Shown here: positions 1 through 64,000 of the stretch, piece after piece | How positions within the stretch are numbered: the first letter of the stretch is position 1 | Layout of the letters: every line of letters starts with the position of its first letter | IMG/VR virus record: IMGVR_UViG_3300009147_000001 | Coordinates: 32,001 to 96,000 of that record | DNA: 64,000 nucleotides | Reading direction: 5' to 3' (one strand) | Source: a virus | Translations under genes and position numbers: made by a program | Notes under the pieces: model-generated | What the model was told of the DNA's origin: nothing | Databases searched by the model: none | What the model saw: only the letters and a program-made list of their open reading frames with translations

Positions 1-1686
1 TGTACGTGTAACCAATGTTATGCCAGGTTCGAATCGCAAAAAGTCGTTTCTAACATGTGGCGTGGACTACCAGTAACATATGGTGGTCGCATTGACATGA
101 TAGCTAAAGACCAGATTGGGAGAGTATGGTGCTATGACTGGAAGACAACTTCCCGAATTCTTGATGAAGATGCGGAATCATCATTCTTACAGCTCGATGA
201 TCAGATCACTTGTGTTCCAATGAACACTGAGGCATTGACTCCAACTGGATGGAAGAGAAGATCTGAACTAGAAGTAGGAGAACTCGTACTTGCATATGAT
301 CAAAAATCAAAATCGAATAAATGGACGCCCATTCTTGCGTTCCACGATTTTGATAATGCAGAGCTATTTCAACTAAGTGACAAGACTAAATCATTCTGTG
401 CAATTACTACTGCCAACCATAGGTGGATGGGGGAGAGACCATCGTCACATGGTAAATATGCAAAAATTATCGACTGGGAACCCGATACACAAAAGATAGA
501 TGAATATAACAGTAAAGCCGCCATCTATGTTAGTGCCAACAGTGAAGTAGACGGATCACTTCCAATAACACCAGATGAGGCAGCACTAATCGCATGGATT
601 ATTACCGATGGATCTCTCACCATAAGGGGAAATTCATACCAGGCTGCTATCGCTCAGGCAAATCATAAATATGCCAATGAAATACAAGCACTAATTGATA
701 GAATAGGAATTAAGCACTCAGTGCGAGAGTATCCTGGATCGAACTTATCAAATAGACCGTACTTCAAGTGGTACCTCTCCCAGCCATACATTTCTGATCT
801 GTGGGATCGAGCTGGTATCATGGGTAGACATGGCAACTTGGATGAATTCGTTCTAGGATTGTCAGCTAAGTCCAGAACAAGTTTTGTTGAAGCTGGAATG
901 AAGGCAGAAGGATCACTTAGAAAAAACGGTAGTGGAACATTCTGTCAAAATGATGGTGAAGTAAAGGAAGCCTTTAGACTAGCAATGTTCCTGGAGGGTC
1001 GACGTCTAAGTATAGGAGGTCCCAAATACTTTGGGGTTCGCGTAGGTCGACCAGTCGCGGACGTGCGTACACTTAACACCACTAAAGTGGAGGGCAAACA
1101 TCGTGTATGGTGTATTTCCACCAAATATAACTCCTGGGTTATGCGTCAGGGTAAACAAATTACCATCACGGGCAACTCTTATTGCTGGGCTCTCTGGCAG
1201 CTTGGCTATGACATTGCTGGGTTTGTATATGTGGAAATTAAGAAAACGTACCCAAAGCCACCAGAACGACTCAGTCGACCATACAAAGGACGACTCTTCA
1301 GTACCAACAAACAACATCTGACTGATTACCGAAACTTTGTCGACACAGTGGCAGTTCAGGACGGACAAGGCTTCCAGACTGGACTCTACGACGAGTACAT
1401 TGATTGGCTCAAAACCGAAGGGCCACGCTTTACTCAACGCCATGAGATTGCGCGCAATCATCATGAGCTAGTAAATGCTGGTCGTAACATCGCCCTAGAG
1501 GCCATGGATATGACGCAAAACCCCCGGATCTACCCACAGCCAGGGCGGTTTTCGTGTCCAACCTGCCTGTTCCGACAGCCATGTCTAGGAATGAACATGA
1601 ATGAGGATGTCCAATATCTACTGGATACCTTGTTTGAGAAGCGAACACATCACTACTGGGAGGACAAACCAGTAAGCACTGATTAG
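1..1686 (+). CDS. Cas4/RecB-like PD-(D/E)XK exonuclease with intein; 5' end lies outside the window
   Basis: Frame is open from base 1. GRIDMI and YDWKT nuclease motifs; C-terminal CPTCLFRQPC Fe-S cysteines; exteins rejoin as DDQIT/SYCWAL. Confidence 0.85.
   Translation, partial: CTCNQCYARFESQKVVSNMWRGLPVTYGGRIDMIAKDQIGRVWCYDWKTTSRILDEDAESSFLQLDDQITCVPMNTEALTPTGWKRRSELEVGELVLAYDQKSKSNKWTPILAFHDFDNAELFQLSDKTKSFCAITTANHRWMGERPSSHGKYAKIIDWEPDTQKIDEYNSKAAIYVSANSEVDGSLPITPDEAALIAWIITDGSLTIRGNSYQAAIAQANHKYANEIQALIDRIGIKHSVREYPGSNLSNRPYFKWYLSQPYISDLWDRAGIMGRHGNLDEFVLGLSAKSRTSFVEAGMKAEGSLRKNGSGTFCQNDGEVKEAFRLAMFLEGRRLSIGGPKYFGVRVGRPVADVRTLNTTKVEGKHRVWCISTKYNSWVMRQGKQITITGNSYCWALWQLGYDIAGFVYVEIKKTYPKPPERLSRPYKGRLFSTNKQHLTDYRNFVDTVAVQDGQGFQTGLYDEYIDWLKTEGPRFTQRHEIARNHHELVNAGRNIALEAMDMTQNPRIYPQPGRFSCPTCLFRQPCLGMNMNEDVQYLLDTLFEKRTHHYWEDKPVSTD
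211..1176 (+). mobile_element. Intein (322 aa, class 1, LAGLIDADG-type) in Cas4-like exonuclease
   Basis: Starts CVPMNTEALTPTGW; block B TTANHRW; LIAWIITDG and MKAEG endonuclease motifs; ends VWCISTK...ITGN/S. Confidence 0.92.
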
Positions 1687-1743
1687 TGGCGGAGACTACT
1701 AAAAATGCTATAATAGTCTTGGTCAGCGGATAAGGAGGTATGA

Positions 1744-2010
1744 GTGTCAAGGACAGGTAATCCATACTATGAAATAGCCCTGGCACTAGAAGGCATAAGG
1801 CAAAAAATCTGCCCATACTCTCTGGACGATGACACTCAGTCTTGTGGCTGTAAATTTGGAATCAACTCATCATCTTCTATGTACAGTGAAGAGAATGGGT
1901 GTCCTGAACTACAGGAAATGATGACCTTCTATCGTCGCTGGGGAGAAGCACTTGAACAACACCAAAATCCAGGTACAAACGTGGCGCATTCCACTACTAC
2001 CAACCGCTAA
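1744..2010 (+). CDS. hypothetical protein
   Basis: AAGGAGG RBS upstream; TGCTATAAT extended -10-like element near 1706-1714. Confidence 0.6.
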   Translation: MSRTGNPYYEIALALEGIRQKICPYSLDDDTQSCGCKFGINSSSSMYSEENGCPELQEMMTFYRRWGEALEQHQNPGTNVAHSTTTNR

Positions 2011-2146
2011 ATGTATTAACTGTCATACGCTAAACGGATTCTATACCGAAAATGCCCACGATATAGGCCGCATACATGCGACGACAACTGGGCATTTAGT
2101 ACTAGTGGAAGAGGTACGCCAGACGTGGTTCTCGACCAAGGACTAG
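1952..2146 (+). CDS. small CxxC/HxxxxxH zinc-finger-like protein
   Basis: AKCINC...HATTTGH; overlaps neighbouring genes operon-style. Confidence 0.5.
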   Translation: MNNTKIQVQTWRIPLLPTAKCINCHTLNGFYTENAHDIGRIHATTTGHLVLVEEVRQTWFSTKD

Positions 2147-2259
2147 TCTTTGTCTGCAATCCTTGCACAAAAGGCGATCACTGCAATGCACAACCAGGTC
2201 CGGGCACATGGTGTGACTGTCAACACAGAAGGGACGACATCAAGAATGACACAGCCTGA
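2125..2259 (+). CDS. small Cys-rich protein (44 aa, not in ORF track)
   Basis: Manual translation MVLDQGLVFVCNPCTKGDHCNAQPGPGTWCDCQHRRDDIKNDTA; GAGG upstream. Confidence 0.5.
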   Translation: MVLDQGLVFVCNPCTKGDHCNAQPGPGTWCDCQHRRDDIKNDTA

Positions 2260-2344
2260 TGAGCAGTGGACTGAAGATGAGCCTGAGGAAGATGATTTTG
2301 ACGAAGAGTATGAAGAGAACGAAGAGGACGACTTAGAAGAATAA
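2246..2344 (+). CDS. very acidic 32-aa peptide
   Basis: MTQPDEQWTEDEPEEDDFDEEYEENEEDDLEE; AAGGGA upstream. Confidence 0.5.
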   Translation: MTQPDEQWTEDEPEEDDFDEEYEENEEDDLEE

Positions 2345-2488
2345 CACTCATAGATACATCTCGATCAATTAGAGCAGTTGCGCTGGGCAGACAGCGATGC
2401 TAGACTGAAGTTCACTTCCCTTTCACAACCAAGTTTGGTTATTATTCGAATAAAAATTCGGACAAATTGGTACAAAGAGGGTGAATCA

Positions 2489-4141
2489 TTGTCGATAACG
2501 AGCATTGCTGGTCTGCCCATTCGCAAAGTAACCGAAGTACCGCCACATTTTAATATGTTGGTGTATGGTGAGAGTGGTGCAGGAAAAACCCGATTAGCAG
2601 GCTCCTGTGACGCCATCCCAGAGATGCGCCGAGTCCTGTTCATAGACATTGAGGGTGGCACACTAACACTTCGGAATACCTTTCCCAATGTCGAGGTTGT
2701 CCGAGTCCGCAATTGGCAAGAAATGCAATCCGTATACAATGAACTCCATGCTGGACAACATGACTATACTACAGTAGTCGTAGACAGTTTAACAGAATGC
2801 CAGAAATTATGCTATTCTTCCGATACTGAGGTACTAACTCCAAGTGGTTGGAAGTTAATACCAGATCTAGCAGAAAATGTCGATCTTATTGCCCAATACG
2901 AAATGGGCACCGAGTTAATATCCTTTGCTCAACCGTCGCTGATAATGAATTATCACCATCATGGTAGTATGGTAAACATCGCATCCAAGTCGTCTGCACT
3001 ACTTGTTACTCCTAATCATAGAGTACTTACTAAGACTCCCGCTGGGTCGATTGAAGTTCGAAAGGCTGAAGACCTTCGATCAAAACTGTTACTGCCAACC
3101 GCTGGTACACTACTTTCTATTGGTGGTCCTACCCCCGAACAGGGTAGACTATTAGTTGCTTGGGCTGCTGATGGACACCGTAATTTTAATGGTATGAAGT
3201 TCCACTTGAAGAAACAAGAAAAAATCGACCGTGTTAAGAAACTTATCATCGACTGTGGATTAACATACGAGGAGCCTGACTGGAAAGACGATGGAACTTA
3301 CATAATTGTGAGAAATGCTCAGTCAGTGACAAAATTCATGCCTGACCGCATGTGGCACATTGAATCCATGATGTGGTCATTGCAGACACGTGACGCTATC
3401 ATGTCGGAAATGCCTCTCTGGGACAGTACACCACAACCATCAGGATCTGGCTCATTCAGTTATAGAACTAAATATAAATCAAATGCAGACGCAATTTCTG
3501 CTCTCGCTGCTCTTACTGGATGGAGTGTCAATATTGCAATTGACACTACAAGAACTACTATTTACCGACTTAACTTAATTCGCACTTCATGGAGAACACA
3601 ATCAGTTATTGAAAACGTAGATTACAATGACAGCGTATGGTGTGTCTCTGTACCTTCAGGATTCATTGTCACTCGCCGTCAAGGTAAAATTACAATCTGT
3701 GGTAACTCTATGGACCGTATAATGCGTAAACTCGTAGAAGAATACGAGGAACGTGATGCAGACGTTCCAGGCATTCGGGAATGGAACATCAATATAGAGC
3801 AAACACGCAAATTCGTTCGAGCCTTTCGTGACTTGCCCGTAAATACGATCTTTACTGCTTTAGTTAAAATGGACAAAAATAATCGGACTGGAGCCATAAA
3901 GCGTAAACCATCGTTAAGCGGCAAAGTAGCCGACGAAGTTGCCGGTTTCCTTGACATTGTTACATATCTATATACCAAGGAGGTTGAAGGAGAATACAGA
4001 CGTATACTGTTATCCGGAGCCACTGAAGACACGGTAGCCAAAGATCGCACCGGATTGCTACCAATGTTGATTGAGTCACCTACCATGGTTGAGATCTGGA
4101 ATGCAGTCAAGGAGATAAAGACGGATGGCCAGTCCGCTTAA
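2489..4141 (+). CDS. AAA_24/Sak4-like ATPase (RecA-like recombinase) with intein
   Basis: Walker A GESGAGKT, FIDIEGG and VVDSLTE motifs; TTG start at 2489 after GAGGG; followed by a DUF669-type gene. Confidence 0.88.
   Translation: MSITSIAGLPIRKVTEVPPHFNMLVYGESGAGKTRLAGSCDAIPEMRRVLFIDIEGGTLTLRNTFPNVEVVRVRNWQEMQSVYNELHAGQHDYTTVVVDSLTECQKLCYSSDTEVLTPSGWKLIPDLAENVDLIAQYEMGTELISFAQPSLIMNYHHHGSMVNIASKSSALLVTPNHRVLTKTPAGSIEVRKAEDLRSKLLLPTAGTLLSIGGPTPEQGRLLVAWAADGHRNFNGMKFHLKKQEKIDRVKKLIIDCGLTYEEPDWKDDGTYIIVRNAQSVTKFMPDRMWHIESMMWSLQTRDAIMSEMPLWDSTPQPSGSGSFSYRTKYKSNADAISALAALTGWSVNIAIDTTRTTIYRLNLIRTSWRTQSVIENVDYNDSVWCVSVPSGFIVTRRQGKITICGNSMDRIMRKLVEEYEERDADVPGIREWNINIEQTRKFVRAFRDLPVNTIFTALVKMDKNNRTGAIKRKPSLSGKVADEVAGFLDIVTYLYTKEVEGEYRRILLSGATEDTVAKDRTGLLPMLIESPTMVEIWNAVKEIKTDGQSA
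2810..3706 (+). mobile_element. Intein (299 aa, class 1) in AAA ATPase
   Basis: ECQKL/CYSSDTEVLTPSGW...VTPNHRV...VWCVSVPSG...ICGN/SMD; endonuclease motif LVAWAADG, second motif degenerate. Confidence 0.92.
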
Positions 4142-4583
4142 AGTAAATTTTACCGAAGACGAAGCTACCTCAAAGCCCCGCGAAGTTTTGCCTACTGGCG
4201 AGTATCTGTGCAACGTTGTGGAAGCCAGCGACGAGGTAGTACGCCCAGGCAAGAAGAACACGGGTAAGCCTTATTGGAAGGTCCGGTTTGTTGTTCAAAC
4301 CGGAGCTTATGAGGGTCAGAACATCTACGCAACCGTAATGCTATTCGACGGTGCCCTGTACTCACTAGCCCAACTCATGTCGGCCTTGGGCCAGGACATC
4401 AATAGCGGCGAGTTTATTGTACCGGAAACTGACTGGCTGATTGGCAAGCCAGTTATCGTACGTGGACAACGCAAGCCCGCAGAAACTAAGGATAATCAAG
4501 ATCTTCCTGAGCGGTTTGAAGTCAAGGGATATAAGGCAGTAGACGCATCTAAGAAAGCCGTAAGTTCTTCACTCCTTCCATAA
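4125..4583 (+). CDS. DUF669-like single-stranded DNA-binding protein
   Basis: LPTGEY...GKPYWKVRFVVQTGAYEG pattern; position right after the AAA_24 ATPase. Confidence 0.75.
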   Translation: MASPLKVNFTEDEATSKPREVLPTGEYLCNVVEASDEVVRPGKKNTGKPYWKVRFVVQTGAYEGQNIYATVMLFDGALYSLAQLMSALGQDINSGEFIVPETDWLIGKPVIVRGQRKPAETKDNQDLPERFEVKGYKAVDASKKAVSSSLLP

Positions 4584-4672
4584 ACTAGCGTATAGTTGAA
4601 GCCGACCGAACCAATAATTATCATCGGATAATTGGTTCTGGGTCGGCTTCTTCCATCCTTGGAGGAGGCCAA

Positions 4673-6880
4673 TTGACAACAACCTTCCGGGATGCAGTAG
4701 AACATACTGAGGAACGGCGGAGCGATTTCTTTAAACTGATTTTCGGTAATGCTCAGGGTTTTGTCTGCATCGCCTTCAAGCCTCACACCGAACGGACAAT
4801 GGAAGAAGAGTACTTTCACTACCCTAGTGAACTGGCTCAAATGTGTAAGAGGATAGATCAAAAAGCTGGTACACTGACACATTTGTACTTCTGTCCAAAT
4901 CTACTCCACACCAGAAAACGGAATAAATCAAACGTCAGTCTGTGTACTGTCATCTGGTCAGACCTTGATACCTGTAATCCACAACTGATGCAAGTCCCAC
5001 CGTCAATTGTCGTTCAAACCTCTAACAAGCGCTGGCAAGCACTGTGGCGATTGGAAAGCCCTATTGCCCCCATAGAGGCAGAGGCAATCAGCCGGCGAAT
5101 CGCCTATTACCATGCTGATCAGGGTGCAGATAAGAGTGGTTGGGATCTCGGCCAACTCCTCAGAGTTCCGTATACACCTAACTATAAATACGGAGACATT
5201 AACACTGCACCATTAGTGGTCGTTGATGGTGTAACATCTGGTTTGTATCGGCCAAGTGACTTCAACATATACCCAGAAGTAGAAGCATTAAGGTTCGCCG
5301 CTGACCCCATCCCCGTAGACCTACCCAAAGAAGATCCAGTAGATATTCTGCAACGCTATCGGCAAACACTAAATCCACAAGCCTTTGATCTTTATACCTC
5401 CACTCCTACGCAAAACCAGGACTGGAGTGCTAGAATGTGGAAGCTACAAAAACTCTGCGTTGAAGCTGGAATGTCACCGGACGAAATCTTTGTTATCTGT
5501 AAAGCTGCTAAATGCAATAAGTACATTCGAGATGGTCGACCGAACGAGCAACTCTGGACAGAAGTTCTGCGGGCCTGTATTAAAAACGTTGAAGTACACA
5601 ATCTAGCACCAACAGCGACCTCCAGCATTCCAGAATTCCTAACCAGAGATGAAATGAGTCTAGTACAGGAGCAAGAGACCTTTGTTGAACGATATATAAG
5701 GTGGGCGTCGGAACTCACCGATGCCCCGAAACAGTACCACCAAGCTGGTGCCTTTATTATCCTCAGTTCCCTACTATGTGGCAATTGTCATCTGCCAACG
5801 TCGTTCGGCACTATCAATCCCAACCTGTGGTTTATGCTATTAGCCGATACTACTATTACTCGCAAGACCACAGCAATGAACATTGCCATGAAACTACTCT
5901 ACTCCGTCGATGAGGAAGCCATGATAGCCACCGACGGCTCTGTCGAAGGCATTCTGGCCGGACTTATTGATCGAACGAGAAGGCCATCAGTATTACTACG
6001 AGATGAGTTTTCCGGACTGCTTGAAGCAATGGCTCGCAAAGACTACCTAGCCGGCATGATGGAATCTTTGACTAAACTCTATGATGGTGAAGACGTCAAG
6101 CGGCTACTCCGCAAAGAAACTATTCACATTAAGAGTCCTCGGTTTATTCTATTTGCCGGTGGACCGAAAACCAAAACCCAAAGCATTCTCACCGAAGAAC
6201 ACATTTCTAGCGGGTTCATTCCGAGATTTATCGTCATTACTGCCGATGCAGATCCGAGTCTTATTAAAGACGTTGGGCCACCTCGACCAGTAGACTATGA
6301 GTCTCGCGAACTCATTATGAATGAGCTCCATGACTTGTGTGGGCACTACACCCGACCCCGACCGGCTATCATGGCCAACGGTGAGGCATTAGGTACGATT
6401 CGTCCTGAATTTGAAGCTAACTTGACACCAGAAGCCTGGCGCAGGTATAATCATTTCGAGCGTTCACTAACTAAAACTGCACTTGATAGTGAACTATTTC
6501 ACCTGACTCCGGTTTATGACCGACTGGCCAAGTCCACTCTTAAAGCTGCTATTCTTATTGCTGCTTCGCGTCAACGCGGTGAAGGAATTACAGTCGAACT
6601 ATCTGACCTCCTGCATGCCATGTACTACTGTCGATTCTGGTATATCTACGTTAGTGAAATAGTAAATGGTATTGGCAAGACCACAGATGAAAAACTTATT
6701 GATCAGATAATGAATGTTATTCACCGATCAAAGGAGGCAGGCGTTTCCCGAGCTGAATTAATGCGACTGTTCCGACTAGATGCCAGGCGGGCTGATTTGA
6801 TATTTACTACCATGATACAACGACGATTGGTATATCCAATTATGTATCAGGGTCGCGCACGTTATGTTGAGGTGACGTAA
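4673..6880 (+). CDS. DNA primase/helicase (RepB-like primase plus DUF3987-like helicase)
   Basis: WSDLD, QTSNKRWQALW and LLRVPYTPNYKY primase motifs; RKTTA and DEFSG in the C-terminal part; GGAGG RBS. Confidence 0.85.
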   Translation: MTTTFRDAVEHTEERRSDFFKLIFGNAQGFVCIAFKPHTERTMEEEYFHYPSELAQMCKRIDQKAGTLTHLYFCPNLLHTRKRNKSNVSLCTVIWSDLDTCNPQLMQVPPSIVVQTSNKRWQALWRLESPIAPIEAEAISRRIAYYHADQGADKSGWDLGQLLRVPYTPNYKYGDINTAPLVVVDGVTSGLYRPSDFNIYPEVEALRFAADPIPVDLPKEDPVDILQRYRQTLNPQAFDLYTSTPTQNQDWSARMWKLQKLCVEAGMSPDEIFVICKAAKCNKYIRDGRPNEQLWTEVLRACIKNVEVHNLAPTATSSIPEFLTRDEMSLVQEQETFVERYIRWASELTDAPKQYHQAGAFIILSSLLCGNCHLPTSFGTINPNLWFMLLADTTITRKTTAMNIAMKLLYSVDEEAMIATDGSVEGILAGLIDRTRRPSVLLRDEFSGLLEAMARKDYLAGMMESLTKLYDGEDVKRLLRKETIHIKSPRFILFAGGPKTKTQSILTEEHISSGFIPRFIVITADADPSLIKDVGPPRPVDYESRELIMNELHDLCGHYTRPRPAIMANGEALGTIRPEFEANLTPEAWRRYNHFERSLTKTALDSELFHLTPVYDRLAKSTLKAAILIAASRQRGEGITVELSDLLHAMYYCRFWYIYVSEIVNGIGKTTDEKLIDQIMNVIHRSKEAGVSRAELMRLFRLDARRADLIFTTMIQRRLVYPIMYQGRARYVEVT

Positions 6881-7176
6881 TGCCCTATCTCGGGGTTAGA
6901 ATAATGCGAGACACTAGACTTATCGAAGCCAAACTACATGGATTAGATATTCCAGAAAATATAAATGTAGATGAATTTAAACAACATGTAGACAAAACAG
7001 TATCACGGGGCAATGTCATTGGATTAACCAATGCCGAACTCTGCCAGACTATTGCCGATAGCTTAGTCGTACTATATAGTGATAAAAAAGAGATTCGATG
7101 GGCTGAATGCCACATCATCAATGCTGACGGAATAATGTATGGTTTTGCGGCTATAGATGAGGATAACGATGAGTAA
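6880..7176 (+). CDS. hypothetical protein
   Basis: Start overlaps the primase stop (TAATG). Confidence 0.55.
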   Translation: MPYLGVRIMRDTRLIEAKLHGLDIPENINVDEFKQHVDKTVSRGNVIGLTNAELCQTIADSLVVLYSDKKEIRWAECHIINADGIMYGFAAIDEDNDE

Positions 7177-7379
7177 TCATAGTTATGCCAATGCATTGGG
7201 AAATTCGTTCCTGATGGAAAGCCGTTGGCTACAGCGAATGCTATACCGAGGTCGACACGTAAGGAACCAAATATCAGAAGAGATCGTCGCAGATATTAAG
7301 CAATCACTTCGTCATTTATGTCACAAGATTATAGGGTAAATCTAAGAATTGCTACACCCAGAACCACGCCATGTAAAGG

Positions 7380-9689
7380 GTGGACGCAGTGACAGAGCAG
7401 ACGGCTAAGGCGCCAGGGGCACGATGCTGGGAATGTCCATTCAAGGACGAACCATTTGTTCCATCGCAGAACCTATTCCCCATCTCTCGAATAGCTGTCA
7501 TTGGCGAGGCACCTGGTGCACACGAAGCAACTCGGGGCATTCCATTCACTGGACCATCTGGGAAATTACTTGATCAAGTGCTTAGTCATCACGGTATACA
7601 GCGCGACGAGGTTCTTGTTAGTAACATCTGCTTGTGTCGACCAGAAAATAATGATGATCCACCAAAATCAGCCATCGCTGCCTGCAAACCACGACTTGAT
7701 CGCGAGATCGCCCAATCTGGCGTTAAAAAGATCCTAGCTGTCGGTGGCACCGCTGCTAAAGCACTGCTAGATAGCAGCAAAACCATTACCAACTTAAGAG
7801 TTGGTGCACCGAAACCCTATGTAGAAGATCCAGATATTGAAATAATTGCCTCCTGGCACCCTGCCTACTGTTTGCGGTCTCCCGACTCATTCCCATCATT
7901 CGTTAAAGATGTCGCTAAACTCAACGGCTATGATCCGCCACCCTGGCAGGAGCCGGTATACAAGGAATATCGCCAACCACAAGTAATACTAGCTGTCATT
8001 AAGAAACTTGCTACACTGCCCGGACCATTTGTTATCGACATCGAATGTGGTGTGGATAAGGATGTTTCCTACGTCCACCCCGACCACTATGAGATGTTAT
8101 GCATAGGCATTTGTTGGGAACCGGGCCGGGCAGTGGTGCTTGGCCGAGGTATTAATGAACCAGCCGTAAAATTAGCTCTTGGTGATTTACTCCGTAAAAA
8201 GAAACTCATTGGCCACAATGGTAAGTTTGATTTAAACGGGTTGTATCCAATTGTCGGGCCGCTTGAGCTGTGGGCAGACACTATGCTCATGTCCTATGTG
8301 TTAGACGAGCGACCTGGCCAACATGGACTTAAGAAACTGTCCATCGAACTATTAGGAGCCCCGGATTATGAAGCGGAGATCCGAAAGTTTGTACCTCGCG
8401 GCGGCAATTACGCTGACATCCCAGTTGATGTCCTCCATAAGTACAATGCCTATGATGTTGTTTGCACCTGGGCGCTCTATGAACGATTCTTTGCCGAGAT
8501 GGGTGACCGGGAACACCGAGTCCACGACTTCCTCATTAAAGCCTCCAATGCGGTCATGCACCTAGAACGTGCCGGTATCACCATAGATCTTGATTATAAC
8601 GATGAACTAGCCTCACAATTCATTGCAGAACTTGATCTGCTCGAAACGGAAATCTGTGAAACGGTTGGACAAAAACTTAACCCCCGCTCCCCACAGCAGA
8701 TCACTCGCTACATGGCTGATCAAGGCTATATGTTTGAAACGACTGAGGCTGATTTTCTCGTAGAAGTACTGCCTAAACTAGATGGCAACGTTGCTACGTT
8801 TATCGAGTTACTTCTCAAGCATCGCCGATTGGCCAAACTTTATGGCACTTATGTTAAAGGATTTAGAAAGCGCGAATATCAAGGAAAGATCTACACGACC
8901 TATTCGTTACACGGAACGACCTCCGGACGCCTAGCATCGAAGAATCCCAATCTACAAAACGTGAAACGGGACAAACGAATCAAACGTCAATTCACTGTAG
9001 AGAAAGAAGATCATGTTCTCGTTCACTGCGATTATAAACAGGCTGAAGGCCGAGTTATTACTACTTTGGCTCAGGACGATTACCTCGCTAGCATCTTTCG
9101 TGACCCAACTCGCGACATCTTCGACGAATTATGCAACGACACGTATGGAAAAGGAAATTGGACTCAAGAAGACCGAGTAAAAATGAAGTCGGTCTTCTAT
9201 GGTAATGCCTACGGCAGAGGCATTAACGCTATAGCCGTTGAATTGAATATCAGCACCGAAGAAGCAAGGACTATCATTGGCAACTTTAAGAGTTTGGCCC
9301 ACGCGACCGTATCATGGCAGGCATCGGTCACCCATCAGGTCCTATCCGGTCAAGACCTCATCACCAAGTTCGGCCGCAAACGCTCCTTCTGGCTTATCAC
9401 CGAACAGAATAAATCCGACGTTGTCAATGAGGCCCTATCCTACCTACCTCAAAGTACCGCCTCAGATATCTGCGTCTCCGCTCTTATTGAACTGCAACCG
9501 CGACTACGGGACCTGGCCACCCCAAGACTCACCATCCACGACGCTCTTATTGCCGAATGCAAGGAACAAGATCAAGATGAAGTCGCTGGTCTCATGGTCG
9601 ATACTATGGTGGCGGCAGGCTTAAGATTCACTGACTACGTGCCGTTCGCTGTCGATACTAAATTTGGAAAAGCCTGGAGCGAACTATAA
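7380..9689 (+). CDS. polA: Family A DNA polymerase with N-terminal family-4 uracil-DNA glycosylase domain and 3'-5' exonuclease
   Basis: UDG motifs CWEC, GEAPG, CRP, HPAY; exonuclease DIE, HNGKFD, YNAYD; polymerase DYKQAE, KSVFYGNAYG, IHDA. Confidence 0.93.
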   Translation: MDAVTEQTAKAPGARCWECPFKDEPFVPSQNLFPISRIAVIGEAPGAHEATRGIPFTGPSGKLLDQVLSHHGIQRDEVLVSNICLCRPENNDDPPKSAIAACKPRLDREIAQSGVKKILAVGGTAAKALLDSSKTITNLRVGAPKPYVEDPDIEIIASWHPAYCLRSPDSFPSFVKDVAKLNGYDPPPWQEPVYKEYRQPQVILAVIKKLATLPGPFVIDIECGVDKDVSYVHPDHYEMLCIGICWEPGRAVVLGRGINEPAVKLALGDLLRKKKLIGHNGKFDLNGLYPIVGPLELWADTMLMSYVLDERPGQHGLKKLSIELLGAPDYEAEIRKFVPRGGNYADIPVDVLHKYNAYDVVCTWALYERFFAEMGDREHRVHDFLIKASNAVMHLERAGITIDLDYNDELASQFIAELDLLETEICETVGQKLNPRSPQQITRYMADQGYMFETTEADFLVEVLPKLDGNVATFIELLLKHRRLAKLYGTYVKGFRKREYQGKIYTTYSLHGTTSGRLASKNPNLQNVKRDKRIKRQFTVEKEDHVLVHCDYKQAEGRVITTLAQDDYLASIFRDPTRDIFDELCNDTYGKGNWTQEDRVKMKSVFYGNAYGRGINAIAVELNISTEEARTIIGNFKSLAHATVSWQASVTHQVLSGQDLITKFGRKRSFWLITEQNKSDVVNEALSYLPQSTASDICVSALIELQPRLRDLATPRLTIHDALIAECKEQDQDEVAGLMVDTMVAAGLRFTDYVPFAVDTKFGKAWSEL

Positions 9690-9872
9690 GTGCATACTAA
9701 GGTTAACTATACCGTTGATGATAGACATGTCACGTGGGAAGGCGAATTGCCATTGGTCCAACCAGGTATGATGTTATATGCGCTTCCTCAGCGGGCGTCG
9801 GTAATAGTTGAGCGGGTAGGGATTATAGTTGGTGACAACAACCAACACGTACAAATGGTCGTAGGAAAATAA
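9690..9872 (+). CDS. hypothetical protein
   Basis: Abuts the polA stop; GGAG upstream. Confidence 0.5.
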   Translation: MHTKVNYTVDDRHVTWEGELPLVQPGMMLYALPQRASVIVERVGIIVGDNNQHVQMVVGK

Positions 9873-9889
9873 TTGGGGCGAGATCGCAA

Positions 9890-10147
9890 ATGACGAAATT
9901 CCGGAGCTACGCTCGGTATTTAAATCGGAATGATCCGGTTCCACAATACGCTCTCCATCCAGGCTGGATCGTCTCCAAGACTGACGGTCAACGACACTTC
10001 ATTAGTTCCACTAAGCTGGCACGACTGTACGAACTACGACACAATGAATATATAGTCTGGGACGAACAGGCTACAAAAGGTAGGAACTATGACGATTATA
10101 TTCACTTGTTTCCTAACTACCATGGACTATACGGACGACCAAAATGA
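9890..10147 (+). CDS. hypothetical protein
   Basis: Operonic ORF coupled by ATGA to the next gene. Confidence 0.6.
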   Translation: MTKFRSYARYLNRNDPVPQYALHPGWIVSKTDGQRHFISSTKLARLYELRHNEYIVWDEQATKGRNYDDYIHLFPNYHGLYGRPK

Positions 10148-10368
10148 AAATTAGTCCACCCTGGACCATGGAACAAGTGGAAAGCCTGATGGCTTATCAA
10201 GAGTATGGCGCCCTTAGAGGACTACACCCATATACCTGCGGAAACTACAGCGGACATCCTAAGCTTATTGCTACTATGGGCGGATGGGTCTGTCAACGCT
10301 GTGAATACCGCCAAGATTGGGCACACGATTGGACTGCCAACTTCAATTGGATTATGGATAAGAAATGA
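10144..10368 (+). CDS. small zinc-binding-type phage protein
   Basis: HPYTC...GWVCQRC.YRQDWAH; ATGA coupling at both ends. Confidence 0.65.
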   Translation: MKISPPWTMEQVESLMAYQEYGALRGLHPYTCGNYSGHPKLIATMGGWVCQRCEYRQDWAHDWTANFNWIMDKK

Positions 10369-10604
10369 CAGACTTAGAGTTTACCGATCGATATGATGCA
10401 CTAAGTCTATCACTACCAGATCCAAGGACAGTATGCCCTGGTCCGTGCGAAGGCACCGGCGTAGTACCAGTAAAAGCCGTCGATGAAACTGACTTATATT
10501 ATATCAATCAGTGGAATCAAGCAGAAGCACGCCATCCAAGCGACGACGGCTGGCACTTTGTTATCTGTAAAGATTGTCAGGGGACAGGATTAAGGAATGG
10601 CTAA
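10365..10604 (+). CDS. small protein with DnaJ-type CxxCxGxG motifs
   Basis: CPGPCEGTG and CKDCQGTG. Confidence 0.65.
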   Translation: MTDLEFTDRYDALSLSLPDPRTVCPGPCEGTGVVPVKAVDETDLYYINQWNQAEARHPSDDGWHFVICKDCQGTGLRNG

Positions 10605-10821
10605 GGTCACTGTCATTATGGAGGCTCGGGGCACTACCATCACCATCGAAGAAGAGGACACTCAACCAACGAGCACTGCCGGTGATGTGCGAAAACTACC
10701 AGTGCTGTTAGCCCAAGCGGCCGGTCGAGGCGCAGGACTGCTAGAAAATGAAATTAAACAGACCATTGCAGCGGGAGTGGCGCAACTTGCCACAATGGTC
10801 GACATATTGAAGAAGGAATAA
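10597..10821 (+). CDS. hypothetical protein
   Basis: Overlapping operonic ORF. Confidence 0.6.
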   Translation: MAKVTVIMEARGTTITIEEEDTQPTSTAGDVRKLPVLLAQAAGRGAGLLENEIKQTIAAGVAQLATMVDILKKE

Positions 10822-11483
10822 TGCACATTATACTGTCTGGCGTGGTAGGTTCGCGTGCATATGGTCTAGATAACGAACAATCTGATACTGACCGTCTTGC
10901 CATCTTTGCTGTCAACACCAACGATCTGTTTGGACTAAAACCAATAAAAGAAACTATGGTGTCTACTGCCCCAGATATCACCTCACATGAGATCCGTAAG
11001 TATTGTCGACTAGCGATCAATGGCAACCCTAGTGTACTCGAATTAATGTACCTACCTCAATATGAAGTGAAAACAAGTTTTGGTCAAGAACTCATTGCCA
11101 TTCGCAGCAGCTTTTTGTCCCAGAAGGCTGTCAAAAACGCTTATCTTGGCTATGCCGCACAACAATTTCGAAGAATAGAAACTCGTGGCGATTATTCCTT
11201 TAGTTCAGACCTGCGCGGACGTACAGCTAAACATGCGCGACATCTGGCTCGGCTCGTCACCCAAGGGCTAGAACTGTATACTACTGGTACAATGACATTA
11301 TATCTGGAGAATCCACAATGGTATTTTGCTTTTGGCGAACGTGTCGCTAATGGAGACTTGGAGCATGCCCGGACCTTCCTCACCGACATGGACCATAAAT
11401 TCACCAACTCATCACTACCGCTGACTCCAGACCTTCCGACCATAGAACACTGGATGGAACGAGTGAGACGTGCGTACCTATAG
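10821..11483 (+). CDS. Pol-beta superfamily nucleotidyltransferase (YcgL/RlaP-like)
   Basis: GSRAYGL...SDTD catalytic motif, NPSVLE, KHARHLARL. Confidence 0.85.
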   Translation: MHIILSGVVGSRAYGLDNEQSDTDRLAIFAVNTNDLFGLKPIKETMVSTAPDITSHEIRKYCRLAINGNPSVLELMYLPQYEVKTSFGQELIAIRSSFLSQKAVKNAYLGYAAQQFRRIETRGDYSFSSDLRGRTAKHARHLARLVTQGLELYTTGTMTLYLENPQWYFAFGERVANGDLEHARTFLTDMDHKFTNSSLPLTPDLPTIEHWMERVRRAYL

Positions 11484-11491
11484 GAGTTAGC

Positions 11492-11743
11492 ATGTTTACC
11501 AGAAAATTTTGGATACGCACTATAGAACGCATGATTCGCGCCTTCTTCGTTGTCCTATCTCCTACCTTGGGTTTACCTCAATTAGGAGAAGCGATAGGAT
11601 TGGATGTCCGCCATGTTGGCTGGCTAGATGCGTTATCCATGGCTGCCGGGGGGATGGTCGCGTCACTGGTATTATCGATCATCGGCTCTGGCATTGGTAA
11701 CCCTGATTCGCCATCAATATTACCAAAAAGTACAGACACATGA
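11492..11743 (+). CDS. r1t-type holin
   Basis: MFTRKFWIRTIERMIRAF start, two hydrophobic segments, SLVLSI...PDSPS end; AGGAG RBS. Confidence 0.7.
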   Translation: MFTRKFWIRTIERMIRAFFVVLSPTLGLPQLGEAIGLDVRHVGWLDALSMAAGGMVASLVLSIIGSGIGNPDSPSILPKSTDT

Positions 11744-11883
11744 CCGAATCAGAAACCGTACTCACTCGGCTCATCGTAAAAATAGATGAGCGAATTGCCA
11801 AGTTAGAAGCCCTAAGGGAAAGGATACAGCGAAAAATCAATGAGGAATCAAGAGATAAACCGGGCGATAGACGAGTTGAGTGA
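11740..11883 (+). CDS. small coiled-coil protein (not in ORF track)
   Basis: Manual translation MTESETVLTRLIVKIDERIAKLEALRERIQRKINEE...; ATGA coupling to the holin. Confidence 0.45.
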   Translation: MTESETVLTRLIVKIDERIAKLEALRERIQRKINEESRDKPGDRRVE

Positions 11884-12118
11884 TGGCGAATGGGATATTC
11901 TTGGTCGTGCCAATGATAAACTCTGGGATGATCAGCCAGATGCGTACCGTAATTACTGGCGTACGAACTACGGTCGACTAGTAGCAATTGGCTACGTTAT
12001 CGGTCGACGCCTATCCCTGGAGGAATTAATAATTGAATATTCAGCAAGATTGGATAAACTAGCAGAAAAGGAGGGTACAATTGAACAGTTCTCACCAACT
12101 GATAGTACTATGTCCTAA
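11840..12118 (+). CDS. hypothetical protein
   Basis: AAGGA upstream; operonic. Confidence 0.55.
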   Translation: MRNQEINRAIDELSDGEWDILGRANDKLWDDQPDAYRNYWRTNYGRLVAIGYVIGRRLSLEELIIEYSARLDKLAEKEGTIEQFSPTDSTMS

Positions 12119-12263
12119 CTGCATATGTTGCGTCTACATCGAGGACGAAGTACACCACTGCTATCATTGTCACACTGAGCAACCACTAGAAGACTTATGC
12201 CAGTGTGTGGACAAGACCTGTGTTAAAAAACGAGATCTCGCCATGTCAGCCGGAGAGCAATAG
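12081..12263 (+). CDS. small Cys-rich protein
   Basis: Several CxxC motifs; AAGGAGG RBS. Confidence 0.55.
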   Translation: MNSSHQLIVLCPNCICCVYIEDEVHHCYHCHTEQPLEDLCQCVDKTCVKKRDLAMSAGEQ

Positions 12264-12718
12264 TGATAATAGCTTTTGACCCAGGTGCCATAACCGGTAT
12301 CGCTAGTCATGGTGGCGCACACTATCTATGGCTACTGAATCAGTTCGATTCTAGTAGGTACGTCAAGCCAAAGTCCACCTTCTATACAATGTTGTGCAAT
12401 CTAGATAAACCAGATGTTATTATAGTCGAAAAGTTTTTGCATCGAAATCAAACCAATGCCAACTATGAAGGGCTTACCTACCAAGGAATCATTGAATTGT
12501 GGGCAGAAGATAATGGAATACCGATTGAATGGCAGAAGCTTTCCGACTGTAATAAATTCTGGGATGACAAGAAGATAAAGGCACTCCTTCTGTGGAAGCC
12601 TAGTAATGAGCATGCCATGGACGCACTTCGACATCTACTTCATTACCGTATGAAATACGATAAAGACTTTGAGCATTCTACATTACAAGAGCTTAAGGAA
12701 GCTGGTATCGGACAGTGA
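12263..12718 (+). CDS. RuvC/RNase H-fold nuclease (putative Holliday junction resolvase)
   Basis: IIAFDPG.TG, IIVEKF and HAMDALRH acidic motifs. Confidence 0.75.
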   Translation: MIIAFDPGAITGIASHGGAHYLWLLNQFDSSRYVKPKSTFYTMLCNLDKPDVIIVEKFLHRNQTNANYEGLTYQGIIELWAEDNGIPIEWQKLSDCNKFWDDKKIKALLLWKPSNEHAMDALRHLLHYRMKYDKDFEHSTLQELKEAGIGQ

Positions 12719-13272
12719 AGATTTTCTATGATACTGAATTTCTCGAACGTGGTTCACAGTATCCTATTGATTTGATCTCTATTGGCATGATAAACGAACG
12801 TGGTGAAGAACTATACCTAATTAACAAGGATGCACCATTAGATGACATAATGGCGCATCCTTGGCTATTCAAAAACGTTGTGCCATACTTACCTATATTT
12901 CATGTAGAACACGAAAGTGGAGAACTTGGTCTATACTATTGGGATGGAGACATGCCCGACGGACACCTGCTGGTATCTCGGACTGAACTACGAGATTACG
13001 TATATAAGTATATATTAGACCAAAAAGAAGAAATAGAATTATGGGCCTGGTATGGTGCTTATGACCATGTGGTATTAGCCCAACTGTGGAACACCATGGC
13101 CGAACTACCAGCAGAAGTACCCATGTGGACTAACGACATTCGACAAGAAATGCAATACGTTCCCGTCGAACTTAGACAAGGTAGCCCAAAGAAAGAAAAC
13201 GAACATCGTGCCATTGATGATGCTCGCTGGAACAAAAAACTATACGATTATATTAATCAACGACAACTTTAA
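12715..13272 (+). CDS. DEDDh 3'-5' exoribonuclease (RNase AS/Rv2179c-like)
   Basis: FYDTEFLE, LISIG, LWAWYGAYDHV and HRAIDDARW motifs. Confidence 0.85.
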   Translation: MKIFYDTEFLERGSQYPIDLISIGMINERGEELYLINKDAPLDDIMAHPWLFKNVVPYLPIFHVEHESGELGLYYWDGDMPDGHLLVSRTELRDYVYKYILDQKEEIELWAWYGAYDHVVLAQLWNTMAELPAEVPMWTNDIRQEMQYVPVELRQGSPKKENEHRAIDDARWNKKLYDYINQRQL

Positions 13273-15472
13273 TCAACCTACTACCAACCGTGGCATCAGT
13301 CGTGCCTGGTGCAATCCACCGAACAATCCGCGTACCGACCGTAATCGTGACATCTATGGTTACGGTCGGTCCTATATGTGGTGACCCAAATACTTCAAGA
13401 CTCGGTATACCGTACATGACAACAGTGCCAGCCGGCGGGCCGACGAGTAGATTAACAAGGCCCACAGCCGCAGCGGACGCGATGCCATGTGCGGATATAG
13501 TGACTTGACCGGCTGTGATGGTAACTGCGCCGAAACGCTCAGCACTAGGAATTGATCCGGGTGAAACTGATACGACCGTCCCGACATTGACAGCGCCGAA
13601 TCTCTCTCCAGGGGGGACTGAGCCGGTGGAGAGGAACAGCGACGTGGTGATGGCGCCAACGCCCTGCCCTGAGGGCACTCCACCAGCCGTAATCGTCGCC
13701 GAGCTGGTGAGGGTAGGCCCACCAATAAATTCTGCACTAGGTATGCCATTGGGACTAATTACACTGATCGTTGCGGCGTTGGTATTACCTAGTAGCTCGC
13801 TACTAGGTATACCGCTGGCAGCGATCGTTGCCGTAGCAGATACCGTAGCGGCGCCGAGTTTCTCCTGGCTGGGAATACCAAACAGTGCAACAGTAGTGGC
13901 TGTCTGAACGTTAGCGTTACCACTTGTTTCACTTGATGGGATGCCACCGGCATTAATTGTGGCAGTGGTGGTTACACTGAGTGCACCCAACTTTTCTTGA
14001 CTTGGAATGCTATTTGCGTTTATAGCAGTAATAACTGTGGTAGTGACCCCACCGAACTGCTCACCGGTGGAAACACCCAGCGCTTGTATGGTGTAACTGT
14101 TAGTGAGTTGATTATCACCAACTCGCTCGCCACTTGGAATACCACTGGCTGAAATGCTAGTGGTCGCCGAAATAGTAGATGAGCCGAATTTTTCTTGGGT
14201 TTGAATACCAGCAGCGGTAATTGTGCTAGCCGTAGCTATATTTGGACTACCTGTAGTTTCACTACTAGGAATTCCACCAACGGTTATAGTATATGTCGTG
14301 GTTAAACTAGAAGCGCCAAACTTTTCTTGTCCAGGAATTCCACCAGGGTTAATCGCGGTAACGACCGTGATGCTTGGGCTACCAACAGTTTCACCAGAGA
14401 CAATACCATGTGCGGTGAGATTGAGCGTAGTGGAAGTGGATCCGACCGTCTCCTGGCTTGGTATGCTACCAGCACTAATTGTGTATGTAGCGGAGACAGT
14501 AGACGAACCTAGCTTTTCACTTGATGCAATGCCGCTAGCTACAATGTTTTGAGCCAGTACTGCCGCACCAAGTTCTTCACCACTCGGTATTCCGCCAGTG
14601 GTTACGGTGTACGTTGTAGTAACTGCACTAGCACCAGCGGTCTCACTGCTTGGAATACCATTAACAGTAACGGTCTGATCGCCCGCACCAGTGGCAGATT
14701 TTATCTCTACCGCAACCGCAGCCCAGTTGAATAGTGCTCCACCACCAGCACGCAAATCTACCCAATCGACGCTTGTGGACGCCGATCCGGTTCGTATTTC
14801 AGACTCTAATCCACCCCAAGTAGTATTAGTGGTGTCACACAGTTCGGTCCAGCCAGAACCGGGAGTCGATGAAGCGGTATCCTTATCTATACCAACAACA
14901 GCAAACACTTCTGATGACGTAGCTGGCGCCGCGCTAAGTGTCAGTGAGGCGGGATTCGGTGGACCACCGCTGATGGTGGTCTCCGAGGCTGCCCCGGTCG
15001 CACCAATGGGCGTTCCGGTATCATATCCGGTATAGGCAACGACCGACACTGAATATTCACCGATACTGCGGGTGCCACAGTCCAACGTCAGCGTCATAGA
15101 TGCACCAGTAGTTACTGGAGCAGTATAAATACGAGTGCCAGTAAAGAAACTGCCACCCTCATCGATGGATGAATCTATTCGACCAGTATAAGTCCAGCCG
15201 CCACCTGATATAGTTAAGTCAGTCAGTGGCGTATTCGCGCCACCATTTTCGATGAGACTGACACCAACGACGAGAAGGCTACTACTTGGTGGGGTAAAAC
15301 TTGATGTAGTAAATGCACCAGTACCAAAGGTACCCGACGCACCACTAATGGCACATAGTAAGTCCGTACGGGTAAGATTGCCCGCCACCGACGCGGGTGC
15401 GCGTAATATCCGCGAACCCAGTCGACCTCGGGGTAGGCGAGGTCGAGTTGGCGCTCGGCGTACTGCTGGCAC
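13253..15472 (-). CDS. Ser/Thr/Gly-rich virion protein with about 20 tandem 20-22 aa repeats
   Basis: Last gene of the tail operon; repeat unit IxxxGIPSxExxG; Arg-rich N-terminus. Confidence 0.75.
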   Translation of the reverse strand: MPAVRRAPTRPRLPRGRLGSRILRAPASVAGNLTRTDLLCAISGASGTFGTGAFTTSSFTPPSSSLLVVGVSLIENGGANTPLTDLTISGGGWTYTGRIDSSIDEGGSFFTGTRIYTAPVTTGASMTLTLDCGTRSIGEYSVSVVAYTGYDTGTPIGATGAASETTISGGPPNPASLTLSAAPATSSEVFAVVGIDKDTASSTPGSGWTELCDTTNTTWGGLESEIRTGSASTSVDWVDLRAGGGALFNWAAVAVEIKSATGAGDQTVTVNGIPSSETAGASAVTTTYTVTTGGIPSGEELGAAVLAQNIVASGIASSEKLGSSTVSATYTISAGSIPSQETVGSTSTTLNLTAHGIVSGETVGSPSITVVTAINPGGIPGQEKFGASSLTTTYTITVGGIPSSETTGSPNIATASTITAAGIQTQEKFGSSTISATTSISASGIPSGERVGDNQLTNSYTIQALGVSTGEQFGGVTTTVITAINANSIPSQEKLGALSVTTTATINAGGIPSSETSGNANVQTATTVALFGIPSQEKLGAATVSATATIAASGIPSSELLGNTNAATISVISPNGIPSAEFIGGPTLTSSATITAGGVPSGQGVGAITTSLFLSTGSVPPGERFGAVNVGTVVSVSPGSIPSAERFGAVTITAGQVTISAHGIASAAAVGLVNLLVGPPAGTVVMYGIPSLEVFGSPHIGPTVTIDVTITVGTRIVRWIAPGTTDATVGSRLIKVVVD

Positions 15473-15505
15473 GACTCACCTACCCTCATCGTTTGATTTT
15501 AAATA

Positions 15506-15946
15506 TTAGGCGTCCCAGCTCCAGTACACATCACAAATTTGGCCCGTTCCGGTGAGTGCAATCAGCCCCACGCCGTTGGCGGTGCCGGACGGGATAAACA
15601 GACCACGACCGCCAAAAGTCCAGATGATGCCGGAACCAATCGAGGCGCCAATGGATGCCCGACGAATTTCTGTACCCAAAGTGGGAGCCGTACTGCTGTG
15701 AGAGTTGCGCGCGGTGCCTTTGGACGTGAAGTTAACGTCAGACTCCTCGTAGGTACCGGTTACCGCTGATGATGTGCCAGCGGTGGAAAATCGAGCTAAC
15801 GAGAGTTCGAATGCGGTAACGGTAGTGTTGGTGGCACCGACCTCGACCAGCCACAATCCACCCGTTGCTTCAGAGTAGAGACTAGCCATGGGCAGGGTCG
15901 TCGATCCTGCGTTGGTGGTGCGATATGCAGCAGCCTGACGTGCCAT
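15506..15946 (-). CDS. virion structural or minor tail protein
   Basis: GGAGG RBS before ATG at 15946; beta-rich; in tail operon. Confidence 0.65.
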   Translation of the reverse strand: MARQAAAYRTTNAGSTTLPMASLYSEATGGLWLVEVGATNTTVTAFELSLARFSTAGTSSAVTGTYEESDVNFTSKGTARNSHSSTAPTLGTEIRRASIGASIGSGIIWTFGGRGLFIPSGTANGVGLIALTGTGQICDVYWSWDA

Positions 15947-15950
15947 TGGC

Positions 15951-16721
15951 TTAACCTCCAATAATTGCAGATTGACCTAACGACCCATACGGACCATATG
16001 GTGAGGTAATTTCACTGGGACGTGCACTCCGAATAAGTACGTGCTTGGGTTCCGGATCGGCTGGTACTCCTCGCAAGGCAATACACATGAGTGCCTTGAA
16101 GTTGGCCGTCAGAGCGAGAGTGGCCGTCATGGCTCCGGTCGCACCAGCCGTGGCCTTCTCACCTGTGGCCATGGCAAAACCGCCACCAAGGCCAGAGGTG
16201 GTCCAATCATCCATTCGTTCGGTCACATTGACCAATGATGCATTAGCCCATCCAGTGGCTCCTGCGGTCGATGCGATATCCTGACCGGTGGAAAATGCAT
16301 ACAAAAGGAGACGATCAGCATCAGAAGTGGTAACTCCCGGAATTGACACTGATGTGTCGGAAACCAACTCTGTCGACGTGGCGAAAGTATCCCACGGATT
16401 GCCGTTGGTGGCACATCCGTTCACCACGATCATCCTGGCTACTATGTGATTACCAGCGTCGGCAATGGATGGTGCAGTATCACCAGCTTGCACCCGACGC
16501 CAAATCGCCCACAGCCGAGTCACCGTACCCGACGATACGGTGACATTGGTGATGGCAGCCCATCCAGTCGGTGCAACAACGGTGTCGGTAGCTTCTGTTT
16601 CAATAAGTGTGATGGCAATGTCATCATTCGTGGCAGTGTAGCCATTCGGAAACGCCGGTGTCACTGCCGCGACCCCATTGGCGTTGGCCGCCGATACCCC
16701 AACGACGGTTGGCATTGCCAT
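15951..16721 (-). CDS. minor tail or virion protein
   Basis: Thr/Ala/Gly beta-rich, APTGW motif; tail operon context. Confidence 0.65.
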   Translation of the reverse strand: MAMPTVVGVSAANANGVAAVTPAFPNGYTATNDDIAITLIETEATDTVVAPTGWAAITNVTVSSGTVTRLWAIWRRVQAGDTAPSIADAGNHIVARMIVVNGCATNGNPWDTFATSTELVSDTSVSIPGVTTSDADRLLLYAFSTGQDIASTAGATGWANASLVNVTERMDDWTTSGLGGGFAMATGEKATAGATGAMTATLALTANFKALMCIALRGVPADPEPKHVLIRSARPSEITSPYGPYGSLGQSAIIGG

Positions 16722-16732
16722 CGCACATTCCC

Positions 16733-18937
16733 CTATACCGTTGGATCCGGAGTCATGCCGACTGCGGTCACCTCAGCGATACTACTGGCATCAATGACCT
16801 TCTCGTATGTGGTGTTCGGACCGACGTACTGCGACCAGTCGACACCACTAACGGTACCGTACATGGTCATACCTCTCGTTCCACTTGGTGTTGTACCCAG
16901 ATACGATGCTACTGACGATGACAATGGGTCTTGACGAGCATAGACCTTAAAGGCACTATCCTCACCATCAAGAATACCAACGACATCTGCTGGACTATAA
17001 GCAACTTCAACCAATACAGCATGCACACCGATGTCAGGCGAAGCGTCAGTGGAGAAGCCAACCAAACACTCAAGTGCATCCAGTCTCGCTTTAGTAACTT
17101 GCCAGTAGCGGACGGGCGTACCACGTGATGGACGAACCACACCACATATCCAAATGAGATTAGTATCGTCTTGACCATGATCAGCAGCAGTCACCAGAAA
17201 AATCGTCTGTCCTGATGCAATCACCTGTATGCCAAGAGTGGCGGTGGTGGCAGATGCTGCCCATGGTGCAAATGACCATTTGACTGCCCTCGGCACCTTG
17301 TCGGTGAGCGTCAACGTTTCCATGGGAATCTTCACACTTTCACCACTGGCAGTGGTTACCTGCATAACACCATTCGATGAGGCCCCAATAGTTGGTGGTA
17401 TATCACGCAGATTGTTTTGACAGGTGGTACCATTGAATGCAGTACCCGTGCCATTACTAGAAAATGTCTGGAAATTGGATGTGGTGCCCTGCACGGACGC
17501 TGGGTCTGTGGCATCAGGTAGTAGTGGAACAATCTTATCTTTGCCAATAGGATAGTTGCCCCGTAGTTTGGAGACGATGGGATCATCATAATACACAGTG
17601 GCGGTTTGACTACTCTTCCAGCCAATGACCAATGCCGTAACCCGGGCGGAGGTCATGCTCGACGTGGTAGCTGTCGTTTGAGCTACCATTGATGTCACAG
17701 CAAGACTGTCATAGTCCATTGACCACTCGAACGTATGCGTCGTACTGGTGGACCAGTACCGACCAGTAACACCAATCCACTTGTTCGCCGCAACGGTGGC
17801 ATCGGATACCTGCTCCGTTCCAGAACCGATCTTTACCCCAATTTTTTGCGACGCATTAATGTACCGGACCACAACCCCATTCGCTGCCGAGCCTACCTCC
17901 ACCGACCATAATACTGTATCGGCAGATGGAAGTGACGTATCAAAGTAGAAGTTGACTCGTGGAATGAAAAAGTAGTCACTGCCAACTGACACGTTCGGCT
18001 GGAAATAACTCAGGACACCAGGGTCGGTCCACGCCACCCATTCAGCAGCCGCCGTCGACGATAGCTTTAAAGCGTAATTGCCAGAGCGCTTGATAGTGGA
18101 TACGATTTCCGGAGAGCCGGCTGAGGAATCGAACTGTTTTACCCCAGCATCGGCGGCAATACTCCCGCTGGTCAATCCAGTTGCCGTGCCGAATTCAAAG
18201 CCGGTAAACGCATCGTATAAAGGTGCCCACTTGCTATCCTGAGTATAGTGAATAATCAAGTCACCAATAAATGGACAAGACGGAGACACATCGGCCGTGA
18301 TACTAAAGCGACCAACGTCCCAGAACGCATTGACCGCCACTGCGAGAGTCAGCGAGAATCCACTTCCAGTGACCGGGACCTGAGCTATCTCTTGGAGGCT
18401 CGATGTATATCCAGAAATGACTGGCTGAGTAGTAGACGCGTTATAAGCGCCGAAATAGGCCAACGCCATCGAGCTGTACGCCAAGGTGGTATCGTTAGAA
18501 TTCTCGGGTACACTCGTCGTGGTCGTCGATGACACCGAACCAGGCGCCGAAGCACCAGAGGCTGCCGTAATGTACTGTGGTGTACTTGCCTGGGCAACCT
18601 CCAACCCTTCGACTTCCAGCGCTGCCCAACATCCAACAGAAGCCACACTGGTCACGATGGGAAACGTGTACGTAGTCTCCCCACCGGCCACGTTCTCCTT
18701 AAACCACGACATAAGGCTGCTGTTTGTATCAAGACTAACGTTACGAGTATCGTATTGATTAAACGTTCCCGCCCCACCGGTTGGTGCCCAGAATCGCGCA
18801 TCCCCGGATCCACTAGATGCCCGAGACAGACCAAGTATGACGACAGTCGTCCCAGCAGTGGTAGCAGTATCAAATGTTACGGTAGCGCTCGTCGCACCAT
18901 TAATCGTGCCCGTTTTGACCTGGAGAATGTTAAACAT
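16733..18937 (-). CDS. large minor tail or receptor-binding-like protein
   Basis: 734 aa, beta-rich; GGAGG RBS; tail operon context. Confidence 0.7.
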   Translation of the reverse strand: MFNILQVKTGTINGATSATVTFDTATTAGTTVVILGLSRASSGSGDARFWAPTGGAGTFNQYDTRNVSLDTNSSLMSWFKENVAGGETTYTFPIVTSVASVGCWAALEVEGLEVAQASTPQYITAASGASAPGSVSSTTTTSVPENSNDTTLAYSSMALAYFGAYNASTTQPVISGYTSSLQEIAQVPVTGSGFSLTLAVAVNAFWDVGRFSITADVSPSCPFIGDLIIHYTQDSKWAPLYDAFTGFEFGTATGLTSGSIAADAGVKQFDSSAGSPEIVSTIKRSGNYALKLSSTAAAEWVAWTDPGVLSYFQPNVSVGSDYFFIPRVNFYFDTSLPSADTVLWSVEVGSAANGVVVRYINASQKIGVKIGSGTEQVSDATVAANKWIGVTGRYWSTSTTHTFEWSMDYDSLAVTSMVAQTTATTSSMTSARVTALVIGWKSSQTATVYYDDPIVSKLRGNYPIGKDKIVPLLPDATDPASVQGTTSNFQTFSSNGTGTAFNGTTCQNNLRDIPPTIGASSNGVMQVTTASGESVKIPMETLTLTDKVPRAVKWSFAPWAASATTATLGIQVIASGQTIFLVTAADHGQDDTNLIWICGVVRPSRGTPVRYWQVTKARLDALECLVGFSTDASPDIGVHAVLVEVAYSPADVVGILDGEDSAFKVYARQDPLSSSVASYLGTTPSGTRGMTMYGTVSGVDWSQYVGPNTTYEKVIDASSIAEVTAVGMTPDPTV

Positions 18938-18993
18938 TTCTTTTAGCCTCCATCCTCAGAGCTTAAAGATGCGATTTACACCATTATCCCAGG

Positions 18994-19467
18994 TCACCAT
19001 GATACGTCGGCTGCCGTTTTGCCAACTCGATATGCTCTGGCCCGTGCATTTATACATTCCTTGCATCGCCTCCTTTCCTCCCTGATTACTAGATTGTTTC
19101 CAACTAATAGGTGACCGTGCTGACATGTTGGTGAGGTTCCGCGCTTCGGTGCCAATGCCTTCCATTTATCCAACACTTCTTCGGCCTTTAGTTTTCTGCG
19201 CTCACATAGATGTGGCAATATTAGTTCTATAAATTTTCCCGCATCTTCTCTGGCATAGATGGCCCAACGCCATACCCGCTTACCAGTAATAGTGCGCTCA
19301 TTTGCCTCAGATACAACACCAACACCGGACCATTCTAGCATTCTATATATGACATCCATGTCAGTAGATGCAACCTGAATTTTTGGTCTTCCTCCTTTGT
19401 CACTACCAATCCAGCCTTCACCCTCAATTATTCCAATAATCCAACCAAGTTTCAACTCTTCAATCAT
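18994..19467 (-). mobile_element. free-standing single-motif LAGLIDADG homing endonuclease with C-terminal Cys/His module
   Basis: LGWIIGIIEGEG motif; TCQHGH...RCKEC; ATGA-coupled to the upstream gene; flanked by two copies of the host gene C-terminus. Confidence 0.82.
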
Positions 19468-20327
19468 AGCTTGAATATCTTATTTGGACCGTTATCAAAC
19501 GTCACCACGATGTTTCCGCCATTCGGTGTTACCGGCAATCCAGACCCCGTAGCCGGTGCCAGTGCTCGGGAGTTGGCCGTAATAATTGCGGCAGTCGACG
19601 TGACTGCAATGGACCGATCTCCAGCATTAGCCAGCGCAGATAACGTCGCGGAGGCACCATTGCTAAAGGCGAGTACCGTGCTATTGGGAATGGCGTAGGT
19701 TAGCGGGTCGACCACAATCGACGTCGATGAGGCAGCCGCCTGCACTGCGCACGTAACAATATGCTTACCGGTAATAAGAGCGATCATCTGGGACGTCGAT
19801 GCGGTGCCGGTGTCCTCGAAGATAGCCACCGCTTCTACTGAGTTACCGGTCACCGAGGTAAACGTCACGTCGTTGGCATCGGCGACCCCAGCCGTCACCG
19901 TCTTACCGGCGAGGTTGACCGGGGTGCCCACCACCGCACCATTAAAATCGTCCCAGTTATCTCCGGCCGCCGATGGTCCGTAGTTAACGGCATACCCGGT
20001 AGCACCGCCCACTCCATTGCCAACTGCATTAGCCGCCGTAATCGGATTGGTCAACTCAAAGGTGTTAGCTGCCTGGTTAGCGATTTTCCAAAAACCATTA
20101 GCTGCTGTATTGGTGGCGTGACCATCAATAAACACCAAGTCGCCGTTGGCAAACCCATGCGACGTAGACGTTACTACAATGGGCGTGGCGTTAGTGGATG
20201 AGGTAATCGCTTTAATCCCAACATCTGTGGTGCCAAGGTCTAATAGGGCCGCACTGATTGTGGCAGTATCCCAGTCAATCGAGTTCTCCAGGAAGCCCTG
20301 CCGGCCCAGCTCAAACAACCCGTTCAC
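19464..20327 (-). CDS. virion structural protein (ends LPVTPNGGNIVVTFDNGPNKIFKL)
   Basis: Tail operon context; internal HGFANGD...ANGFWKI beta module. Confidence 0.7.
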   Translation of the reverse strand: MNGLFELGRQGFLENSIDWDTATISAALLDLGTTDVGIKAITSSTNATPIVVTSTSHGFANGDLVFIDGHATNTAANGFWKIANQAANTFELTNPITAANAVGNGVGGATGYAVNYGPSAAGDNWDDFNGAVVGTPVNLAGKTVTAGVADANDVTFTSVTGNSVEAVAIFEDTGTASTSQMIALITGKHIVTCAVQAAASSTSIVVDPLTYAIPNSTVLAFSNGASATLSALANAGDRSIAVTSTAAIITANSRALAPATGSGLPVTPNGGNIVVTFDNGPNKIFKL

Positions 20328-20680
20328 GGTCGGGTAACCTCCAAACTTAATGTGGCAAAGCCTTCGGCAAGTCTAACTACCTCGGCAGGGTTTGACGTGA
20401 AAACCTCTAGATCGTATACCCCCGTCTTCCACGTATACGCAGCGGTGATATCCGCGCCAACAGTCACCGTTACTATCCCGCCCGGAGCATTGATAGAAAC
20501 TCTGCCATTGCTGGTGGAAGCATCCACTAAGATATTCGTGTCGTCTATATTGCTCCGCACCTGCATGCGGCCAGAGTATCCAGTTAAGTCAAATACCGTC
20601 TTATCTTGATGTAATGCTTGTACAGCAAATACAAACTTAGCACCTTGTTCAATGACGATGTCTCGGTGTACTGCGGGCAT
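20324..20680 (-). CDS. BppU-like baseplate or minor tail protein
   Basis: IEQGA...DLTGYSGRMQVR...GVYDLE...RLAEG pattern. Confidence 0.7.
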   Translation of the reverse strand: MPAVHRDIVIEQGAKFVFAVQALHQDKTVFDLTGYSGRMQVRSNIDDTNILVDASTSNGRVSINAPGGIVTVTVGADITAAYTWKTGVYDLEVFTSNPAEVVRLAEGFATLSLEVTRP

Positions 20681-20734
20681 ATGATATCACCTCCTCGCCA
20701 CAATAATGAGTATACGAATGCGATCCTACTTATT

Positions 20735-21532
20735 CTACAAAAGATCCAATCCGGTCATTCCAACGACCATAGCTCGGGCTGATCCAGCCCCACTTGCACG
20801 CCGATGCTGAATGGCTAACCACACGGACTTACCATTTTGTCCATCCCCATCGGTACACAACATACGATCAACAAAAATATCGTTGAATTGCTGGGTATTT
20901 GCCGGGGTTGTTATAGGATTGACAATAACATTGTTGTTGTTTAATAAATCTAATACTCGTAACTCACCAGTCGTGGTAGCGTCGTTATTGGACAACACGG
21001 TAACCCTTAAGGCTGGGTGATACATATACCAGTATGTTTGCGCTAAGTCAGTAAAACTAGAACTCGTAGTTGTTATTATTTCTGCAACATTCCACCAGGT
21101 GTAAGAGAGTTTGGGGTCACCGAAGCCATGCCGCTGATTAAAACAATCTGAAATGAGCGTATTTCCCGCTTTGTCATAGATGGCAAATGATGGGAAGGTA
21201 CCAGTTTGCAATCCACCTACCCCATCGTCAATACCTCGAACAGTAATGGTATATGGATTGAATGACCCAACACCAACCGTTGGATCCTTCTTTATATATA
21301 GTCCAACTCCTTGACCAAATACCGTATTAACGTTACCATCTAGGAGTATCTCACCACCATCGACGGTGGCATCTGGACCATTACGAATAACAATACTACC
21401 GCCTTCCACGACAAATCCATCGCTGTCAATCGAGGTCGACGGTAACTGCGGAGTACGCTCTAATCGAGATAATCTATTTTCCAAATCCCTAATTACAGTT
21501 AATAAATCATCGTCTTGTCTATACTTAGACAT
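20735..21532 (-). CDS. minor tail protein
   Basis: N-terminal coiled coil DLENRLSRLER; follows the Gp37-like gene. Confidence 0.7.
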   Translation of the reverse strand: MSKYRQDDDLLTVIRDLENRLSRLERTPQLPSTSIDSDGFVVEGGSIVIRNGPDATVDGGEILLDGNVNTVFGQGVGLYIKKDPTVGVGSFNPYTITVRGIDDGVGGLQTGTFPSFAIYDKAGNTLISDCFNQRHGFGDPKLSYTWWNVAEIITTTSSSFTDLAQTYWYMYHPALRVTVLSNNDATTTGELRVLDLLNNNNVIVNPITTPANTQQFNDIFVDRMLCTDGDGQNGKSVWLAIQHRRASGAGSARAMVVGMTGLDLL

Positions 21533-22613
21533 TCTCGTCTCCTTCTAGTATAATCTCATATTCATCCGTATTGGATGATTCGCCTGGACGCAGAGTCCAT
21601 GCTACTATTCGCGCTGACTGTTGTAAAGTATGTGGAAAACGGGGATCGCGAATAATCAATTTACAATAATCACCGAGACCAAAACTACCAAATTCTGGTT
21701 GTGCATAAGCAATCAGCGACGGTTTAAGCGTTAACATGGGGGGCCGACGCTTCAGTCCTTCTTGAACACCAATGGTGTTCAATAGTGCTTGACTTGTTAT
21801 ATCTTTACGAGACACGTCAATATCCCAACGAGGCCACCCACTAGCTAACATGTCGTCATTAGCTTGCTCATACTCGATCATTGCGGCACCCTCACCAGCG
21901 CCTAACACAAAGGTATTGGTGGCTGCCCCAACCATACTTTCTGTGGCATAGTAATTGACGATACTACCAGGATATTCGAAGTTTATCGAAGTGTTACTCG
22001 TTGGTGCTCCCAGCGTGGGATAGCCAATAGCCAAATTTTTCATATAGTTTCCACCACTTTTGGTAACACCAATATACCAGTCGAATCCATCGGATGAGTC
22101 TGCTAAACTTGACATTACTTCGCCATAGTATTTTCTATCTTCTCGATTAATCACAACAGTTTTGGTAAATGCCACCGGGAAAACTGGCGGCACATTAATA
22201 TTGATGTTTCGTCCGTTCACACTCTGCATTGCCATCCAAAGGTCACGAAAGATGTTTCTTTGATCACCAGTTGTGTTAAGACTACTCAAAACTAATTGTC
22301 GATTAGGATAATTTTCAAAACTTTGTGCATATATTTGTACTACCTTCGCTTGACTTTGATACGTCCGCGACCACACATAACCAATCCAAATAGCAGTATT
22401 GTTGCGCTCAACCGCAACAAAGGTTCGACCAGGAACCGTAGCAGCAATAAGATCTTCGTTGCGTTTACCTGTCATGTCCAATTGAAAAGTACCATTAAAT
22501 TGCCCTCCAGTATTTAGTGCTAAGTCCATATAGACGCCATACATCGGAACCTCTTCAATAACTCGTTCGTCACGAAGAGACCCAAAAACGTAGCGATATT
22601 GCGATGACGCCAT
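21525..22613 (-). CDS. minor tail protein (Gp37/Tal-like hub)
   Basis: VERN...WIGYVW, FEYPGSI and FGLGD motifs typical of actinophage minor tail proteins. Confidence 0.75.
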   Translation of the reverse strand: MASSQYRYVFGSLRDERVIEEVPMYGVYMDLALNTGGQFNGTFQLDMTGKRNEDLIAATVPGRTFVAVERNNTAIWIGYVWSRTYQSQAKVVQIYAQSFENYPNRQLVLSSLNTTGDQRNIFRDLWMAMQSVNGRNININVPPVFPVAFTKTVVINREDRKYYGEVMSSLADSSDGFDWYIGVTKSGGNYMKNLAIGYPTLGAPTSNTSINFEYPGSIVNYYATESMVGAATNTFVLGAGEGAAMIEYEQANDDMLASGWPRWDIDVSRKDITSQALLNTIGVQEGLKRRPPMLTLKPSLIAYAQPEFGSFGLGDYCKLIIRDPRFPHTLQQSARIVAWTLRPGESSNTDEYEIILEGDENV

Positions 22614-23452
22614 TAATCTGCTATCTGATCAAGTTCTGCGTCCACTGCATCTTTTACTTGCTGAACACCTTCATCAGAAAGCTTCACTTCAGTAGCCACA
22701 CTAACACCACTAGTAAGCACATCTCGTAGTTCAGCTATCGACTTTTGCATATCTTTGACTGCTTGAGCTAGTAGGTTTGGCTCTTTACGATCAACTGATT
22801 CACCAGGAACCCGAAAGACAATTGGGTCTTCCATGTTCTCTAGTCCTTGCACCCGCTCAATGAGTGCTTTGCCATCTGGATCGTCCTTTAACGCCACGTC
22901 GTCCTCCTGAAATAGTTTAAGAACGTAATCGAAGGGGAAATTCGGACCAGGATCGGTATGAGTAGTCCCACCAAAACAGATCCGCAATTGATTGTGAGTA
23001 GTCATACCTGGAGTAAAAGACTTAACTTGAGCATCAGTCAACCAGCGAAGCGGAATATTGTAAGATTTCATATCTCGTAAACAAATTCGCTTCATCTGAT
23101 TGAACATATTGATGCCAAAGGTATCTAACCACTGGCTGCGAACTTGACCAGCAAATCCCGACAGTTCCCAGTTTATTCCACGATAGTTTCCTGGCCGGTT
23201 ACCCACTGTCCATGCTGAATCTTTAAGTCGAACGCATTGTACCACACTATTATCGTCCACACAATAGTGACTACTCACCCGCCGACCGTCCCCCGGATTA
23301 GCAAAGTAGGCAGCAGTTGCCTCCGCTCGACTGGAAGTCTCAGACGCTTCCATGTCGTGAAACACAATCCAAATAGGTGGACCGTCTGGTCGACCAGACG
23401 TATAGCCGGCGGCTTGAATAAACTGTACGTCAGGATGATCACCCATAGCCAT
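22613..23452 (-). CDS. endolysin, N-acetylmuramoyl-L-alanine amidase (Amidase_2)
   Basis: IVFHDME, SSHYCVD, GINWE, TTH and HTDPGPNFP zinc-amidase motifs. Confidence 0.88.
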   Translation of the reverse strand: MAMGDHPDVQFIQAAGYTSGRPDGPPIWIVFHDMEASETSSRAEATAAYFANPGDGRRVSSHYCVDDNSVVQCVRLKDSAWTVGNRPGNYRGINWELSGFAGQVRSQWLDTFGINMFNQMKRICLRDMKSYNIPLRWLTDAQVKSFTPGMTTHNQLRICFGGTTHTDPGPNFPFDYVLKLFQEDDVALKDDPDGKALIERVQGLENMEDPIVFRVPGESVDRKEPNLLAQAVKDMQKSIAELRDVLTSGVSVATEVKLSDEGVQQVKDAVDAELDQIAD

Positions 23453-23455
23453 TTG

Positions 23456-24556
23456 TTATCTCCCAATCCATGTCAACATCAATTTTGGATTCTGCGCATC
23501 GCTACCCGCATCAATATTCAAGTTACCCCCAGATCCCTGGAAGACCGTAATCTGGACGGTATCAGTGGCAGCCAACAATACCATTGCCGTAGCATGCAAG
23601 TCAGTGGGCTGGGTACCGGCTGCGGTGGTGGGATCACGTCGATCTTCTGTTACCACGGCACCGTTGACCAAAATTGACATTACTCGAACACCAGTGGTGT
23701 TATTGGCAAATTTAACAAATGAATCGATGTGCCATACACCATCATAATTAGTGGGACAGGTAAAGGTATCAGATGTAGCGGAGAACAAACCAGAACGGTC
23801 AGAGACTTCCGATGTCCAACTGACGGCTGTTGTAGTACCTGTGGTAATACTTTGGGTTGTCGTACGACGAACATAGACATATGGCTGAGTACCCCAAGCC
23901 AAAGCACGCCAGTTAGTACCGTCATAGCCGACTAGTCGGCCACCACCGACATCCGTTTCCCAAATCGCTGTCCCACTCAATACAATGGACGGTCTGGTAG
24001 TGGAGGTACAAATCTCTACCCCACCTAATGCTGTTAACCACACCCGCTTGTCGGTAATATTAGCATTGACAATAGACGTAACTGCCGCTGCTACGGCAAT
24101 GTGCGCCAACGTAATAGAGTTAGCCGGTGCGGTCGGTGGAGAAGGCGAACCTGCTGGCGTCCCGGCAACTACCTCAAGCAGACTATCATTATTAGCCCCA
24201 GAATAGGCAGTGTCACGAACTCGAAAAACGACAATATCAATTCTGGCTAATGTCGCATGAGCCGCAGTAACGGTCAGCGTGACATCCGCATCGTTGCCGA
24301 CGAAGTACGTACCCTGCTTGGTACCCTCTGTTCCTGGTATGGCAGCATAGCCAGCTCGAACAATAACCGCCATTGATGGTGAGCCAGTTTGGGTAACCTG
24401 AAGTTTATTACTAAGATAGGGATTTACTCCACCACGAGCAATATGAGCACTCGCCGACTGACCATTGAGCATAAGGTTCAACCAGTCACGCGTCTGCTCG
24501 GCTGTATGGGTAGCCCCCGCATTCTGAAGGAATCCCGGAGGATTGAGAACGGTCAC
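23456..24556 (-). CDS. minor tail protein
   Basis: ARIDIV...GTPAGSPSPPT...ITDKR module; GGAGG RBS before GTG at 24556. Confidence 0.75.
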   Translation of the reverse strand: MTVLNPPGFLQNAGATHTAEQTRDWLNLMLNGQSASAHIARGGVNPYLSNKLQVTQTGSPSMAVIVRAGYAAIPGTEGTKQGTYFVGNDADVTLTVTAAHATLARIDIVVFRVRDTAYSGANNDSLLEVVAGTPAGSPSPPTAPANSITLAHIAVAAAVTSIVNANITDKRVWLTALGGVEICTSTTRPSIVLSGTAIWETDVGGGRLVGYDGTNWRALAWGTQPYVYVRRTTTQSITTGTTTAVSWTSEVSDRSGLFSATSDTFTCPTNYDGVWHIDSFVKFANNTTGVRVMSILVNGAVVTEDRRDPTTAAGTQPTDLHATAMVLLAATDTVQITVFQGSGGNLNIDAGSDAQNPKLMLTWIGR

Positions 24557-24558
24557 TA

Positions 24559-25419
24559 CTACCTCCACGCATCCCGGAATGCATAGTCCAAGGTACTACT
24601 AGTTCCAGTAGCTGCACCGAAACCAATAAAATTATTCCCAGGTACTAAAAAGAACCAATCTGGATCGATTAAACTAGAGCGAACGTTACTAACACCATCA
24701 AGAAGTACCGTACGATTCCCCGTGTCCACCACCAACTCTTGACCAGTAGTCAGAGTAATATTCTTAAATGACAAGATGGAATCAGTAGTTTCGTTGGTAA
24801 TAACAGGATCAGTAATTGGGCCATTGATGGTAAATACTACTGGAGTAGGCCGGTTACCCCCCACAGACAGGGTGGCCGAGGCTGGTACCTGGCCACCACC
24901 AAAATCCAAGTTAAATCCTAGATTAAAGCCAATACCATTAATAGTAATACTACCAAATGGGAGCGTACCAGTAACCAAGTCGGAAGAATATATTCGTGGG
25001 TCCTCGGCAAACATTAAGAATTGAATGGCGGTCATCCCCGTGCGACGCAGTCGTTCCCAGTCATACCGAACCCCTCGTGGTTTGACGAACAGAATGCGCT
25101 CCGCTACCCCAGGACCTTTAAAGTAGAAGGCTTGTGCACTAGTAGCCGGAGCAAAGTTATACTTCAGGGTGTCCATAAAACTTTCTACTGTGGTCGTATC
25201 ACAGTAGGCAATACCCTCTAGAATAATCTCACGACCCTTTTCAAACTCTGCATCAAAAAATCCGCCATCGGCACCCTCGTGATCGCGAATAGTTTCCCGA
25301 AACGGCGCAGAGTCGAGCCCAGAGACGCGATCTATATCAATGAACGGGACAGAGATAGTATCGGCATTCAGGACGACCCCGGTACTGGTTAACTGGAAAG
25401 TATAATTCGCTAGTGTCAT
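24559..25419 (-). CDS. distal tail protein (Dit)
   Basis: Follows tape measure gene; FAEDP, GNRPTP...GPITDP and LVPGNN motifs. Confidence 0.8.
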   Translation of the reverse strand: MTLANYTFQLTSTGVVLNADTISVPFIDIDRVSGLDSAPFRETIRDHEGADGGFFDAEFEKGREIILEGIAYCDTTTVESFMDTLKYNFAPATSAQAFYFKGPGVAERILFVKPRGVRYDWERLRRTGMTAIQFLMFAEDPRIYSSDLVTGTLPFGSITINGIGFNLGFNLDFGGGQVPASATLSVGGNRPTPVVFTINGPITDPVITNETTDSILSFKNITLTTGQELVVDTGNRTVLLDGVSNVRSSLIDPDWFFLVPGNNFIGFGAATGTSSTLDYAFRDAWR

Positions 25420-28400
25420 TATGGCCTCGCTCCTAACAAGAAGCCAAGCTCAGCTGCATGACGCCGTGGATTTATTTCTTGAGTATAAATAGTAAAATTC
25501 TGGTTAGTCCCACCAGCTTGGCTTCCACCCATGAGCCCAGGCAGGGCAGTAGCCGGACCGGTCCCCATCATCGAAGCCACTCGACTGGAAGCCTTAATCA
25601 AAGTACCTAATTGACTCGTCATACCTTGCGCAATCAACTTAACAATTGACTGACCTGAGTAGTACGGATTGCCTCGACCAGACAACGGTCCAGTTTTAGC
25701 TGGTGAGAACGGCAAGTGGTCGCGAATCTTTTTTGTGATACTATCAATTTTGTTAGTAACTTTATCCACCATCGATGTCATACCGTCAATAAGTCCCCTA
25801 ATGATCCGTGCACCGGCATCAAAGAGCCACGTACCTGCATTAGCAAAGAAACCGACAATTTTTTCAAAGATTCCAGCGATTTTATCATAAATTCGTTGTA
25901 TCCAAGTGCTAATAGTGGTATAGACGGTACTCCACACTGAACTGACTGCCGAACTCACAGATCTCCAGATACCAGCAAGAAAGTCTCGAATACCTGAGCT
26001 AGTCCCCTTAACCCGTCCACCAATTTTGCCCCAAATGAAGTCCATAAAGGCCGAGATGCCGGTCCAGATGGCTTTGAATGATCCCGAGATAGCCGACCAG
26101 ATAGTCTTAAAGAAGCTAGCAATGGCAGTCCATACCGCAACAGCGACTAGCTTTACCGCTTGCCACGTTGCACTCCAGGCATCATAGAGAATCTTCAAGC
26201 TAACGAGGACGAGTGCCAAAATGATAGTAAAGGCAAGCCGAATGATGGCTACAATGAGACCCCAAACAGACTTAATCAAACCACCAAAGACACTCCAGAA
26301 CGTCTCCCATATGCCCCGGAGGAAACCTAAAGCACCTAAAATGATACCAGTTATAATAGCCCAAGCCTGACTGAGAAAGTCAATAATATTCTGCCATACC
26401 CCAATAAAGAATTCGGCAACAGAGTTCCAGATACTAACGAAGAAATCAGCCACTGCGTGCAATGCTTTTGGTATTTCCGTCTTAAACCAATTTATTAGCT
26501 TTCGAATCCACCCAATAACGGTATTAATAACTATTATCATTGCGGTAAAGGCTGCACCAACAGCAAGAATGGCTAATACTAGTGGTCCAACCATGACCAC
26601 CACGAGGACACCAGTAATAACCGCCGCAATAATAGCAAACCACTTAGCTAACTGGATAATAATTGGCATAAACGCCCTAATGTTATCCTGATTACTTTTT
26701 ATCCAATTATTGAATAGTCGCCAGGCAGGAATAATAACATTATTCAACACACTACCAATAAGAGCGAATCCCTTGCCGATCAAATCAGCAATAATTCGCG
26801 CAGTTTCCTTTACTTTAGGCAAAACCTGGGTGAACATAAATTTCACCCAATCAGCAAAGGCTGGAATCACTTCATCCTTAATAAGCTTCCATAGCTTACT
26901 GAGGGATGGAACTAAATTCTTCTCAAACTCACTGACTATATCCTGAACGAATGGGACAATAACATCTTTCCATAGCGTAACTATCGCGTCTTTAACTGAA
27001 ATGAGCATGTCACGGAATTTGGCACTGCGTTGCCACGCGATGATTATGCCCGCACCCAGCCCAGCAAAGGCAGCAATAACCCCAGCGAGCACGCCACCAA
27101 CAATGAGTAACGACGTTCCAGCCGTCGCCACCACTGCAATAAATGCCGCTAGTCCACCCACCAGCAGTAGCACCACTCCGAGCAATGCGGTAAAACCGGC
27201 CGCGATCGCTGCCCCCACAGCCAAGAGCTTTTGCTGCTGTGGTGATAGTTTATTGAACCACTCTAGAACCTGGCCGACGGCGTTTACTACCTTTATGAAG
27301 GTTGGAATGAGTGCCTCACCGGCCATTTCCTTAACTGCTTTCCACCGATTGGACAGCAGTTGACTGGAAGATGCAGCGGTATTGGCCATCTTTTTATAAG
27401 CTGCTTCGAACTGACCACTAGCCCCGGCCATGTCGGTAAGGAATCCCTTGAACTCCTCCAACTCACCTGGTTTCAGCAGAACCTGTTCAATGAACCGTCT
27501 AGCTTGAATAGTTCCACCGGCACCCTTTAGTATTTCTACTAATGTCTTAACCCGATCGGCTGGTGGCATCTGGTTGAGCTTAACACGCAACTCACTTAAA
27601 ACATCAACAAGCGGTCGGAAGTTTCCCTTGATATCTCTAACCTGAACACCAAGCTCCCCCAACCGTTCTACAGTCTTGGGATTGGACATCGCATCCAAGG
27701 CCCGCGCCCCTGATGCTGCCGCCATCGCCGCAGTCAAACCATTACGGGTAAGGAAAGCCAACATGCCCGCAACAGTTTCAAAGCTTTGGCCGGCTCGGTT
27801 GGCCGATGGAGTAATTCGACCAAAGACTCGGGCGAACTCCTCATAGGTACCGACACCCTTACGAACCAACTGGAATTGTATATCTAATACTTTATTAACA
27901 TCCTTTAATGGTATATTAAGCGCGTTCATAATGGCAATGGTGCCGCGCCCAGCCGCTTCAATAGTAGTTTGGCCAGCTACCGCAGCCTTGGCAAATCCAA
28001 TAAGAAGTAACTCAGATTCCGCAAGGTTCGCCTTAGTGGACGAAAAAATATCAAATAGCGCTGGTTGAATTTGCTCGAATGGCACGGCGATGTTACGTGC
28101 CACTTTTAGTCCAATTTGACTCAGCTCCTCCAGAGTTGCCTTAAAACCATCCACCTGGGTACTCGTGAGGGCAACTTGACGTTGATATTCTACTGCTGTC
28201 TTCACCATATTATTCATGGCAGCGACAGTAATAACACCAACGCCCGTGAAGACAAAGCCCATAGATGTGGCAACTTGGCTGACCGTAGTCATCGAGTGGG
28301 ATAAATATTGTAATCGTCGAGCGTGCAGATCGGCCGCATTGGCATTGAGTTGCAACTGCTGAGCCGCACGTTCCAGCGCTACCTGTTGACCTCGTAGACT

Positions 28401-28685
28401 ATTAATATGGTCTCGGTTAGCCAGCATTTCTAGCCGCATGGCGCGAATGGAATCTTCCGAGGCGCCGAGCAGTCGGGCGCGCTGAATAGAAGTACCCATC
28501 ATGGACTGATTGAGTCGTGCCTCAGCCAATGCCGAAGCAACGCTTGCCCGCGCCGCCTGATTATGCGCCATCGCCACTGCGTCACCTGCACCCCGAACAT
28601 TGCGTGTGAATGATCGAAGCGCGCGATTAGCTTCATCACGCGCTTTTAAGACCAGCCACATGTCTCGGGTGGCACTGAATGGCAC
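25419..28685 (-). CDS. tape measure protein
   Basis: 1088 aa, helical Ala-rich with W/F periodic repeats; LPFSPAKTGPLSG near C-terminus. Confidence 0.93.
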   Translation of the reverse strand: MPFSATRDMWLVLKARDEANRALRSFTRNVRGAGDAVAMAHNQAARASVASALAEARLNQSMMGTSIQRARLLGASEDSIRAMRLEMLANRDHINSLRGQQVALERAAQQLQLNANAADLHARRLQYLSHSMTTVSQVATSMGFVFTGVGVITVAAMNNMVKTAVEYQRQVALTSTQVDGFKATLEELSQIGLKVARNIAVPFEQIQPALFDIFSSTKANLAESELLLIGFAKAAVAGQTTIEAAGRGTIAIMNALNIPLKDVNKVLDIQFQLVRKGVGTYEEFARVFGRITPSANRAGQSFETVAGMLAFLTRNGLTAAMAAASGARALDAMSNPKTVERLGELGVQVRDIKGNFRPLVDVLSELRVKLNQMPPADRVKTLVEILKGAGGTIQARRFIEQVLLKPGELEEFKGFLTDMAGASGQFEAAYKKMANTAASSSQLLSNRWKAVKEMAGEALIPTFIKVVNAVGQVLEWFNKLSPQQQKLLAVGAAIAAGFTALLGVVLLLVGGLAAFIAVVATAGTSLLIVGGVLAGVIAAFAGLGAGIIIAWQRSAKFRDMLISVKDAIVTLWKDVIVPFVQDIVSEFEKNLVPSLSKLWKLIKDEVIPAFADWVKFMFTQVLPKVKETARIIADLIGKGFALIGSVLNNVIIPAWRLFNNWIKSNQDNIRAFMPIIIQLAKWFAIIAAVITGVLVVVMVGPLVLAILAVGAAFTAMIIVINTVIGWIRKLINWFKTEIPKALHAVADFFVSIWNSVAEFFIGVWQNIIDFLSQAWAIITGIILGALGFLRGIWETFWSVFGGLIKSVWGLIVAIIRLAFTIILALVLVSLKILYDAWSATWQAVKLVAVAVWTAIASFFKTIWSAISGSFKAIWTGISAFMDFIWGKIGGRVKGTSSGIRDFLAGIWRSVSSAVSSVWSTVYTTISTWIQRIYDKIAGIFEKIVGFFANAGTWLFDAGARIIRGLIDGMTSMVDKVTNKIDSITKKIRDHLPFSPAKTGPLSGRGNPYYSGQSIVKLIAQGMTSQLGTLIKASSRVASMMGTGPATALPGLMGGSQAGGTNQNFTIYTQEINPRRHAAELGFLLGARP

Positions 28686-28694
28686 AATTGCTCC

Positions 28695-28922
28695 TCAGTG
28701 AGTTTTCTTACTATCCAACTCCGCTCGTTGCGTCCGCCATACCAGAATGTAGTTTAGAAAGTAGACAAATAAAGAATCTTGGTCCAATAATCCGCCAGCA
28801 CGTGGTAAAGTATGCAACTCCAAACATATACCGACGATTTCAAAAATTAACTCAGCTTCTCGGGATACTCTTACTCGATTAGGTACGAATATTGCCTTCC
28901 GTACCTCTTCTAAGAGTTTTTT
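28695..28922 (-). CDS. tail assembly chaperone -1 frameshift extension (gpT-like)
   Basis: Slippery heptamer A AAA AAC at 28922-28916; the -1 frame reads LLEEVRKAIF...LPRAGGLLDQD...KKTH and stops just before the tape measure RBS. Confidence 0.85.
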   Translation of the reverse strand, partial: KKLLEEVRKAIFVPNRVRVSREAELIFEIVGICLELHTLPRAGGLLDQDSLFVYFLNYILVWRTQRAELDSKKTH

Positions 28923-29287
28923 ATTTCTGGTTTCTCCTCAAAGTTGTTTACCTCATCGATATAGCGACCAATCTCTTCACCCACTCTGATATCCAGTCGC
29001 CGAACATCAACTTGATTCTTAAAATTGAGTAGTTTACCATTTTCATCAGTCAAATTGTGTTCAACAACACAATTGGCGAAGTCCCAGAGTGTAACCTCTT
29101 CCTGGTTCATTTCTACTTCACCGGAGAAGTCTCGATTGGTAGGATTACCACCAACCAAGAATTTAGTCATCATACCCGTACGCTTTAACGATTCGCCGTA
29201 GGTCATCCGTCGGACCACAACATACGCTTCAGGTAGCGTCTTTAGGTCAAATCGCTCAGTATCACTCGTAATAGTCGCAACAGGCAC
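28910..29287 (-). CDS. tail assembly chaperone (gpG-like)
   Basis: Lies between major tail and tape measure genes; GGAGGG RBS before GTG at 29287, alternative start at 29380. Confidence 0.85.
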   Translation of the reverse strand: MPVATITSDTERFDLKTLPEAYVVVRRMTYGESLKRTGMMTKFLVGGNPTNRDFSGEVEMNQEEVTLWDFANCVVEHNLTDENGKLLNFKNQVDVRRLDIRVGEEIGRYIDEVNNFEEKPEIKNS

Positions 29288-29403
29288 CAGTGCCCTCCAA
29301 TATATTCTGAAGATAATATAGCCAATAAAACTTTTTAAACTCAGTATTATGGAGTATAGTCCATATACTAGGTAGTTCACATATCATCCTCCAGCGACTA
29401 TTT

Positions 29404-30669
29404 CTATAGTATGTCTTCCTGTGTCTTCAATGTAATTTGCCATGACTTACCAGTGCTGTCAATAACGTTCTGATAGGCAATACTAGCCCGAACAATATCG
29501 CCCTGACCAGACAAACCAACCTCAAAGGTATCTTTGATCGCCACTGGAGCAAGAATAACAATATTATTGTTTACACCCTTAGTAGCCGTCAAAGTAACAC
29601 TCTGCGAGGTAACCGACTTAAACAAATCATAATCAGTCCGAGCCTCGAAATCACGTTCCATATTCATTGTCGAATTACGCTCACCAAACTTCATAAACTG
29701 CGCGCCACGACCAGTATCCTTGAGGCGGAACTGTGCCTCTGCGTTGTCTTCTACGGCAAACTCGAAGGTATCAGTATCAAAAACCTGTGTGCCGGTGGGG
29801 ATTTCAATTTTGAACATGCCAGCGCCGAATGGAGTAGTGGTTGGCCACGTTGGCGTGGGTAGCGACTGCACTGCCTCGTCTCGGCCCATCATACTGGTGT
29901 TAAATGTTAAAATTCCATCCGCGATACCAAAAGTGAAGCTTGACGTCACACAGCCAGTATAGCCAAATACCAAACCGTTACGCACAAAAGTCAACGACAG
30001 GGTTCGTACTGGCACGGCTGCCGAGGTAGGAGTAAACGTGTAGGTAAAGTTTGGTGATGTACCGGTTTTAGCAATAGATGTGCGGGAGGCGTAGAGGAAG
30101 TAGGCAATAACGTCTTCCAGTGACTCCATATCTAAGTCGCCTTCGACATGGTAGTTGCCCGCTACTGCCCCGATAACATCGGCATTCTGTCGAATTGGTC
30201 GACGCCAAATGGTGTCTTGCTGAACCACCAATGACTCAGAGTTAAAGGGAAAGAATTTGGTTGGTGCATAATAGGTACCTGAGTTAGCAGCGGTGTTCTG
30301 CGCAGGAAAAGCGCCTGCCGGTGAGCCAGGTGAGGTATCAATATCAGACGTGACTGCACCCACTGTCTTATACAGTAGTTCGGTGCCAGTTGCGCCACCT
30401 GCGGCAGTCTTATACAGTTTATATCCAGTTGCACCAACAACGGCAGCCCAGGTAACAGTCACCGTAGACGTGGAACCGGTAGTAACAATCGTCTGTTCGT
30501 TGCTCGCGGTGGTTTCACCATTAGTATTAATTGCTGTCACCACATACTTGTAAGTGCCTGCGGTAATGGTGCCACCAGTGGCTGCGGTGGCTAATGCTGA
30601 TTGTACTGGCGGAGATAACTGCTCAAAGGCAAGACCACCTATACCACCCGCGCCAATTCCAATAGCCAT
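29404..30669 (-). CDS. major tail (tube) protein with inserted Fn3/Ig-like domain
   Basis: GLAFE...GTYYAPTKFFPF and YTGC motifs; position upstream of the chaperone. Confidence 0.85.
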   Translation of the reverse strand: MAIGIGAGGIGGLAFEQLSPPVQSALATAATGGTITAGTYKYVVTAINTNGETTASNEQTIVTTGSTSTVTVTWAAVVGATGYKLYKTAAGGATGTELLYKTVGAVTSDIDTSPGSPAGAFPAQNTAANSGTYYAPTKFFPFNSESLVVQQDTIWRRPIRQNADVIGAVAGNYHVEGDLDMESLEDVIAYFLYASRTSIAKTGTSPNFTYTFTPTSAAVPVRTLSLTFVRNGLVFGYTGCVTSSFTFGIADGILTFNTSMMGRDEAVQSLPTPTWPTTTPFGAGMFKIEIPTGTQVFDTDTFEFAVEDNAEAQFRLKDTGRGAQFMKFGERNSTMNMERDFEARTDYDLFKSVTSQSVTLTATKGVNNNIVILAPVAIKDTFEVGLSGQGDIVRASIAYQNVIDSTGKSWQITLKTQEDIL

Positions 30670-30672
30670 AGT

Positions 30673-30867
30673 TTACTTTTCACCTCCCTCATCCAACACG
30701 GCAACGATACTTACAAAACGTGGGAATTTTGCCTCAGTGATGGAAACATTGTTCATAGCCTGAAACAACTTCAGATCGTCATCGTCCAGTACGACCGGAG
30801 CGTTCACAGGTAGTAGCCCAATCCCATCAATCAGGCATTCACGATCGGAAACTATTTCGAAATGCAT
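30673..30867 (-). CDS. small head-tail region protein
   Basis: AGGAG RBS; operonic. Confidence 0.6.
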   Translation of the reverse strand: MHFEIVSDRECLIDGIGLLPVNAPVVLDDDDLKLFQAMNNVSITEAKFPRFVSIVAVLDEGGEK

Positions 30868-30875
30868 GAACGCTC

Positions 30876-31340
30876 CTAAACTGGTGCTGCTGGTGGCGAG
30901 AGATAAGTATGGGTTTTTCCCTCATACGTCATAATAACAGTGCGAAACATACCACCAGTGCTTACCGTTGTTTCCCCTCGCTCTACACTAGAAATAAATC
31001 CATGAATTATTATACCATTCAGCGTTGTATCCTTATGAATCAACTTTTCTAATTCGTAAGCTCGGTCATCCACCCTTTTCCGCTCTGTTGCTTCATCTCC
31101 CACTCTACTCCAGTGTAGTTGAATAGAAACCATGAGCCTATTTTCCGTACGTCCACCCGGTTGAGACACTCCAACAAGTGCCCGAACTTTCCCCTGTGGC
31201 GACACTACTGCCACGGCATTTGCAGGAATTAAGGTATGATTCCCATATAATACCATTTCCAATTCCAGATCGACCAGATTATTACTAATAATATCATAGA
31301 TAGCCTGAGCAATCGCTTCATCACGATCAGTATGAGTCAT
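30876..31340 (-). CDS. putative tail terminator
   Basis: Size and position; DTTLNG motif. Confidence 0.65.
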   Translation of the reverse strand: MTHTDRDEAIAQAIYDIISNNLVDLELEMVLYGNHTLIPANAVAVVSPQGKVRALVGVSQPGGRTENRLMVSIQLHWSRVGDEATERKRVDDRAYELEKLIHKDTTLNGIIIHGFISSVERGETTVSTGGMFRTVIMTYEGKTHTYLSPPAAPV

Positions 31341-32077
31341 ATATTATCACGACCCCAATGTTTATCCACTCGTTCTGACAACCAGGTAAAGAATATACTA
31401 TAGATTTCTACTTCTTCTTCCAATGTTAATTGAATAAATGGTCGAGGAGGAAGCTTACCAAAACCACGACCAGATTGAACACTACTAACATCAATTACCG
31501 GACCAGCGCGAACACCAGGAGGTAATTCACCAATACCAAACGGACCAGGTGTCGGCCTGTCAAATCTTCTAATATGGGTTTCCAGCCGTTGAGCCATACG
31601 AGTACCTGGCTCACGAGCACCAAATTGATGAAATCGTGCATATGGTATCTTTTGCGTGAAATAACTAACACGTAACTTCAACTCGCTGTTGCGGACATCC
31701 CAAATATTTTTTCTCGTAGCACCACGTTTTAATCGACCACTCTTATCCAAAATTGGTCCACGGGGATATCCTTCTATCAACCTATTATAGATAGTTTTCT
31801 TACTGAGCTTTTTCCATGGTGGACGACCTTGTGCGGCAAAATTTTTAATAATCGACGGAACTACAACAAAATTTAATGACCTAACTAATGGTTCCCTGAA
31901 TGTAAGGAACTCCATGCTAAGCTTATCAATCGACCGTGCAGTTACCGCAACTCCATGCTCAAAAGCATAGTTCGGATTTATTTCGATCATTGGCAACTCT
32001 AAACCGTAAGTAAGTGCCTCAGCAATAATAAACGGTGTTGGCTTAGGAAAACGTCGCCCTCGACCCATAATAGCCAT
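31337..32077 (-). CDS. Mu gpG-like virion morphogenesis or tail completion protein
   Basis: NFAAQGRP.WKKLS, ILDKSGRL, YARFHQFG and LPPRPF motifs. Confidence 0.8.
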   Translation of the reverse strand: MAIMGRGRRFPKPTPFIIAEALTYGLELPMIEINPNYAFEHGVAVTARSIDKLSMEFLTFREPLVRSLNFVVVPSIIKNFAAQGRPPWKKLSKKTIYNRLIEGYPRGPILDKSGRLKRGATRKNIWDVRNSELKLRVSYFTQKIPYARFHQFGAREPGTRMAQRLETHIRRFDRPTPGPFGIGELPPGVRAGPVIDVSSVQSGRGFGKLPPRPFIQLTLEEEVEIYSIFFTWLSERVDKHWGRDNI

Positions 32078-32079
32078 AA

Positions 32080-32529
32080 TTAAAATCGCTTACCCATGGA
32101 GAACTTAGCTGGTCCTAGCGATAGGTCTTCACTTGTTGGCTGCTCTGCTGACGACAGATCATTAGGATAAAATGCCGCTACTGCTCCTGACTCACTTTCC
32201 ATTCCTGGAATATCAATGGTCCCATCAAGAATACCAGTAATGAGCAATTCAGCATTTGCTCGAAGCATAGCAGCATAATCGTTACCACTCGTTTGGTCTT
32301 CACTATACTGGCGATCATAAAACCAGGCTACATAGGTTTTGGCAATAATTACCCGAACGAGGCGCGGAGTGGTTGCTGCATCAATCCAAGTGGATGTATC
32401 GTAAACACCGCCTATCCGAGCAAGAACTTCTTCTTCGATTTGCTGACAAAGATCAGTATCCAGCGTGGACAGGTCAAGTTTAGTACGTTCACCCCATCCC
32501 TGCGCCTCGCTCGCGGTAATTCGTGCCAT
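32080..32529 (-). CDS. head-to-tail adaptor (Mu gp36-like)
   Basis: Position after capsid gene; TPRLVRVI...LITGILDG pattern. Confidence 0.65.
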   Translation of the reverse strand: MARITASEAQGWGERTKLDLSTLDTDLCQQIEEEVLARIGGVYDTSTWIDAATTPRLVRVIIAKTYVAWFYDRQYSEDQTSGNDYAAMLRANAELLITGILDGTIDIPGMESESGAVAAFYPNDLSSAEQPTSEDLSLGPAKFSMGKRF

Positions 32530-32537
32530 GGTAAACC

Positions 32538-32822
32538 TTATTCCTTCGGCGGTTCAGTTGATGCTTCCACCGGCTCTACTGGCTTTTCTGTTGCGTCTCC
32601 GGCACTAAGGTCCTCGTCTTTAGTTGCATCAATAATATCATCCTTAGCCGGAACTTCCGCAGTTGGTTCTTCATCCACAACACGAACCTCAACCGCGCCA
32701 CTTTCATGAAGCTGGACCAACTGTTCCCGTGTGAATTTTTCAGTATCAATTTCATCACCAGCAGCAAAAAACGTGTCCGAGTTTAGCTTAACATTAGTAA
32801 CCGCAAAGATCTTTTTAGGCAT
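32538..32822 (-). CDS. small acidic capsid-adjacent protein
   Basis: AAGGAGG RBS before MPKKIF. Confidence 0.7.
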   Translation of the reverse strand: MPKKIFAVTNVKLNSDTFFAAGDEIDTEKFTREQLVQLHESGAVEVRVVDEEPTAEVPAKDDIIDATKDEDLSAGDATEKPVEPVEASTEPPKE

Positions 32823-32838
32823 AACGATATCCTCCTTA

Positions 32839-33819
32839 TTATGCAATTGCAGCTTTAATGAGGTATCCGGCGATTGCCTTACCAGCATCAGAGCTACCAG
32901 CATCGCCCTGAGCAACTAGCTTTAGGTCATAGCGACGGGCAGCTCGAATCAAATCAGACTTACGTGGTTCCTCTCGCCACCGATCCACATACTGGGTACC
33001 CCAGGTAAATTCGTAGCCAAAGGCTGGAATCTTCAAACCTGGTCGAGGTGGTACCCACGCCATAACGACGTCCTTACCCCACAGGTAACCAAGCGATGGG
33101 CTCTGGCCTAGGTTGGCGGAGTTAATACCCACACCCGGCACGACAGTCGTGCTAAAGCCCAATACCGCAGAAAGCAACTCAGGAGAGAAGATTGCTCGCT
33201 CCGAGTACTTCACCCGCTCCAGGAAGTCTGGGTGGTCTTCCAATGCTGCCATTACCTGATAAGGAACAACCAGAGTATTTGGCTCCATGAAGATACGAGC
33301 GTGTACGGCCGACTTACCTGTACGCAGGTCGGAAATCGGGTCTGATGTCGCATAGTTAGCTGAGTTCCACTGCGCACCACCAGAAAGTGTAGTACTCAAA
33401 CCGGAAGCGTAGTTACCTGTGGTGGTAACCAGGTTCTTAATAGCTACCTCTCGACCAAGCATGATTTTCGAAGTAACCATCTCAGTAGCATCGCGATCCG
33501 GTGCAAGTGGGGAATCAACATTCTCCCGCTCCTCATCGGTAACCGCAATCTGAAGTGAGTGCTCCCGAGCGTAGTAGGTATCCGTCGAGACAGACAGACC
33601 AGTAACCTCGTTTGCCACTGAACCAGGTGCCCGGTCATCAATTTCGGGCAACCAGCCTTCCCGGCCAAAAATGTAATACTTGTCCGACTGCTTCATTACT
33701 CGAACGCTAGGAAAAAGCCGTTCGCCAACGAGTCCATTGTTCGGCCACGCCACGCTGATTTGTGTGAGAACCTGATCGATATGAACGTTACCAGAACCGG
33801 TCGGATTGTAAACTGCCAT
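32839..33819 (-). CDS. major capsid protein
   Basis: HIDQVLTQIS, RAPG, SDPISD, PNTLV and PAFGYEF motifs; GGAGG RBS; position after protease and decoration genes. Confidence 0.88.
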   Translation of the reverse strand: MAVYNPTGSGNVHIDQVLTQISVAWPNNGLVGERLFPSVRVMKQSDKYYIFGREGWLPEIDDRAPGSVANEVTGLSVSTDTYYAREHSLQIAVTDEERENVDSPLAPDRDATEMVTSKIMLGREVAIKNLVTTTGNYASGLSTTLSGGAQWNSANYATSDPISDLRTGKSAVHARIFMEPNTLVVPYQVMAALEDHPDFLERVKYSERAIFSPELLSAVLGFSTTVVPGVGINSANLGQSPSLGYLWGKDVVMAWVPPRPGLKIPAFGYEFTWGTQYVDRWREEPRKSDLIRAARRYDLKLVAQGDAGSSDAGKAIAGYLIKAAIA

Positions 33820-33843
33820 GGGTTATATTCACCTCCCTCAGAA

Positions 33844-34290
33844 TTAGGCGCCGAACTGGACAGCAGGAGTCAGATATACGTCAATAAGGTCGTTGGCTGC
33901 AACAGTACCACCAGGAACTGACATGCCCACCACAAAACCAGTTAGTTGTGCAGTTGCACCAGTAGCCAGAATCACACCGCCACCAGTACTCGCCATCACC
34001 CGAGAACCCAAAACAATGCTGGTACCAGTGGTAACAAGTACTTTACTAATACCACCAATACGCACGTTGGCAATAGCTTTGCCTGTGGCTACCTTGGTTG
34101 CATCGATGTTTTCCTGGACAATACCAAGAACCAGGTTTCCAGCTGTGTTAACAGCTTGAATGTCAATGTATCCGATACTGGAGCTAACAGAATACTTTAC
34201 ACACCGAAAAGCTAAAACACCCGCTGCTGCCGATGAGTTATACGTTGGTAGTACTGGATAGCCCTTGTCTAACCCAATAAAATTAGCCAT
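33844..34290 (-). CDS. capsid decoration or cement protein (DUF2190-like)
   Basis: LGIVQE...GISKV...DLIDVYL pattern; between protease and capsid genes. Confidence 0.7.
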   Translation of the reverse strand: MANFIGLDKGYPVLPTYNSSAAAGVLAFRCVKYSVSSSIGYIDIQAVNTAGNLVLGIVQENIDATKVATGKAIANVRIGGISKVLVTTGTSIVLGSRVMASTGGGVILATGATAQLTGFVVGMSVPGGTVAANDLIDVYLTPAVQFGA

Positions 34291-35404
34291 TCGTGTTCAC
34301 CAACTCCCGGCGGTAGTTGTTGTACAGTGCCGGGTTATCCCGCGTGACTGCCTCGACAGCATCGGCATAGTTGGCATTGTTTGCCTTCTGGTAAAGGGAA
34401 ACTGCCTCACTGAACTGCTGAAGCGCACTCTTTGGATTACCATAATTAACGGTGGCACCAGCTCGCTCACCAAGTTCAACCAGGAACGACGAAGACTTCT
34501 TCATGTCATTGAGCAACGCCCAAAAGTCCTCGGAAAGTTCAGTGGGCATCTTCTTGAGTAGTGCAAAGACTCGCTCCCGAGCAACCGGAGTAAGAACAAT
34601 TTTAGTTCGGTCAAACTCCGCCAGGCGACGCTCAATTTCCTCTTCCTTGAGTCGACGCTGAGTCTGCTCCAAGTCAAGATTTTGCGTCTGCACGTGGGCC
34701 AGCAACGTACGGACCATTGGGTTTTCTTCAGCGAGCGCCTTTAGTTCAGGAATATCTTCAAGGTTCATTGGCTGAGGATTAGGCGGTGTTTGTGTCTTTG
34801 TTTCAGAAAGCTTGGTAGCAACTCCGTCAACAATTTTCTTCAGATCGTCATCGGACAATGGCATGTTGGAACCTCCCTTCAGGGAATCGATGTCCTTACC
34901 GGTAACAGCCGCGACCAGCTCGAAGGCATTAACGGTAGTTAATTCGGATAAGTTAATTGGCACAAGATTCTTCATGAAGGGACGGTTGGTCAACGCGCCA
35001 CCAAAGAATACATCTTTGTGCTTAGTTCCAGCTGAATCTTCCCACTCGTCAAAAAATTCAGTTGAAAAGTAACGAAACGCCTTGTCCTTAATTTTGCGAA
35101 CTGCATCAGTGGTCCACTCGACCAACACCCACAGGCCATCGGAGCGCGCTTGTGCGTCCTTGACCCAACCAGCCGCTTCACCATCGCCCTCGTGCATATA
35201 GTTTATGCTTGGGTCAATGCCACGGACCTTATTTTTGACACTCTCGACAAAGCCTTTTACTCGATCACTGGTGATGTCAATTGTGCCAAAGAGTGGATGC
35301 TTAAACGCGCCATGTGTGAGTGCATGTACCCACGTTGAAGTTGGCTGATCTTCGGAAAAGGTCAGACCACCAATATCAACGAGATACGAAGCTTTTACTG
35401 TCAT
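34283..35404 (-). CDS. Mu gpI-like prohead protease with C-terminal scaffold
   Basis: INYMH, AAGWV, VEWT, FRYFSTEF and ALTNRPF motifs. Confidence 0.9.
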   Translation of the reverse strand: MTVKASYLVDIGGLTFSEDQPTSTWVHALTHGAFKHPLFGTIDITSDRVKGFVESVKNKVRGIDPSINYMHEGDGEAAGWVKDAQARSDGLWVLVEWTTDAVRKIKDKAFRYFSTEFFDEWEDSAGTKHKDVFFGGALTNRPFMKNLVPINLSELTTVNAFELVAAVTGKDIDSLKGGSNMPLSDDDLKKIVDGVATKLSETKTQTPPNPQPMNLEDIPELKALAEENPMVRTLLAHVQTQNLDLEQTQRRLKEEEIERRLAEFDRTKIVLTPVARERVFALLKKMPTELSEDFWALLNDMKKSSSFLVELGERAGATVNYGNPKSALQQFSEAVSLYQKANNANYADAVEAVTRDNPALYNNYRRELVNTNG

Positions 35405-35431
35405 AAGTAATCCGACCTCTTCCTATTTCCC

Positions 35432-35698
35432 CTATCCTTCGGCTCCACGAACCCTTTTTAACCGGGGATTTTTACGACGGGCCGCAGGACCGGCCCGTCG
35501 GGTGGATGCGGCTAGAATGGCGGCAGCCCTATCATAGGGTATGCCTTGTTTCTTTGCAATTCTTGTGGCATTACGTTTAAAACCCCTGGTCGTTCGATCA
35601 GATAGCATAGTGGCAGTTTCTTGACGCTTTGTGGTAATAGATGGTTTAGCACTTTCTAGTCGTCGCTGACGGATCGACATCGGTGGATCAGGTCGCAT
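35432..35698 (-). CDS. small, highly basic protein
   Basis: GFK...IAKKQGI...AAAILAASTRRA...KNPRLKRV. Confidence 0.65.
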   Translation of the reverse strand: MRPDPPMSIRQRRLESAKPSITTKRQETATMLSDRTTRGFKRNATRIAKKQGIPYDRAAAILAASTRRAGPAARRKNPRLKRVRGAEG

Positions 35699-35715
35699 GG
35701 CTATCCACCCCTTTC

Positions 35716-35964
35716 CTATTCCACTACCAGCTCTGGCCAGTGCCAGGTACCGCCGCTATTCGTTTCGTTATAGTAGACATCGTGATTGAAGAATATACCA
35801 GTGGGGTTAAGCACACAAAGATCCACATATGGCACCCCATGTGCAGGTACAACCAAGCTTTCTGATACGGAAGTAATAATGGCAGCCCGACACTCTGAGG
35901 TGTACTCACCCCCTGGCGTGCCGTAGCTGACATAGTGAACAATCCTACCTACTGTTGGTTTCAT
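35716..35964 (-). CDS. conserved actinophage-type small protein
   Basis: KPTVGRIVHYVSYGTPGGEY...RAAIIT...GTWHWP. Confidence 0.75.
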   Translation of the reverse strand: MKPTVGRIVHYVSYGTPGGEYTSECRAAIITSVSESLVVPAHGVPYVDLCVLNPTGIFFNHDVYYNETNSGGTWHWPELVVE

Positions 35965-36131
35965 TCGGAGTCTTCATCCATTCTAATAATAGACAACGTC
36001 ACGGTTAATTCTTCAAGGGCTAAGCCGATAATCGCTCTGGACAACACTTCAACCGTCTTAACCGCCATAGCATCATCTTTACCACAATTAACCGAAACTG
36101 ACACTAATATCTCTTTGTGTTGATCAGTCAT
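35961..36131 (-). CDS. hypothetical protein (56 aa, not in ORF track)
   Basis: Manual translation MTDQHKEILV...; ATGA-coupled at both ends, AGGAG RBS. Confidence 0.6.
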   Translation of the reverse strand: MTDQHKEILVSVSVNCGKDDAMAVKTVEVLSRAIIGLALEELTVTLSIIRMDEDSE

Positions 36132-36373
36132 TCAGGTCTAGCTCCTACTGATATTGACGAAATCTGTCCGTGCACGCAGGCTTCCCACCGGTGATATCCA
36201 CCCTCTGGATTATCAGATAATGTAAATACCGGGCGGATCTCTATGCTAGCCCACTCTTTGCCCGCAAAATCTCGGTCATAGGTCTGCACACACCACGCCA
36301 GGGCTTCGTCCAAACTAGTAAACCCACCACGCGCCACCGAGAGATTACGCTCCTCAGTAAAATCGCTTATCAT
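36128..36373 (-). CDS. hypothetical protein
   Basis: ATGA-coupled to the portal stop. Confidence 0.6.
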   Translation of the reverse strand: MISDFTEERNLSVARGGFTSLDEALAWCVQTYDRDFAGKEWASIEIRPVFTLSDNPEGGYHRWEACVHGQISSISVGARPE

Positions 36374-38937
36374 CGTGTCCCACTCGTTCCTGATTTGTCC
36401 ACACCGGTAGTTTGATTGCCCACCGATGGTACGGCAGGATTAGACTGCCGGGGCGGGCCGACCCGGGCCGGTTTTGGTGGCGCTACATCAGAACCGGTAG
36501 CCGTGCGCGCACCTTCATCAGATGTCATGGGCTGAGCCGCCTGCGGGCTCGCCGTGGTGAAGCGGCGAGTTTCATGCTCGGCGGGTGGCAGGTCCATTTC
36601 ACGACGGAGGAAATCTTCTAGCCGCTCATCCGGAATAATCGAGTTAGCGCCAACAAAGTTACGGTAGGCAAACGACATAGTCCGCAGGTCTTCCCATTCA
36701 CCTATCCGCCGAGCCCGCAACTTCGGATATTTGCCTCGGGCAAAGTTAAAATCTACCAACTGCTTTATCACATATTTGTTGAAGGTATCAGCCACAGTGT
36801 TGGCAATATATCGAGTAGACTTGAAGAACATGCTCATTGAATCTTCTTTAGCATTCGGATCATTGGCAAACGGGGCGAGGATGTTTTCATAAATCTTCAT
36901 GTCATGGTGAGCAATAGACGTCAAACAGTCTACCGGCTGACCTTCAAGTTTGGCGAATTCAATAGTCCAACTCTCCGGGGCCACGATATGGGCACGTTCG
37001 TTGGTACGCAAATTTCGCCCTAAATCTTCAGCAATCGCCCGGTCGGCCTTGCTGAAACCCATGGGCAGCTTAATGATCGGTACACCAATACCGTGTCGTT
37101 CCTTTTGAATTGAATCTATCTTGTAAAATGTGTTTCCAGTAAAATATACCTTACCGTTTCTACGAGCTAGCCACGTTCCGTTCTTCGTTTTTGGACACCA
37201 GACTATTCCAGTGTAAGTAGTGCGTTCTATCTTTGATCCATATCGCGATGCTGACTGTAGTGGTTTAGCACCGACACGTTCGCGAGAAATAAGCAATTGA
37301 TGAACTATCGCATGTTGATAATCTGGATCTTGATGGTTCCAAGATTTATAATTTACTCCCCAACCGAGTAACATGCAAGCTAATGCAATCGGTTCAAGTC
37401 TTGGCTTATCATTCTGTCGTATCTCACTATTTGTACATCCATCGCCTCTCAAACAGGTAGTAACAAATAGTTCTAGTTGAGCCTTAGTCAAGGATAAGAT
37501 AAAATTTGTAGTAACTACTTTATTCTTTCCTTTTACAAAATTACTCAATAATTTTGTTGCATTTGCATTTAAACGAAACTGGCATCCGTTTGGATCATGT
37601 TTTTTAGTATGTTCGTACCATCCTGCTGGCAACCTGCCGTGACCAACATTTGTCCGATCCGGCGCATATGCAGGACCAAATACACCAGTCAAACATGTCC
37701 TAATTCTGTCAAAGAATGGTTGGTCATAGTTTTGTGCAATTGCAGAACCATATCCTTGCCAACCACCTTCTGTTATAAACCATCCTATTAGTTCTACCAA
37801 ATCATCAGTATATTTTGGTTCAGTTGGTATATCAGCATTGACCGCGGCACGTGGAATAATATGACGCTGACGCAAATTTTCTGTTGTGACAAACGTGTAT
37901 GGAGCCTTCCAGGTTGTATCTTTTGTTAGCCAACGATGATCTGGCGTGGAAATTGAAGAGATTTGTTGAGATTCCATGTGTATTACATCGTGTGTACCAG
38001 GATAACGTCTAATATATTGAACTTCATTCCACTCAGACATACCAGTCTCTGGATTGATTGTTAATACCATATCTCCTTGAATTAGCTGGTTGTGAAATAG
38101 CCACCCACGCTGGGTTAATATTTCTGTATCTTCGGACTTGCAGTCTTTATAAAAGTAGTGCTTGTAGGCCGATCGGAGCAGTGAAATACCTCGTAAGTCA
38201 CCCGCTTCTTGTTCAAGCACGAACACTACGAGTTTGGCAATGGGAATTTCTAGTTGAATCCAACCGGTTGCTTCAGTAGGCTCCATAATCAGAGTTTCTG
38301 GTCCACCATTTGCATCGTAAATCCACTCACGAATGTCCAATGGGTGACGTGGGGCAAGCTTCTTTATAACAATACGCCCATCGCTATCCTGCCCATAAAC
38401 CTTTTCCATTGGAAGATAACCATACTCACACATGAGCAGGGCGTCTTCGACGATCCGACTCCAAGGCACGTTTAGATTATTGAAAAGATTGTCTTCCACA
38501 AAAGTGGCAATATTGTGGTCTAAGACCGAGTCAGAGGCTGGCTCCATAAACCAGCGCGCCGCCATCACTGGCGTTTTGACATAACGCAAGGCCCCGCGAA
38601 CCGTACCATCGGCCCGTTTCATTTCGTAGTAGGTGCGAATACCTTGCTTATCCCGCAGTTCCGGAATTTGTTCTTCTCTAGTCCAGGCAGTCCACGGAGA
38701 CAAACTGGTATAGCCCATCTCTTTAAATGCCGTTGCCGTAGACATCTTGGGGTCGCGCTCGGCCATAATGATATATGAACCGTTGGCAGGATCGTGATTG
38801 GCCCCAACGAGTTCGTATTTGTCATCGAGGAGTACTTCGCGCAAATTGCGGGTACGCTCAGTCTGCACATCTTCGATGGCGCGGATGGCATCATCCTCGA
38901 TGGTCACTGACTCCCCCTCATGACGAGTTGCCGCCAT
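36370..38937 (-). CDS. portal protein (DUF935/Mu gp29-like) with intein
   Basis: GISLLRSAYKHY...ERHGIGVP and LVDFNF motifs. Confidence 0.9.
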   Translation of the reverse strand: MAATRHEGESVTIEDDAIRAIEDVQTERTRNLREVLLDDKYELVGANHDPANGSYIIMAERDPKMSTATAFKEMGYTSLSPWTAWTREEQIPELRDKQGIRTYYEMKRADGTVRGALRYVKTPVMAARWFMEPASDSVLDHNIATFVEDNLFNNLNVPWSRIVEDALLMCEYGYLPMEKVYGQDSDGRIVIKKLAPRHPLDIREWIYDANGGPETLIMEPTEATGWIQLEIPIAKLVVFVLEQEAGDLRGISLLRSAYKHYFYKDCKSEDTEILTQRGWLFHNQLIQGDMVLTINPETGMSEWNEVQYIRRYPGTHDVIHMESQQISSISTPDHRWLTKDTTWKAPYTFVTTENLRQRHIIPRAAVNADIPTEPKYTDDLVELIGWFITEGGWQGYGSAIAQNYDQPFFDRIRTCLTGVFGPAYAPDRTNVGHGRLPAGWYEHTKKHDPNGCQFRLNANATKLLSNFVKGKNKVVTTNFILSLTKAQLELFVTTCLRGDGCTNSEIRQNDKPRLEPIALACMLLGWGVNYKSWNHQDPDYQHAIVHQLLISRERVGAKPLQSASRYGSKIERTTYTGIVWCPKTKNGTWLARRNGKVYFTGNTFYKIDSIQKERHGIGVPIIKLPMGFSKADRAIAEDLGRNLRTNERAHIVAPESWTIEFAKLEGQPVDCLTSIAHHDMKIYENILAPFANDPNAKEDSMSMFFKSTRYIANTVADTFNKYVIKQLVDFNFARGKYPKLRARRIGEWEDLRTMSFAYRNFVGANSIIPDERLEDFLRREMDLPPAEHETRRFTTASPQAAQPMTSDEGARTATGSDVAPPKPARVGPPRQSNPAVPSVGNQTTGVDKSGTSGTR
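37132..38142 (-). mobile_element. Intein (337 aa, class 1, LAGLIDADG-type) in portal
   Basis: YFYKD/CKSEDTEILTQRGW...STPDHRW...LIGWFITEG...LRGDG...VWCPKT...YFTGN/TFY. Confidence 0.92.
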
Positions 38938-39163
38938 CCCTGAATTGGTATTCTTGACTTAACTTCATCTCCCATAGTTTTAGCAGTCCGTAGGCATTTT
39001 TCCACCTGAGATCACCATCGCGGTAATAGCAAGCAAACCCAGAACTGTCTATGTCATCAGCTGGAATGTAATCGACGAGAACCACCCAATCGCAGATAAT
39101 TCCTTCAATACCACGAGCTACGAAAAACTCTTGTAGAGCCTTCTCTAACTCCACGGTATTCAT
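38918..39163 (-). CDS. hypothetical protein
   Basis: Operonic; DWVVL...GLL pattern. Confidence 0.6.
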
Positions 39164-39300
39164 GTCTTCTTTTTCTTTCTTGATTTACCCGCCTTGGTTA
39201 GCGCAATGGCTACCGCCTGCTCCTGTGGATATCCTTCCTTTTTAAGCATCCGGATGTTTTGTGACACGACCTTGGGCGTCTTTCCCGATGAAAGCGGCAT
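39160..39300 (-). CDS. small basic phage protein (46 aa, not in ORF track)
   Basis: Manual translation [46 protein letters not shown]; recognisable QAVAIAL phage module; ATGA coupling. Confidence 0.75.
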
Positions 39301-39420
39301 TACCATCACACTCCCGACATATAAGAATCATCCACTCGATTCTGCCTTTGTCGACAATCAGTCGTAGTTTTCGAGGATTATTGCACAAGGAGCATCGTCG
39401 CATGTCGATAGGTATACTTA

Positions 39421-39807
39421 TCATTGTCCCGGGCCCCATTCCGGATGCGTAGATAAAAACGCAATAATATCCTCGTTTAAGTTCCTATTTTGGTCTATTG
39501 TCCGAACATTGGCCAAATATCGAGTAAATGAACGTTTTTCTTCCGGTTCTGGATTGGTATTTTTCAATGTAGTTACCAGCAATGGCCAATCAACATTCTG
39601 ACAATAGGTCTTCAACCAGCCACTCACAAATTCTTTACATTCTTTACCACCAAGTTCTCGTAGCTCTGGCGCGTACACACCAACTAGGCGCAGTTCTTCT
39701 TCCCGTCGACTGTGAAATCCTTGGTCCAATAAAACTGTCATGGTGTCGCCATCAATGACTCTAAGTTGGTATGCGCGATATTCCCACAATTGAACACACA
39801 TCCTCAT
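39421..39807 (-). CDS. thermonuclease (SNase-like)
   Basis: RVIDGDT, RLVGVYAPE and FTRYLA motifs. Confidence 0.85.
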   Translation of the reverse strand: MRMCVQLWEYRAYQLRVIDGDTMTVLLDQGFHSRREEELRLVGVYAPELRELGGKECKEFVSGWLKTYCQNVDWPLLVTTLKNTNPEPEEKRSFTRYLANVRTIDQNRNLNEDIIAFLSTHPEWGPGQ

Positions 39808-39949
39808 CTTGCCGCAAGTCTGATAATGCCTCGATAACTATCATGCTAGTTAATTCTCGGTGTGCCAATATTCGCGCAATACTGATAATTGCATCAATTA
39901 ATCCAACCGTAATACCATCCTCATGCCGACAATCTGTTACTATGTCCAT
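39761..39949 (-). CDS. hypothetical protein
   Basis: Start overlaps the TerL stop (TGATG). Confidence 0.5.
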   Translation of the reverse strand: MDIVTDCRHEDGITVGLIDAIISIARILAHRELTSMIVIEALSDLRQDEDVCSIVGISRIPT

Positions 39950-41148
39950 CAGAAGTGCACATTCGTGGTAAAGTAACCCTTGTCAGTCAATGAAGTACCT
40001 AGCTCACCCGGGGTGTAAATGTCGGCCAAGCTCATAGTGCAGCCTAGCTTGAAAATATGCATTAACCCATACCGTAACGCGTCAATGGCATGATCTTCAT
40101 ATTTAATCGCGTCTTCCCGTGGGTTACGCGGTGTGCGACCAGACGGCGAATGGGCTCGATAGTTATTCATTTCGTGAATAAGCGCGCGACATGAGTGGTC
40201 AACATATAACCACGGTTCCTCCAGCGGAGTACCATACTCGTCGACCTCACCCACTTGCTGAGTGCGCAAAAATGTCTTCACCAAATCAATGCCCTCACGC
40301 CAGTTGGCTTTACTCTCTGGTCTAGCCACACATGGTGAAAATTTCTGCGATACAGTTGCTACCGCTTCTGGATCAGCAGCATCGCCAAAACACAGGTCTA
40401 TTCGATAACCCTCTGGTTGGTCACGCGTGCGCAGTTCACCGAGAAAGTCATCGAGGCGCACCCCGGCTTTATAGTGTTCTCGCCAGACATGCACTCGATC
40501 CATCGGGTCAACCTGAAACTCCACGGCGGCCATGGGATTAACATAGCCCCAGTCAAAACAAATGAAGTTCTTCCATGCCGGGTTATAGGTAATCTGTTTG
40601 ACGTGAGTCTGTTCATCCCACTCGCTGAAAATCTTTCCCATAAACGAGGTAAAGTCAGCAGCAATTTCCTGTTGAAACCACTCAAAGGGGAGTGTACGCT
40701 CTAGAAGGATAATCTCAGGATCATTACGACCACCTGGATAAACGACCGGATTCTCCCAGGATGGAAATCGCCACGACTCAAAGTCACTAAATGCTGGGTT
40801 TCGCCCGTATTGCCATAAATCGTGTAACCAGTTTTGTCCCTCTGGTGTAGAAGAAAACGTCGCCTGACCACGCTTGTCTGCTAAGGCCGGCTGAATGTAT
40901 CGACTCCACGTTTCACGATTGTGCTTCGCTGCCTCGGACATTATCACATAGTCAAGTTTTTCCCCAACCAGATTGTCCGGGCGATCAGCGCTACGCACCT
41001 CAATAATAGTATTCCATGGAAACTGGATGAACATGTCACCAACACGTTTGTTGTAACTTTTCTTTACTTTCTTTTCTTGCCCTAACCGCAGACCAACTAT
41101 CATATCCTGCCAAATAACTCTGAATTCCTTCTCACCAAGGTCAATCAT
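39949..41148 (-). CDS. terL: terminase large subunit, C-terminal part (Walker B, motif III, nuclease)
   Basis: VIMSEAA, SSTPEG, FDWGY and DHAIDALRY motifs; out of frame with the N-terminal part. Confidence 0.9.
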   Translation of the reverse strand: MIDLGEKEFRVIWQDMIVGLRLGQEKKVKKSYNKRVGDMFIQFPWNTIIEVRSADRPDNLVGEKLDYVIMSEAAKHNRETWSRYIQPALADKRGQATFSSTPEGQNWLHDLWQYGRNPAFSDFESWRFPSWENPVVYPGGRNDPEIILLERTLPFEWFQQEIAADFTSFMGKIFSEWDEQTHVKQITYNPAWKNFICFDWGYVNPMAAVEFQVDPMDRVHVWREHYKAGVRLDDFLGELRTRDQPEGYRIDLCFGDAADPEAVATVSQKFSPCVARPESKANWREGIDLVKTFLRTQQVGEVDEYGTPLEEPWLYVDHSCRALIHEMNNYRAHSPSGRTPRNPREDAIKYEDHAIDALRYGLMHIFKLGCTMSLADIYTPGELGTSLTDKGYFTTNVHF

Positions 41149-43474
41149 AGGTATTTCCGGTGTAATAGACAGAGCTGTTTCGCTTTGCCAACCAGTTACC
41201 ATTTTTGGTAGTAACACACCATACTGTACCTATATATTGCTCACCCCCTATCTTGATGCCTCGGGGACCAGCAACATATTGCGCCCGCTGTGGATTAATA
41301 AATCGACTCGTCAGTAATCCCAAAACCCAACCGTTGTTGCCATCCTTTGTTCGTGGTCTTATACTAGTAGCTATACCAATGAGTGAGCAGGCCAATTGAA
41401 CGGCAAATAGCTGCTCCTTACTCTCCTGATATATGACTTTTTGACATGATTCATAGCCGTCTTTATACTGTTTTCCGACTGTTCCATCCCCTAGCATAGA
41501 TATATCAACAAACAATTTTAATTGTGAAAATGTGAGATCCATAATGAACTGTGGATCAACTATCTTGTGGTCTAGGAATACCTTCTTGAATTCTCTTCCC
41601 AAAACTTTTCCTATATTAAATCGTGTCATATTCGGACTTGTTGCATAAATGCGGTCAGACCAATATTCAAACGCATGATAACTATCACCCAGGTGTGGGT
41701 TGGGACAGAGTTCAGTAAGTGCACGTCGTATTCGCGCTACATTATCAGGATTTGCCACATGAGATTGATGAATGGTTAACCCATCACCTCTACTGCCATT
41801 CCTCGATCCTTCAGCCCACAGCCACGCGACTAGTTCCACGAAAGCATCTGTATACTTTGGCTCGGTGGGTACAGTTGCACATACCGCAGCCTTCGGAATG
41901 CGATCGTCGGCAGTTAATGTTGCTGTTGTCCGCCAGGTCCAACCATTATCAGTTTCTGGTAATAAGTGCTCAATTGGTTTCAGCACCGATGGAAGTTTAG
42001 ATCCATCCTTTTTATAGCCTATACCTGGCCTTCGCTGAGTTAACCAACGATGATCAGGAGTGGTAAGAGCAGAAAAAGAATGTCCTTCCATCCTAATAAC
42101 ATCATGCGTCCCTGGGTTTAGTAATACCTTCTCAACGGTATCCCACTCACTCAAACCAGTTATTGGGTTAATCGAAAGCGTCTTGTCACCAACGACAACC
42201 TCATCATACCTTAACCAGCCACGCGCAGTGAGAATTTCAGTTTCTTCATCTACACAAGGCCCCACTATCCAAACGTGTTTATTAGGAATCATGAGTATTG
42301 GTTCGACTTCGCGTGCTCCCATGAATGTATTGTGGGTAGCAATATAGGAGCCGCCAGCTAGGTATAGATGAGATTTACTATCGACTGCAATACATTTCAT
42401 CCAAACTGGTCTCGTTATGGGCGTGATGGATGTAATAAATCTAAAGTAATGCTTGCGTCTCGGTAGCGCACGCTGTGCAGCTAACTTCCTTGGTAAGCTG
42501 AATACGTCTATGATATTACCTGTGTGGATTCGATAACACAGCTTCTTCGGTACACCATAGAGCTTACCCACTCTCTGTGACCGCACCACTCGTCCGCCAA
42601 GTGAGCAGATAAGTGAGTCTACTGCATCCACGAGATTTTTGTTTGTACTATCAAAGTCCACATGATTATTAGCCACTGAACCATCACTGTCCATGAGTCC
42701 ATGTAGAAGGTCCATTCGCTGTTCCACAGAGCCGTACAAGTACGTTGTTGGTACATGCTTAGTACCTAGTAATAGTTGCTCCCTTAATAAAACTCGTAGC
42801 CCATGGATTCTCCATGACGTACATCGATCCTTGTGCTCATGTCGCGTTACCTCCCACCCACGCGCGCTTATTTTGTCAATTATCCATGAATCAGAGTCCG
42901 GTATAGTAACGATACCATCGCTGCTACTACCATCGCCTAACCATACACCCAATACGTATGGGTCAATTGGAAGGTCCTTTTTCGCGTATTGTACTGGACC
43001 AGCCAATGTGATCGCATGATTTACCTCTGGCTTCTTTGATTTTGTATACAATGTTGAGGCAATTTTATTAGTGGTACGGACCGCGGGTTTGGTCATACGA
43101 CGAGAATCGGTTAGCGCCTTCCGCGCTGCTTTATCGTACGTTAACCATTCATGCTCACCATGAGCAACTAAGGTAGACCCGTCATCAAAAGTTACCAGAA
43201 AGGCATCAGTGCGAGCCTGTATATTGCTCGTACCTATAACGGTACATGGATGCCCGTGTTCGTCAAAGACAATATCACCATGCTCAAGTACTCCCATGGG
43301 CACCATGCCGTCAGGCGTGGGAATTGGCGTATTTACTTCTAAGAGTTTCCCGAACCGACGCCCACAGACGGGAATCTTAAATCTGGCGGTACTGTCATGA
43401 AACAGTCGCTGCTTTTCATGTGGCACATAGCCAATAAGGTCAAAGTACTTTTCCTTGGAAATAGCTAACGACAC
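41141..43474 (-). CDS. terL: terminase large subunit, N-terminal part with two inteins; ends TYD-stop
   Basis: PHEKQ, Walker A GRRFGK/T and WIVGP/TYD. Confidence 0.9.
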   Translation of the reverse strand: MSLAISKEKYFDLIGYVPHEKQRLFHDSTARFKIPVCGRRFGKLLEVNTPIPTPDGMVPMGVLEHGDIVFDEHGHPCTVIGTSNIQARTDAFLVTFDDGSTLVAHGEHEWLTYDKAARKALTDSRRMTKPAVRTTNKIASTLYTKSKKPEVNHAITLAGPVQYAKKDLPIDPYVLGVWLGDGSSSDGIVTIPDSDSWIIDKISARGWEVTRHEHKDRCTSWRIHGLRVLLREQLLLGTKHVPTTYLYGSVEQRMDLLHGLMDSDGSVANNHVDFDSTNKNLVDAVDSLICSLGGRVVRSQRVGKLYGVPKKLCYRIHTGNIIDVFSLPRKLAAQRALPRRKHYFRFITSITPITRPVWMKCIAVDSKSHLYLAGGSYIATHNTFMGAREVEPILMIPNKHVWIVGPCVDEETEILTARGWLRYDEVVVGDKTLSINPITGLSEWDTVEKVLLNPGTHDVIRMEGHSFSALTTPDHRWLTQRRPGIGYKKDGSKLPSVLKPIEHLLPETDNGWTWRTTATLTADDRIPKAAVCATVPTEPKYTDAFVELVAWLWAEGSRNGSRGDGLTIHQSHVANPDNVARIRRALTELCPNPHLGDSYHAFEYWSDRIYATSPNMTRFNIGKVLGREFKKVFLDHKIVDPQFIMDLTFSQLKLFVDISMLGDGTVGKQYKDGYESCQKVIYQESKEQLFAVQLACSLIGIATSIRPRTKDGNNGWVLGLLTSRFINPQRAQYVAGPRGIKIGGEQYIGTVWCVTTKNGNWLAKRNSSVYYTGNTYD
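41153..42256 (-). mobile_element. TerL intein 2 (368 aa, class 1)
   Basis: WIVGP/CVDEETEILTARGW...TTPDHRW...LVAWLWAEG...MLGDG...YYTGN/T. Confidence 0.92.
42329..43345 (-). mobile_element. TerL intein 1 (339 aa, class 3, Leu1) in the P-loop
   Basis: GK/LLEVNTPIPTPDG; WCT triad from HEW, KCIAV and ATHN/T; LGVWLGDG and LMDSDG endonuclease motifs. Confidence 0.9.
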
Positions 43475-43528
43475 GGCAACACCCGCCCTTCCTATTATTT
43501 AACTCCAGTACGACGGGCAGATAGTTCA

Positions 43529-43684
43529 TCAGTTTGGTGGTCGAGTCCACGGCATGGCTGGAATAAACCCACCAAACACAAAGTGCGCCGACAGTAGGGC
43601 TAGACCCAGGTATAGTAAATTAATGGCCGGATTGTCAATAAGTAAAGCCAGAATAAACACAATGAGTGCCGCAATAGCAAACAT
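43529..43684 (-). CDS. small two-TM membrane protein (51 aa, not in ORF track)
   Basis: Manual translation MFAIAALIVFILALLIDNPAINLLYLGLALLSAHFVFGG...; GAGGAG RBS. Confidence 0.65.
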   Translation of the reverse strand: MFAIAALIVFILALLIDNPAINLLYLGLALLSAHFVFGGFIPAMPWTRPPN

Positions 43685-43687
43685 GAG

Positions 43688-43915
43688 CTACTCCTCTCGC
43701 ACACGAATCCTATCCGGTGCTGGGTGGCGAGCAGTCATTTGTGTCGCTAAGTCTCGAATTGAATCCCGCTGGGCCTGCCTTAAAGTTGAAAAATCTGCAC
43801 AATTAGGGTCTGGACATGGGTCAATAATCGTTACCGAATACACACCATCGACGTCGACACTAAACACTGTTCGCGTGCCTGCACTATGACGACATTCCTG
43901 CATTATCGTAGCCAA
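43688..43915 (-). CDS. hypothetical protein
   Basis: Operonic ORF. Confidence 0.5.
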   Translation of the reverse strand: MATIMQECRHSAGTRTVFSVDVDGVYSVTIIDPCPDPNCADFSTLRQAQRDSIRDLATQMTARHPAPDRIRVREE

Positions 43916-43974
43916 TCGTTCACATCAATCTCCATTCATGACTATCACCCTTCCCCCATAACTATCACCACCAA

Positions 43975-44292
43975 TTACGTCATAATCGTTGTTTGGTGCA
44001 CAGTAAACGTGCCAGCCGATGCAGTAATGGTAAATTTGGCGTACGGGGTCAATGCGGTAAATGTCTGAGGTACAAAATTAACCATGGTTGGAGTGGTGGT
44101 AAACGCGGTATTCGTACCATCCATCGACCAGTCAATAGTAATAGCATAGGTAGCGGTGGTGTGGTTTTTAGTAATCGTCACTGTCTTCGCTGGCAGGCGA
44201 ATAAATCCACTATTCTCGGACGTGCTAGCTAGTAGCGTGTGATTTTCATACAATACTCGGGCTCGGTTCAGTTCCTTTGCATAAACGGCCAT
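43975..44292 (-). CDS. small beta-rich (virion-like) protein
   Basis: GGAGG RBS; WSMDG...YAKFTI pattern. Confidence 0.65.
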   Translation of the reverse strand: MAVYAKELNRARVLYENHTLLASTSENSGFIRLPAKTVTITKNHTTATYAITIDWSMDGTNTAFTTTPTMVNFVPQTFTALTPYAKFTITASAGTFTVHQTTIMT

Positions 44293-44339
44293 GCCCCACC
44301 GCCTCCGGCGTCAAACCCCACTGCAGCAAGGGTTTTTCC

Positions 44340-44840
44340 CTAAATCTTCTGATACGTGCCGGCGGTCAACCCTGGTAATGCACCAGTTGTCTGGGGGTGG
44401 CCAGCATATGGAGACCGGAAGGTTATATTGAAGTCGGTGCTTGGTCCGGCACCAGACGGAGTAACCGAACCAGTATCGTTAAATGTTGTCGTTGGCGCCG
44501 TAACGGTGCCCATCAACAAAAAGCTGCCGCCGGTCCGGCCATATACCTTATATGACGTGGCTCCGGTCACGGTAGTCCAGTTCACGTCAATCATTGACGT
44601 GGAGCCTGATGTTACCTGGTTAGCAGACGCAGCGCTCATGGCCGATTCGACGCCATCTTTAACATAGGTAATTTTGTAGTTGTAGGTCGCGGCGGCTAGG
44701 GTGCCACCAGTACCAGTGATGACACAGGTTGGTGCGGCGGGAGCATCACCTTGACCACCAGAAACGATGACAGCCATAGTTTCACCATTTGACCGGCGGT
44801 AAATAACGTTGTCGCCACGTAGCGCGCGCTTGACGGCCAT
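44340..44840 (-). CDS. Fn3/Ig-like domain protein (possible head or tail accessory)
   Basis: GGAGG RBS before MAVKRA; TYNYKIT...WTTVTGATSYKVYGRT. Confidence 0.7.
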   Translation of the reverse strand: MAVKRALRGDNVIYRRSNGETMAVIVSGGQGDAPAAPTCVITGTGGTLAAATYNYKITYVKDGVESAMSAASANQVTSGSTSMIDVNWTTVTGATSYKVYGRTGGSFLLMGTVTAPTTTFNDTGSVTPSGAGPSTDFNITFRSPYAGHPQTTGALPGLTAGTYQKI

Positions 44841-45103
44841 TATGCCTCCACTCGAATAACCTGATAGCTGTCCCAACTGCCAGCGTTCCAGAAAAATACT
44901 TTGACTTGTATGCCGTTTTCGATTACTGTTATACGTAAGCCGTCTTTTTCTCGTTCAACCTTTGCCTCACCATGAGTAATTATGCTGGTACCTTGACCGC
45001 TACTGTACACAACAACACTCGTTTTGTACTTTTTAGGTTCGTGCCACTGTAGTTGTTCGGCTAGCATTTCTTGGTAGCTTACTTCCTTACTCACTCCACT
45101 CAT
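44840..45103 (-). CDS. hypothetical protein
   Basis: AAGGGAG RBS; TAATG coupling. Confidence 0.6.
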   Translation of the reverse strand: MSGVSKEVSYQEMLAEQLQWHEPKKYKTSVVVYSSGQGTSIITHGEAKVEREKDGLRITVIENGIQVKVFFWNAGSWDSYQVIRVEA

Positions 45104-45114
45104 GGTACACTCCC

Positions 45115-45471
45115 TTACTCGCTATTTGCGCGTAACTCGTTCGTTGCTTCGGTTAGCACTTGGTCATAGATTTCTTCCCAAGCACTACGGTGATCGCGGG
45201 CTTCTACTTTCTCAGCCGGACCCATGGTCCGGTCAATGACGTATTTACTAGCGTTGAGTCGAATTCCTTCAATTTTAGAGCGAGTAGCTAAGTGACACAT
45301 GGCCATGACTGCTAGCGGTAGGTTTTCTTCGAGTAGTCGTTTGGCGACGTCAAAGTTTTTGCCAATTCCTTCTAGCGCATATTCCATGTGGAGCTTGGAT
45401 AGCGCCTCATCGGCATTCCAGGTATCTGAGATAAATCCCTCAAAACCTTCGAAGCTATCTCCTGCGGCCAT
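45115..45471 (-). CDS. putative terminase small subunit
   Basis: First gene of the structural operon; helical, IRLNASKYVIDRTMG pattern; GAGGAGG RBS. Confidence 0.5.
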   Translation of the reverse strand: MAAGDSFEGFEGFISDTWNADEALSKLHMEYALEGIGKNFDVAKRLLEENLPLAVMAMCHLATRSKIEGIRLNASKYVIDRTMGPAEKVEARDHRSAWEEIYDQVLTEATNELRANSE

Positions 45472-45516
45472 GTTTGCCTCCTCATTGAGAGCAAGTGTAA
45501 GCGTCATTGACAGCTT

Positions 45517-45546
45517 TGTCTAGCATGTGCTATGGTCCGTTGTCAA
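45517..45546 (-). promoter_or_regulatory. candidate promoter for the structural operon
   Basis: On - strand: TTGACA-N18-TAGACA, preceded by TGC. Confidence 0.45.
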
Positions 45547-46316
45547 AAAATTGACGAATTACATAATAAAATATTGACGCTTTATTATATCTAGGCTATA
45601 CCTCGATATCGCAGATATTATTTGAATTAGCTAACACGATAATTCAAACCGTCAAAATATTATAATTCAATAACTCACCAAAAACAAGGAGGACCCTGCC
45701 GGAATGTCCTTTTTATACCGTTTTGTTATAATATAGTTATTTTGTTCACATTTAATAACATTAATACCATTTCATACCCTTTTATGTGGTTTGTCCCATT
45801 TATACTATTATATCAGGATATCGAAATGCCTGAATTATCGTAAATTGGCGATTTATCCATTCAATCGGGTAAATACGACATATACGATATGTCGCATTTG
45901 GCGATTTATAAGCATAAGGGGTGAATTACTAGCATAGTGGGTGAAATATCGGGACATTTCGGACATATCGGGTCTACAGATGGCGCCATGTGGATCAAAA
46001 AAGTGTCCAAAATATCATAACTTGTTCTGAAATGTCCTATTTTGTCACCATTTTTATGCGTATTTTAGCCCAGATTTTTGAGCCCATATATACTAGTAAA
46101 TCCGGACATTTACGCATATAACCAACATTTGGGACTGTGCTATAGTGGTGATAGCGGGGGAAAAGGGACATAAGGTGGGAAACGGAACTTTCGGAAGTAT
46201 CCGAAAAGCCGGGGAAATCCTACCAAATCGTACTTTGACAAGACAATAGAGGAAATGCAGGATCTATCCGGATCTAAGGGGCTATGTCCAGACAAAAATG
46301 GACATAGGAGGACAAA

Positions 46317-46514
46317 GTGCCTCAAATCGGGATAAGTGACGGAAAACCCGTCATTTTCGCCCATGTCGGCGATATCGTATATAGCCCGAAAAACCACCCT
46401 TTCGAGGGAAGAATCACCTATGTCGGCAAATACGGAGTCAAAGTACGATGGATAGTACCTAACGGACAAAACTGGACAGAGTGGGTGTTAAAGGACACTC
46501 TGGGCATAAGCTGA
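46317..46514 (+). CDS. small hypothetical protein (IR cassette 1)
   Basis: GGACATAGGAGG leader; enclosed by IR pair. Confidence 0.75.
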   Translation: MPQIGISDGKPVIFAHVGDIVYSPKNHPFEGRITYVGKYGVKVRWIVPNGQNWTEWVLKDTLGIS

Positions 46515-46617
46515 CACAAGCGGACATAGCCTCCTAAATCCGGATAGATCTGGACATGCTCTCCTATATCCACCTATGTCCGGACAGGGTAGGGAAAAAC
46601 GGACATAGGAGCACAAA

Positions 46618-46857
46618 ATGCTAGAAATCAGAGTAAACCCGGACAAGACGGTGCAGATCCCTCTGATCGGGACATTCTTCACGTACCAGGGCGAATCGTA
46701 CGTAGTGCTCCGAACCACCACATACCAGGAGCAAGGCGACGATACGCTCATTCCGGTCTTTACGACCATAGCTCTCATTCTTCGCGTAAACGACGAAGGC
46801 GACGATCTGGGCGAAGAGACCAAAGAGGTCAACGCGGACGAACTGACTGAAATCTAG
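46618..46857 (+). CDS. small hypothetical protein (IR cassette 2)
   Basis: AAACGGACATAGGAG leader; enclosed by IR pair. Confidence 0.75.
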   Translation: MLEIRVNPDKTVQIPLIGTFFTYQGESYVVLRTTTYQEQGDDTLIPVFTTIALILRVNDEGDDLGEETKEVNADELTEI

Positions 46858-46962
46858 AAAAAACCGGATATAGGTGGATATAAGAGAGCATGTCCTCGCA
46901 CATTAGGTTCTATCCGGATCTATGGTGCTATGTCTGGACAGAAACGGACATAGGAGACAAAG

Positions 46963-47145
46963 ATGGGCATAGCAGCAGCAATCCTGAAAATCGTGTTGAT
47001 GGCGGTCGTTTCCATCCAAAACGCGACAATCTCGGACATGCAGGACAAGTCGGAGCATTTCCCGGTATGTCACAGCATAAGGGAAGATGAACCACCTTAT
47101 GACTGCGATTACGTCCATCACGCATGGATACCCCGTAACCGGTAA
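46963..47145 (+). CDS. small protein with signal-peptide-like N-terminus (IR cassette 3)
   Basis: AAACGGACATAGGAG leader; hydrophobic N-terminus. Confidence 0.7.
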   Translation: MGIAAAILKIVLMAVVSIQNATISDMQDKSEHFPVCHSIREDEPPYDCDYVHHAWIPRNR

Positions 47146-47247
47146 ATAACGGACATTCCAGACGTAGCATCATAAATCCGGATAGAACAGGACTAAGTCG
47201 GGTTTAGGGTCCATGTGCCGTAAAAACGGACACAGAGGACAAAAACC

Positions 47248-47841
47248 ATGAAATGGTTGAAAGTAGTCGCATTCGCCATAGTTGCCGCAGTCGCGGCATA
47301 CAAGTCATTCTGGCACATGTACGACCAAATCACCGTAAAGACCGCAGAATCTGACCCAATGGGCATATCGCCCTATATCCTCCCAATCTCCGTAGATGGG
47401 TTGTTAGTGGTCGCAGCGATCGAAATCCGGACAGCCAGGACATTAGGGCGATCTTGGGTTAAACTCCGCAAAAACCTCGTAGCGTACATAGGGTGCGGAA
47501 CCGGACTTCTCATGTCAGGGTGGGCAAACTGGAACTCAGTGGACAAATACACCCTGATCGCTGTAATATGGGCCATATGGCCCGTATTTGCCCTTTTCGC
47601 CTCACTTGAGGCCATTCTGGGCACAGTGCTACAAAAGCCGCGATCCAAGGCAAAGGCCGTGGTAGAACCAAAAACGGACACAACCGCCCAAAAGCCGAAG
47701 AAGTGGGCAGATCTGACGGAAGCGGAAAAGAAGGCAATCCGGTCAGAGCGGTCAAAGCGGGCAGCACTGACAAACCGGAGGAAAAAGGCCATAGCGGCCG
47801 AAGACGCCGCAATCGCCCAAGCAGAGCAAATCCTAGCGTAA
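47248..47841 (+). CDS. DUF2637-like membrane protein (IR cassette 4)
   Basis: AAYKSFWHM and PISVDGL motifs; four TM segments and a basic tail. Confidence 0.78.
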   Translation: MKWLKVVAFAIVAAVAAYKSFWHMYDQITVKTAESDPMGISPYILPISVDGLLVVAAIEIRTARTLGRSWVKLRKNLVAYIGCGTGLLMSGWANWNSVDKYTLIAVIWAIWPVFALFASLEAILGTVLQKPRSKAKAVVEPKTDTTAQKPKKWADLTEAEKKAIRSERSKRAALTNRRKKAIAAEDAAIAQAEQILA

Positions 47842-48266
47842 CAGCCAAAAGCGGCACATGGGCTCCAATCCCGACTTAGTCAGACATACTCTCCTATATC
47901 CTGCCATGCCCGGACAAAACGGACATTAGGCACTTAATAGGCGGTTCACACTTTGTCACCATAAGGTTCACTGTCAGGTTTCCGACAGATCAACATCCCT
48001 TTTGGGGTCTTGTGCTCAGAAATATCGTACATGTCTAGATTTAACCGCATATATCAGGGCAAGTTTTGGCATGATATAAGCGAAGAATCGGACATATCAC
48101 GAAAACCCGGGCGGAGTAGACTGGAGGAAACAGGTGGGAACGGAAGCATCCGGCAAATCCGGACAGCCCGGGGAAACCCTCCAAAATCGGACATTGACAC
48201 CTAAACAGTGACAGACGAGGGCTTACCCGGCCCTATCCTCTCATGTCTGGGCGGAAACGGACAGAA

Positions 48267-48509
48267 ATGGACATTTACCACATTCACCCATACATGGTAC
48301 GACCCGTCCGAAGCTGCACCAAAGCAGACATCCAGCGCCAAATGGACAGACTTCGCAGCGAGGGACAGATCGAACCTATCGTGGTAAAACCGCCGAAAAT
48401 GGGACAATACGAGCCAGATCGGGAGCATCCCGACTACTGGTACTACTCACCCGAAATGGTCGAAGCGGCCATAAGGCTCGGATGGGATGAAATACTCGTA
48501 ACCTACTAA
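48267..48509 (+). CDS. small protein with weak ParB-N-like pattern (IR cassette 5)
   Basis: LRSEGQIEPIVV...AAIRLGW; AAACGGACA leader. Confidence 0.65.
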   Translation: MDIYHIHPYMVRPVRSCTKADIQRQMDRLRSEGQIEPIVVKPPKMGQYEPDREHPDYWYYSPEMVEAAIRLGWDEILVTY

Positions 48510-48629
48510 TCTAGTAGATGTCTAGACATGAGGGGTTAAGACCGGGTAAGCCCTAGGTTGTACGGATTTGTAGCGGTATGTCCAAGAATCCCCAAGATCA
48601 ACAGCTAGAAACGGATAAAGGGGACAAAA

Positions 48630-48854
48630 ATGGACAATCAAGGCAAGCTCAGCAAAGTACACAACATGCTCGAAAAGGGACAGATCAGCCTAATCGACGC
48701 ACAGGTGTACATTGACGACATCTCCCGCGAAACCAGCGCATTGTGGGGCCAGTACCCCAAAACCCTCCAGAGCTGCCCATTGTGCACCATCGGGATGGTC
48801 CGGATGATCGTGTACTTTCTGCGCATTCGCGACGGTTCGGTCGTAGCTGACTAA
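48630..48854 (+). CDS. small hypothetical protein (IR cassette 6)
   Basis: AAACGGATAAAGGGACA leader; enclosed by IR pair. Confidence 0.7.
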   Translation: MDNQGKLSKVHNMLEKGQISLIDAQVYIDDISRETSALWGQYPKTLQSCPLCTIGMVRMIVYFLRIRDGSVVAD

Positions 48855-48903
48855 CACCAGCAAAAAGGACATACCGCTACATGTCCGTACAAAAGGAGGG
48901 AAG

Positions 48904-49101
48904 ATGGCCGTAAAATGGCCAAAACGGATATTCCCCTGGGAAGAGCCCATGTCGGACTACGCACGCAGAGCGCGCATGGCCGACAAAACGGACAAGGAGC
49001 CCAAAATCCACGTATCGGTGCACATCAGGGTAACTGCCACCGAACGGGCATTACGGTTCGATTTCAGCAAACCGGACCAAACGGAGCTGTGGGGCTTCTA
49101 G
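48904..49101 (+). CDS. hypothetical protein
   Basis: AAGGAGG RBS. Confidence 0.6.
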   Translation: MAVKWPKRIFPWEEPMSDYARRARMADKTDKEPKIHVSVHIRVTATERALRFDFSKPDQTELWGF

Positions 49102-49223
49102 GAAGGAACGGACAATGTTGACACTTAGGGCACACTGGCGCAAAGCGCGCTGGGCCTGGACAAGCCGGCGAAACGGACAGTACCGGTTCAAGGTACATTC
49201 CGTCTAGAACGGAGAAAACGGAC

Positions 49224-49364
49224 ATGTCAGACAAAGACCTCGAATACCTCAACTGGCTCGAAACCGTCCTGTGGGACGAAACGGAGAAATCGTACATCTC
49301 CGACTTCCTGCGCTTTATGGCTGCATTCGACCATTACGTCGGAAGGTACCGCAAAAACGGCTAA
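49224..49364 (+). CDS. hypothetical protein (46 aa, not in ORF track)
   Basis: GGAGAAAACGGAC-ATG; reads MSDKDLEYLNWLE...; hairpin begins at its stop. Confidence 0.6.
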   Translation: MSDKDLEYLNWLETVLWDETEKSYISDFLRFMAAFDHYVGRYRKNG

Positions 49365-49448
49365 TCGGACAGTTTACATCATACGCACCATATGGTGCGT
49401 ATGGTGTAACCTGCCCGAGAGCAGGCAAAACGGACAAAGGAGCAAACA

Positions 49449-49739
49449 GTGAATAACTGGGCATCCGGGATCTACTACCCAGATACGAAAAGCACGAACG
49501 AATTCGTGTCCAACACGACATTTGGGCATGCACTACGCACCATGCTCAAAGAGGCCCAAGAGCGGACAAACGACGCTTACGACAACAACGACCACGAAAC
49601 TGGCAAAATGTACGAAGTGCTCGTTGCAGACATTCGCGACATCGCCGACGACGAGGGCATCATGGACGATCCGGACATGTGGGAGGAACAGACCTTTTAC
49701 CTCGATGACGACACCGAGTGGTACATCGGACAATACTGA
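49449..49739 (+). CDS. acidic hypothetical protein
   Basis: AAACGGACAAAGGAG leader. Confidence 0.7.
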   Translation: MNNWASGIYYPDTKSTNEFVSNTTFGHALRTMLKEAQERTNDAYDNNDHETGKMYEVLVADIRDIADDEGIMDDPDMWEEQTFYLDDDTEWYIGQY

Positions 49740-49816
49740 CATCTAGGTCGTTCTCATCATAGGTGACTTTCTGGTCACCTATGGCGAAATCCACCTAGAC
49801 AGGAGGAAAACGGACA

Positions 49817-50050
49817 ATGGACCCAACCCAGACATTGCGGGACATGCTCAACCTTATCCAGCAAATCGGACAACTCGCCACATTGGAGGGTCATCTACGC
49901 AATCTGGACGAATTGAGCGAAAAGACCGCAGACCTGCGCGAATGGCTCCTCAATGGAGGATACGCCCCAGATCTACTATTCTTCCACACAGCGGACGAAC
50001 TCCCGCAGTTCGCCCAAATCGACACGAGACTGGAGAATGAAGACGTCTAG
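49817..50050 (+). CDS. hypothetical protein (MDP...L.EWL..GG.AP pattern)
   Basis: AGGAGG RBS; resembles the C-terminal half of 56565-56765. Confidence 0.7.
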   Translation: MDPTQTLRDMLNLIQQIGQLATLEGHLRNLDELSEKTADLREWLLNGGYAPDLLFFHTADELPQFAQIDTRLENEDV

Positions 50051-50134
50051 GTCGTTCTAGTCCAAGATGGGCATTGCGCCCATCTCGGGCTAAATCCACC
50101 TAGACGTGGAGAAACCAACACAAAAGGACATGAA

Positions 50135-50335
50135 ATGGACATCCAGGACATCATCGACAATCCCGTCTTCATGGACAAAGCGGCGCAAAACCTCATGATT
50201 CTGCGCATCCTGCGCAAGCTGGGCGTAGACCTCAATGAGGTCTTGCCGGACCTTCCGGACGGAGTGAGCATCGACGACATTCACGCCCTTCTGGACGATC
50301 TGGACGAATTCCTCCTGACGGGCGTATCCGTCTGA
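50135..50335 (+). CDS. acidic hypothetical protein
   Basis: AAAGGACA leader. Confidence 0.65.
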   Translation: MDIQDIIDNPVFMDKAAQNLMILRILRKLGVDLNEVLPDLPDGVSIDDIHALLDDLDEFLLTGVSV

Positions 50336-50686
50336 AATCGGACAGGATCGGACGAATGAAGGTAAATCGGACAAAAGGCGGATGGCTGGTCATAGGCACC
50401 AGAAAGGAACTACACGACCTTACCATACCGTACATCATCAAACCGGACACATGCATCAAAAACCGGTAAATCGGACATCTCGGGTCATTCTGGGGCAAAA
50501 GCCCCAGAGTGGTCAAATATGCCCGAAACGGACATATCAGACAATCAGAACGTATAGGGGCATACCGGGCATATGGGTCAAAATGGACATAGCGCTCCCT
50601 GAATAATCATGGGAGAAATCCTGGCAATTGGGCCTAATTGCGTCCAATTGGCCAAACCACGTCCAAACGGACAAAAGAGGGTAAAA

Positions 50687-50893
50687 ATGAGCAATGAGGG
50701 TACAATTGACGACCAGGGTAAATCCCACATCTGGGTCGTTCAGGGCTATTACCAACCATACGGGTGGGAAGACCTCACCGCGGAGGAAACCTACCCAGAA
50801 GCCCTGAAACGGAAGAAAGAGTTCATAGACAATGAAGGTGGTAAGTACCGCATCAAAGTCTACATAGACCCAGAAACCAACACCGATTGCTGA
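50687..50893 (+). CDS. hypothetical protein
   Basis: AAACGGACAAAAGAGGG leader; VVQGYY..YGWED motif. Confidence 0.7.
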   Translation: MSNEGTIDDQGKSHIWVVQGYYQPYGWEDLTAEETYPEALKRKKEFIDNEGGKYRIKVYIDPETNTDC

Positions 50894-50960
50894 ACCGGAC
50901 AGATCGCATCAATCACGGCATAAGCCGTGATCGGTGCCATCGAGCCCGAATCGAACAGAA

Positions 50961-51209
50961 ATGGACATCATGTCACTAAAGGTAGGAACCATCATCACTC
51001 GGTACCATCCACTCCTAAGAGAACTAACGTGTGAAGATGGAGTATGTGTGGGCAAGATACTACGAACGTTCACATACGCCAACTATCATCACGTAGAAGT
51101 CACATGGTGGGAAACCTGCTCATATCACAACTACGACACATCAACAAACACATATCTCTTCCTCCACGACGAGATATGGGAAATCGGACAAATCCCGGAA
51201 ATCTCCTGA
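50961..51209 (+). CDS. hypothetical protein
   Basis: Lies between two related hairpins. Confidence 0.65.
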   Translation: MDIMSLKVGTIITRYHPLLRELTCEDGVCVGKILRTFTYANYHHVEVTWWETCSYHNYDTSTNTYLFLHDEIWEIGQIPEIS

Positions 51210-51283
51210 ACCGGACAGATCGCATCATTCTTGGCACTGTGCCAAGAATGGTGCAATGTGCCTGACACAGAGGAGAAACGGAC

Positions 51284-51961
51284 ATGACGAACAAGGTAGA
51301 CACACTACGCCACTCCGACTTTACGGTCGAATGGATCGACCCGAATGATATCTCCACCATTCGGGACAGAGGCTACGTAAATCCCTATCAACTGGACAAA
51401 ATCCCACATAAGGGGGCAATCCCGTTCGTTGATCTCGGATCGGTTGCAGCCGGCGAAGACACCGCAAACCAGACATCCACCGTCAACCGGTCCAATTACC
51501 GAAGACTACGCGAAGACTACCCAACCGTGTTCATCAACGTCAGCTATTACAACGTGGACACATTGGGTGCGATCGTGCCAGATCTCCCCGATGAGGTCAT
51601 CAACCTCCTTATCGGATTAAAAGAGGACTATCCGCTCTACGACGAGGAAGACCTCTGCAATCTGGAGGATGAGGAAATAACGGACTCCTGGGACCAATGG
51701 GTTCGATCCGACGTTTCCTCCATCATCATCGAAAAGCTCTCTTACGCCGAGGATGAGGACACCCTCGACACATGGTACAAAATGGACAAAGAGCACGAAG
51801 CAGAGCTTTTCTGGCGATGTGTGGAGGATCTGGACAGATACCCCGAACACAGCGGTATTGAGGTCATCTGGAACGATCTGGACAAAATCGCCGAAAGGAT
51901 GATCCGCTACCTTTCCGGGGAAATTACGCCAGTTCCGGACGATCAAGCACCTTTGTTCTGA
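51284..51961 (+). CDS. acidic phage protein (DYPLYDEED motif)
   Basis: GAGGAGAAACGGAC-ATG; 225 aa. Confidence 0.78.
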   Translation: MTNKVDTLRHSDFTVEWIDPNDISTIRDRGYVNPYQLDKIPHKGAIPFVDLGSVAAGEDTANQTSTVNRSNYRRLREDYPTVFINVSYYNVDTLGAIVPDLPDEVINLLIGLKEDYPLYDEEDLCNLEDEEITDSWDQWVRSDVSSIIIEKLSYAEDEDTLDTWYKMDKEHEAELFWRCVEDLDRYPEHSGIEVIWNDLDKIAERMIRYLSGEITPVPDDQAPLF

Positions 51962-52030
51962 TTTGGTGCGAAGCGTATCATAAGATACGCTTCGAGCCAT
52001 GTCAGCGCAAGGAGGGAACAACGGACAATC

Positions 52031-52204
52031 ATGACACTTAAGACAATAAGAACAACAGTAGACAAAATAGCTGGAATGTACACGTATCAGCTCAGAATCG
52101 TCGAAAACGGACTAGAAACGGACAAAGTAGTCATTATCCGGGCTACTAACCCACTATACCTCGAAAAGGATACGTGGGTGGAAATAGACTTTCCCGACGA
52201 TTAG
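52031..52204 (+). CDS. hypothetical protein (57 aa, not in ORF track)
   Basis: AAGGAGG...AACGGACA leader; between two hairpins. Confidence 0.6.
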   Translation: MTLKTIRTTVDKIAGMYTYQLRIVENGLETDKVVIIRATNPLYLEKDTWVEIDFPDD

Positions 52205-52290
52205 AACATTATGGTCATAGTTCGCAGACCATGCGAACTATGGCCATCCTATTCTCATCTGCCAGACCAAGAAAAACAAAGATCATTATG

Positions 52291-52319
52291 TTGTCAAGAT
52301 CTTGACACACTGGTAGGCT
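52291..52319 (+). promoter_or_regulatory. promoter with palindromic operator-like site over the -35
   Basis: TTGTCA-N17-TAGGCT; perfect 16-bp palindrome TGTCAAGATCTTGACA at 52292-52307. Confidence 0.6.
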
Positions 52320-52324
52320 GACAG

Positions 52325-52760
52325 CACACGGGGACATCGGGATCACGATACTACGGGCCAAAACCCCGAAAGTCATGATGCCCATTGAATCGGACCTATA
52401 GTGCATAGACTGCGCTATCCGCTTGAAAAAACCATAGTGACTTTTCTGCCACGGGCAGGCTGACGCACCCGCGTCACCCTAGCCCGTTGGGCTCCCAGTG
52501 ACCAGCGTATACGCCCTGTATGGGCCGCTAGCACACGATCCCGCCACGGTGGTACCCCGAGGTATCAACCGTCACGGATCATGGCGCAGCGTGGCGCTCA
52601 GCGCGTTTTCCCTGGTCACTGACCTATGGTCGGGTAGGAACAAAAGCGCAAAAACGCGATGACAGGATAAATCGGACACTTCGTTCATTATCCTCATATC
52701 ATCCTGAGTAGCGTAATAACGTCCTATCCGTGCCATAGGCCACGAAAGGAGCCGACTGCT
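52325..52760 (+). ncRNA. candidate structured non-coding RNA
   Basis: No + strand ORF in the track; GC-rich nested stems, e.g. CAGTGACCAG/CTGGTCACTG; downstream of a promoter. Confidence 0.4.
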
Positions 52761-52838
52761 CGTGAGGTTCTGCTCAGAAACGTGCTAGCAGTCACGTTTC
52801 TGGTCAAAGTCTCATGAAACGGACACAAGGAGACAAAA

Positions 52839-53930
52839 ATGGACAAAGACCAACCTATCATCATCGTTGGGGGATCTCTGACCGGACCGGTTATGTCACT
52901 CTTATTGATGAATGCCGGATTTAGCAACGTTCACCTCTATGAGGCAATTCCACCCAATATTTCCCCATCAGGTGGAGTAATCGGACTTGACCACTACGCC
53001 CTGGACGTACTGGAAAGTGTCGGAATCATCCAGAACGAGATCATTCCGTTCACGTCTGAGCGCGTCATTGCTATCAAACTACGCTCGGGCACCGAAAACC
53101 AGACATTCTACCCAGGACGCAACACCACGTGGTCAATTCTGCACACTGCACTCATGCGCCGAATGCCGGACAATCACTACCACCCGGGCAAGAAGGTTAC
53201 GAGTGTGAATACTGGATACATCGGATTTTCGGATGGTAGCACGACAGAAAGTGCATTCACCATCTTTGCCGATGGACGCCGCTCTACTGGACGAAAGCTG
53301 CTCGACCCAACCCGAAAGCTCCATTACGCCGGATATGTAGCGCACCGAGGCATTCTCGACCGGTGTCCTCCTGACATTCGCGACTTCCTGCGCTTTGAAG
53401 GGCAAGACACCGCATTTAACGTCTTTCCCATCATTCAGGATAACGGGGCAATCGGCATGGACTGGACATTCTACCTCAACACGTCAGAACCGGATTTTCG
53501 CCAGCATTTCGGTGCATCACCGGTCGTAAAGACCTTCATGCACCAAATCCCTTCTGATGTAACTACCGTGGTCGATTGTGCCGCTACTCGCACACTCACG
53601 GAGCAAACCGCACATCTTGTGCACTCAACTGCAACGCGGATGGCGGTGCCCATCGTGGACATCGACCAGCCAACTACCATGATCTTCAACAACGGGTCAA
53701 GCGTGCTCATTGGTGACGCACTGGCCCCGGTTCGCCCACATACCGCTAGGGGCGCCAATAATGGGATAATAGCCGCCCAGTCGCTCATGGTAGCTTTGCG
53801 CCATCATGTCAACCATGGAGCAAATCTCCTTTCCGCCCTAAAAGGTTGGGAGTCACGGCTTTTGCCTACTATCCACCAAGATGTAGCCAATGGGCCTATT
53901 ATGGGCGCTAAGCTCGGATTGGGAGGCTAG
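52839..53930 (+). CDS. FAD-dependent monooxygenase (2,6-dihydroxypyridine hydroxylase-like)
   Basis: IVGGSLTG, FADGRRS, YAGYVAHRG and LIGDA...RPHTARG motifs. Confidence 0.85.
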   Translation: MDKDQPIIIVGGSLTGPVMSLLLMNAGFSNVHLYEAIPPNISPSGGVIGLDHYALDVLESVGIIQNEIIPFTSERVIAIKLRSGTENQTFYPGRNTTWSILHTALMRRMPDNHYHPGKKVTSVNTGYIGFSDGSTTESAFTIFADGRRSTGRKLLDPTRKLHYAGYVAHRGILDRCPPDIRDFLRFEGQDTAFNVFPIIQDNGAIGMDWTFYLNTSEPDFRQHFGASPVVKTFMHQIPSDVTTVVDCAATRTLTEQTAHLVHSTATRMAVPIVDIDQPTTMIFNNGSSVLIGDALAPVRPHTARGANNGIIAAQSLMVALRHHVNHGANLLSALKGWESRLLPTIHQDVANGPIMGAKLGLGG

Positions 53931-54098
53931 ATGACCAAAGCCAAAGACCTGGAACCAGGAGATCAGATAAAGCTAGAAATAGACGGTGTGGTTAACACAG
54001 AACGCCCAGACGGGTCAACCTGGACATATCTCTATTTCACCACCACCACTGACACACTGTACATACCGAGCGATAGCGACATATCTACCGAGTCATGA
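53931..54098 (+). CDS. hypothetical protein (55 aa, not in ORF track)
   Basis: GGAGG RBS; starts MTKAKDLEPGD. Confidence 0.6.
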   Translation: MTKAKDLEPGDQIKLEIDGVVNTERPDGSTWTYLYFTTTTDTLYIPSDSDISTES

Positions 54099-54170
54099 CG
54101 CTCTAGTGCAAAGCGTACTATACGGTACGCTTTGTGCTATACCGCCATGAAACGGACAAAGGATCACAAA

Positions 54171-54509
54171 ATGTCACACTTCCACGTAGGCCATAACATG
54201 CCGGGCTATCTGCCCGAAAGCGACATCATGTGTTTCGATAATGCAGAAGACGCAATTCGAGCCCTAGGGGATGAACTGGACAAAGCTATCGACACCCTCT
54301 TCGAATTCAACAATTCTGCTCTCAAGGACACACTCTACGCAATAGTAGAAATCTACCAGGATGGAACATCCCCGGAGTTCTGCGACGTTACATACGAACT
54401 GCATGAAGGTCGCAGCGTCCGACACAGAGTCGACGGGTATGAATACTGGATCGAACCGGTCAATCACGCCTATGACGTCTGTGAATGTCGAGAACCGTAC
54501 CTAGAGTGA
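54171..54509 (+). CDS. hypothetical protein (GHNMPGYLPE motif)
   Basis: AAACGGACAAAGGA leader; between two hairpins. Confidence 0.72.
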   Translation: MSHFHVGHNMPGYLPESDIMCFDNAEDAIRALGDELDKAIDTLFEFNNSALKDTLYAIVEIYQDGTSPEFCDVTYELHEGRSVRHRVDGYEYWIEPVNHAYDVCECREPYLE

Positions 54510-54686
54510 GGTTCTAGTCATATCCGACTAACCTAGTCGGATGTGGCTAAATCCCTATGAAAGGATGAAAAAATGGCACTATGGAATGCAACCGTGGCAG
54601 TTGCCATTATCAAGGCACGCCGCCGAGGAGACAACGAATTCGCCCAATTCCTCAAAACCCTTCTCTTCTAGACCTACGGAACAGAA

Positions 54687-54869
54687 ATGGACGAACCATA
54701 CGACAACGGTGATCCGGTTACATTCTGCACGGAATGCAATCATGCCGACATCAAACACACATCGTTTGAACCAGACGAATGGGACGAATGGGCCAATGTA
54801 CTTAAATGCCAGGAATGCGGACAATTGTGCTGGAATGCCCAATTCGTCACCCTGGAGTACCTGATCTGA
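54687..54869 (+). CDS. small zinc-ribbon protein
   Basis: CTEC...CQEC. Confidence 0.6.
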   Translation: MDEPYDNGDPVTFCTECNHADIKHTSFEPDEWDEWANVLKCQECGQLCWNAQFVTLEYLI

Positions 54870-54909
54870 TCGAGGAGGAACGAGACAATTCAACAGAATA
54901 GGATAATCC

Positions 54910-55191
54910 GTGCGTAAATTACTCAAATCAGACCTAACCGTCACAAATCCACCACAACCTCGCCAACCATCACCATACCGAGAAGCATGGACAATTGACT
55001 TCCATGACCGCACATCGGTCATTGTCTTCACATATGACACCATGGTAGCAATTGTCAGAAAGACGATAGATCACGTCCCATTGCACCATGGTAATACCAA
55101 AAAGGTGCATTATCAACTCATAAAGTGGATGGATGACGATAAAGGGTACGAAATTCTTAGCTCGGTAGAAATGGACATAAAACTCATCTAG
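54910..55191 (+). CDS. hypothetical protein
   Basis: AGGA upstream; same strand as neighbours. Confidence 0.55.
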   Translation: MRKLLKSDLTVTNPPQPRQPSPYREAWTIDFHDRTSVIVFTYDTMVAIVRKTIDHVPLHHGNTKKVHYQLIKWMDDDKGYEILSSVEMDIKLI

Positions 55192-55312
55192 ACAGTTATG
55201 GTGTGGATCGGACAAAACATAACATATAACAATCATACCCCGATTCACGCCATATCTACCTAGACCGGGTAGATAACCAGAAAACCAACACACAGAAGGA
55301 TACATCACCACA

Positions 55313-55699
55313 ATGGATCTCAGTGCCTATATGTACGACAGTGACGGATTCAACGCCAATGGTCGCGACAAGTACGGCTATAACCGCAACGGTTATGACC
55401 GGGAGGGTCTCAACCGTGACGGTCTGACCAGCGATGGTTTCAGCGCCCAAGGATGGAACGCCGAAGGACGCGACAAGCGCGGCTTTGACGCCAATGGTCG
55501 CGATGTGAACGGTTTCGACCGGTATGGCTGGGACAAGGATGGTTTCAACCGTGATGGCCTCAACGCTGACGGCTATGACCGCGATGGCTTCAGTAAGGGT
55601 GGATTCAACCGGTATGGCTACAACCGCGACGGCAAGACGCGCCAGCAGGTCTACATCTACAACGAAAAGGGTGAAATCCGCCCGGACCTGACCGCCTGA
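55313..55699 (+). CDS. pentapeptide G(Y/F)(D/N)xx repeat protein
   Basis: About 20 repeats such as DGFNANGRDKYGYNRNGYDREG. Confidence 0.8.
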   Translation: MDLSAYMYDSDGFNANGRDKYGYNRNGYDREGLNRDGLTSDGFSAQGWNAEGRDKRGFDANGRDVNGFDRYGWDKDGFNRDGLNADGYDRDGFSKGGFNRYGYNRDGKTRQQVYIYNEKGEIRPDLTA

Positions 55700-55764
55700 C
55701 CGTTTTCGTCATAGACGGCACAGCCGTGTCGTCTATGGCGAAATCGACCAGGAAAGGACAAATC

Positions 55765-56088
55765 ATGACCACCTACGGCAAAGCACGTGAAGAGACCATC
55801 AACGCTCTCATTGAACGAAAGCCGTTCATGAGATCAGGCTTCGGCATGAAAGCCTTCAACCGGGCAACGGAACTAAGAGGTCGACTTCCCGAAAAATGGG
55901 TCAATGAGTACGCAATAGACGAACTCGAAGGAATAGTCTATACCGTCGTTTCCTACATGACTCCCATTGCTTGGGTAAAAAGGGACGGAACCGTTGTCAT
56001 TCCTGACATATACTATTCCCCCACCACATCAGCCCATCAGGGACTATGCCGGACATACCTTACCTCCGGTAAAGGATATAACACCTGA
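55765..56088 (+). CDS. conserved phage protein (YTVVSYMTPIAW...YSPTTSAHQ)
   Basis: GAAAGGACA leader; recognisable motif. Confidence 0.75.
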   Translation: MTTYGKAREETINALIERKPFMRSGFGMKAFNRATELRGRLPEKWVNEYAIDELEGIVYTVVSYMTPIAWVKRDGTVVIPDIYYSPTTSAHQGLCRTYLTSGKGYNT

Positions 56089-56223
56089 ACCGGACAAAAG
56101 GATGAACAATGATATACTTCCGACGACGCAAGCCAAACAGTCATAGGTGGGACTTCTAGGTTCGTTTAGTGCAATTGGTCCCATGCGGACCAATTGTGCT
56201 ATGCAAACCGAGAAAGGACAATA

Positions 56224-56568
56224 ATGGACAAAACACTCGAAAAGGCTAGAGCGCATAATAACATGCCATTCGTCATCTATTTGATGAACGCCGTGATGCG
56301 CACACCAACGTACCAATCCAATCAAAGCACCTATGCCTTCTGGTTGTGGTACCAAGCGATTAGATGGGACTATCGGGACAAAGATCCTGATCCTATCAGC
56401 ATAAAACGGATTTATCACAAAGACCTGATCGGATGGGACGTCAACGGCAGAGACTGCGAGGTGTGCCATATGCACCCGCATAGTCACGACTGGATGGACC
56501 TGGACATTAACGGCTTTGCCGTCAATTGCTCCAATATCGACAGAACATCACCAGTGAGCACGATATGA
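56224..56568 (+). CDS. hypothetical protein
   Basis: GAAAGGACA leader after a hairpin. Confidence 0.65.
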   Translation: MDKTLEKARAHNNMPFVIYLMNAVMRTPTYQSNQSTYAFWLWYQAIRWDYRDKDPDPISIKRIYHKDLIGWDVNGRDCEVCHMHPHSHDWMDLDINGFAVNCSNIDRTSPVSTI

Positions 56569-56765
56569 GCAAAGAGACACACATCAACAGCATTCTCGCC
56601 ACAATGCGTGAAATTCACGCACTCAGCACAACGGACGTTCATGCCTACCTCAAGCGCCAGCGGGAATTTCTGGAGCTATGGGAAGAACTGGACAAATTCC
56701 TACAATCAGGCGGCTTCTGGCCAAACATGACTATCGTGCGAAACGGATGGTTTCTAGAGAAATGA
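56565..56765 (+). CDS. hypothetical protein
   Basis: ATGA-coupled; LDKFLQSGGFWP. Confidence 0.6.
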   Translation: MSKETHINSILATMREIHALSTTDVHAYLKRQREFLELWEELDKFLQSGGFWPNMTIVRNGWFLEK

Positions 56766-57025
56766 GCACATATCACATACGATATAACAATGGGTCTCCG
56801 GCAGACAATCTATCCCGAGCGCAGCTCGAAGGAGCCATAGCGTCCTGGTTGACGAAAAATCCGTCCACATCCGACGATAGTAGCATCCATACCGTCTACA
56901 TCACGGTCAACGACCGAATGGTACCTATGCGCATGCATACGTACGGTCATGACAATGGGACATTCACTGTACTATTGTCACTCGCCGGAGTTACCATCGA
57001 AAAGTTCACCATAACCGTACAATAA
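56762..57025 (+). CDS. hypothetical protein
   Basis: ATGA-coupled. Confidence 0.6.
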   Translation: MSTYHIRYNNGSPADNLSRAQLEGAIASWLTKNPSTSDDSSIHTVYITVNDRMVPMRMHTYGHDNGTFTVLLSLAGVTIEKFTITVQ

Positions 57026-57034
57026 CTCCATAAC

Positions 57035-57076
57035 GGACATAGCAGGCATAGCAGACATAGCAGACATAGCAGACAT
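57035..57076 (+). repeat. 9-bp tandem repeat (AGACATAGC, about 4.5 copies)
   Basis: ggacatagc aggcatagc agacatagc agacatagc agacat. Confidence 0.85.
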
Positions 57077-57302
57077 ATGTGTATACAAGGTGCTATATAG
57101 CCCTATGTGGTCTATATAGTGCCTTCCGTACATATAAGGCAATTCGCGCAATTCTGTCCAATTGGCCAATTCTGGGTCAATTGGCCAAAATGAGGATAAA
57201 TCTGCGGGGGCCTTCGTCATAGCCTCGCTGCCCCACAGCAGGGGTGGCTCAGGGTAAATATCCCCGACATCCACTAAACTACACACAAAGGATAAAACGA
57301 CA

Positions 57303-57482
57303 GTGGAATACGAAAAGCACCGTAATGCTCAGGTTGACAGTAATGGTAATAACACCAAGTTTGCCGCCAAAAAGCGTAAGCGCCGTCGCCGTACCACACT
57401 CACCCCGGAGGCCATCTCGCGGCTATCCAACCGTGGTCCTGATCTTGACTCGCGCACTGCTGGCACCTCGTTCATTTGGTGA
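57303..57482 (+). CDS. small basic protein (59 aa, not in ORF track)
   Basis: AAGGA upstream; MEYEKHRN...KKRKRRRRT. Confidence 0.5.
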   Translation: MEYEKHRNAQVDSNGNNTKFAAKKRKRRRRTTLTPEAISRLSNRGPDLDSRTAGTSFIW

Positions 57483-58554
57483 CAGATTACCGTCATAAGC
57501 TGCTGACAAGATCGTGATGCATCAACCAACACTGATAAAGAATCCTATTAGTTGGGAGTAAAAACAAATAAAAACAGGGGACAAATCACCCAAAACCGGG
57601 ACAAGCGTGGACTTTGTTGCTCATGATCTTTTTGGGTACTCTTCCAGGAGCGCGATATTCCTGTGAGAACAAAACCGACATCTCGGTCTTTTTGATTTCG
57701 AGAATCAGTCCAAAACGGACAAATCGTCTCGTAAGGGATGTTAATTCGTAGGCGAGAAAACGCGTACCTTCGTCCAAAGCAGGGGAACAGACTCTTTCAG
57801 AATATGATGGTTTGTCCTGTGACGCACTTCACAAGATCACAAGCCATCCAGGAATCGGGACAATTCGGACATTCTAGACATTTCACCCGATATCTAGACA
57901 AACCACCACGAAAGCCACGTAAAACATCACCCTCCCCTAACAACCCCGCCCCCCTCACCACGAAAAGGTCCGCAGATCCACATATCCGCAACTAAGGGTA
58001 ACTAAAGTCCTATTTAAATAGGGACAAAATAGGACATACTAGGCGTGGGAGCGCTTCCAATGACAGTTTATTGACTGACGGATTAGCTTCTTATCCGATA
58101 ATATTCGCTGTCTACTCATCCGTTCGTACTAAGCATACCTACCCGAAAGTGAGTGGATCTCTCCTGTTGGATGAATAGATCACCTACTCTTGCCGTTTAT
58201 CCGCTAACACATTAATTGTCAACACATCCAAATCAGACCCCACATGCAGCTCATCCCTCACAATCCATTCACTACAATAAGTACTGTTTATTTTTAAACA
58301 CCAACATCATCCGTTCGGAGGATGTCAAGATACTTAAGATAACGTTTATTCCCTGACACATTGACCGTTCCCTATTAACTTGTCGATCCCTATCAATTTC
58401 CACCTGCGGCGCGCGGTGCCTGCCTGTGGGGGTCTGTCATGTCCCGCAGGGCCTCATGGATAGACTTATATCGAACTAACCGTGCGTTCGTTGGGCCAGA
58501 GCCTGATGGCACCCAACCTCGTTTTTCCTTTTCTCACTGAGTCCTGTTTGGTCA

Positions 58555-58583
58555 TTGACACAATAGTTGTTTTCTGCTAGGCT
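58555..58583 (+). promoter_or_regulatory. SigA/HrdB-type promoter, probably leaderless transcript
   Basis: TTGACA-N17-TAGGCT with TG extension; ATG lies 6 nt after the -10; no SD sequence. Confidence 0.75.
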
Positions 58584-58589
58584 CAACGG

Positions 58590-59486
58590 ATGGCCATCAA
58601 ACGAGTCGATGACATTCTCATCATTCTCAACGCAAACCTGATGTGGGACAGTCGAGTCATGGATTTGCCCATTGAGGCAAGTATGGAAACAGCAATATGG
58701 CTAGATGCGCTATACACCAAGACCTTACTAGACAGTGACGCCAACCCAGACTTTTTGAATTCAGACCAATTAACCAAGAGTCAACAGCGTAAACTTAACT
58801 GGGTGACTCAAGCGCAAAGCTCGCACATTGGCCTCAATAGTGGCGAGGTGCGCGCCTGGTACGCGTGTTTGCGTACGTACAAACAACCACTTGTTAGTAC
58901 CGACAAAAGGCTCACCGAGACTGGCTTAGCGGTGGCTGAGCAGATTTATGACATTTTGAGCACAGCGCGGCAAAAGGATAAGGCCATTGTTGACCCTAAG
59001 CAGTGGACCCAAGCCGACCAAGCAATTCTTCGCGGCCGGCTCACCTGGCGTCAGGTGGGATTGCTGGCCATTATTTATGCCGCGCTCGATGAGGCCATTG
59101 CGCGCTACGATGCCGATACTCCCGCGTTGCCCACTCCCGAGCGCACCGCAGGAGCGGATTTGACTTTGGCGGTAACGACACGTATTCGCACCGAATCCCC
59201 GATGGCGTACTTATCCGGTGATATCAACAATTACGCCGAAACCGTGCATGCCATTGCTTATGTGCTAAATGCCAAGACCCCGGACAATCCAGACATTACC
59301 GCCTTTGTCCCGATGAGCAGCTTGGGGGGTAAAGGCAGAACGGACACGGCTGAGTTGGCGAAATTGGGCCTCATTGACATACGTACCGTGCACGATGGCT
59401 CCCGAGGCCGGCCCAAGGTTGGCATTTCGCCCACCCGGTGGGGCACGTTGTTGCTGCGTGAACTCACACTTCGGCACTTGATCTGA
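58590..59486 (+). CDS. unknown protein with possible C-terminal winged-helix
   Basis: 298 aa; ELAKLGLIDI...RGRPKV...TRWG resembles a wHTH wing. Confidence 0.7.
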   Translation: MAIKRVDDILIILNANLMWDSRVMDLPIEASMETAIWLDALYTKTLLDSDANPDFLNSDQLTKSQQRKLNWVTQAQSSHIGLNSGEVRAWYACLRTYKQPLVSTDKRLTETGLAVAEQIYDILSTARQKDKAIVDPKQWTQADQAILRGRLTWRQVGLLAIIYAALDEAIARYDADTPALPTPERTAGADLTLAVTTRIRTESPMAYLSGDINNYAETVHAIAYVLNAKTPDNPDITAFVPMSSLGGKGRTDTAELAKLGLIDIRTVHDGSRGRPKVGISPTRWGTLLLRELTLRHLI

Positions 59487-59628
59487 GCTATCCAACCCAG
59501 CACAGCAGAAAAAATCTTGAAAAATGCTGCACCAGTGGGACTAGCAGGCCCTACGGGTGTGTTATAGTAGGTGTACCGGCAACACCGCCGTACACCAAGG
59601 TTTCCAAACCGAAAGGGACACACCGACC

Positions 59629-60357
59629 ATGACTACCAGCACCGACCCGGGCGTGGACATCTTTGCCGAGTTGCCAACGATGGACTCGCCGGCAACCACG
59701 ACCACGACCGAAACCACCACGGACACGAACACTGACACGGACACGAACACTGACACTGACAACGCTGAGCAGGTAGAAATCGACAACCGCGTCATTCTTG
59801 ACGAGGCACCCGACGGTACCGTGTCCGTCACCGAGTTCGCTCAGCTCATGACCAGGGAGGCTTTCCTGGCCGTACATAACGCTGGCGGCGAGTTCACTGG
59901 CCGCGAGATGGTCTTGCCTCAGGACGTCTACCAGGCGGTTCGGGCCAAGAACAACCCGGTTCCGCATGTTTTGGTGGCAAATCCTGACTCGGACAAGGCA
60001 CCTCGTATTTACATTCTGCTCGACCAGGCTCGGTCGGTTTGGGCCGACCGGGTAGCCCGTAATGCCTCCCGGGGCACCGGAGTAACCACCACGTCCAAGC
60101 GTGACCTTGACGAGCTGCGTGAGCTGTTCCCGAAGGCACTGGCCAAGCGGTTCTACGCCACCGAGCGCGCGGAGCTGTGGGCGGCTCGACGCGATCAGGC
60201 GGTCGCGCTGACCGACAAGTACGTGACCTGGCTGGGCGAGCACGGCACCTCCGACGAGGATATCGAGGCCATTCGGGCGCAGGCCTGGACTGCCTACACG
60301 GCCGAGCGCGAGGCTACCGCAGCCAAGCGTAAGCGCACCACGGACTCATCCGAGTAA
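59629..60357 (+). CDS. hypothetical protein with Thr/Asp-repeat N-terminus
   Basis: GAAAGGGA RBS; GC3-rich codons; TGTTATAGT extended -10 near 59560. Confidence 0.75.
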   Translation: MTTSTDPGVDIFAELPTMDSPATTTTTETTTDTNTDTDTNTDTDNAEQVEIDNRVILDEAPDGTVSVTEFAQLMTREAFLAVHNAGGEFTGREMVLPQDVYQAVRAKNNPVPHVLVANPDSDKAPRIYILLDQARSVWADRVARNASRGTGVTTTSKRDLDELRELFPKALAKRFYATERAELWAARRDQAVALTDKYVTWLGEHGTSDEDIEAIRAQAWTAYTAEREATAAKRKRTTDSSE

Positions 60358-60742
60358 CAAGCCATTCCATGATGGTCTTTGGTGATAGCCAGTAGCAATA
60401 CTGGCTATTGCCATGGATAATCACCGAAGATTAAACAAAAAGGACGATAAACATTGGAAGTATAACTGTCGCTCTTAACAGTATAGCGGCAGCTTAGGTG
60501 GAGGTGTACAATACAGGCAAAGACCTCCTCCATACAACAAAAAGTATACTATGTATTAAGTCGGTGCAGCGTTTTACGCTACATCGGTCGGATGTGGGAC
60601 AAAAGGTATTCTAGAGTACTGACAAAACCCACACATCATATAAAACGGAATAAGTCATACGCGAGCCACGCGTTTCCCTGGCCAATCCACGAGGATAGAC
60701 AACAATTGTTGTCTATCCTCTTGTGGTATGAATAAAGGATAA

Positions 60743-61231
60743 ATGAAATCAATTCGAGAAAAGGATGCAAAAGTGACACATCAGAGTAACATTGATAGCC
60801 TAATCGAGTTCGTTCAACTCATGGACGACATGGAGGCATCCCTAGCCATCGTTCGTCCGTATGTCGAACAGTTCAGTACTCTCCAGAAGGACGGGTATAG
60901 CATGAGTTCGATGTATGCAAACATACAGCGAAACGTCACGTCTATGAGCGATACCGTGCACGGCGTGCTGCGGCGGGCGGTCCGGGATCAGGCTGCCCAG
61001 CAACGAGAGCACGAGGAGCTCGACTCTCATGATCAAATTGGTGGACATCGAGTGCTTATCGATGATGTATGGGGTGGCAACGACGACGAAGACAATGATG
61101 CCTATATGTACGGTAATGATCCCGAGGATTGTGTACCAGAGTCAGATGTTGTCGATGGTGATGACGAGGATGAACACGGCAATACACTATCCGTTCGTCA
61201 GCTCACCGAGGAAAATACCAAGGAAACATGA
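60743..61231 (+). CDS. acidic hypothetical protein
   Basis: AAGGA RBS. Confidence 0.65.
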   Translation: MKSIREKDAKVTHQSNIDSLIEFVQLMDDMEASLAIVRPYVEQFSTLQKDGYSMSSMYANIQRNVTSMSDTVHGVLRRAVRDQAAQQREHEELDSHDQIGGHRVLIDDVWGGNDDEDNDAYMYGNDPEDCVPESDVVDGDDEDEHGNTLSVRQLTEENTKET

Positions 61232-61449
61232 TGGCCCTTGATGAATACGTAAAAGAGGTCATTGTCGAGGTTTTGTGCGATCTGGCACTGGCTGATCATC
61301 TTAGTGATGTGCGTCATGCGGAGCGCGGGCTGTGGGACCTGCTGGGCATACGTCATCCAATCTATGATCACGATAGTGCCTGGCAGAATACTAAGGCCAC
61401 CCTGACTCGGGCAGGCATTGCCCTGCCCGACTATCTGTCCGAGGATTGA
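61228..61449 (+). CDS. hypothetical protein
   Basis: ATGA-coupled; hairpin at its stop. Confidence 0.65.
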   Translation: MMALDEYVKEVIVEVLCDLALADHLSDVRHAERGLWDLLGIRHPIYDHDSAWQNTKATLTRAGIALPDYLSED

Positions 61450-61520
61450 TAGTTTTTAGTGGTAGGCATTCGACGGAATGCCTATCGCCATGAATTATCA
61501 ACGAGCAAAAGGACACAATT

Positions 61521-61820
61521 ATGAGACTCAGTAGACCATGTTATGATAAGTACCATCGCTGCCCAGGTTGGGTCGGTGGTGGTGGTAAGTACGCCAAAAC
61601 AACCAGATGCAATAACGGCAGGATTATGGTAAACTACGATAACAATTGGTGGCGTTGGGCGGTTCACCGCTGCAATACCTGTGATGTTGTCGTATTCCCG
61701 TACTATGCACATTGGCTGGACCCCACCTGGTTGTGGTATGAGCTGAAGTGGTTTCTGCGCAATCCTTCAGATAGATTGTACAGCATGAAACTACGCATCA
61801 TGGGATGGTTTATCCGATGA
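61521..61820 (+). CDS. Cys/Trp-rich hypothetical protein
   Basis: AAAAGGACA leader; CYDKYHRCPGW. Confidence 0.68.
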   Translation: MRLSRPCYDKYHRCPGWVGGGGKYAKTTRCNNGRIMVNYDNNWWRWAVHRCNTCDVVVFPYYAHWLDPTWLWYELKWFLRNPSDRLYSMKLRIMGWFIR

Positions 61821-62128
61821 TAACCATAACACCAGGAGCAATTCGAGTCTCGACGGTCCGAACCATTCATGATCTCGATGAGGTCAAGGTCTGGGAAATA
61901 GACTTACACTCGAAATATGCCGAAGTGGTATTGTATAGTGGAAATGCCGTCGGCCTGGGTGCCAATGACCATACGCTCAATACAGATACTGATAGGGAAA
62001 ATTCGCTTACGTGGATTCAATTGCCGATACCTGACGATTGGACGCTCATTGCCATATGTTCCCGGTATACCTGTCGAGTTGCCGCTTGGTTGGAAAAAGA
62101 GGGAAAAATTAAGATAGAACTGGAGTAA
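61817..62128 (+). CDS. hypothetical protein
   Basis: ATGA-coupled. Confidence 0.6.
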   Translation: MITITPGAIRVSTVRTIHDLDEVKVWEIDLHSKYAEVVLYSGNAVGLGANDHTLNTDTDRENSLTWIQLPIPDDWTLIAICSRYTCRVAAWLEKEGKIKIELE

Positions 62129-62133
62129 GCTAA

Positions 62134-62370
62134 ATGCCAATTCTGAATAATAAATATGATCATGTCAAGGTCTATCGACCCAGTGGTACCAAGTATGCCG
62201 TTGGGGTAAGTAAGGATGTCGATGACCTGTACGTGGCAATTGGGTTCGCTAAGGAATCCTTTCTCGCCGAGTTCGGTCGGTACCCACAGATGAATAAAAC
62301 AGTCATTGAGATAATAATTACTGATAAGAGTATCATGGCACTCATCTACGAAATACCGTGGGATGAGTGA
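62134..62370 (+). CDS. hypothetical protein
   Basis: GGAG RBS. Confidence 0.6.
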   Translation: MPILNNKYDHVKVYRPSGTKYAVGVSKDVDDLYVAIGFAKESFLAEFGRYPQMNKTVIEIIITDKSIMALIYEIPWDE

Positions 62371-62796
62371 TGCTGCGCTATCTTAGTGTCATGGGTATTA
62401 TTCTGGCTACCGTGGGTGGCATCACCATTGTCATCAGTGTGGACCAATTCTGGCGTGGCTGTATCGTCTATGGTGTCGGCGCGCTGACGATGGTGGTCGT
62501 AGAATGGATGGATGATTAGCTGTGTTCTTCTCGATGTCCCAGACGGTAACTGACGGGAATTTACAATGGCAAAATAAACATTGCCCTGCGCTATGCAGGT
62601 CCCATAATGGATTATTTGCCATTCTCGTGGGTGTTCATGGACGGTACCTTCAGCAGAGACTGGATAATCAATAATGTTCATAGTTTATGTTCTCAGTCTC
62701 GGCCTAGTGCTCTGGCTGTGGGTGTTGACCGCCTTAGCCGCAGTGTTCCACATTCTGGCCCGAGCAATTCTTCACACCTGAAATGGACAACCAAAA

Positions 62797-63021
62797 ATGG
62801 ACACTTGGTATGAAGTCGAGCACTACCTCGAAGATTTCGGCGAGTGGTGGATCGACAATGATCCACAATTCAACCCCGCGCACCCACGCTGGCCCAGTGA
62901 GCAGTCGGCTATCCAGCGGGCAAATCAGATTTTCCGGATGCTTGGCCATAACACTAAGGTGATAAAGGTCGAGCAAAAGAGAACGACTGTTTACGACATC
63001 GTGCGTGATGGTTTTAAATGA
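62797..63021 (+). CDS. hypothetical protein
   Basis: GGACA leader; hairpin at its stop. Confidence 0.6.
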   Translation: MDTWYEVEHYLEDFGEWWIDNDPQFNPAHPRWPSEQSAIQRANQIFRMLGHNTKVIKVEQKRTTVYDIVRDGFK

Positions 63022-63088
63022 TAGTTTTTAGTGATGGACATTCAATCGAATGTCTATCGCTATGAATTATCAACGATGGGACTGCTAT

Positions 63089-63289
63089 ATGTGTGATAAG
63101 GATGTACTAGAATACCTAATAAGTCAAGCCGAGGAATATCAGGCTCGGGCGCATAAAGCGGAGTTGGCCTTAGCCAATCAGACGCATGAAGTAGAATTGG
63201 CCTTAGCCGTCCGGCCGTCGTTGTGGGAAATCTTTTTGTTGGGTACCCTTGTCGGATTCATGATTGCCATAGCAGTGTTGACATGGTAA
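63089..63289 (+). CDS. small protein with C-terminal TM segment
   Basis: Follows a hairpin; hydrophobic C-terminus. Confidence 0.5.
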   Translation: MCDKDVLEYLISQAEEYQARAHKAELALANQTHEVELALAVRPSLWEIFLLGTLVGFMIAIAVLTW

Positions 63290-63732
63290 CCTCACTAGGG
63301 TTTAGCGGCACTCGGGCAGACCTTACCTACCACCAAAAATTACACATTATCAATGAGTTGGAAAAAATTTATCGCCGATGGATACTTTATTCTAGTCCAT
63401 CCGAATTCCACCATGGTGATTGCGTCGGTGCTGATGATTATGCAGCAAAGATTGCGAGTACGTTAAACTTTGTCATCATTGCCCATCCATCACGTCTAGA
63501 AAACTACCGAGCCTACAGTACAATTAATGACCATGTTTATCTGCCAAAAGAGCCAATTGCGCGTAACCATGACATTGTTGATGCTTCCACTATTTTACTT
63601 GCTGCTCCCCATACCGCAACGGAACAGGTAAGATCGGGTACTTGGGCCACTATTCGGTACGCCCGACAGTTGGCCCGAGAGATTCACATTATAAACCCTG
63701 ATGGGTCGATAGTGAGGGAGAATGGGCGATGA
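63283..63732 (+). CDS. SLOG/DprA-like Rossmann-fold protein
   Basis: GFSGTR, HHGDCVGAD, RNHDIVD and SGTWATIRYA motifs. Confidence 0.8.
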   Translation: MVTSLGFSGTRADLTYHQKLHIINELEKIYRRWILYSSPSEFHHGDCVGADDYAAKIASTLNFVIIAHPSRLENYRAYSTINDHVYLPKEPIARNHDIVDASTILLAAPHTATEQVRSGTWATIRYARQLAREIHIINPDGSIVRENGR

Positions 63733-63923
63733 CCAACACCGTTGATTACGTGTTCGAGGATGTCGATGATCAGGGACGCCCCGCTATTGTCAGGTATACC
63801 GTGCCTGATGATGTAGTACCCACCACAACCGAGGAGATCGAGGCTGCCGCGATAGCGGTTGCCTGGCAGTCACTCGGTGAGTATGATAGATCGACGACCA
63901 GTGAACAGACAAAAGGGACATAA
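63729..63923 (+). CDS. hypothetical protein
   Basis: ATGA-coupled; GAGGGAG upstream. Confidence 0.5.
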   Translation: MTNTVDYVFEDVDDQGRPAIVRYTVPDDVVPTTTEEIEAAAIAVAWQSLGEYDRSTTSEQTKGT

Positions 63924-64000
63924 TGGTTGATAATATAGCACAAGGACTGTGTATCCTCGGATTAGTATTGATTGTCATCGGCGTTATCACAATGCGACGT

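What the first reader, a model, noticed from the sequence alone, without database searches (positions are those of the whole stretch)
41135..41155. TerL frame is broken three codons after intein 2 by GAT TGA C: possible +4 ribosome hop, split gene or sequence error
Seen on - strand: AAT/ACC TAT GAT TGA CCT TGG TGA GAA G. Removing 4 nt gives the expected TYDLGEKEF. A tRNA-Asp hop from GAU over the U of the UGA stop onto GAC would restore exactly that sequence. An ATG (MIDLGEKEF, 41148) also overlaps the stop, so a 70-aa spliced Walker A fragment plus a 399-aa partner is an alternative. Known: stop-hopping on matched codons and T4 gene 60 bypassing exist. From memory, bypassing was also proposed for a Streptomyces phage terminase, which should be verified. 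TerL is essential, so a real lesion needs a rescue mechanism.
Basis: partly seen in the sequence, partly recalled or inferred. Interest (0 to 1): 0.72.

Follow-up and report, generated by a model that had tools for sequence, protein, structure and literature searches.

The report
Intein-linked coding gap in phage terminase
The only DNA-packaging motor gene of this complete 110-kb soil phage really is broken by four extra bases three codons after an intein, and related wild phages keep the same kind of break, which travels with the intein, so ribosomes most likely hop over it, a very rare way of reading a natural gene.

Summary
Contigs from two sequencing studies carry it letter for letter.

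Six further intein-bearing terL lineages stop at the same place after TYD, TYE or TYDC, and a seventh changes frame there. DNA is in hand for two of them and deduced for a third: they carry 4, 4 and 8 extra bases. Intact homologues read GPTYDLGEKEF without a break.

A near-identical phage pair (L008 without the intein, L088 with it) shows that intein and extra bases occur together as one insertion difference.

In the four alleles whose DNA is known or deduced, the extra bases lie between two GAN codons, and a stop follows the first. Skipping them restores the invariant motif. No start codon is conserved for a separate C-terminal gene.

- **Best reading (0.45):** a short ribosomal hop from GAU to GAN.
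- **Rivals:** a split TerL restarted at AUG or AUU (0.30); a frameshift that adds residues (0.12).

The closest known cases are the T4 gene 60/MobA cassette and the phiHau3 terminase gaps.

The same genome has a second stop-containing 6-base insert, in a helicase P-loop.

Unchecked notes from this scan report similar gaps beside intein homing sites in other phages.

The parts
43346..43474 (-). TerL N-extein segment 1 (43 codons, GTG start, ends in Walker A GRRFGK)
   Evidence: Translation; boundaries from alignment to intein-less homologues
42329..43345 (-). Intein 1 (339 aa), inserted between K and T of the P-loop. It has no N-terminal nucleophile (starts with L), a Cys in block F (KCIAVD) and ends THN|T, so it looks like a class 3 intein. 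It carries a LAGLIDADG/Hom_end domain.
   Evidence: the same intein is in frame in L005 and L049
42257..42328 (-). TerL extein segment 2 (24 codons, TFMGAREV...HVWIVGP)
41153..42256 (-). Intein 2 (368 aa): starts CVDEE, has a TPDHRW block and ends YYTGN with Thr as the next residue. It has two LAGLIDADG-like motifs; the Pfam hit is weak (E=0.04).
   Evidence: 66-72% identical inteins sit at the same terL site in P0124-P0130
41144..41152 (-). C-extein stub ACC TAT GAT (T-Y-D). GAT at 41144-41146 is the proposed take-off codon.
   Evidence: the stub is conserved as TYD or TYE in every broken allele
41141..41143 (-). TGA stop that ends ORF-A, immediately 3' of the take-off codon
41140..41143 (-). 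The four extra bases (TGAC; the alignment equally allows TTGA at 41141-41144). GAC at 41140-41142 is the proposed landing codon and CTT at 41137-41139 the resume codon.
   Evidence: Comparison with intact alleles that carry the same intein (L082: AAT ACC TAC GAT CTC GGG; L091, L093, L086, P0124) and with intein-less alleles
41143..41148 (-). ATG (41146-41148) and ATT (41143-41145) in the ORF-B frame. These are the possible restart codons of the split-gene rival.
   Evidence: ATG is absent in L013 (ACG) and L088 (TTA), while ATT is present in all alleles whose DNA is known. No strong Shine-Dalgarno sequence lies upstream.
39949..41139 (-). Rest of TerL (LGEKEF... to the stop): the remainder of the ATPase plus the nuclease domain
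   Evidence: Splicing plus a 4-base skip gives 466 aa, against 465-476 aa in the closest intact homologues.

Best explanation
The break is a real, selected coding gap that belongs to a mobile intein cassette.

Proposed decoding (inferred): ribosomes translate the N-extein and both inteins and decode GAU (Asp). They then meet UGA in the A site. The peptidyl-tRNA-Asp detaches and re-pairs four bases downstream on GAC. Translation resumes at CUU. One precursor chain results, and after both inteins splice out it reads ...WIVGP-TYD-LGEKEF..., a normal TerL of 466 aa. Relatives would hop 4 bases (GAU U GAA) or 8 bases (GAU UAAUU GAA).

Shown here:
- The break is real.
- It is conserved across diverged lineages.
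- It occurs only in alleles that carry the intein.
- It differs from an intein-less near-identical phage as one unit with the intein.
- The extra bases lie between two GAN codons.
- No other terminase was found in the genome.

Inferred only: the hop itself, and its purpose. By analogy with T4 MobA/gene 60, the gap may protect the allele from a homing endonuclease or limit TerL dosage.
For: 1. Real sequence: two studies give the identical break. The genome is complete. No other terminase was found.
2. Conservation: N-fragments ending TYD*, TYE* or TYDC* occur in P0125-P0129, and P0130 changes frame at the same place. Cluster members sit on many contigs. DNA is in hand for L013/L081/L089/L090 (GAT TGA A CTT) and L088 (GAT TAA TTGAA TTA). 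The intein tree has terminal branches of 0.15-0.29 substitutions per site, so the break has persisted through long divergence.
3. Tie to the intein: no intein-less allele among the 80 loci is broken. Intact alleles carrying the same intein also exist: P0124, L082-84, L091, L093, L086.
4. One unit: L008 (no intein) and L088 (intein plus 8 extra bases) have flanks identical at 924/924 and 754/756 positions.
5. Hop anatomy: in the window, L013, P0129/P0032 and L088, the first GAN codon is followed directly by a stop. Skipping 4 or 8 bases restores the invariant GPTYDLGEKEF.
6. Second GAN looks untranslated: it is GAA in 3 of 5 broken alleles. Glu occupies that position in only 2 of 141 intact proteins (Fisher p=0.0002).
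7. No conserved restart: the ATG is lost in two lineages, and no Shine-Dalgarno sequence precedes it.
8. Precedents: phiHau3 terminase gaps of 7-10 bases, with a junction peptide seen by mass spectrometry (PMC10732093). The T4 gene 60 gap is co-mobile with MobA and protects against it (bioRxiv 10.1101/2022.08.31.505936). Stop-hops over matched codons are known in E. coli (PMC5009743).
9. Second site: the same genome has ATG TAG CTG in a helicase P-loop, absent from a relative.
Against: - The landing codon GAA is not cognate for tRNA-Asp in three alleles.
- The TYDC* alleles (at least 10 contigs) and P0130 (TYDKQT...*) have no stop directly after GAY. Their DNA could not be fetched.
- No shared RNA structure was found within 60-80 bases on either side (z from -0.4 to +0.7).
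- No Shine-Dalgarno-like stimulator was seen in the bases just upstream of the take-off codon in any of the three alleles with DNA (read by eye).
- Unstimulated stop-hops in E. coli are inefficient (my recollection of the literature).
- There is no RNA, ribosome or protein evidence.
- The phage tRNA-Asp is ordinary.
Confidence: 0.45

Rival explanations
1. Split TerL. Translation terminates at TGA. The N-fragment splices to a 70-aa P-loop peptide ending GPTYD. A separate C-fragment is made by termination-reinitiation at the overlapping ATG or ATT. The two pieces then assemble non-covalently into an active terminase.
For: In the window the ATG overlaps the stop (ATGATTGA). An ATT sits one codon before the second GAN in all four alleles with known or deduced DNA. 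N-fragment tails vary (TYD, TYE, TYDC, TYDKQT...), as expected for unconstrained ends. Genes split by homing endonucleases that reassemble are known: Aeh1 nrdA, phage 25 gene 43, T4 39/60 (PMC2988022). The phage encodes an initiator-like tRNA-Met.
Against: L013 (ACG) and L088 (TTA) have lost the ATG. In L088 no canonical start lies between the upstream stop and LGEKEF, leaving only AUU, a very poor initiator. There is no Shine-Dalgarno sequence, although 22-35% of long ORFs in this genome have a strong one. The cut falls in the first turn of helix 73-90. It separates strand 1, the P-loop, helix 1 and strand 2 from the rest of the ATPase core. There are no extension tails of the kind seen in MobA- or MobE-split genes.
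Confidence: 0.3
2. Programmed frameshifting without a hop. At the stop, the ribosome shifts +1, or +2/-1 in the 8-base alleles. It decodes the second GAN, giving TerL with one to three extra residues (TYD-D-LGEKEF here).
For: GAU UGA C shares the weak UGA-C stop context of the prfB frameshift site (prfB context from established knowledge). The second GAN always encodes an acidic residue.
Against: tRNA-Asp cannot re-pair on AUU. No upstream Shine-Dalgarno-like stimulator is visible in the bases just before the site. L088 would need a different shift and would gain 2-3 residues. The GPTYDLGEKEF motif shows no length variation in 141 intact proteins, the same argument made for phiHau3.
Confidence: 0.12
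3. A non-functional lesion: an assembly error, a defective phage, or a costly allele that spreads only through the intein's homing drive. A variant of this is rescue by rare DNA-level revertants in the population.
For: Homing elements can spread despite a cost. The L008/L088 pair shows a recent gain or loss. The intact allele P0124 nests near broken alleles in the intein tree, and the AU test rejects monophyly of the broken alleles at p=0.023.
Against: Two studies give the identical sequence. The genome is complete with terminal repeats. The break persists across inteins only about 70% identical to each other, with the N-extein motifs, Walker A and intein catalytic residues all intact. Gap lengths known or deduced are 4, 4, 4 and 8 bases, plus 8 deduced for P0130, and never a multiple of 3. 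The flanking repeats are imperfect, so slippage back to the intact form is unlikely.
Confidence: 0.06

Closest known systems
Phage T4 gene 60 50-nt translational bypass within the MobA homing-endonuclease cassette (Bonocora et al. 2011, as cited in bioRxiv 10.1101/2022.08.31.505936)
   Same: Both are untranslatable inserts in an essential phage gene. The take-off codon is followed directly by a stop. The gap sits next to a homing-endonuclease element and, in a near-identical phage pair, is present or absent together with it.
   Different: The gap here is 4-8 bases, not 50. It has no take-off hairpin. Take-off and landing codons match in only two of three positions in most alleles. The endonuclease sits inside an intein rather than being free-standing. 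The hop is not demonstrated.
Streptomyces phage phiHau3, StrepC.1 prophage and S. catenulae prophage large-terminase coding gaps (Smith et al. 2013; PMC10732093)
   Same: Both are short frame-breaking inserts (7-10 bases there, 4-8 here) in terL. In both, the flanks are contiguous in homologues and the junction is too conserved to accept extra residues.
   Different: Those gaps begin with the rare codon UUA and are proposed to sense tRNA availability. They have a proposed 5' stem-loop and Shine-Dalgarno stimulators, and no intein. Here the gap begins with a stop, shows no such signals, and is tied to an intein.
Synthetic stop-hops in E. coli (matched codons flanking a stop; Weiss et al. 1987, as cited in PMC5009743)
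   Same: The geometry is the same: codon, stop, matching codon. The tRNA in the P site re-pairs a few bases downstream.
   Different: Those are artificial constructs of low efficiency. Here the arrangement is a natural, conserved feature of an essential gene. In the 4-base form the landing codon overlaps the stop.
Phage genes split by homing endonucleases and reassembled as subunits (Aeh1 nrdA/MobE, phage 25 gene 43, T4 39/60; PMC2988022)
   Same: An essential phage enzyme gene is interrupted in association with a homing element, leaving two open reading frames.
   Different: No endonuclease gene lies between the halves. The second half has no conserved start codon or ribosome-binding site. 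There are no extension tails. The N-fragment would be only 70 aa.
prfB (RF2) +1 programmed frameshift
   Same: In the window, a UGA followed by C sits in the A site and the shift is to the +1 frame.
   Different: There is no slippery P-site codon and no upstream Shine-Dalgarno sequence. The model does not fit the 8-base alleles.
Fractured genes with split inteins (Dassa et al. 2009, PMC2677866)
   Same: A phage or environmental gene is broken in association with an intein.
   Different: The intein here is contiguous and complete. The break lies three codons past its C-terminal splice junction, so trans-splicing cannot join the halves.

Membership tests
Programmed translational bypassing (T4 gene 60 type) | Take-off and landing codons are read by the same peptidyl-tRNA | tested here: inconclusive
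   Window: GAU to GAC, both Asp codons. L013, L088 and P0129/P0032: GAU to GAA, with a mismatch at the third position.
Programmed translational bypassing (T4 gene 60 type) | A stop or slow codon lies immediately 3' of the take-off codon | tested here: met
   UGA in the window, L013 and P0129; UAA in L088. From the protein sequence alone, this is not met in the TYDC* alleles or P0130.
Programmed translational bypassing (T4 gene 60 type) | A stimulatory RNA structure at or in the gap | tested here: not met
   No shared or unusually stable fold within 60-80 bases on either side (z from -0.4 to +0.7). The gap is too short to hold a hairpin.
Programmed translational bypassing (T4 gene 60 type) | One polypeptide is made from two ORFs, lacking the residues of the gap | not testable with these tools
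   No protein or ribosome data exist. No RNA run holding the sequence was listed.
Programmed translational bypassing (T4 gene 60 type) | The gap belongs to a homing-endonuclease mobile cassette | tested here: met
   L008 and L088 have identical flanks (924/924 and 754/756) and differ by the intein plus 8 bases. No intein-less allele is broken.
phiHau3-type terminase coding gap | A short frame-breaking insert whose flanks are contiguous in homologues | tested here: met
   4 or 8 extra bases relative to GPTYDLGEKEF
phiHau3-type terminase coding gap | The gap starts with the rare codon UUA | tested here: not met
   The gap starts with UGA or UAA.
RF2-type +1 frameshift | A slippery P-site codon that re-pairs in the +1 frame, plus a Shine-Dalgarno sequence 3 bases upstream | tested here: not met
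   GAU would have to re-pair on AUU, which does not pair. No strong Shine-Dalgarno sequence precedes the ATG or ATT, and none is visible just before the site. L088 needs a different shift.
Split gene with two independently translated subunits | The second ORF has a conserved start codon and ribosome-binding site | tested here: not met
   ATG is present only in the window and P0032, and is ACG or TTA in L013 and L088. Only ATT is shared, and there is no Shine-Dalgarno sequence.
Split intein / fractured gene | The intein is divided between the two ORFs | tested here: not met
   Intein 2 is complete from Cys1 to the terminal Asn, and the break lies after residue +3.
Canonical (class 1) intein, for intein 2 | Cys/Ser at position 1, a block B TxxH motif, a terminal Asn and a nucleophile at +1 | tested here: met
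   C407, TPDHRW...YYTGN|T; these residues are invariant across P0123-P0130. Splicing itself was not tested.
Large terminase (TerL), P74-26-like ATPase | Walker A, the ATPase core and a nuclease domain that are homologous to solved or annotated TerL proteins | tested here: met
   phmmer of the homologue P0008 against P74-26 TerL (4ZNJ/4ZNI) gives E=6e-25. tblastn matches annotated actinophage terminases at 32-35% identity. Relatives carry precomputed PF03237/PF17288 hits. The window's own fragments get no Pfam terminase hit.

The most novel reading that the evidence does not exclude
Short, stop-started coding gaps are a recurrent companion of inteins in phage genes. The gap arises at or near the endonuclease target and is inherited with the intein. 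It would then be read through by an unstimulated or host-assisted ribosomal hop. This phage would use the trick twice: in terL (4 bases, out of frame) and in the SNF2 helicase P-loop (AUG UAG CUG, 6 bases, in frame). The second would be the first natural in-frame stop-hop. The gap's function would be protection of the allele from cleavage by its own or a rival LAGLIDADG endonuclease. One such rival is the related intein that homes two codons downstream (P0132/L085).
Probability: 0.3. Interest if true: 0.88.

Novelty: new variant of a known kind. Interest (0 to 1): 0.76.

Why it matters
Natural genes that rely on ribosome hopping are extremely rare. The known cases are T4 gene 60 and its homologues, yeast mitochondrial inserts, and the candidate phiHau3 terminase.

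Here an essential, single-copy phage gene carries a 4-8-base gap. The gap is conserved across diverged wild phages and occurs only with an intein. Alongside it there are an intein-less near-identical control and intact alleles that carry the same intein.

That gives a compact, directly testable system of about 100 bases for asking three questions:
- How do ribosomes skip very short gaps without obvious RNA signals?
- Can near-cognate landing codons suffice?
- Why do homing elements carry such gaps?

If the split-protein rival is true instead, it would be the first TerL ATPase assembled from a 70-aa P-loop peptide and a separate body. That would also be unusual.

For annotation, such terL genes are currently called as two unrelated ORFs.

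Tried and rejected
- **Contig look-up closed.** The Logan contigs behind P0125, P0128/P0266-68, P0129/P0032, P0130 and P0124 could not be read. Their junction DNA is only deduced from the two overlapping protein frames, or is unknown.
- **RNA evidence.** No RNA holder was listed, so nothing can be said about expression.
- **Close phage relatives.** blastn against the phage collection found nothing.
- **More broken alleles.** A junction pattern scan of viral contigs found no new allele. The intein alignment found nothing in prokaryote genomes. A search with the first 60 residues of ORF-B found no further C-fragment partners.
- **Host.** TerL relatives sit in MAG bins of several phyla: Chitinophagaceae twice, Pedobacter, SAR202, a cyanobacterium and Saccharibacteria. 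The host remains unknown.
- **Alternative genetic code.** Rejected. Reading TGA as a residue continues in a frame unrelated to TerL, and L088 uses TAA.
- **Suppressor or odd tRNA.** The genome has 29 tRNAs and no suppressor. Its tRNA-Asp has a normal 7-base anticodon loop.
- **RNA structure.** No stimulatory structure was found.
- **Transcriptional slippage.** There is no homopolymer run at the site.
- **Back-up terminase.** Three Pfam terminase families found nothing elsewhere in the genome. The same search also misses the window's own broken, divergent TerL, so this negative is weak. The single match to P0003 is the firmer evidence.
- **Other broken genes.** ORFs of relatives G001 and G002 were run by tblastn against the genome. 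This gave only in-frame intein insertions, the known terL break, and one frame change at genome 65436-66114. I set that last one aside because the query ORF looks like an antisense reading.
- **Single origin of the break.** Monophyly of the broken inteins is not supported (AU p=0.023), so a single origin cannot be claimed.


Full report
**What is there**

On the - strand the window reads AAT|ACC TAT GAT TGA CCT TGG TGA GAA.

ORF-A (43474..41141) encodes, in order:
- 43 TerL residues ending in the Walker A GRRFGK.
- A 339-aa intein inserted between K and T of the P-loop.
- 24 extein residues (TFMGAREV...WIVGP).
- A 368-aa intein (CVDEE...YYTGN).
- T-Y-D, then TGA.

ORF-B lies in the +1 frame. 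Its ATG (41148) overlaps the end of ORF-A, and it reads MIDLGEKEF... for 399 aa.

Intein-less homologues of about 470 aa and up to 73% identity read IVGPTYDLGEKEF with no interruption. The window therefore has four extra bases. With both inteins spliced out and the four bases skipped, the product is 466 aa.

**Not an error, not a defective element**

The genome is a 110,163-bp virus record with direct terminal repeats and a CheckV completeness of 100%. Logan contigs of two runs from two studies cover the site with zero differences. One of the two runs may be the source sample.

The genome holds one TerL homologue, and three Pfam terminase families found no other. That Pfam search also misses the broken TerL itself, so it is weak evidence on its own.

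**The break is conserved**

Searching with intein 2 found six further terL N-fragment clusters that carry the same intein at the same site. Five of them stop right after it:
- P0126, P0127 and P0129 end TYD*.
- P0125 ends TYE*.
- P0128 ends TYDC*.

The sixth, P0130, runs on out of frame (TYDKQT...*). The TYD* and TYDC* forms each have several cluster members on many contigs, with different N-exteins.

DNA at the junction is available or deducible for these alleles:

| Allele | Junction | Source |
|---|---|---|
| L013/L014/L081/L089/L090 | AAT\|ACC TAC GAT TGA A CTT GGT GAG | |
| L088 | AAT\|ACC TAC GAT TAA TTGAA TTA GGT GAA (8 extra bases, C-frame +2) | |
| P0129/P0032 | TAT GAT TGA R CTN | deduced from the two overlapping frames, |

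Intact alleles with the same intein at the same site also exist: P0124 (N|TYDLGEKEF), L082-84, L091, L093 and L086.

No intein-less allele among the 80 viral loci is broken.

The broken inteins differ from each other by terminal branches of 0.15-0.29 substitutions per site. Their catalytic residues, the N-extein motifs and Walker A stay intact. The intact P0124 falls near two broken alleles, and the AU test rejects monophyly of the broken group at p=0.023. A single origin is therefore not shown.

**The gap and the intein go together**

L008 (no intein: GGT CCC ACA TAT GAC TTG GGT GAA AAG) and L088 (intein plus gap) have flanks identical at 924/924 and 754/756 positions.

The only differences, apart from the intein itself, lie within about 20 bases of it:
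- CCC>CCG
- ACA TAT>ACC TAC
- GAC>GAT TAATT GAA
- TTG>TTA

Which of the two is ancestral cannot be told.

**Anatomy of the gap**

In the four alleles with known or deduced DNA, the extra bases lie between two GAN codons. The first (GAU) is followed directly by a stop. The spacer is 1 base (U) or 5 bases (UAAUU). Skipping from the first GAN onto the second restores GPTYDLGEKEF exactly.

The second GAN is GAA in 3 of the 5 alleles where it can be read. Glu occupies this position in only 2 of 141 intact proteins (Fisher p=0.0002). This suggests that the second GAN is not the codon that supplies the invariant Asp.

The Tyr codon is TAT in two broken alleles and TAC in two. The overlapping ATG is therefore not conserved, and only ATT is shared. 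No strong Shine-Dalgarno sequence precedes it, although 22-35% of long ORFs in this genome have one, against a 3% background.

No shared RNA structure was found.

In an AlphaFold model of the intact homologue P0008 (mean pLDDT 81), the intein site is P71|T72 and the break follows D74. That is the first turn of helix 73-90. A split there would leave strand 1, the P-loop, helix 1 and strand 2 on a 70-aa peptide.

**Reading**

A short ribosomal hop explains four alleles with one rule and gives a normal protein. Its weak points are these:
- The landing codon is near-cognate (GAA) in three alleles.
- No stimulatory signals were found.
- The TYDC* and P0130 forms do not fit the rule, and their DNA could not be read.

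A split TerL restarted at AUG or AUU cannot be excluded. A frameshift that adds residues fits poorly. Confidences are 0.45, 0.30 and 0.12, with 0.06 for a non-functional lesion.

**Known relatives of the phenomenon**

The phiHau3 terminase has two 10-base UUA-led gaps, and a bypass junction peptide was seen by mass spectrometry in E. coli (PMC10732093).
- The T4 gene 60 gap is co-mobile with the MobA endonuclease and protects against its nicking (bioRxiv 10.1101/2022.08.31.505936).
- Stop-hops over matched codons are known from constructs. No natural in-frame stop-hop is known (PMC5009743).
- Genes split by homing endonucleases that reassemble are also known (PMC2988022).

**Second site in the same genome**

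The SNF2 helicase reads GAC GAC ATG TAG CTG GGT TTA GGT AAA ACT, that is DDM*LGLGKT. A 56%-identical relative reads DDMGLGKT. Another relative has an intein four codons downstream, between GLGK and T. That site was not tested further.

Other unchecked notes of this scan report similar gaps at intein homing sites in other phages.

Noticed in passing
Outside the window: G000:C1:28690-28720 (+ strand; L193:291-321), about 3.3 kb before the window start: The SNF2-type helicase has a 6-base insert, TAGCTG, inside motif I (GAC GAC ATG TAG CTG GGT TTA GGT AAA ACT, DDM*LGLGKT). Relative L194 reads DDMGLGKT. The helicase of relative G002 has an intein between GLGK and T, four codons downstream. This is a candidate in-frame stop-hop from AUG to CUG, or a restart at CUG.
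   Followed up: partly
window 42329-43345 (-): Intein 1 in the TerL P-loop looks like a class 3 intein. Its first residue is Leu (Ala in L049). It has HEW in block B and Cys in block F (KCIAVD), and it ends THN followed by Thr. It carries a LAGLIDADG/Hom_end domain. The same intein is in frame in L005 and L049.
   Followed up: partly
L085 and P0132 (other phages): A related intein (51% identity to intein 2) sits two codons downstream of the intein 2 site (GPSY|intein|TLAEKEF). The stretch GP-TY-D therefore holds two homing sites, and the window's gap lies 3 bases past the second.
   Followed up: no
window 36370-38937 (-) and genome 31527-33683 and 34471-36114 (window about 1-4114): At least three more genes of this phage carry in-frame inteins. 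One is the 855-aa ORF next to terL (P0204, portal-like Pfam hits). The other two are genes whose relatives lack stretches of about 700 and 890 bases.
   Followed up: partly
Whole genome G000: The genome has 29 tRNA genes, including two tRNA-Cys and an initiator-like tRNA-Met (a 1-72 mismatch and a G-C-rich anticodon stem). There is no suppressor tRNA, and no tRNA lies inside the window.
   Followed up: partly
G001 (IMGVR_UViG_3300037761_000250), 5765-6985 and 57912-59051: This 79-kb relative holds two TerL homologues, one with intein 2 intact and one without. It may be a chimeric or concatenated contig, or a genuine duplication.
   Followed up: no

Follow-up and report, generated by a model that had tools for sequence, protein, structure and literature searches.

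The genome of an uncultured soil phage (IMGVR_UViG_3300009147_000001) carries, at positions 46261-48892 of the 64,000-nt stretch of DNA analysed here (the window), an array of six early genes, each of which lies with its ribosome-binding site and stop codon inside its own private long-range stem of 26-35 bp. All six pairs of complementary arms described by an initial sequence-only reading were recovered, and the close packing of the units, given there as 1-11 nt, was measured at 1, 11, 2 and 3 nt. Block 1 comprises four genes (U1-U4) and block 2 comprises two (U5 and U6). The stems, all on the + strand, are composed as follows (WC, Watson-Crick pairs):

U1 stem, 5' arm 46261-46289, 3' arm 46522-46550, +: 29 bp (26 WC, 1 G.U, 2 A.C)
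U2 stem, 5' arm 46552-46583, 3' arm 46864-46895, +: 32 bp (30 WC, 1 G.U, 1 A.C)
U3 stem, 5' arm 46907-46938, 3' arm 47157-47188, +: 32 bp (29 WC, 2 G.U, 1 A.C)
U4 stem, 5' arm 47191-47220, 3' arm 47852-47881, +: 30 bp (26 WC, 2 G.U, 1 A.C, 1 T.T)
U5 stem, 5' arm 48218-48252, 3' arm 48520-48554, +: 35 bp (29 WC, 3 G.U, 2 A.C, 1 T.T)
U6 stem, 5' arm 48558-48583, 3' arm 48867-48892, +: 26 bp (24 WC, 1 G.U, 1 T.T)
47882-47911, +: orphan U2-like 5' arm without a partner, the remnant of a unit

The arms of the six units are 82-94% complementary, with 24-30 Watson-Crick pairs per stem, and their mismatches are strand-biased. The 5' arm of U5 is given as it appears in the genome scan; another listing places it at 48211-48248. 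The 5' arm of U3 resembles the arm of U1. No complement of the orphan arm was found anywhere in the window at up to three mismatches. The scan for stems (at least 20 Watson-Crick pairs, loops of 60-2500 nt) covered the whole 110,163-bp genome and returned the six units, one isolated pair, cross-matches of the U1 arms with the similar arms of U3, and two pairs with short loops (30-31 nt) in a small-RNA region outside the window; beyond the six, it revealed no comparable gene-enclosing stem in the 110-kb genome. The minimum-energy structure of a 951-nt stretch contains three long-range stems (z = -9.2).

Every loop contains one ORF with a Shine-Dalgarno sequence and a stop codon. In the six units the 5' arm ends 15-46 nt before the start codon, and the 3' arm begins 6-12 nt after the stop codon. 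The enclosed genes are:

46317-46514, +: U1 gene, 65 aa, without a family
46618-46857, +: U2 gene, 79 aa
46963-47145, +: U3 gene, 60 aa, hydrophobic N-terminus
47248-47841, +: U4 gene, 197-aa membrane protein, weak DUF2637 match
48268-48509, +: U5 gene, weak ParB_N match, start ambiguous (48243 or 48268)
48630-48854, +: U6 gene, 74 aa

No PHROG family was found for any of eight small proteins tested, and the six enclosed proteins have none; in Pfam, these six gave only the weak matches of U4 and U5. In Pfam, too, ten larger early proteins yielded one FAD-binding match and one further weak match, and the early proteins are nearly all ORFans.

Further elements were found upstream of the stems and of the start codons:

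46138-46146, +: candidate extended -10 promoter of block 1, TGnTATAGT, read from the sequence
46165-46245, +: conserved leader element before block 1, which aligns with 48120-48205 and with two leaders of the related phage L009
48120-48205, +: second copy of the leader element, before block 2, identified by alignment with the block 1 leader
46299-59743, +: start-associated motif, ACGGACA / CGGACAWAGGAG, immediately upstream of early-gene start codons

The candidate promoter is missing from the output of a sigma-70 two-hexamer scan; a similar sequence, TGnTATAAG, lies upstream of block 2 (48092-48100), and a motif resembling TGnTATAGT also precedes the first block of L009. TTGACA stands directly upstream of each block and was considered as a -35 box; transcription from it would start within the first 5' arm. 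Promoter-like and terminator-like sites occur at chance level, and none is repeated unit by unit. The leader element is conserved in sequence, yet gave no clear consensus fold when tested. ACGGACA occurs 32 times against 8.5 expected, with 26 copies on the + strand in 46.4-59.8 kb, and the start-associated 12-mer occurs nine times against 0.49 expected. Directly before the Shine-Dalgarno sequence, the opening 8-10 nt of the 3' arm are repeated as CGGACAUAG.

Local hairpins and the central defect of the stems

The early genes downstream of the array are separated by local hairpins that belong to the same family as the split stems:

49365-61501, +: about 16 local intercistronic hairpins, between downstream early genes
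5' ends, first eight: 49365, 49742, 50043, 50471, 50897, 51209, 51953, 52199
5' ends, last eight: 52760, 54088, 54510, 55695, 56154, 57076, 60365, 61446

Each is built of a lower stem, an internal loop of 2x2 to 4x4, an upper stem of 13-18 bp and a loop of 3-6 nt. Positions 1-44000 hold only four comparable local inverted repeats, all of them shorter (16-21 nt). The hairpins were considered as intrinsic terminators, and this reading was rejected because none of the approximately 16 is followed by a U tract. Taken together, their minimum free energies amount to -521.5 kcal/mol on the + strand versus -486.1 kcal/mol on the - strand, and the + strand folds better in nine cases and the - strand in three. 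A DNA pattern derived from the hairpin motif matched only the L009 contig.

The split stems and the local hairpins follow a common plan, in which a conserved pseudo-symmetric central defect joins a lower stem (about 12-14 bp) to an upper stem (about 12-16 bp) that usually ends in AUGUCCG/CGGACAU. There, a hexamer close to UCUAAA is present on both strands, and this produces C.A and A.C mismatches 3 bp apart. The sequence-only reading had described G-U pairs plus a mismatch, usually C.A, at some distance from the stem base, and this pattern holds: a C.A (or T.T) lies 11-14 bp above the base, often with a second A.C 2-3 bp higher, and the remaining non-canonical positions are G.U. The hexamer is degenerate in the window, as U4 and U6 have T.T instead. 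The central UCU/AAA motif is common to the split stems and the local hairpins; since the approximately 16 local hairpins share the central defect, they and the split stems are one element, which in its split form holds a gene within the apical loop.

The mismatches also indicate which strand folds. Their positions were read by hand for 21 stems, those of other relatives being assessed by inspection. On the coding strand these 21 stems have 27 G.U, 24 A.C and 14 other mismatches in total. All 24 A.C mismatches lie at 0.40-0.68 of the stem length with a fixed polarity, C being on the 5' arm 16 times and then A on the 5' arm 8 times. The outer two-thirds of the stems, read on the coding strand, contain 17 G.U and not a single A.C; therefore, it is the sense strand that folds, as had been proposed from the arms of the window. 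The strand is not picked by thermodynamics alone, the z value of the split stems being -11.0 on the - strand versus -9.2 on the + strand. G.T wobbles are tolerated also in folded sense-strand DNA.

Arrays in related phages

In at least 14 related uncultured phages, an array of the same type occupies the same place, with different arm sequences. The arrays lie upstream of TerL and on the opposite strand in L009, L010, L067, L075, L078, L080, L082, L090-L093, L095 and L120. In the distant relative L119, three units abut one another; their arms are GC-rich and unrelated, the genes lie on the matching strand, and the stems have the central mismatch without the hexamer. The nearest cultured matches of the portal protein are from actinophages (about 27% identity). 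A blastn search of the array region against 50,697 phage records gave no match, an Rfam search of the window found no family, and a search for relatives with a 225-aa early protein returned nothing.

Comparison of orthologous stems revealed compensatory double changes and no broken pairs, which bears out the arm covariation that had been suggested as a check. In the first unit of L010 and L082, which has 34 pairs, four pairs are changed on both sides, two on one side and none is broken; in the second unit (29 pairs) there are one double and three single changes, all G.U-compatible. Every one-sided change in these units yields G.U on the sense strand. Across L067, L078 and L009, both sides are changed in 4 of 30 pairs, and the four pairs adjoining the centre of the unit designated X read ACTG/CAGT in one phage and CTCT/AGGG in another.

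Gene content varies within and between arm pairs, so the expectation that such variation would be bounded by the arms was borne out too. Units X and Y stand in the order X-Y in L067 and Y-X in L078, near-identical arms enclose unrelated genes in relatives, and genes are swapped within conserved arms. The same upper stem is found on different lower stems in L009 and L067. Homologous genes lie within a split stem in L009 and between local hairpins in the window.

Interpretation of the stems

The helices exist, are under selection, form on the sense strand, share a motif with the local hairpins and are conserved in the phage clade. We consider it very probable that they are selected as helices of the sense-strand RNA. 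As to their function, we favour, by a modest measure of confidence, the reading that they are dsRNA signals for processing of the RNase III type and for stability, with an rRNA-like topology, in which cleavage is the predicted step; that the helices are cleavage sites yielding end-clamped mRNAs has, in our estimate, an even or only slightly better chance. The early region would be read as long + strand transcripts, presumably one RNA per block. In these, a helix between the private 5' and 3' arms would close each cistron, with its ribosome-binding site and stop codon, into a loop, and most likely a double-strand-specific endoribonuclease would cut at or near the central defect. Since the phage encodes no such enzyme of its own (the Ribonucleas_3_3 and dsrm domains are absent from it), host RNase III, whose presence is assumed, is the obvious candidate. 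The cut would yield monocistronic mRNAs in which the upper stem keeps the 5' end paired with the 3' end and shields both from exonucleases, with a putative stabilising effect. Near-continuous helices of about 20 bp or longer on the transcribed strand are taken as RNase III signals, and the 26-35 bp stems are of this kind. The stems flanking 16S and 23S rRNA are substrates of RNase III (PMC6582327), T7 early mRNA hairpins with internal loops are cut by it (PMC8708148), and so are long-range intramolecular duplexes in B. subtilis mRNAs (PMC11780869). A further suggestion, that the released RNAs might be circularisable, found no support, as neither an RtcB nor an Rnl2-type ligase is encoded by the genome.

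The evidence for selected sense-strand pairing applies in full to helices that remain uncut in the mRNA and act as clamps or insulators. These would give each cistron its own folding domain, hide its ends from 5'-end-dependent nucleases and 3' exonucleases, and bring the stop codon beside the start for re-initiation. The tight and constant spacing between the arms and the start and stop codons (15-46 and 6-12 nt) is consistent with such a role, and CGGACAUAG before the Shine-Dalgarno sequence could serve the top of the 5' arm as an alternative pairing partner. There is also a precedent in the B. subtilis hbs mRNA, which limits RNase Y cleavage by a 14-bp pairing of its 5' and 3' UTRs (PMC5737220). 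However, helices of this length (26-35 bp) belong to the classical substrates of RNase III and could hardly escape it where the enzyme is present; a plain clamp would be better without the pseudo-symmetric central defect, which resembles a dimer recognition or cut site, and the local hairpins of the same family are unable to clamp ends. We consider uncut clamps unlikely. The conserved central sequence could, in turn, indicate a sequence-specific factor instead of RNase III, namely a phage-encoded dimeric protein that reads UCUAAA on both strands and cuts or binds the helices. The hexamer is conserved across otherwise dissimilar arms and across phages and is kept despite the cost of two mismatches, and the early proteins are nearly all ORFans. 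Against it, no nuclease or RNA-binding domain was found among the early-region proteins, the hexamer is degenerate in U4 and U6, and L119 dispenses with it while retaining the central mismatch; a factor of this type appears quite improbable.

The arms might instead act in DNA, the sequence-only reading having proposed ssDNA recombination sites as its alternative. In that case the single-stranded sense strand would fold, and a recombinase or nuclease would recognise the stem, so that either the whole arm-gene-arm unit or the gene with the upper stem is excised, inserted, inverted or exchanged in the manner of integron or inverton cassettes. One part of this proposal agrees with our data, in that the units are shuffled as modules between phages: the order of X and Y is reversed, near-identical arms enclose unrelated genes, one upper stem is combined with different lower stems, homologous genes change between split-stem and local-hairpin contexts, and an orphan arm is present at 47882-47911. 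Moreover, the central hexamer forms a direct repeat flanking each gene, and DNA hairpins tolerate G.T wobbles. The other part, the enzyme, is missing, as the complete genome has no Phage_integrase (PF00589), Resolvase or Y1 transposase domain, and so lacks tyrosine and serine recombinases as well as an HUH transposase. The outer arm ends have no common sequence and thus offer no common binding site, and the arms are not internally palindromic, unlike recombinase core sites. RNA is a better fit for the coding strand always being the one that folds, for the presence of exactly one complete translation unit per unit, and for the recurrence of the motif in local hairpins that follow a stop codon and precede the next Shine-Dalgarno sequence. 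The shuffling itself needs no dedicated system: ordinary recombination at short motifs held in common, of the kind put forward for PeSL cassettes (PMC2839356), can account for it. We regard a role of the arms in DNA as very improbable, marginally more so than the phage-encoded factor.

Particular mobile elements were considered individually. A MITE or IS-like element with a passenger gene was rejected, as it does not agree with arms private to each unit or with the lack of a Y1 transposase; a target-site duplication is unreadable because the units abut. An inverton has low odds, given the lack of a Resolvase or Phage_integrase domain and arms that are 82-94% complementary instead of identical cores, and so has an integron, PF00589 being absent from the complete genome.

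Should the stems be cut and the ends remain paired, as the processing reading predicts, one early transcript would give rise to several messages, each stabilised on its own, in an mRNA analogue of rRNA processing. This would explain how small ORFan early genes are gained, lost and swapped without disturbing their neighbours, and the stem would offer a portable insulator or stabiliser part for synthetic operons. The symmetric C.A/A.C defect provides a defined determinant for studying cut-site choice by dsRNA nucleases. More tentatively, and with less than an even chance of being right, the private end-pairing stem may combine three roles in a general organisation of phage early messages: it would signal the cut, protect both ends of the message as a clamp (possibly in a structural closed loop that lets ribosomes re-initiate), and mark the boundary at which phages exchange genes.

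Comparison with known systems

We found no publication describing a gene-enclosing stem layout for phage mRNAs. The closest topological likeness, already pointed out in the sequence-only reading, is with the processing stalks of 16S and 23S rRNA in rrn operons, where a long helix joins the sequences on the 5' and 3' sides of the enclosed RNA over hundreds of nucleotides and successive units lie on one precursor (PMC6582327). In contrast to these, the phage units enclose small protein-coding cistrons with ribosome-binding sites and abut within 1-11 nt with a private stem each, and their cleavage is a prediction.

The parallel with T7 drawn in the same reading was strengthened, as the stems share their central motif with T7-like local intercistronic hairpins down the same operon. 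The early RNase III sites of T7 (R1.1 and others) lie in early polycistronic operons of a phage, between a stop codon and the next start and with no terminator after them, and consist of helices some two to three turns in length that contain an internal loop (PMC8708148). The likeness is closest for the 16 local hairpins at 49.3-61.5 kb, all of which are of the T7 type. However, the T7 sites are local hairpins, whereas the six split units have a whole gene as the apical loop; furthermore, there is no sequence similarity and no Rfam match. The B. subtilis duplexes (PMC11780869) and the hbs pairing (PMC5737220) are single cases in cellular mRNAs and not arrays involving every cistron, and a shared central motif is not described for them.

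The SAS/ESAS elements of Cluster K phages, for which a role in translation is suspected, combine a short motif with the ribosome-binding sites of many non-structural genes on one strand, and in some cases (ESAS) an imperfect inverted repeat with a short spacer precedes the motif (PMC3203893). The ACGGACA(TAGGAG) sequence and the local hairpins of the phage resemble them, but the sequence differs, and the ESAS repeats are of 17 bp with a spacer of 4-13 bp, none enclosing a gene. The Cluster K 13-bp repeat GGGATAGGAGCCC occurs at chance level (two matches with up to two mismatches versus 1.1 expected, both on the - strand).

In the PeSL cassettes of T4-type phages, too, small early ORFans stand in arrays with repeated regulatory motifs between them, and it is at these motifs that genes are gained, lost and swapped (PMC2839356). 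Each PeSL consists of a sigma-70 promoter and a terminator stem-loop, identical at every site, whereas the phage array has neither a promoter per unit nor a U tract, and its stems are private and gene-enclosing. Integron cassettes resemble the array as one-directional series of promoterless small genes, and attC sites resemble its stems in that the sequence is variable, the folded structure is conserved with fixed mismatches, and one particular strand folds. The phage has no integrase, however, and attC hairpins are local, follow each gene and have conserved core sites, whereas the two halves of a phage stem flank the gene.

Genes enclosed by long-range stems

The six arm pairs (units U1 to U6, window 46261-48892, + strand) that the sequence-only reading had described as each looping out a single gene were recovered at the same coordinates both by a repeat search and by a separate stem scan. 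Their stems are 26-35 bp long with 24-30 Watson-Crick pairs each, the loops span 218-631 nt, and within the two blocks (U1 to U4, U5 and U6) neighbouring units are separated by 1, 11, 2 and 3 nt. Every loop holds one complete ORF with a Shine-Dalgarno sequence and a stop codon, the start lying 15-46 nt from the 5' arm and the stop 6-12 nt from the 3' arm; the minimum-energy fold contains the long-range stems (z = -9.2). The enclosed proteins are ORFans unrelated to each other, with weak matches to DUF2637 (U4) and ParB_N (U5). The early gene at window 52839-53930 (363 aa) stands out from the ORFan early genes by its FAD-binding domain of the monooxygenase type.

The window covers bases 32001-96000 of a virus record that is complete (110,163 bp, direct terminal repeats). 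A scan of the whole genome, with thresholds of 20 or more Watson-Crick pairs per stem and a loop of 60-2500 nt, revealed no comparable further gene-enclosing stems; it otherwise returned only cross-matches between U1 and U3, whose arms are similar, one isolated pair, and two short-loop pairs (30-31 nt) in the small-RNA region outside the window. Past the window end (genome 101643-101801), two adjacent arm pairs, complementary over 30-34 nt with loops of 30 nt, are probably part of a small-RNA array. The small-gene region starts at ~46 kb on the + strand, divergent from the structural genes. No related cultured phage was matched by blastn, and the nearest matches of the portal protein are from actinophages, at ~27% identity.

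Features of the region (window coordinates unless stated):
13-44 kb, - strand: tape-measure, portal and large-terminase genes
47882-47911: orphan 5' arm, U2-like, partner absent, with a degraded ribosome-binding motif 3' of it
46165-46245 and 48120-48205; in the related phage L009, 7304-7425 and 3826-3945 (- strand): leader element of ~80 nt, ending AAATCG..TTGACA

The orphan arm appears to be what is left of a lost unit. The leader element lies 5' of each block of enclosed genes in both the window phage and L009; a search for a consensus fold gave no clear one, and the element might serve as a promoter, in antitermination or in protein binding. AUGUCCG/CGGACAU usually stands at the end of the upper stem, and an additional copy of CGGACAUAG is found immediately 5' of the Shine-Dalgarno sequence, where it could form an alternative structure with the upper end of the 5' arm. 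In most early genes ACGGACA precedes the start codon (32 copies versus 8.5 expected), and a start-associated 12-mer occurs 9 times versus 0.49 expected. Cluster K mycobacteriophages have start-associated sequences to which this arrangement may be likened (PMC3203893), although the sequence of that cluster is not present here.

Local hairpins, covariation and the folding strand

Downstream of the units, about 16 long hairpins lie between early genes, each built from a 7-10 bp lower stem, a symmetric internal loop (2x2 to 4x4) and a 13-18 bp upper stem; none has a U tract after it. Among the structural and replication genes, over 44 kb, only 4 local inverted repeats are comparable, and all of these are shorter (16-21 nt). 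A UCU/AAA core is common to the internal loop of these hairpins and to the mismatched centre of the gene-enclosing stems, and the split unit therefore resembles an intercistronic hairpin with a gene as its apical loop. The hairpins at 50897-50950 and 51209-51265, which flank the gene at 50961-51206, have an identical 17-nt 5' lower half, so that pairing across the gene, between the 5' half of the first hairpin and the 3' half of the second, could enclose it as well; the two hairpins may represent an intermediate between the local and the split form.

Relatives of the phage were collected via the terminase, and the arm covariation that the sequence-only reading had proposed to look for is present among them. 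Five units are orthologous and collinear between L010 and L082; for two of these, RNAalifold recovered the long-range stem, with four two-sided changes, two one-sided and none broken among 34 pairs in one, and one double and three single changes among 29 pairs in the other. In a unit common to L067, L078 and L009, both sides have changed in 4 of 30 pairs. At the four centre-adjacent pairs of unit X, shared by L067 and L078, one phage has ACTG/CAGT where the other has CTCT/AGGG.

A script count of coding-strand mismatches in 21 stems gave 27 G.U, 24 A.C and 14 others, a distribution that looks symmetric if taken alone; positions along the stems were placed by hand. All 24 A.C mismatches fall at 0.40-0.68 of the stem length with fixed polarity (5'-arm C against A in 16 cases and, three pairs further up, 5'-arm A against C in 8), some stems having T.T or G.G instead. 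The outer two-thirds contain 17 G.U and no A.C, and every one-sided substitution between the L010 and L082 orthologues leads to G.U on the coding strand. Since the same positions would read as scattered A.C mismatches on the opposite strand, it is the coding strand that appears to fold. Folding energy alone does not decide the strand for the split stems; the summed energy of the local hairpins is -521.5 kcal/mol on the + strand versus -486.1 on the - strand, with the + strand better in 9 and the - strand in 3. Overall, these patterns make it highly probable that the arms are selected helices forming on the sense strand.

Putative processing of the enclosed messages

Helices of such length in an mRNA are a natural substrate of RNase III, and since the phage lacks genes for RNase III and for dsRBD proteins, the host RNase III is the candidate enzyme. 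RNase III cleaves the helices flanking rRNAs (PMC6582327), the early hairpins of T7 that contain internal loops (PMC8708148) and duplexes formed over long range within B. subtilis mRNAs (PMC11780869). A cut at the stem centre would leave a message whose two ends are joined by a terminal duplex of 12-16 bp. We infer such end-clamped messages with slightly better than even chances. That the stems clamp the message uncut is rather unlikely. Action of a phage-encoded sequence-specific factor seems less likely still. In its favour, in L009, L067 and L078 the hexamer UCUAAA stands on both arms and pairs antiparallel as U-A, C.A, U-A, A-U, A.C, A-U, a pseudo-dyad kept despite two mismatches, as a symmetric dimer reading both strands would require. 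The arm sequences otherwise vary between units and between phages. The circular RNAs once suggested found no support, as searches for RtcB or an RNA ligase returned none.

Under the favoured RNase III reading, the helices are of a known kind, with the topology of rRNA processing helices; their presumed use on phage early mRNAs, cistron by cistron, would be new, and our searches of the full-text literature turned up no account of phage mRNAs with arrays of gene-enclosing stems.

Exchange of units and distribution of the array

The order of units is X-Y in L067 and Y-X in L078, and the near-identical arms of unit X enclose unrelated genes, so that gene content varies within the arms, as had been anticipated. 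L009 and L067 share the upper stem and differ in the lower stems, and two gene families found in split stems in L009 are flanked by local hairpins in the window phage (E = 6e-9 and 1e-7). The shuffling, the gene swaps and the orphan arm indicate that the units are modules of exchange, like the PeSL cassettes of T4-type phages (PMC2839356). The earlier idea of the arms as single-stranded DNA recombination sites is weakened; a dedicated DNA mechanism is unlikely, because the complete genome has no tyrosine recombinase, serine recombinase or HUH transposase and the outer arm ends share no common sequence.

The gene-enclosing array is a feature of a phage clade. In relatives, arrays of this kind occupy the same place, upstream of TerL and on the opposite strand, with 9 units in L009, 6 in L010, about 11 in L067 and at least 6 in L078; L075, L080 and L082 have arrays too, and six further bearers (L090, L091, L092, L093, L095, L120) are soil-type metagenome contigs. 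Most relatives at 53-62% terminase identity have local hairpins only. The exception is the more distant L119, whose TerL shares 53% identity with L067 TerL and where three abutting gene-enclosing stems at 6257-7358 have GC-rich, unrelated arms and genes on the matching strand; these stems lack the AUGUCCG and UCUAAA motifs and still have a central mismatch. In the window phage an intein bearing LAGLIDADG-type blocks interrupts the large terminase (41141-43474, - strand) at the P-loop, whereas the TerL of close relatives, such as that of L067 (471 aa), is without it.

Follow-up and report, generated by a model that had tools for sequence, protein, structure and literature searches.

Covarying intercistronic hairpins in an uncultured phage resemble in design the RNase III sites of T7 and T3

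Introduction

In one part of a phage genome a series of hairpins, alike in outline and different in sequence, lies between successive small genes, which raises the question of whether these elements work as RNA, as transcription signals or as DNA. The phage is uncultured, of soil origin, and has a genome of about 110 kb. The stretch analysed here, called the window, comprises 64,000 nucleotides of that genome. A preliminary description of the window had counted about 15 such hairpins and read them as processing sites, similar to the R1.1-type RNase III sites of T7, that would split an early transcript gene by gene.

Results

A set of two-tier hairpins

Eighteen intergenic hairpins were found between positions 49365 and 63072 of the window (Table 1), so that the earlier count was too low, while the existence of the elements was borne out by their folding. 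The folds have free energies between -25.8 and -40.6 kcal/mol, with z-scores of -4.5 to -9.95, and for each of the 18 none of 200 dinucleotide shuffles folded equally well. A genome-wide catalogue listed 28 such hairpins on the + strand, compared with three in a shuffled genome, and the catalogued hairpins cluster at genome positions 81-100 kb. In the window hairpins a lower stem of 3-10 bp is separated from a near-perfect upper stem of 11-18 bp by interruptions that are mostly symmetric 1x1 mismatches and otherwise a small loop, which in three copies is TTC/AAT; the whole helix measures 19-26 bp (median 23). Seventeen of the 18 belong to one alignable sequence family. Hairpin 16 was treated as an outlier because it is palindromic, has no U·G pair at the family position described below and was missed by the model R2; it is perhaps a different element.

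The claim that geometry is conserved while sequence varies agrees with these two-tier helices, the apices of which differ between copies. Alignment also confirmed that the pairs placed at 49742/50043 and 50896/51211 (hairpins 2 and 3, and 5 and 6) have their outer sequence in common with the apex swapped, and that what separates the copies at 61446 and 63019 is a single double change of G-C to A-U, two switches between wobble and Watson-Crick pairing and one repaired A·C mismatch.

Table 1. Hairpins and transcription signals in the window (window coordinates).
Feature	Position	Strand	z-score	Remarks
Hairpin 1, family	49365-49418	+	-8.7	TAA stop (49362-49364) adjoins lower stem; upper stem 16 bp; U·G is pair 11 counted from loop; R2 score 46 bits
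Hairpin 2, family	49742-49799	+	-7.0	Outer arms as hairpin 3; internal loop TTC/AAT
Hairpin 3, family	50043-50107	+	-8.3	Outer arms as hairpin 2, other apex; TAG stop within 5' arm
Hairpin 4, family	50471-50526	+	-5.9	Lower stem TCGG(A)CA / TG(C)CCGA
Hairpin 5, family	50891-50953	+	-4.5	Outer sequence in common with hairpin 6
Hairpin 6, family	51206-51270	+	-5.8	Sole window match of the relatives' model R1 (E 0.003)
Hairpin 7, family	51955-52008	+	-7.5	TGA stop within 5' arm
Hairpin 8, family	52199-52259	+	-7.8	Upper-stem base GGUCAU/AUGGCC, nearest copy to T7/T3 core GGUC/GGCC
Hairpin 9, family	52760-52817	+	-5.3	Directly 5' of FAD-monooxygenase gene (52839-53930)
Hairpin 10, family	54093-54150	+	-6.2	Upper-stem base with tandem U·G/G·U
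Hairpin 11, family	54509-54556	+	-5.8	Loop TTC/AATC; TAAATCC on 3' strand
Hairpin 12, family	55695-55752	+	-8.0	Upper stem 18 bp; top R2 score, 51 bits
Hairpin 13, family	56154-56214	+	-6.9	R2 match
Hairpin 14, family	57074-57138	+	-4.8	Upper-stem base AAGGUG/GUGCCUU
Hairpin 15, family	60365-60428	+	-6.3	3' of gene 59557-60357
Hairpin 16, outlier	60683-60730	+	-6.5	Near-perfect palindrome; without U·G; no R2 recognition
Hairpin 17, family	61446-61501	+	-8.3	Paralogue of hairpin 18
Hairpin 18, family	63019-63072	+	-9.95	Paralogue of hairpin 17
Two sigma-70-like promoter matches	45507-45567	+		TTGACA-18-TATGGT with TG; TTGTCA-16-CATAAT; consensus match only
Candidate operon terminator	57674-57697	+		ACCGACATCTCGGT then CTTTTTGATT; weak match, 3' of last small gene

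Covariation and the strand under selection

In the alignment of the window family 91.9% of the cells pair, compared with 57% in shuffles, and none of 500 shuffles reached the observed values. The upper stem covaries, with double changes at 14 of its 15 pairs, and this includes the apical 8-12 pairs, which vary in sequence from copy to copy. Among covarying neighbours one U·G wobble is invariant (17 of 17 family copies); its distance from the loop is 11-13 bp, and as a rule it forms the fourth pair above the first interruption. Neither this pair nor the membership of 17 hairpins in a single family had been noted in the preliminary description. The copies could have this U·G in common partly through shared descent. 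Within the family G·U outnumbers A·C by 45 to 26, although the strand is rich in A and C, covariance models give 35-69 bits to the sense strand and at most 30 bits to the antisense strand, and the hairpins have the orientation of the coding strand in every case.

Because the pairs covary, G·U is in large excess over A·C and the U·G is near-invariant, the structure is under selection in the sense strand. The excess of G·U, together with an invariant U·G that becomes A·C on the opposite strand, indicates selection on one single strand and not on duplex DNA, and the selected form is most likely RNA. The covariation, the bias towards G·U and the sense-only model scores thus give strong support to the selection on RNA structure that had been suggested earlier, and the covariance-model check proposed with that suggestion found covariation and matched copies both here and in related phages.

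These related phages are three complete IMG/VR genomes (G001, G003 and G006) that carry a sister family of at least 28 copies. Compensatory changes were found at 21 of 21 pairs of the sister family in G001 and G003; the relatives' copies contain 94 G·U pairs and only 6 A·C, and in 26 of 28 of them the invariant U·G of the window family recurs. Twelve copies outside the seed, five of them in the third genome (G006), are 95.2% paired. Hairpin 15 has an orthologue 3' of the homologous gene in G006 (5925-5989, minus strand). The small-gene region is hypervariable between the relatives, and one hairpin-bounded gene has moved between G001 and G003 (order A-B-C-D versus B-C-A-D).

Position among genes and transcription signals

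As had been reported, most hairpins begin at a stop codon: in 16 catalogued copies the stop codon of the upstream ORF falls between 10 nt before and 9 nt after the first base of the hairpin, and nearly all copies start within a few bases of it. From the end of the hairpin to the next start codon there are 10-31 nt, and no promoter-like site was matched in these spacers, which leave insufficient room for one. The 17-18 sites occupy 14 kb; in one 8-kb stretch 13 or 14 of about 20 junctions carry a hairpin, and on our reading of the gene map the hairpin-free junctions are those of overlapping or closely spaced genes. No hairpin sites were found among the late genes. The two promoter matches listed in Table 1 lie upstream of the small-gene operon with hairpins 1-14, and from the presence of only one promoter region, at 45.5 kb, and from the short spacers we infer that the hairpin-bearing transcript is polycistronic.

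A U tract is likewise absent, with 0-2 T in the 10 nt 3' of the hairpin in all copies but one. None of the 18 hairpins scored as terminator-like in a terminator scan, and terminator-like matches were no more numerous than in shuffles; the only + strand hairpin with a T run after it is the candidate operon terminator in Table 1.

The majority of the proteins encoded here could be placed in no recognisable family, and neither an RNase III nor a dsRBD protein encoded by the phages was found. A search for RNA runs that contain the phage found none. The phage portal and a DUF2637 protein resemble actinophage counterparts, and the host is probably a Gram-positive actinobacterium.

The preliminary description had also suggested that long stems enclosing whole genes are versions of this element in which the loop holds a gene. 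These gene-enclosing stems (26-38 bp) lie upstream. Two-tier inverted-repeat pairs do exist there, with TAAATCC in the 3' strand as in a few of the hairpins, which mildly favours the suggestion; as we read the arms, the invariant U·G is missing from the family position, which counts against it. The hairpins co-occur with another motif that is conserved and polar, A[AT]CGGACA, and its spacing to the ribosome-binding site is not fixed.

Discussion

Proposed processing sites for a host enzyme

As the hairpins are built like the RNase III sites of T7 and T3, cutting probably divides a long early transcript into messages of one gene each, and we give about an even chance to the reading that the hairpins are intercistronic processing and 3'-stabilising sites for an RNase III-type enzyme of the host. 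They would act in cis, as RNA, within polycistronic messages that the host RNA polymerase produces. The helix, about two turns long, would be recognised by an endonuclease specific for double strands, for which host RNase III is the most plausible candidate, and this enzyme would cut in or beside the weak zone (the 1x1 mismatches or the small internal loop), three to four pairs below the invariant U·G. The message of the upstream gene would be left with a protective hairpin at its end, and the downstream message would begin with a short leader bearing AAACGGACA and a ribosome-binding site. The cutting itself, the enzyme, the cut position and the effect on mRNA stability are what we infer here, and since no gene for an RNase III or dsRBD protein was found in the phages this reading depends wholly on the host enzyme.

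An RNase III substrate has a helix of about two turns (the two-turn rule; PMC1540722), and that source names as determinants only the proximal and distal boxes, which should be free of antideterminant base pairs and whose limits are counted, for the E. coli enzyme, from a cleavage site that has been mapped. A U·G is not required by the known RNase III rules, so that the most strongly conserved feature of the hairpins goes unexplained by the RNase III reading. It is a slim possibility that the wobble of the T7/T3 sites is an unappreciated positive determinant of site choice by RNase III. The 1x1 mismatches would count against a stabilising role, since in E. coli they would favour double-strand cuts that remove the protective hairpin.

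Other explanations

The invariant U·G could indicate a factor other than RNase III. A specific RNA-binding protein or a nuclease of another type, of phage or host, might read the U·G and the weak zone, and the hairpins would then be a global switch for the translation or stability of the small early genes, or sites for a dedicated processing enzyme. An invariant U·G among covarying neighbours is a classic mark of specific contact, beyond the known RNase III rules, and such a factor would suit the short distance from hairpin to start codon, the co-occurrence of A[AT]CGGACA and the many regional proteins that fall into no recognisable family. We nevertheless consider it unlikely: no candidate protein was found, whether with a dsRBD, with an RNase III domain or with any further recognisable domain for RNA binding, the wobble has the same position in the T7/T3 sites, where the cutting enzyme is host RNase III, and a helix of nearly two turns suits RNase III better than it does a small operator hairpin. 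There is also a slim chance that the U·G, the gene-enclosing stems and A[AT]CGGACA make up one phage-specific RNA-processing code, which a so far unrecognised factor of phage or host would read in place of generic RNase III; if so, this factor would release a separate message for each small early gene and control the stability or translation of each.

For Actinobacteria, 'I-shaped' terminators that lack a U tract have been suggested, a proposal that is contested. The hairpins could be intrinsic terminators, attenuators or pause sites of this kind, with antitermination read-through or graded expression along the operon, and stable hairpins directly 3' of stop codons in a phage with an actinophage-like portal and DUF2637 protein would be in keeping with this. 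However, with hairpins at most junctions of the operon and no promoter-like site before the next start, efficient termination would silence most of the genes, and the missing T run, stems of 19-26 bp with programmed mismatches that go far beyond the needs of a terminator, and a conserved U·G that would have no role in termination all make this explanation quite improbable. In addition, the relatives have classical hairpin and T-run terminators elsewhere (G003, 71824-71865; G001, 24899-24936), and a weak one stands 3' of the operon here. That the hairpins act as DNA, either as palindromic boundaries for cassette exchange or as sites for a single-stranded DNA recombinase or transposase, with the RNA structure incidental, would accord with the copies with common outer arms that flank single genes (hairpins 2/3 and 5/6) or a 1.5-kb block (17/18), with the hypervariability of the region and the gene displaced between G001 and G003, and with the behaviour of PeSLs in T4-like phages (PMC4122927). 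It is very unlikely in view of the excess of G·U over A·C, a U·G that the opposite strand would present as an A·C mismatch, the constant coding-strand orientation, the absence of a tyrosine recombinase and of a Y1 transposase from five genomes, and the lack of attC-like extrahelical bases and of a PeSL-like promoter; recombination at the repeats is more readily regarded as a by-product.

Comparison with known systems

PeSLs resemble the window hairpins in being repeated stem-loops between genes in hypervariable small-gene regions, in flanking single ORFs, and in their ties to gene gain, loss and displacement (PMC4122927). A PeSL consists of a stem-loop, then a sigma-70-type early promoter, then a Shine-Dalgarno sequence and start codon (PMC4122927), and the T4-type element was rejected on the ground that spacers of 10-31 nt are too short and hold no promoter-like site. 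The ESAS of Cluster K phages also combine a short polar motif near start codons with an upstream inverted repeat (PMC3203893, PMC7302621, PMC12699233), and like the window hairpins they occur at non-structural genes only, in one orientation, and are kept across related phages beside unrelated genes. The arms of the ESAS keep their sequence while the spacer between them varies, and in TM4 (GTGTTGACACCTCAACA...TGTTGAGGTATCAACA) they are near-identical between copies, whereas in the window hairpins the sequence of the apex varies and its pairing is conserved. The 13-bp SAS, GGGATAGGAGCCC, had two matches at up to two mismatches, both on the minus strand, with 1.1 expected by chance; with no SAS at starts and no sequence-conserved 17-bp inverted repeats, the Cluster K elements were also rejected.

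Intrinsic terminators, too, are stable hairpins just 3' of stop codons, but the window helix is two to three times longer, lies within an operon at most junctions and has an invariant wobble; the canonical type was rejected for want of a U tract and of a promoter for the next gene. Integron attC sites follow the stop codon of each cassette and, like the hairpins, conserve geometry and outer boxes around a variable centre. They act as single-stranded DNA with extrahelical bases and are used by the IntI tyrosine recombinase, whereas the interruptions in the window hairpins are symmetric; attC was rejected, as extrahelical bases are missing and tyrosine recombinases (PF00589) were absent from the five genomes, in which controls were detected. 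REP/RAYT elements were rejected because no Y1 (IS200/IS605-like) transposase (PF01797) was present in the same five genomes.

For T7 and T3 the sites named include R0.3, R0.5, R1, R1.1, R1.3, R4.7 and R18.5, and for T3 we used the 10 stem-loops annotated as 'RNase III recognition site' (stem_loop) in NC_003298. These T3 sites mostly have 19-20 bp in total, with a lower stem, a loop of A·A plus TC/TAT and an upper stem; the U·G is the fifth pair above the loop in seven of the 10, and four (R0.5, R4.7, R6.5 and R18.5) overlap the upstream stop codon or CDS end. The corresponding early sites of T7 have the same core, AAGGUC...GUGGCCUU. The two systems differ in that the upper stem of the window family, at 13-18 bp, exceeds the 9-11 bp of T7/T3, the place of a 2x3 loop is mostly taken by symmetric 1x1 mismatches, and T7 and T3 are coliphages while the host of the window phage is probably a Gram-positive actinobacterium. 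A test for homology to the T7/T3 core (AAGGUC...GUGGCCUU then UAUGA) failed: the T7/T3 consensus AAGGUC...GUGGCCUUUAUGA and the window consensus GUUnUnGUCAUA...UAUGGCnAnAU show no sequence homology, only the G-C/U·G (GU/GC) step and the position of the wobble being common to both. The element is therefore an analogue of the T7/T3 sites and not a homologue. The likeness to R1.1-type sites that had been proposed holds for five design features, common to the window family and to the T3 and T7 sites: intercistronic hairpins in early-made transcripts, often with the upstream stop codon reaching into the lower stem; two tiers that add up to a helix of about 20 bp, or some two turns; a U·G wobble four to five pairs above the internal loop; no U tract; and paralogous copies in which the base of the upper stem is conserved and the apex is variable and covarying.

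Hairpins at gene junctions

When 64-nt windows were folded on both strands and a dedicated stem finder was applied, strong local hairpins were found to be concentrated at 49.3-63.1 kb, where 18 were identified (see table). Set against 200 dinucleotide shuffles, each folded better by 4.5 to 10 standard deviations, with no shuffle as good, and a catalogue of the whole genome contained 28 hairpins on the + strand compared with 3 in a shuffled genome. The preliminary description of this DNA, which had recognised about 15 intergenic hairpins of conserved geometry, thus held with a larger count.

The hairpins were closely associated with gene ends. In the coding direction, the upstream stop codon of 16 copies lay between 10 nt ahead of the first paired base and 9 nt beyond it, and so is usually within the 5' arm of the lower stem. 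Only 10-31 nt separated the 3' end of a hairpin from the next start codon, which is enough to accommodate a ribosome-binding site but too little for a promoter. A hairpin was present at 13-14 of the roughly 20 gene junctions between 49.2 and 57.5 kb; the junctions without one, on our reading of the gene map, were those of overlapping or closely spaced genes. The helix was 19-26 bp long overall (median 23). A U·G wobble pair lay 11-13 bp below the pair that closes the loop; counted upwards from the first interruption, it was typically the fourth pair.

Positions of the hairpins and of related features in the window and in G003, a related phage genome
Feature	Genome	Position	Remarks
Hairpin 1	window	49365-49418	
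Hairpin 2	window	49742-49799	
Hairpin 3	window	50043-50107	
Hairpin 4	window	50471-50526	
Hairpin 5	window	50891-50953	
Hairpin 6	window	51206-51270	
Hairpin 7	window	51955-52008	
Hairpin 8	window	52199-52259	
Hairpin 9	window	52760-52817	
Hairpin 10	window	54093-54150	
Hairpin 11	window	54509-54556	
Hairpin 12	window	55695-55752	
Hairpin 13	window	56154-56214	
Hairpin 14	window	57074-57138	
Hairpin 15	window	60365-60428	
Hairpin 16	window	60683-60730	near-perfect palindrome without the wobble; may be a different element
Hairpin 17	window	61446-61501	
Hairpin 18	window	63019-63072	
Gene-enclosing stems	window	46261-48892	inverted-repeat pairs, in order: I5, I2, I3, I6, I1, I8
Large-loop family member	G003	29585-29669	25-30 nt extra in apical loop
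Large-loop family member	G003	24468-24548	25-30 nt extra in apical loop

Covariation and an invariant wobble pair

In a plain MAFFT alignment of the window hairpins, 17 of the 18 could be aligned, with the consensus GTTnTnGTCATA..CG..TATGGCnAnAT. Both sides had changed in 14 of the 15 upper-stem pairs of the RNAalifold consensus, and the single unvarying pair was the U·G, present in 17/17 copies. Pairing amounted to 91.9%, compared with 57% when partners were shuffled and 29-43% when they were slid (0/500 shuffles reached the observed values), although this percentage is partly circular because the copies had been selected as hairpins. The invariance of the U·G is not circular, since a single transition would strengthen the pair. 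G·U outnumbered A·C by 45 to 26, on a strand rich in A and C. The alignment also bore out two earlier observations on individual copies: that the hairpins at 49742 and 50043, and those at 50896 and 51211, have common outer arms and different apices, and that those at 61446 and 63019 differ by a compensatory change, which proved to be one G-C to A-U double change together with wobble switches.

A sister family in related phages

Related-locus searches with two local proteins (51284-51961 and 60743-61231) gave no relatives, and relatives were found via the portal protein; two of these, G001 and G003, are complete genomes of 75-81 kb. DNA searches with the early region in five relatives gave short patches only, so that orthologous alignment was impossible for most hairpins. 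The early regions of G001 and G003 had almost no DNA in common with the window, yet they carried the same kind of hairpin at the same location. Sixteen of the relatives' copies aligned as a sister family, TTAGTTGC.TTGCATGG...GTGTTGCACAACTAA. Its lower stem, of 7 bp and containing the stop codon, is separated from the upper stem by two 1x1 mismatches with 2 bp between them, and compensatory changes were seen in all 21 pairs.

A covariance model of the sister family (R1) detected 23 copies in G001 and G003 and 7 further copies in a third complete genome, G006. In G001 and G003 the sense-strand scores were 27-69 bits, with the 20 best copies at 41-69, against about 20 bits for the antisense strand. 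In the 28-row alignment to this model, the 12 non-seed copies, 5 of them from G006, were 95.2% paired, with 43 G·U against 2 A·C (94 against 6 for all 28 copies), and the U·G was the fourth pair of the upper stem in 26/28. When the 3' arm of the relatives served as an exact pattern for scanning viral contigs, it matched 93 stretches, almost all by chance, and G006 was the sole new family-bearing genome. One of the large-loop members in G003, that at 24468-24548, had a window-type base, TTTAGTGC...GTGCTATG, which links the sequence families of the window and the relatives.

A second model (R2), built from the 17 aligned window copies, recovered these seeds on the + strand only and also gave non-seed matches in G003 and G006. 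One such match lay after the homologue of window gene 59557-60357 and is thus an orthologous site, its apex wholly replaced and its base and wobble kept. A covariance model from the window copies, as the preliminary description had proposed, was in this way matched in two other genomes, and the suggestion there of selection on RNA structure was upheld by the doubly changed pairs, the excess of G·U over A·C and the sense-strand model matches. The structure is selected in the sense single strand and, since it accompanies gene ends and follows the direction in which genes are transcribed, it is most likely selected as RNA. The hairpins are a real, conserved family of cis-acting RNA elements.

Phage, host and gene context

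The window corresponds to bases 32001-96000 of an IMG/VR virus record that is complete (110,163 bp, with direct terminal repeats), and whose large proteins are a tailed-phage set of tape measure, portal, split terminase, DNA polymerase and primase. The portal protein was 27-36% identical to portals of Corynebacterium, Arthrobacter, Gordonia and Mycobacterium phages, and one small protein had the actinobacterial DUF2637 domain, so the host is likely to be an actinobacterium. DNA polymerase identity to cultured phages did not exceed 32%, and neither megablast of 49000-57000 against 50,697 phage records nor tblastn against phages with the conserved early protein 59557-60357 gave a match; with no close cultured relative, this host assignment is not firmly established. 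The DNA sequencing runs containing the phage were rhizosphere metagenomes, with no RNA run listed among them. Contigs from three DNA runs of one rhizosphere metagenome, placed on the region, represented the same strain and had zero variants within the hairpins, so that they gave no population-level covariation. Over the entire window, no Rfam family was matched at the gathering threshold and no tRNAs were found.

The hairpins belong to two series of small + strand genes. One begins with sigma-70-like promoter matches (45507-45567) and continues to about 57.7 kb; the second begins at a TTGACA-N17-TAGGCT site ahead of 58590. The operons are separated by a 1.1-kb gap (57483-58590) without a convincing ORF; the promoter-like site stands at its end, about 12 nt ahead of the ATG at 58590, which may be a leaderless or very-short-leader start. 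Between hairpins 8 and 9, about 500 nt of GC-rich DNA (52262-52758), also without a convincing ORF, had strong local folds (for example 52437-52600), was preceded by a promoter-like TTGTCA...TAGGCT near 52290 and had no Rfam match at the gathering threshold; this stretch is a candidate structured non-coding RNA. Two longer intergenic gaps contained repeats that may be protein-binding sites, namely GACATAGCA (x4.7, 57036-57077) and CAATTGGCCAATTCTGGC (x2.6, 57140-57188) in one and recurring CAATTGG-type half-sites (50625-50653) in the other. Within gene 59557-60357, an in-frame 18-nt tandem repeat, CACGGACACGAACACTGA (x2.4, 59718-59761), lacked one unit in a contig from a second rhizosphere sample, and repeat number is thus variable in nature.

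Gene-enclosing stems and the GGACA motif

Upstream of the hairpins, six consecutive small genes each lie between their own inverted repeats of 26-38 nt (82-94% complementary), the right arm of one cassette adjoining the left arm of the next. The idea that these stems are the same element with a gene in its loop was weakly supported: they too are built of an outer and an inner stem with a small zone of mismatches in between, and TAAATCC occurs in two of their right arms and in the 3' arms of the hairpins at 50091 and 54548, but arms read by eye lacked the family U·G at the fourth pair. It is plausible that the two have a function in common, as both would offer long double-stranded RNA at every junction, whereas a common origin is only hinted at.

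GGACA occurred 109 times on the + strand in 12 kb (45950-57870), with the consensus AAA[CT]GGACA[AT], and CGGACA 80 times in the window against 33 expected. The motif was located after stop codons, before or after Shine-Dalgarno sequences and within coding sequence. Four hairpins have A[AT]CGGACA as the 5' arm of their lower stem, and this sequence was also clustered and strand-polar in G001, G003 and two other relatives (G002 and G005), with a strand switch in G003 at about 19,540.

Known classes of element

The 10 nt downstream of the hairpin contained 0-2 T in all copies but one, and a terminator scan picked up 0/18. Canonical terminators were rejected on the lack of a U tract, the location within operons and helices far longer than termination requires; classical terminators with a hairpin and T-run were found elsewhere in the relatives, and at 57674, just past the first operon, there is a weak candidate. 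A PeSL requires a promoter between stem-loop and ribosome-binding site (PMC4122927), for which the short spacer has no space. ESAS, from the start-associated repeats of Cluster K actinophages, are the closest positional analogue among actinophages, but the arms of TM4 ESAS are sequence-conserved and the SAS motif is absent here. An attC- or REP-like element was discounted, as Y1 transposase and tyrosine recombinase families were absent from the five genomes searched and the interruptions are symmetric. The idea that CGGACA is a -35 element whose -10 partner lies 17 nt further on, within the hairpins, was dismissed because no consistent TANNNT was seen by eye. Bypass of the gene 60 type (GGA on both sides of the hairpin) was excluded by a stop codon before the 5' GGA and by downstream genes with their own ribosome-binding site and start.

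Proposed function

We see about an even chance that an RNase specific for double strands, in the simplest case the host's RNase III, uses the hairpins as processing signals. Such an enzyme, we infer, would cut within the weak zone beneath the U·G or next to it; the upstream message would keep a 3' hairpin that blocks exonucleases, and every downstream gene would receive its own short leader. The earlier analogy with T7 R1.1-type RNase III sites is the best available explanation, supported by comparison with annotated sites. RNase III and dsRBD families were absent from the five phage genomes searched, so that the host enzyme would have to act, as it does in the processing of the T7 hairpins.

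Weight has to be given to other readings because nothing in the known RNase III rules predicts the invariant U·G. It would be in keeping with recognition by a specific RNA-binding protein or some other nuclease, but Pfam searches with 20 small proteins of the region yielded nothing suggestive of either, and we consider this unlikely. U-less attenuators are another reading, for which the prospect is slim. A primarily DNA-level role could draw on the hairpin-bounded gene at 34923-35261 in G003, which precedes two neighbours (34.8-37.0 kb), whereas its homologue in G001 (60666-61085) follows both (60.4-62.3 kb). Gene order is A-B-C-D in one genome and B-C-A-D in the other, with R1-family hairpins at the junctions, which suggests that the cassette moved by recombination between repeated hairpins. 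Such recombination seems to happen as a side effect, and a DNA-level role is very improbable given selection in the sense single strand.

If the hairpins are RNase III-type sites, T7-style cutting of messages would be much denser in this lineage of uncultured soil phages, with 17-25 sites per genome and one for every one to three genes, and would take place in a probably Gram-positive host, a setting in which phage mRNA processing is almost unstudied. Together the families contain about 45 naturally occurring variants of a single structure that has one invariant wobble pair, a ready mutational series on what a bacterial double-strand RNase or other reader recognises. They also suggest how the start-associated inverted repeats of actinophages, so far unexplained, might be understood at the RNA level, and the repeated hairpins delimit cassettes whose genes seem to have moved between relatives.

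Comparison with T3 and T7 RNase III sites

Ten stem-loops are annotated 'RNase III recognition site' in the T3 record, and four of them (R0.5, R4.7, R6.5 and R18.5) extend into the end of the CDS upstream. Folding of the T3 sites gave helices of mostly 19-20 bp in total, in which a lower stem (8-10 bp) and an upper stem (9-11 bp) are separated by an A·A mismatch and a [TC/TAT] loop. A U·G wobble was the fifth pair above the internal loop in 7/10 of them (core GGUC/GGCC), and likewise in T7 R0.3, R0.5, R1, R1.1, R1.3 and R4.7. The corresponding T7 intergenic hairpins, which are established RNase III sites although not so annotated in the T7 record, have the same core as T3, AAGGUC...GUGGCCUU. 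Escherichia coli RNase III substrates typically span two helical turns, and internal loops restrict cleavage to one strand; this U·G wobble is not singled out among the determinants described (Pertzev and Nicholson, PMC1540722). The present hairpins match the design of the T3 and T7 sites feature by feature, both being paralogous families in which the stem base is conserved, a wobble is present and the apex varies, although they have no sequence homology with them, a longer upper stem and smaller interruptions.
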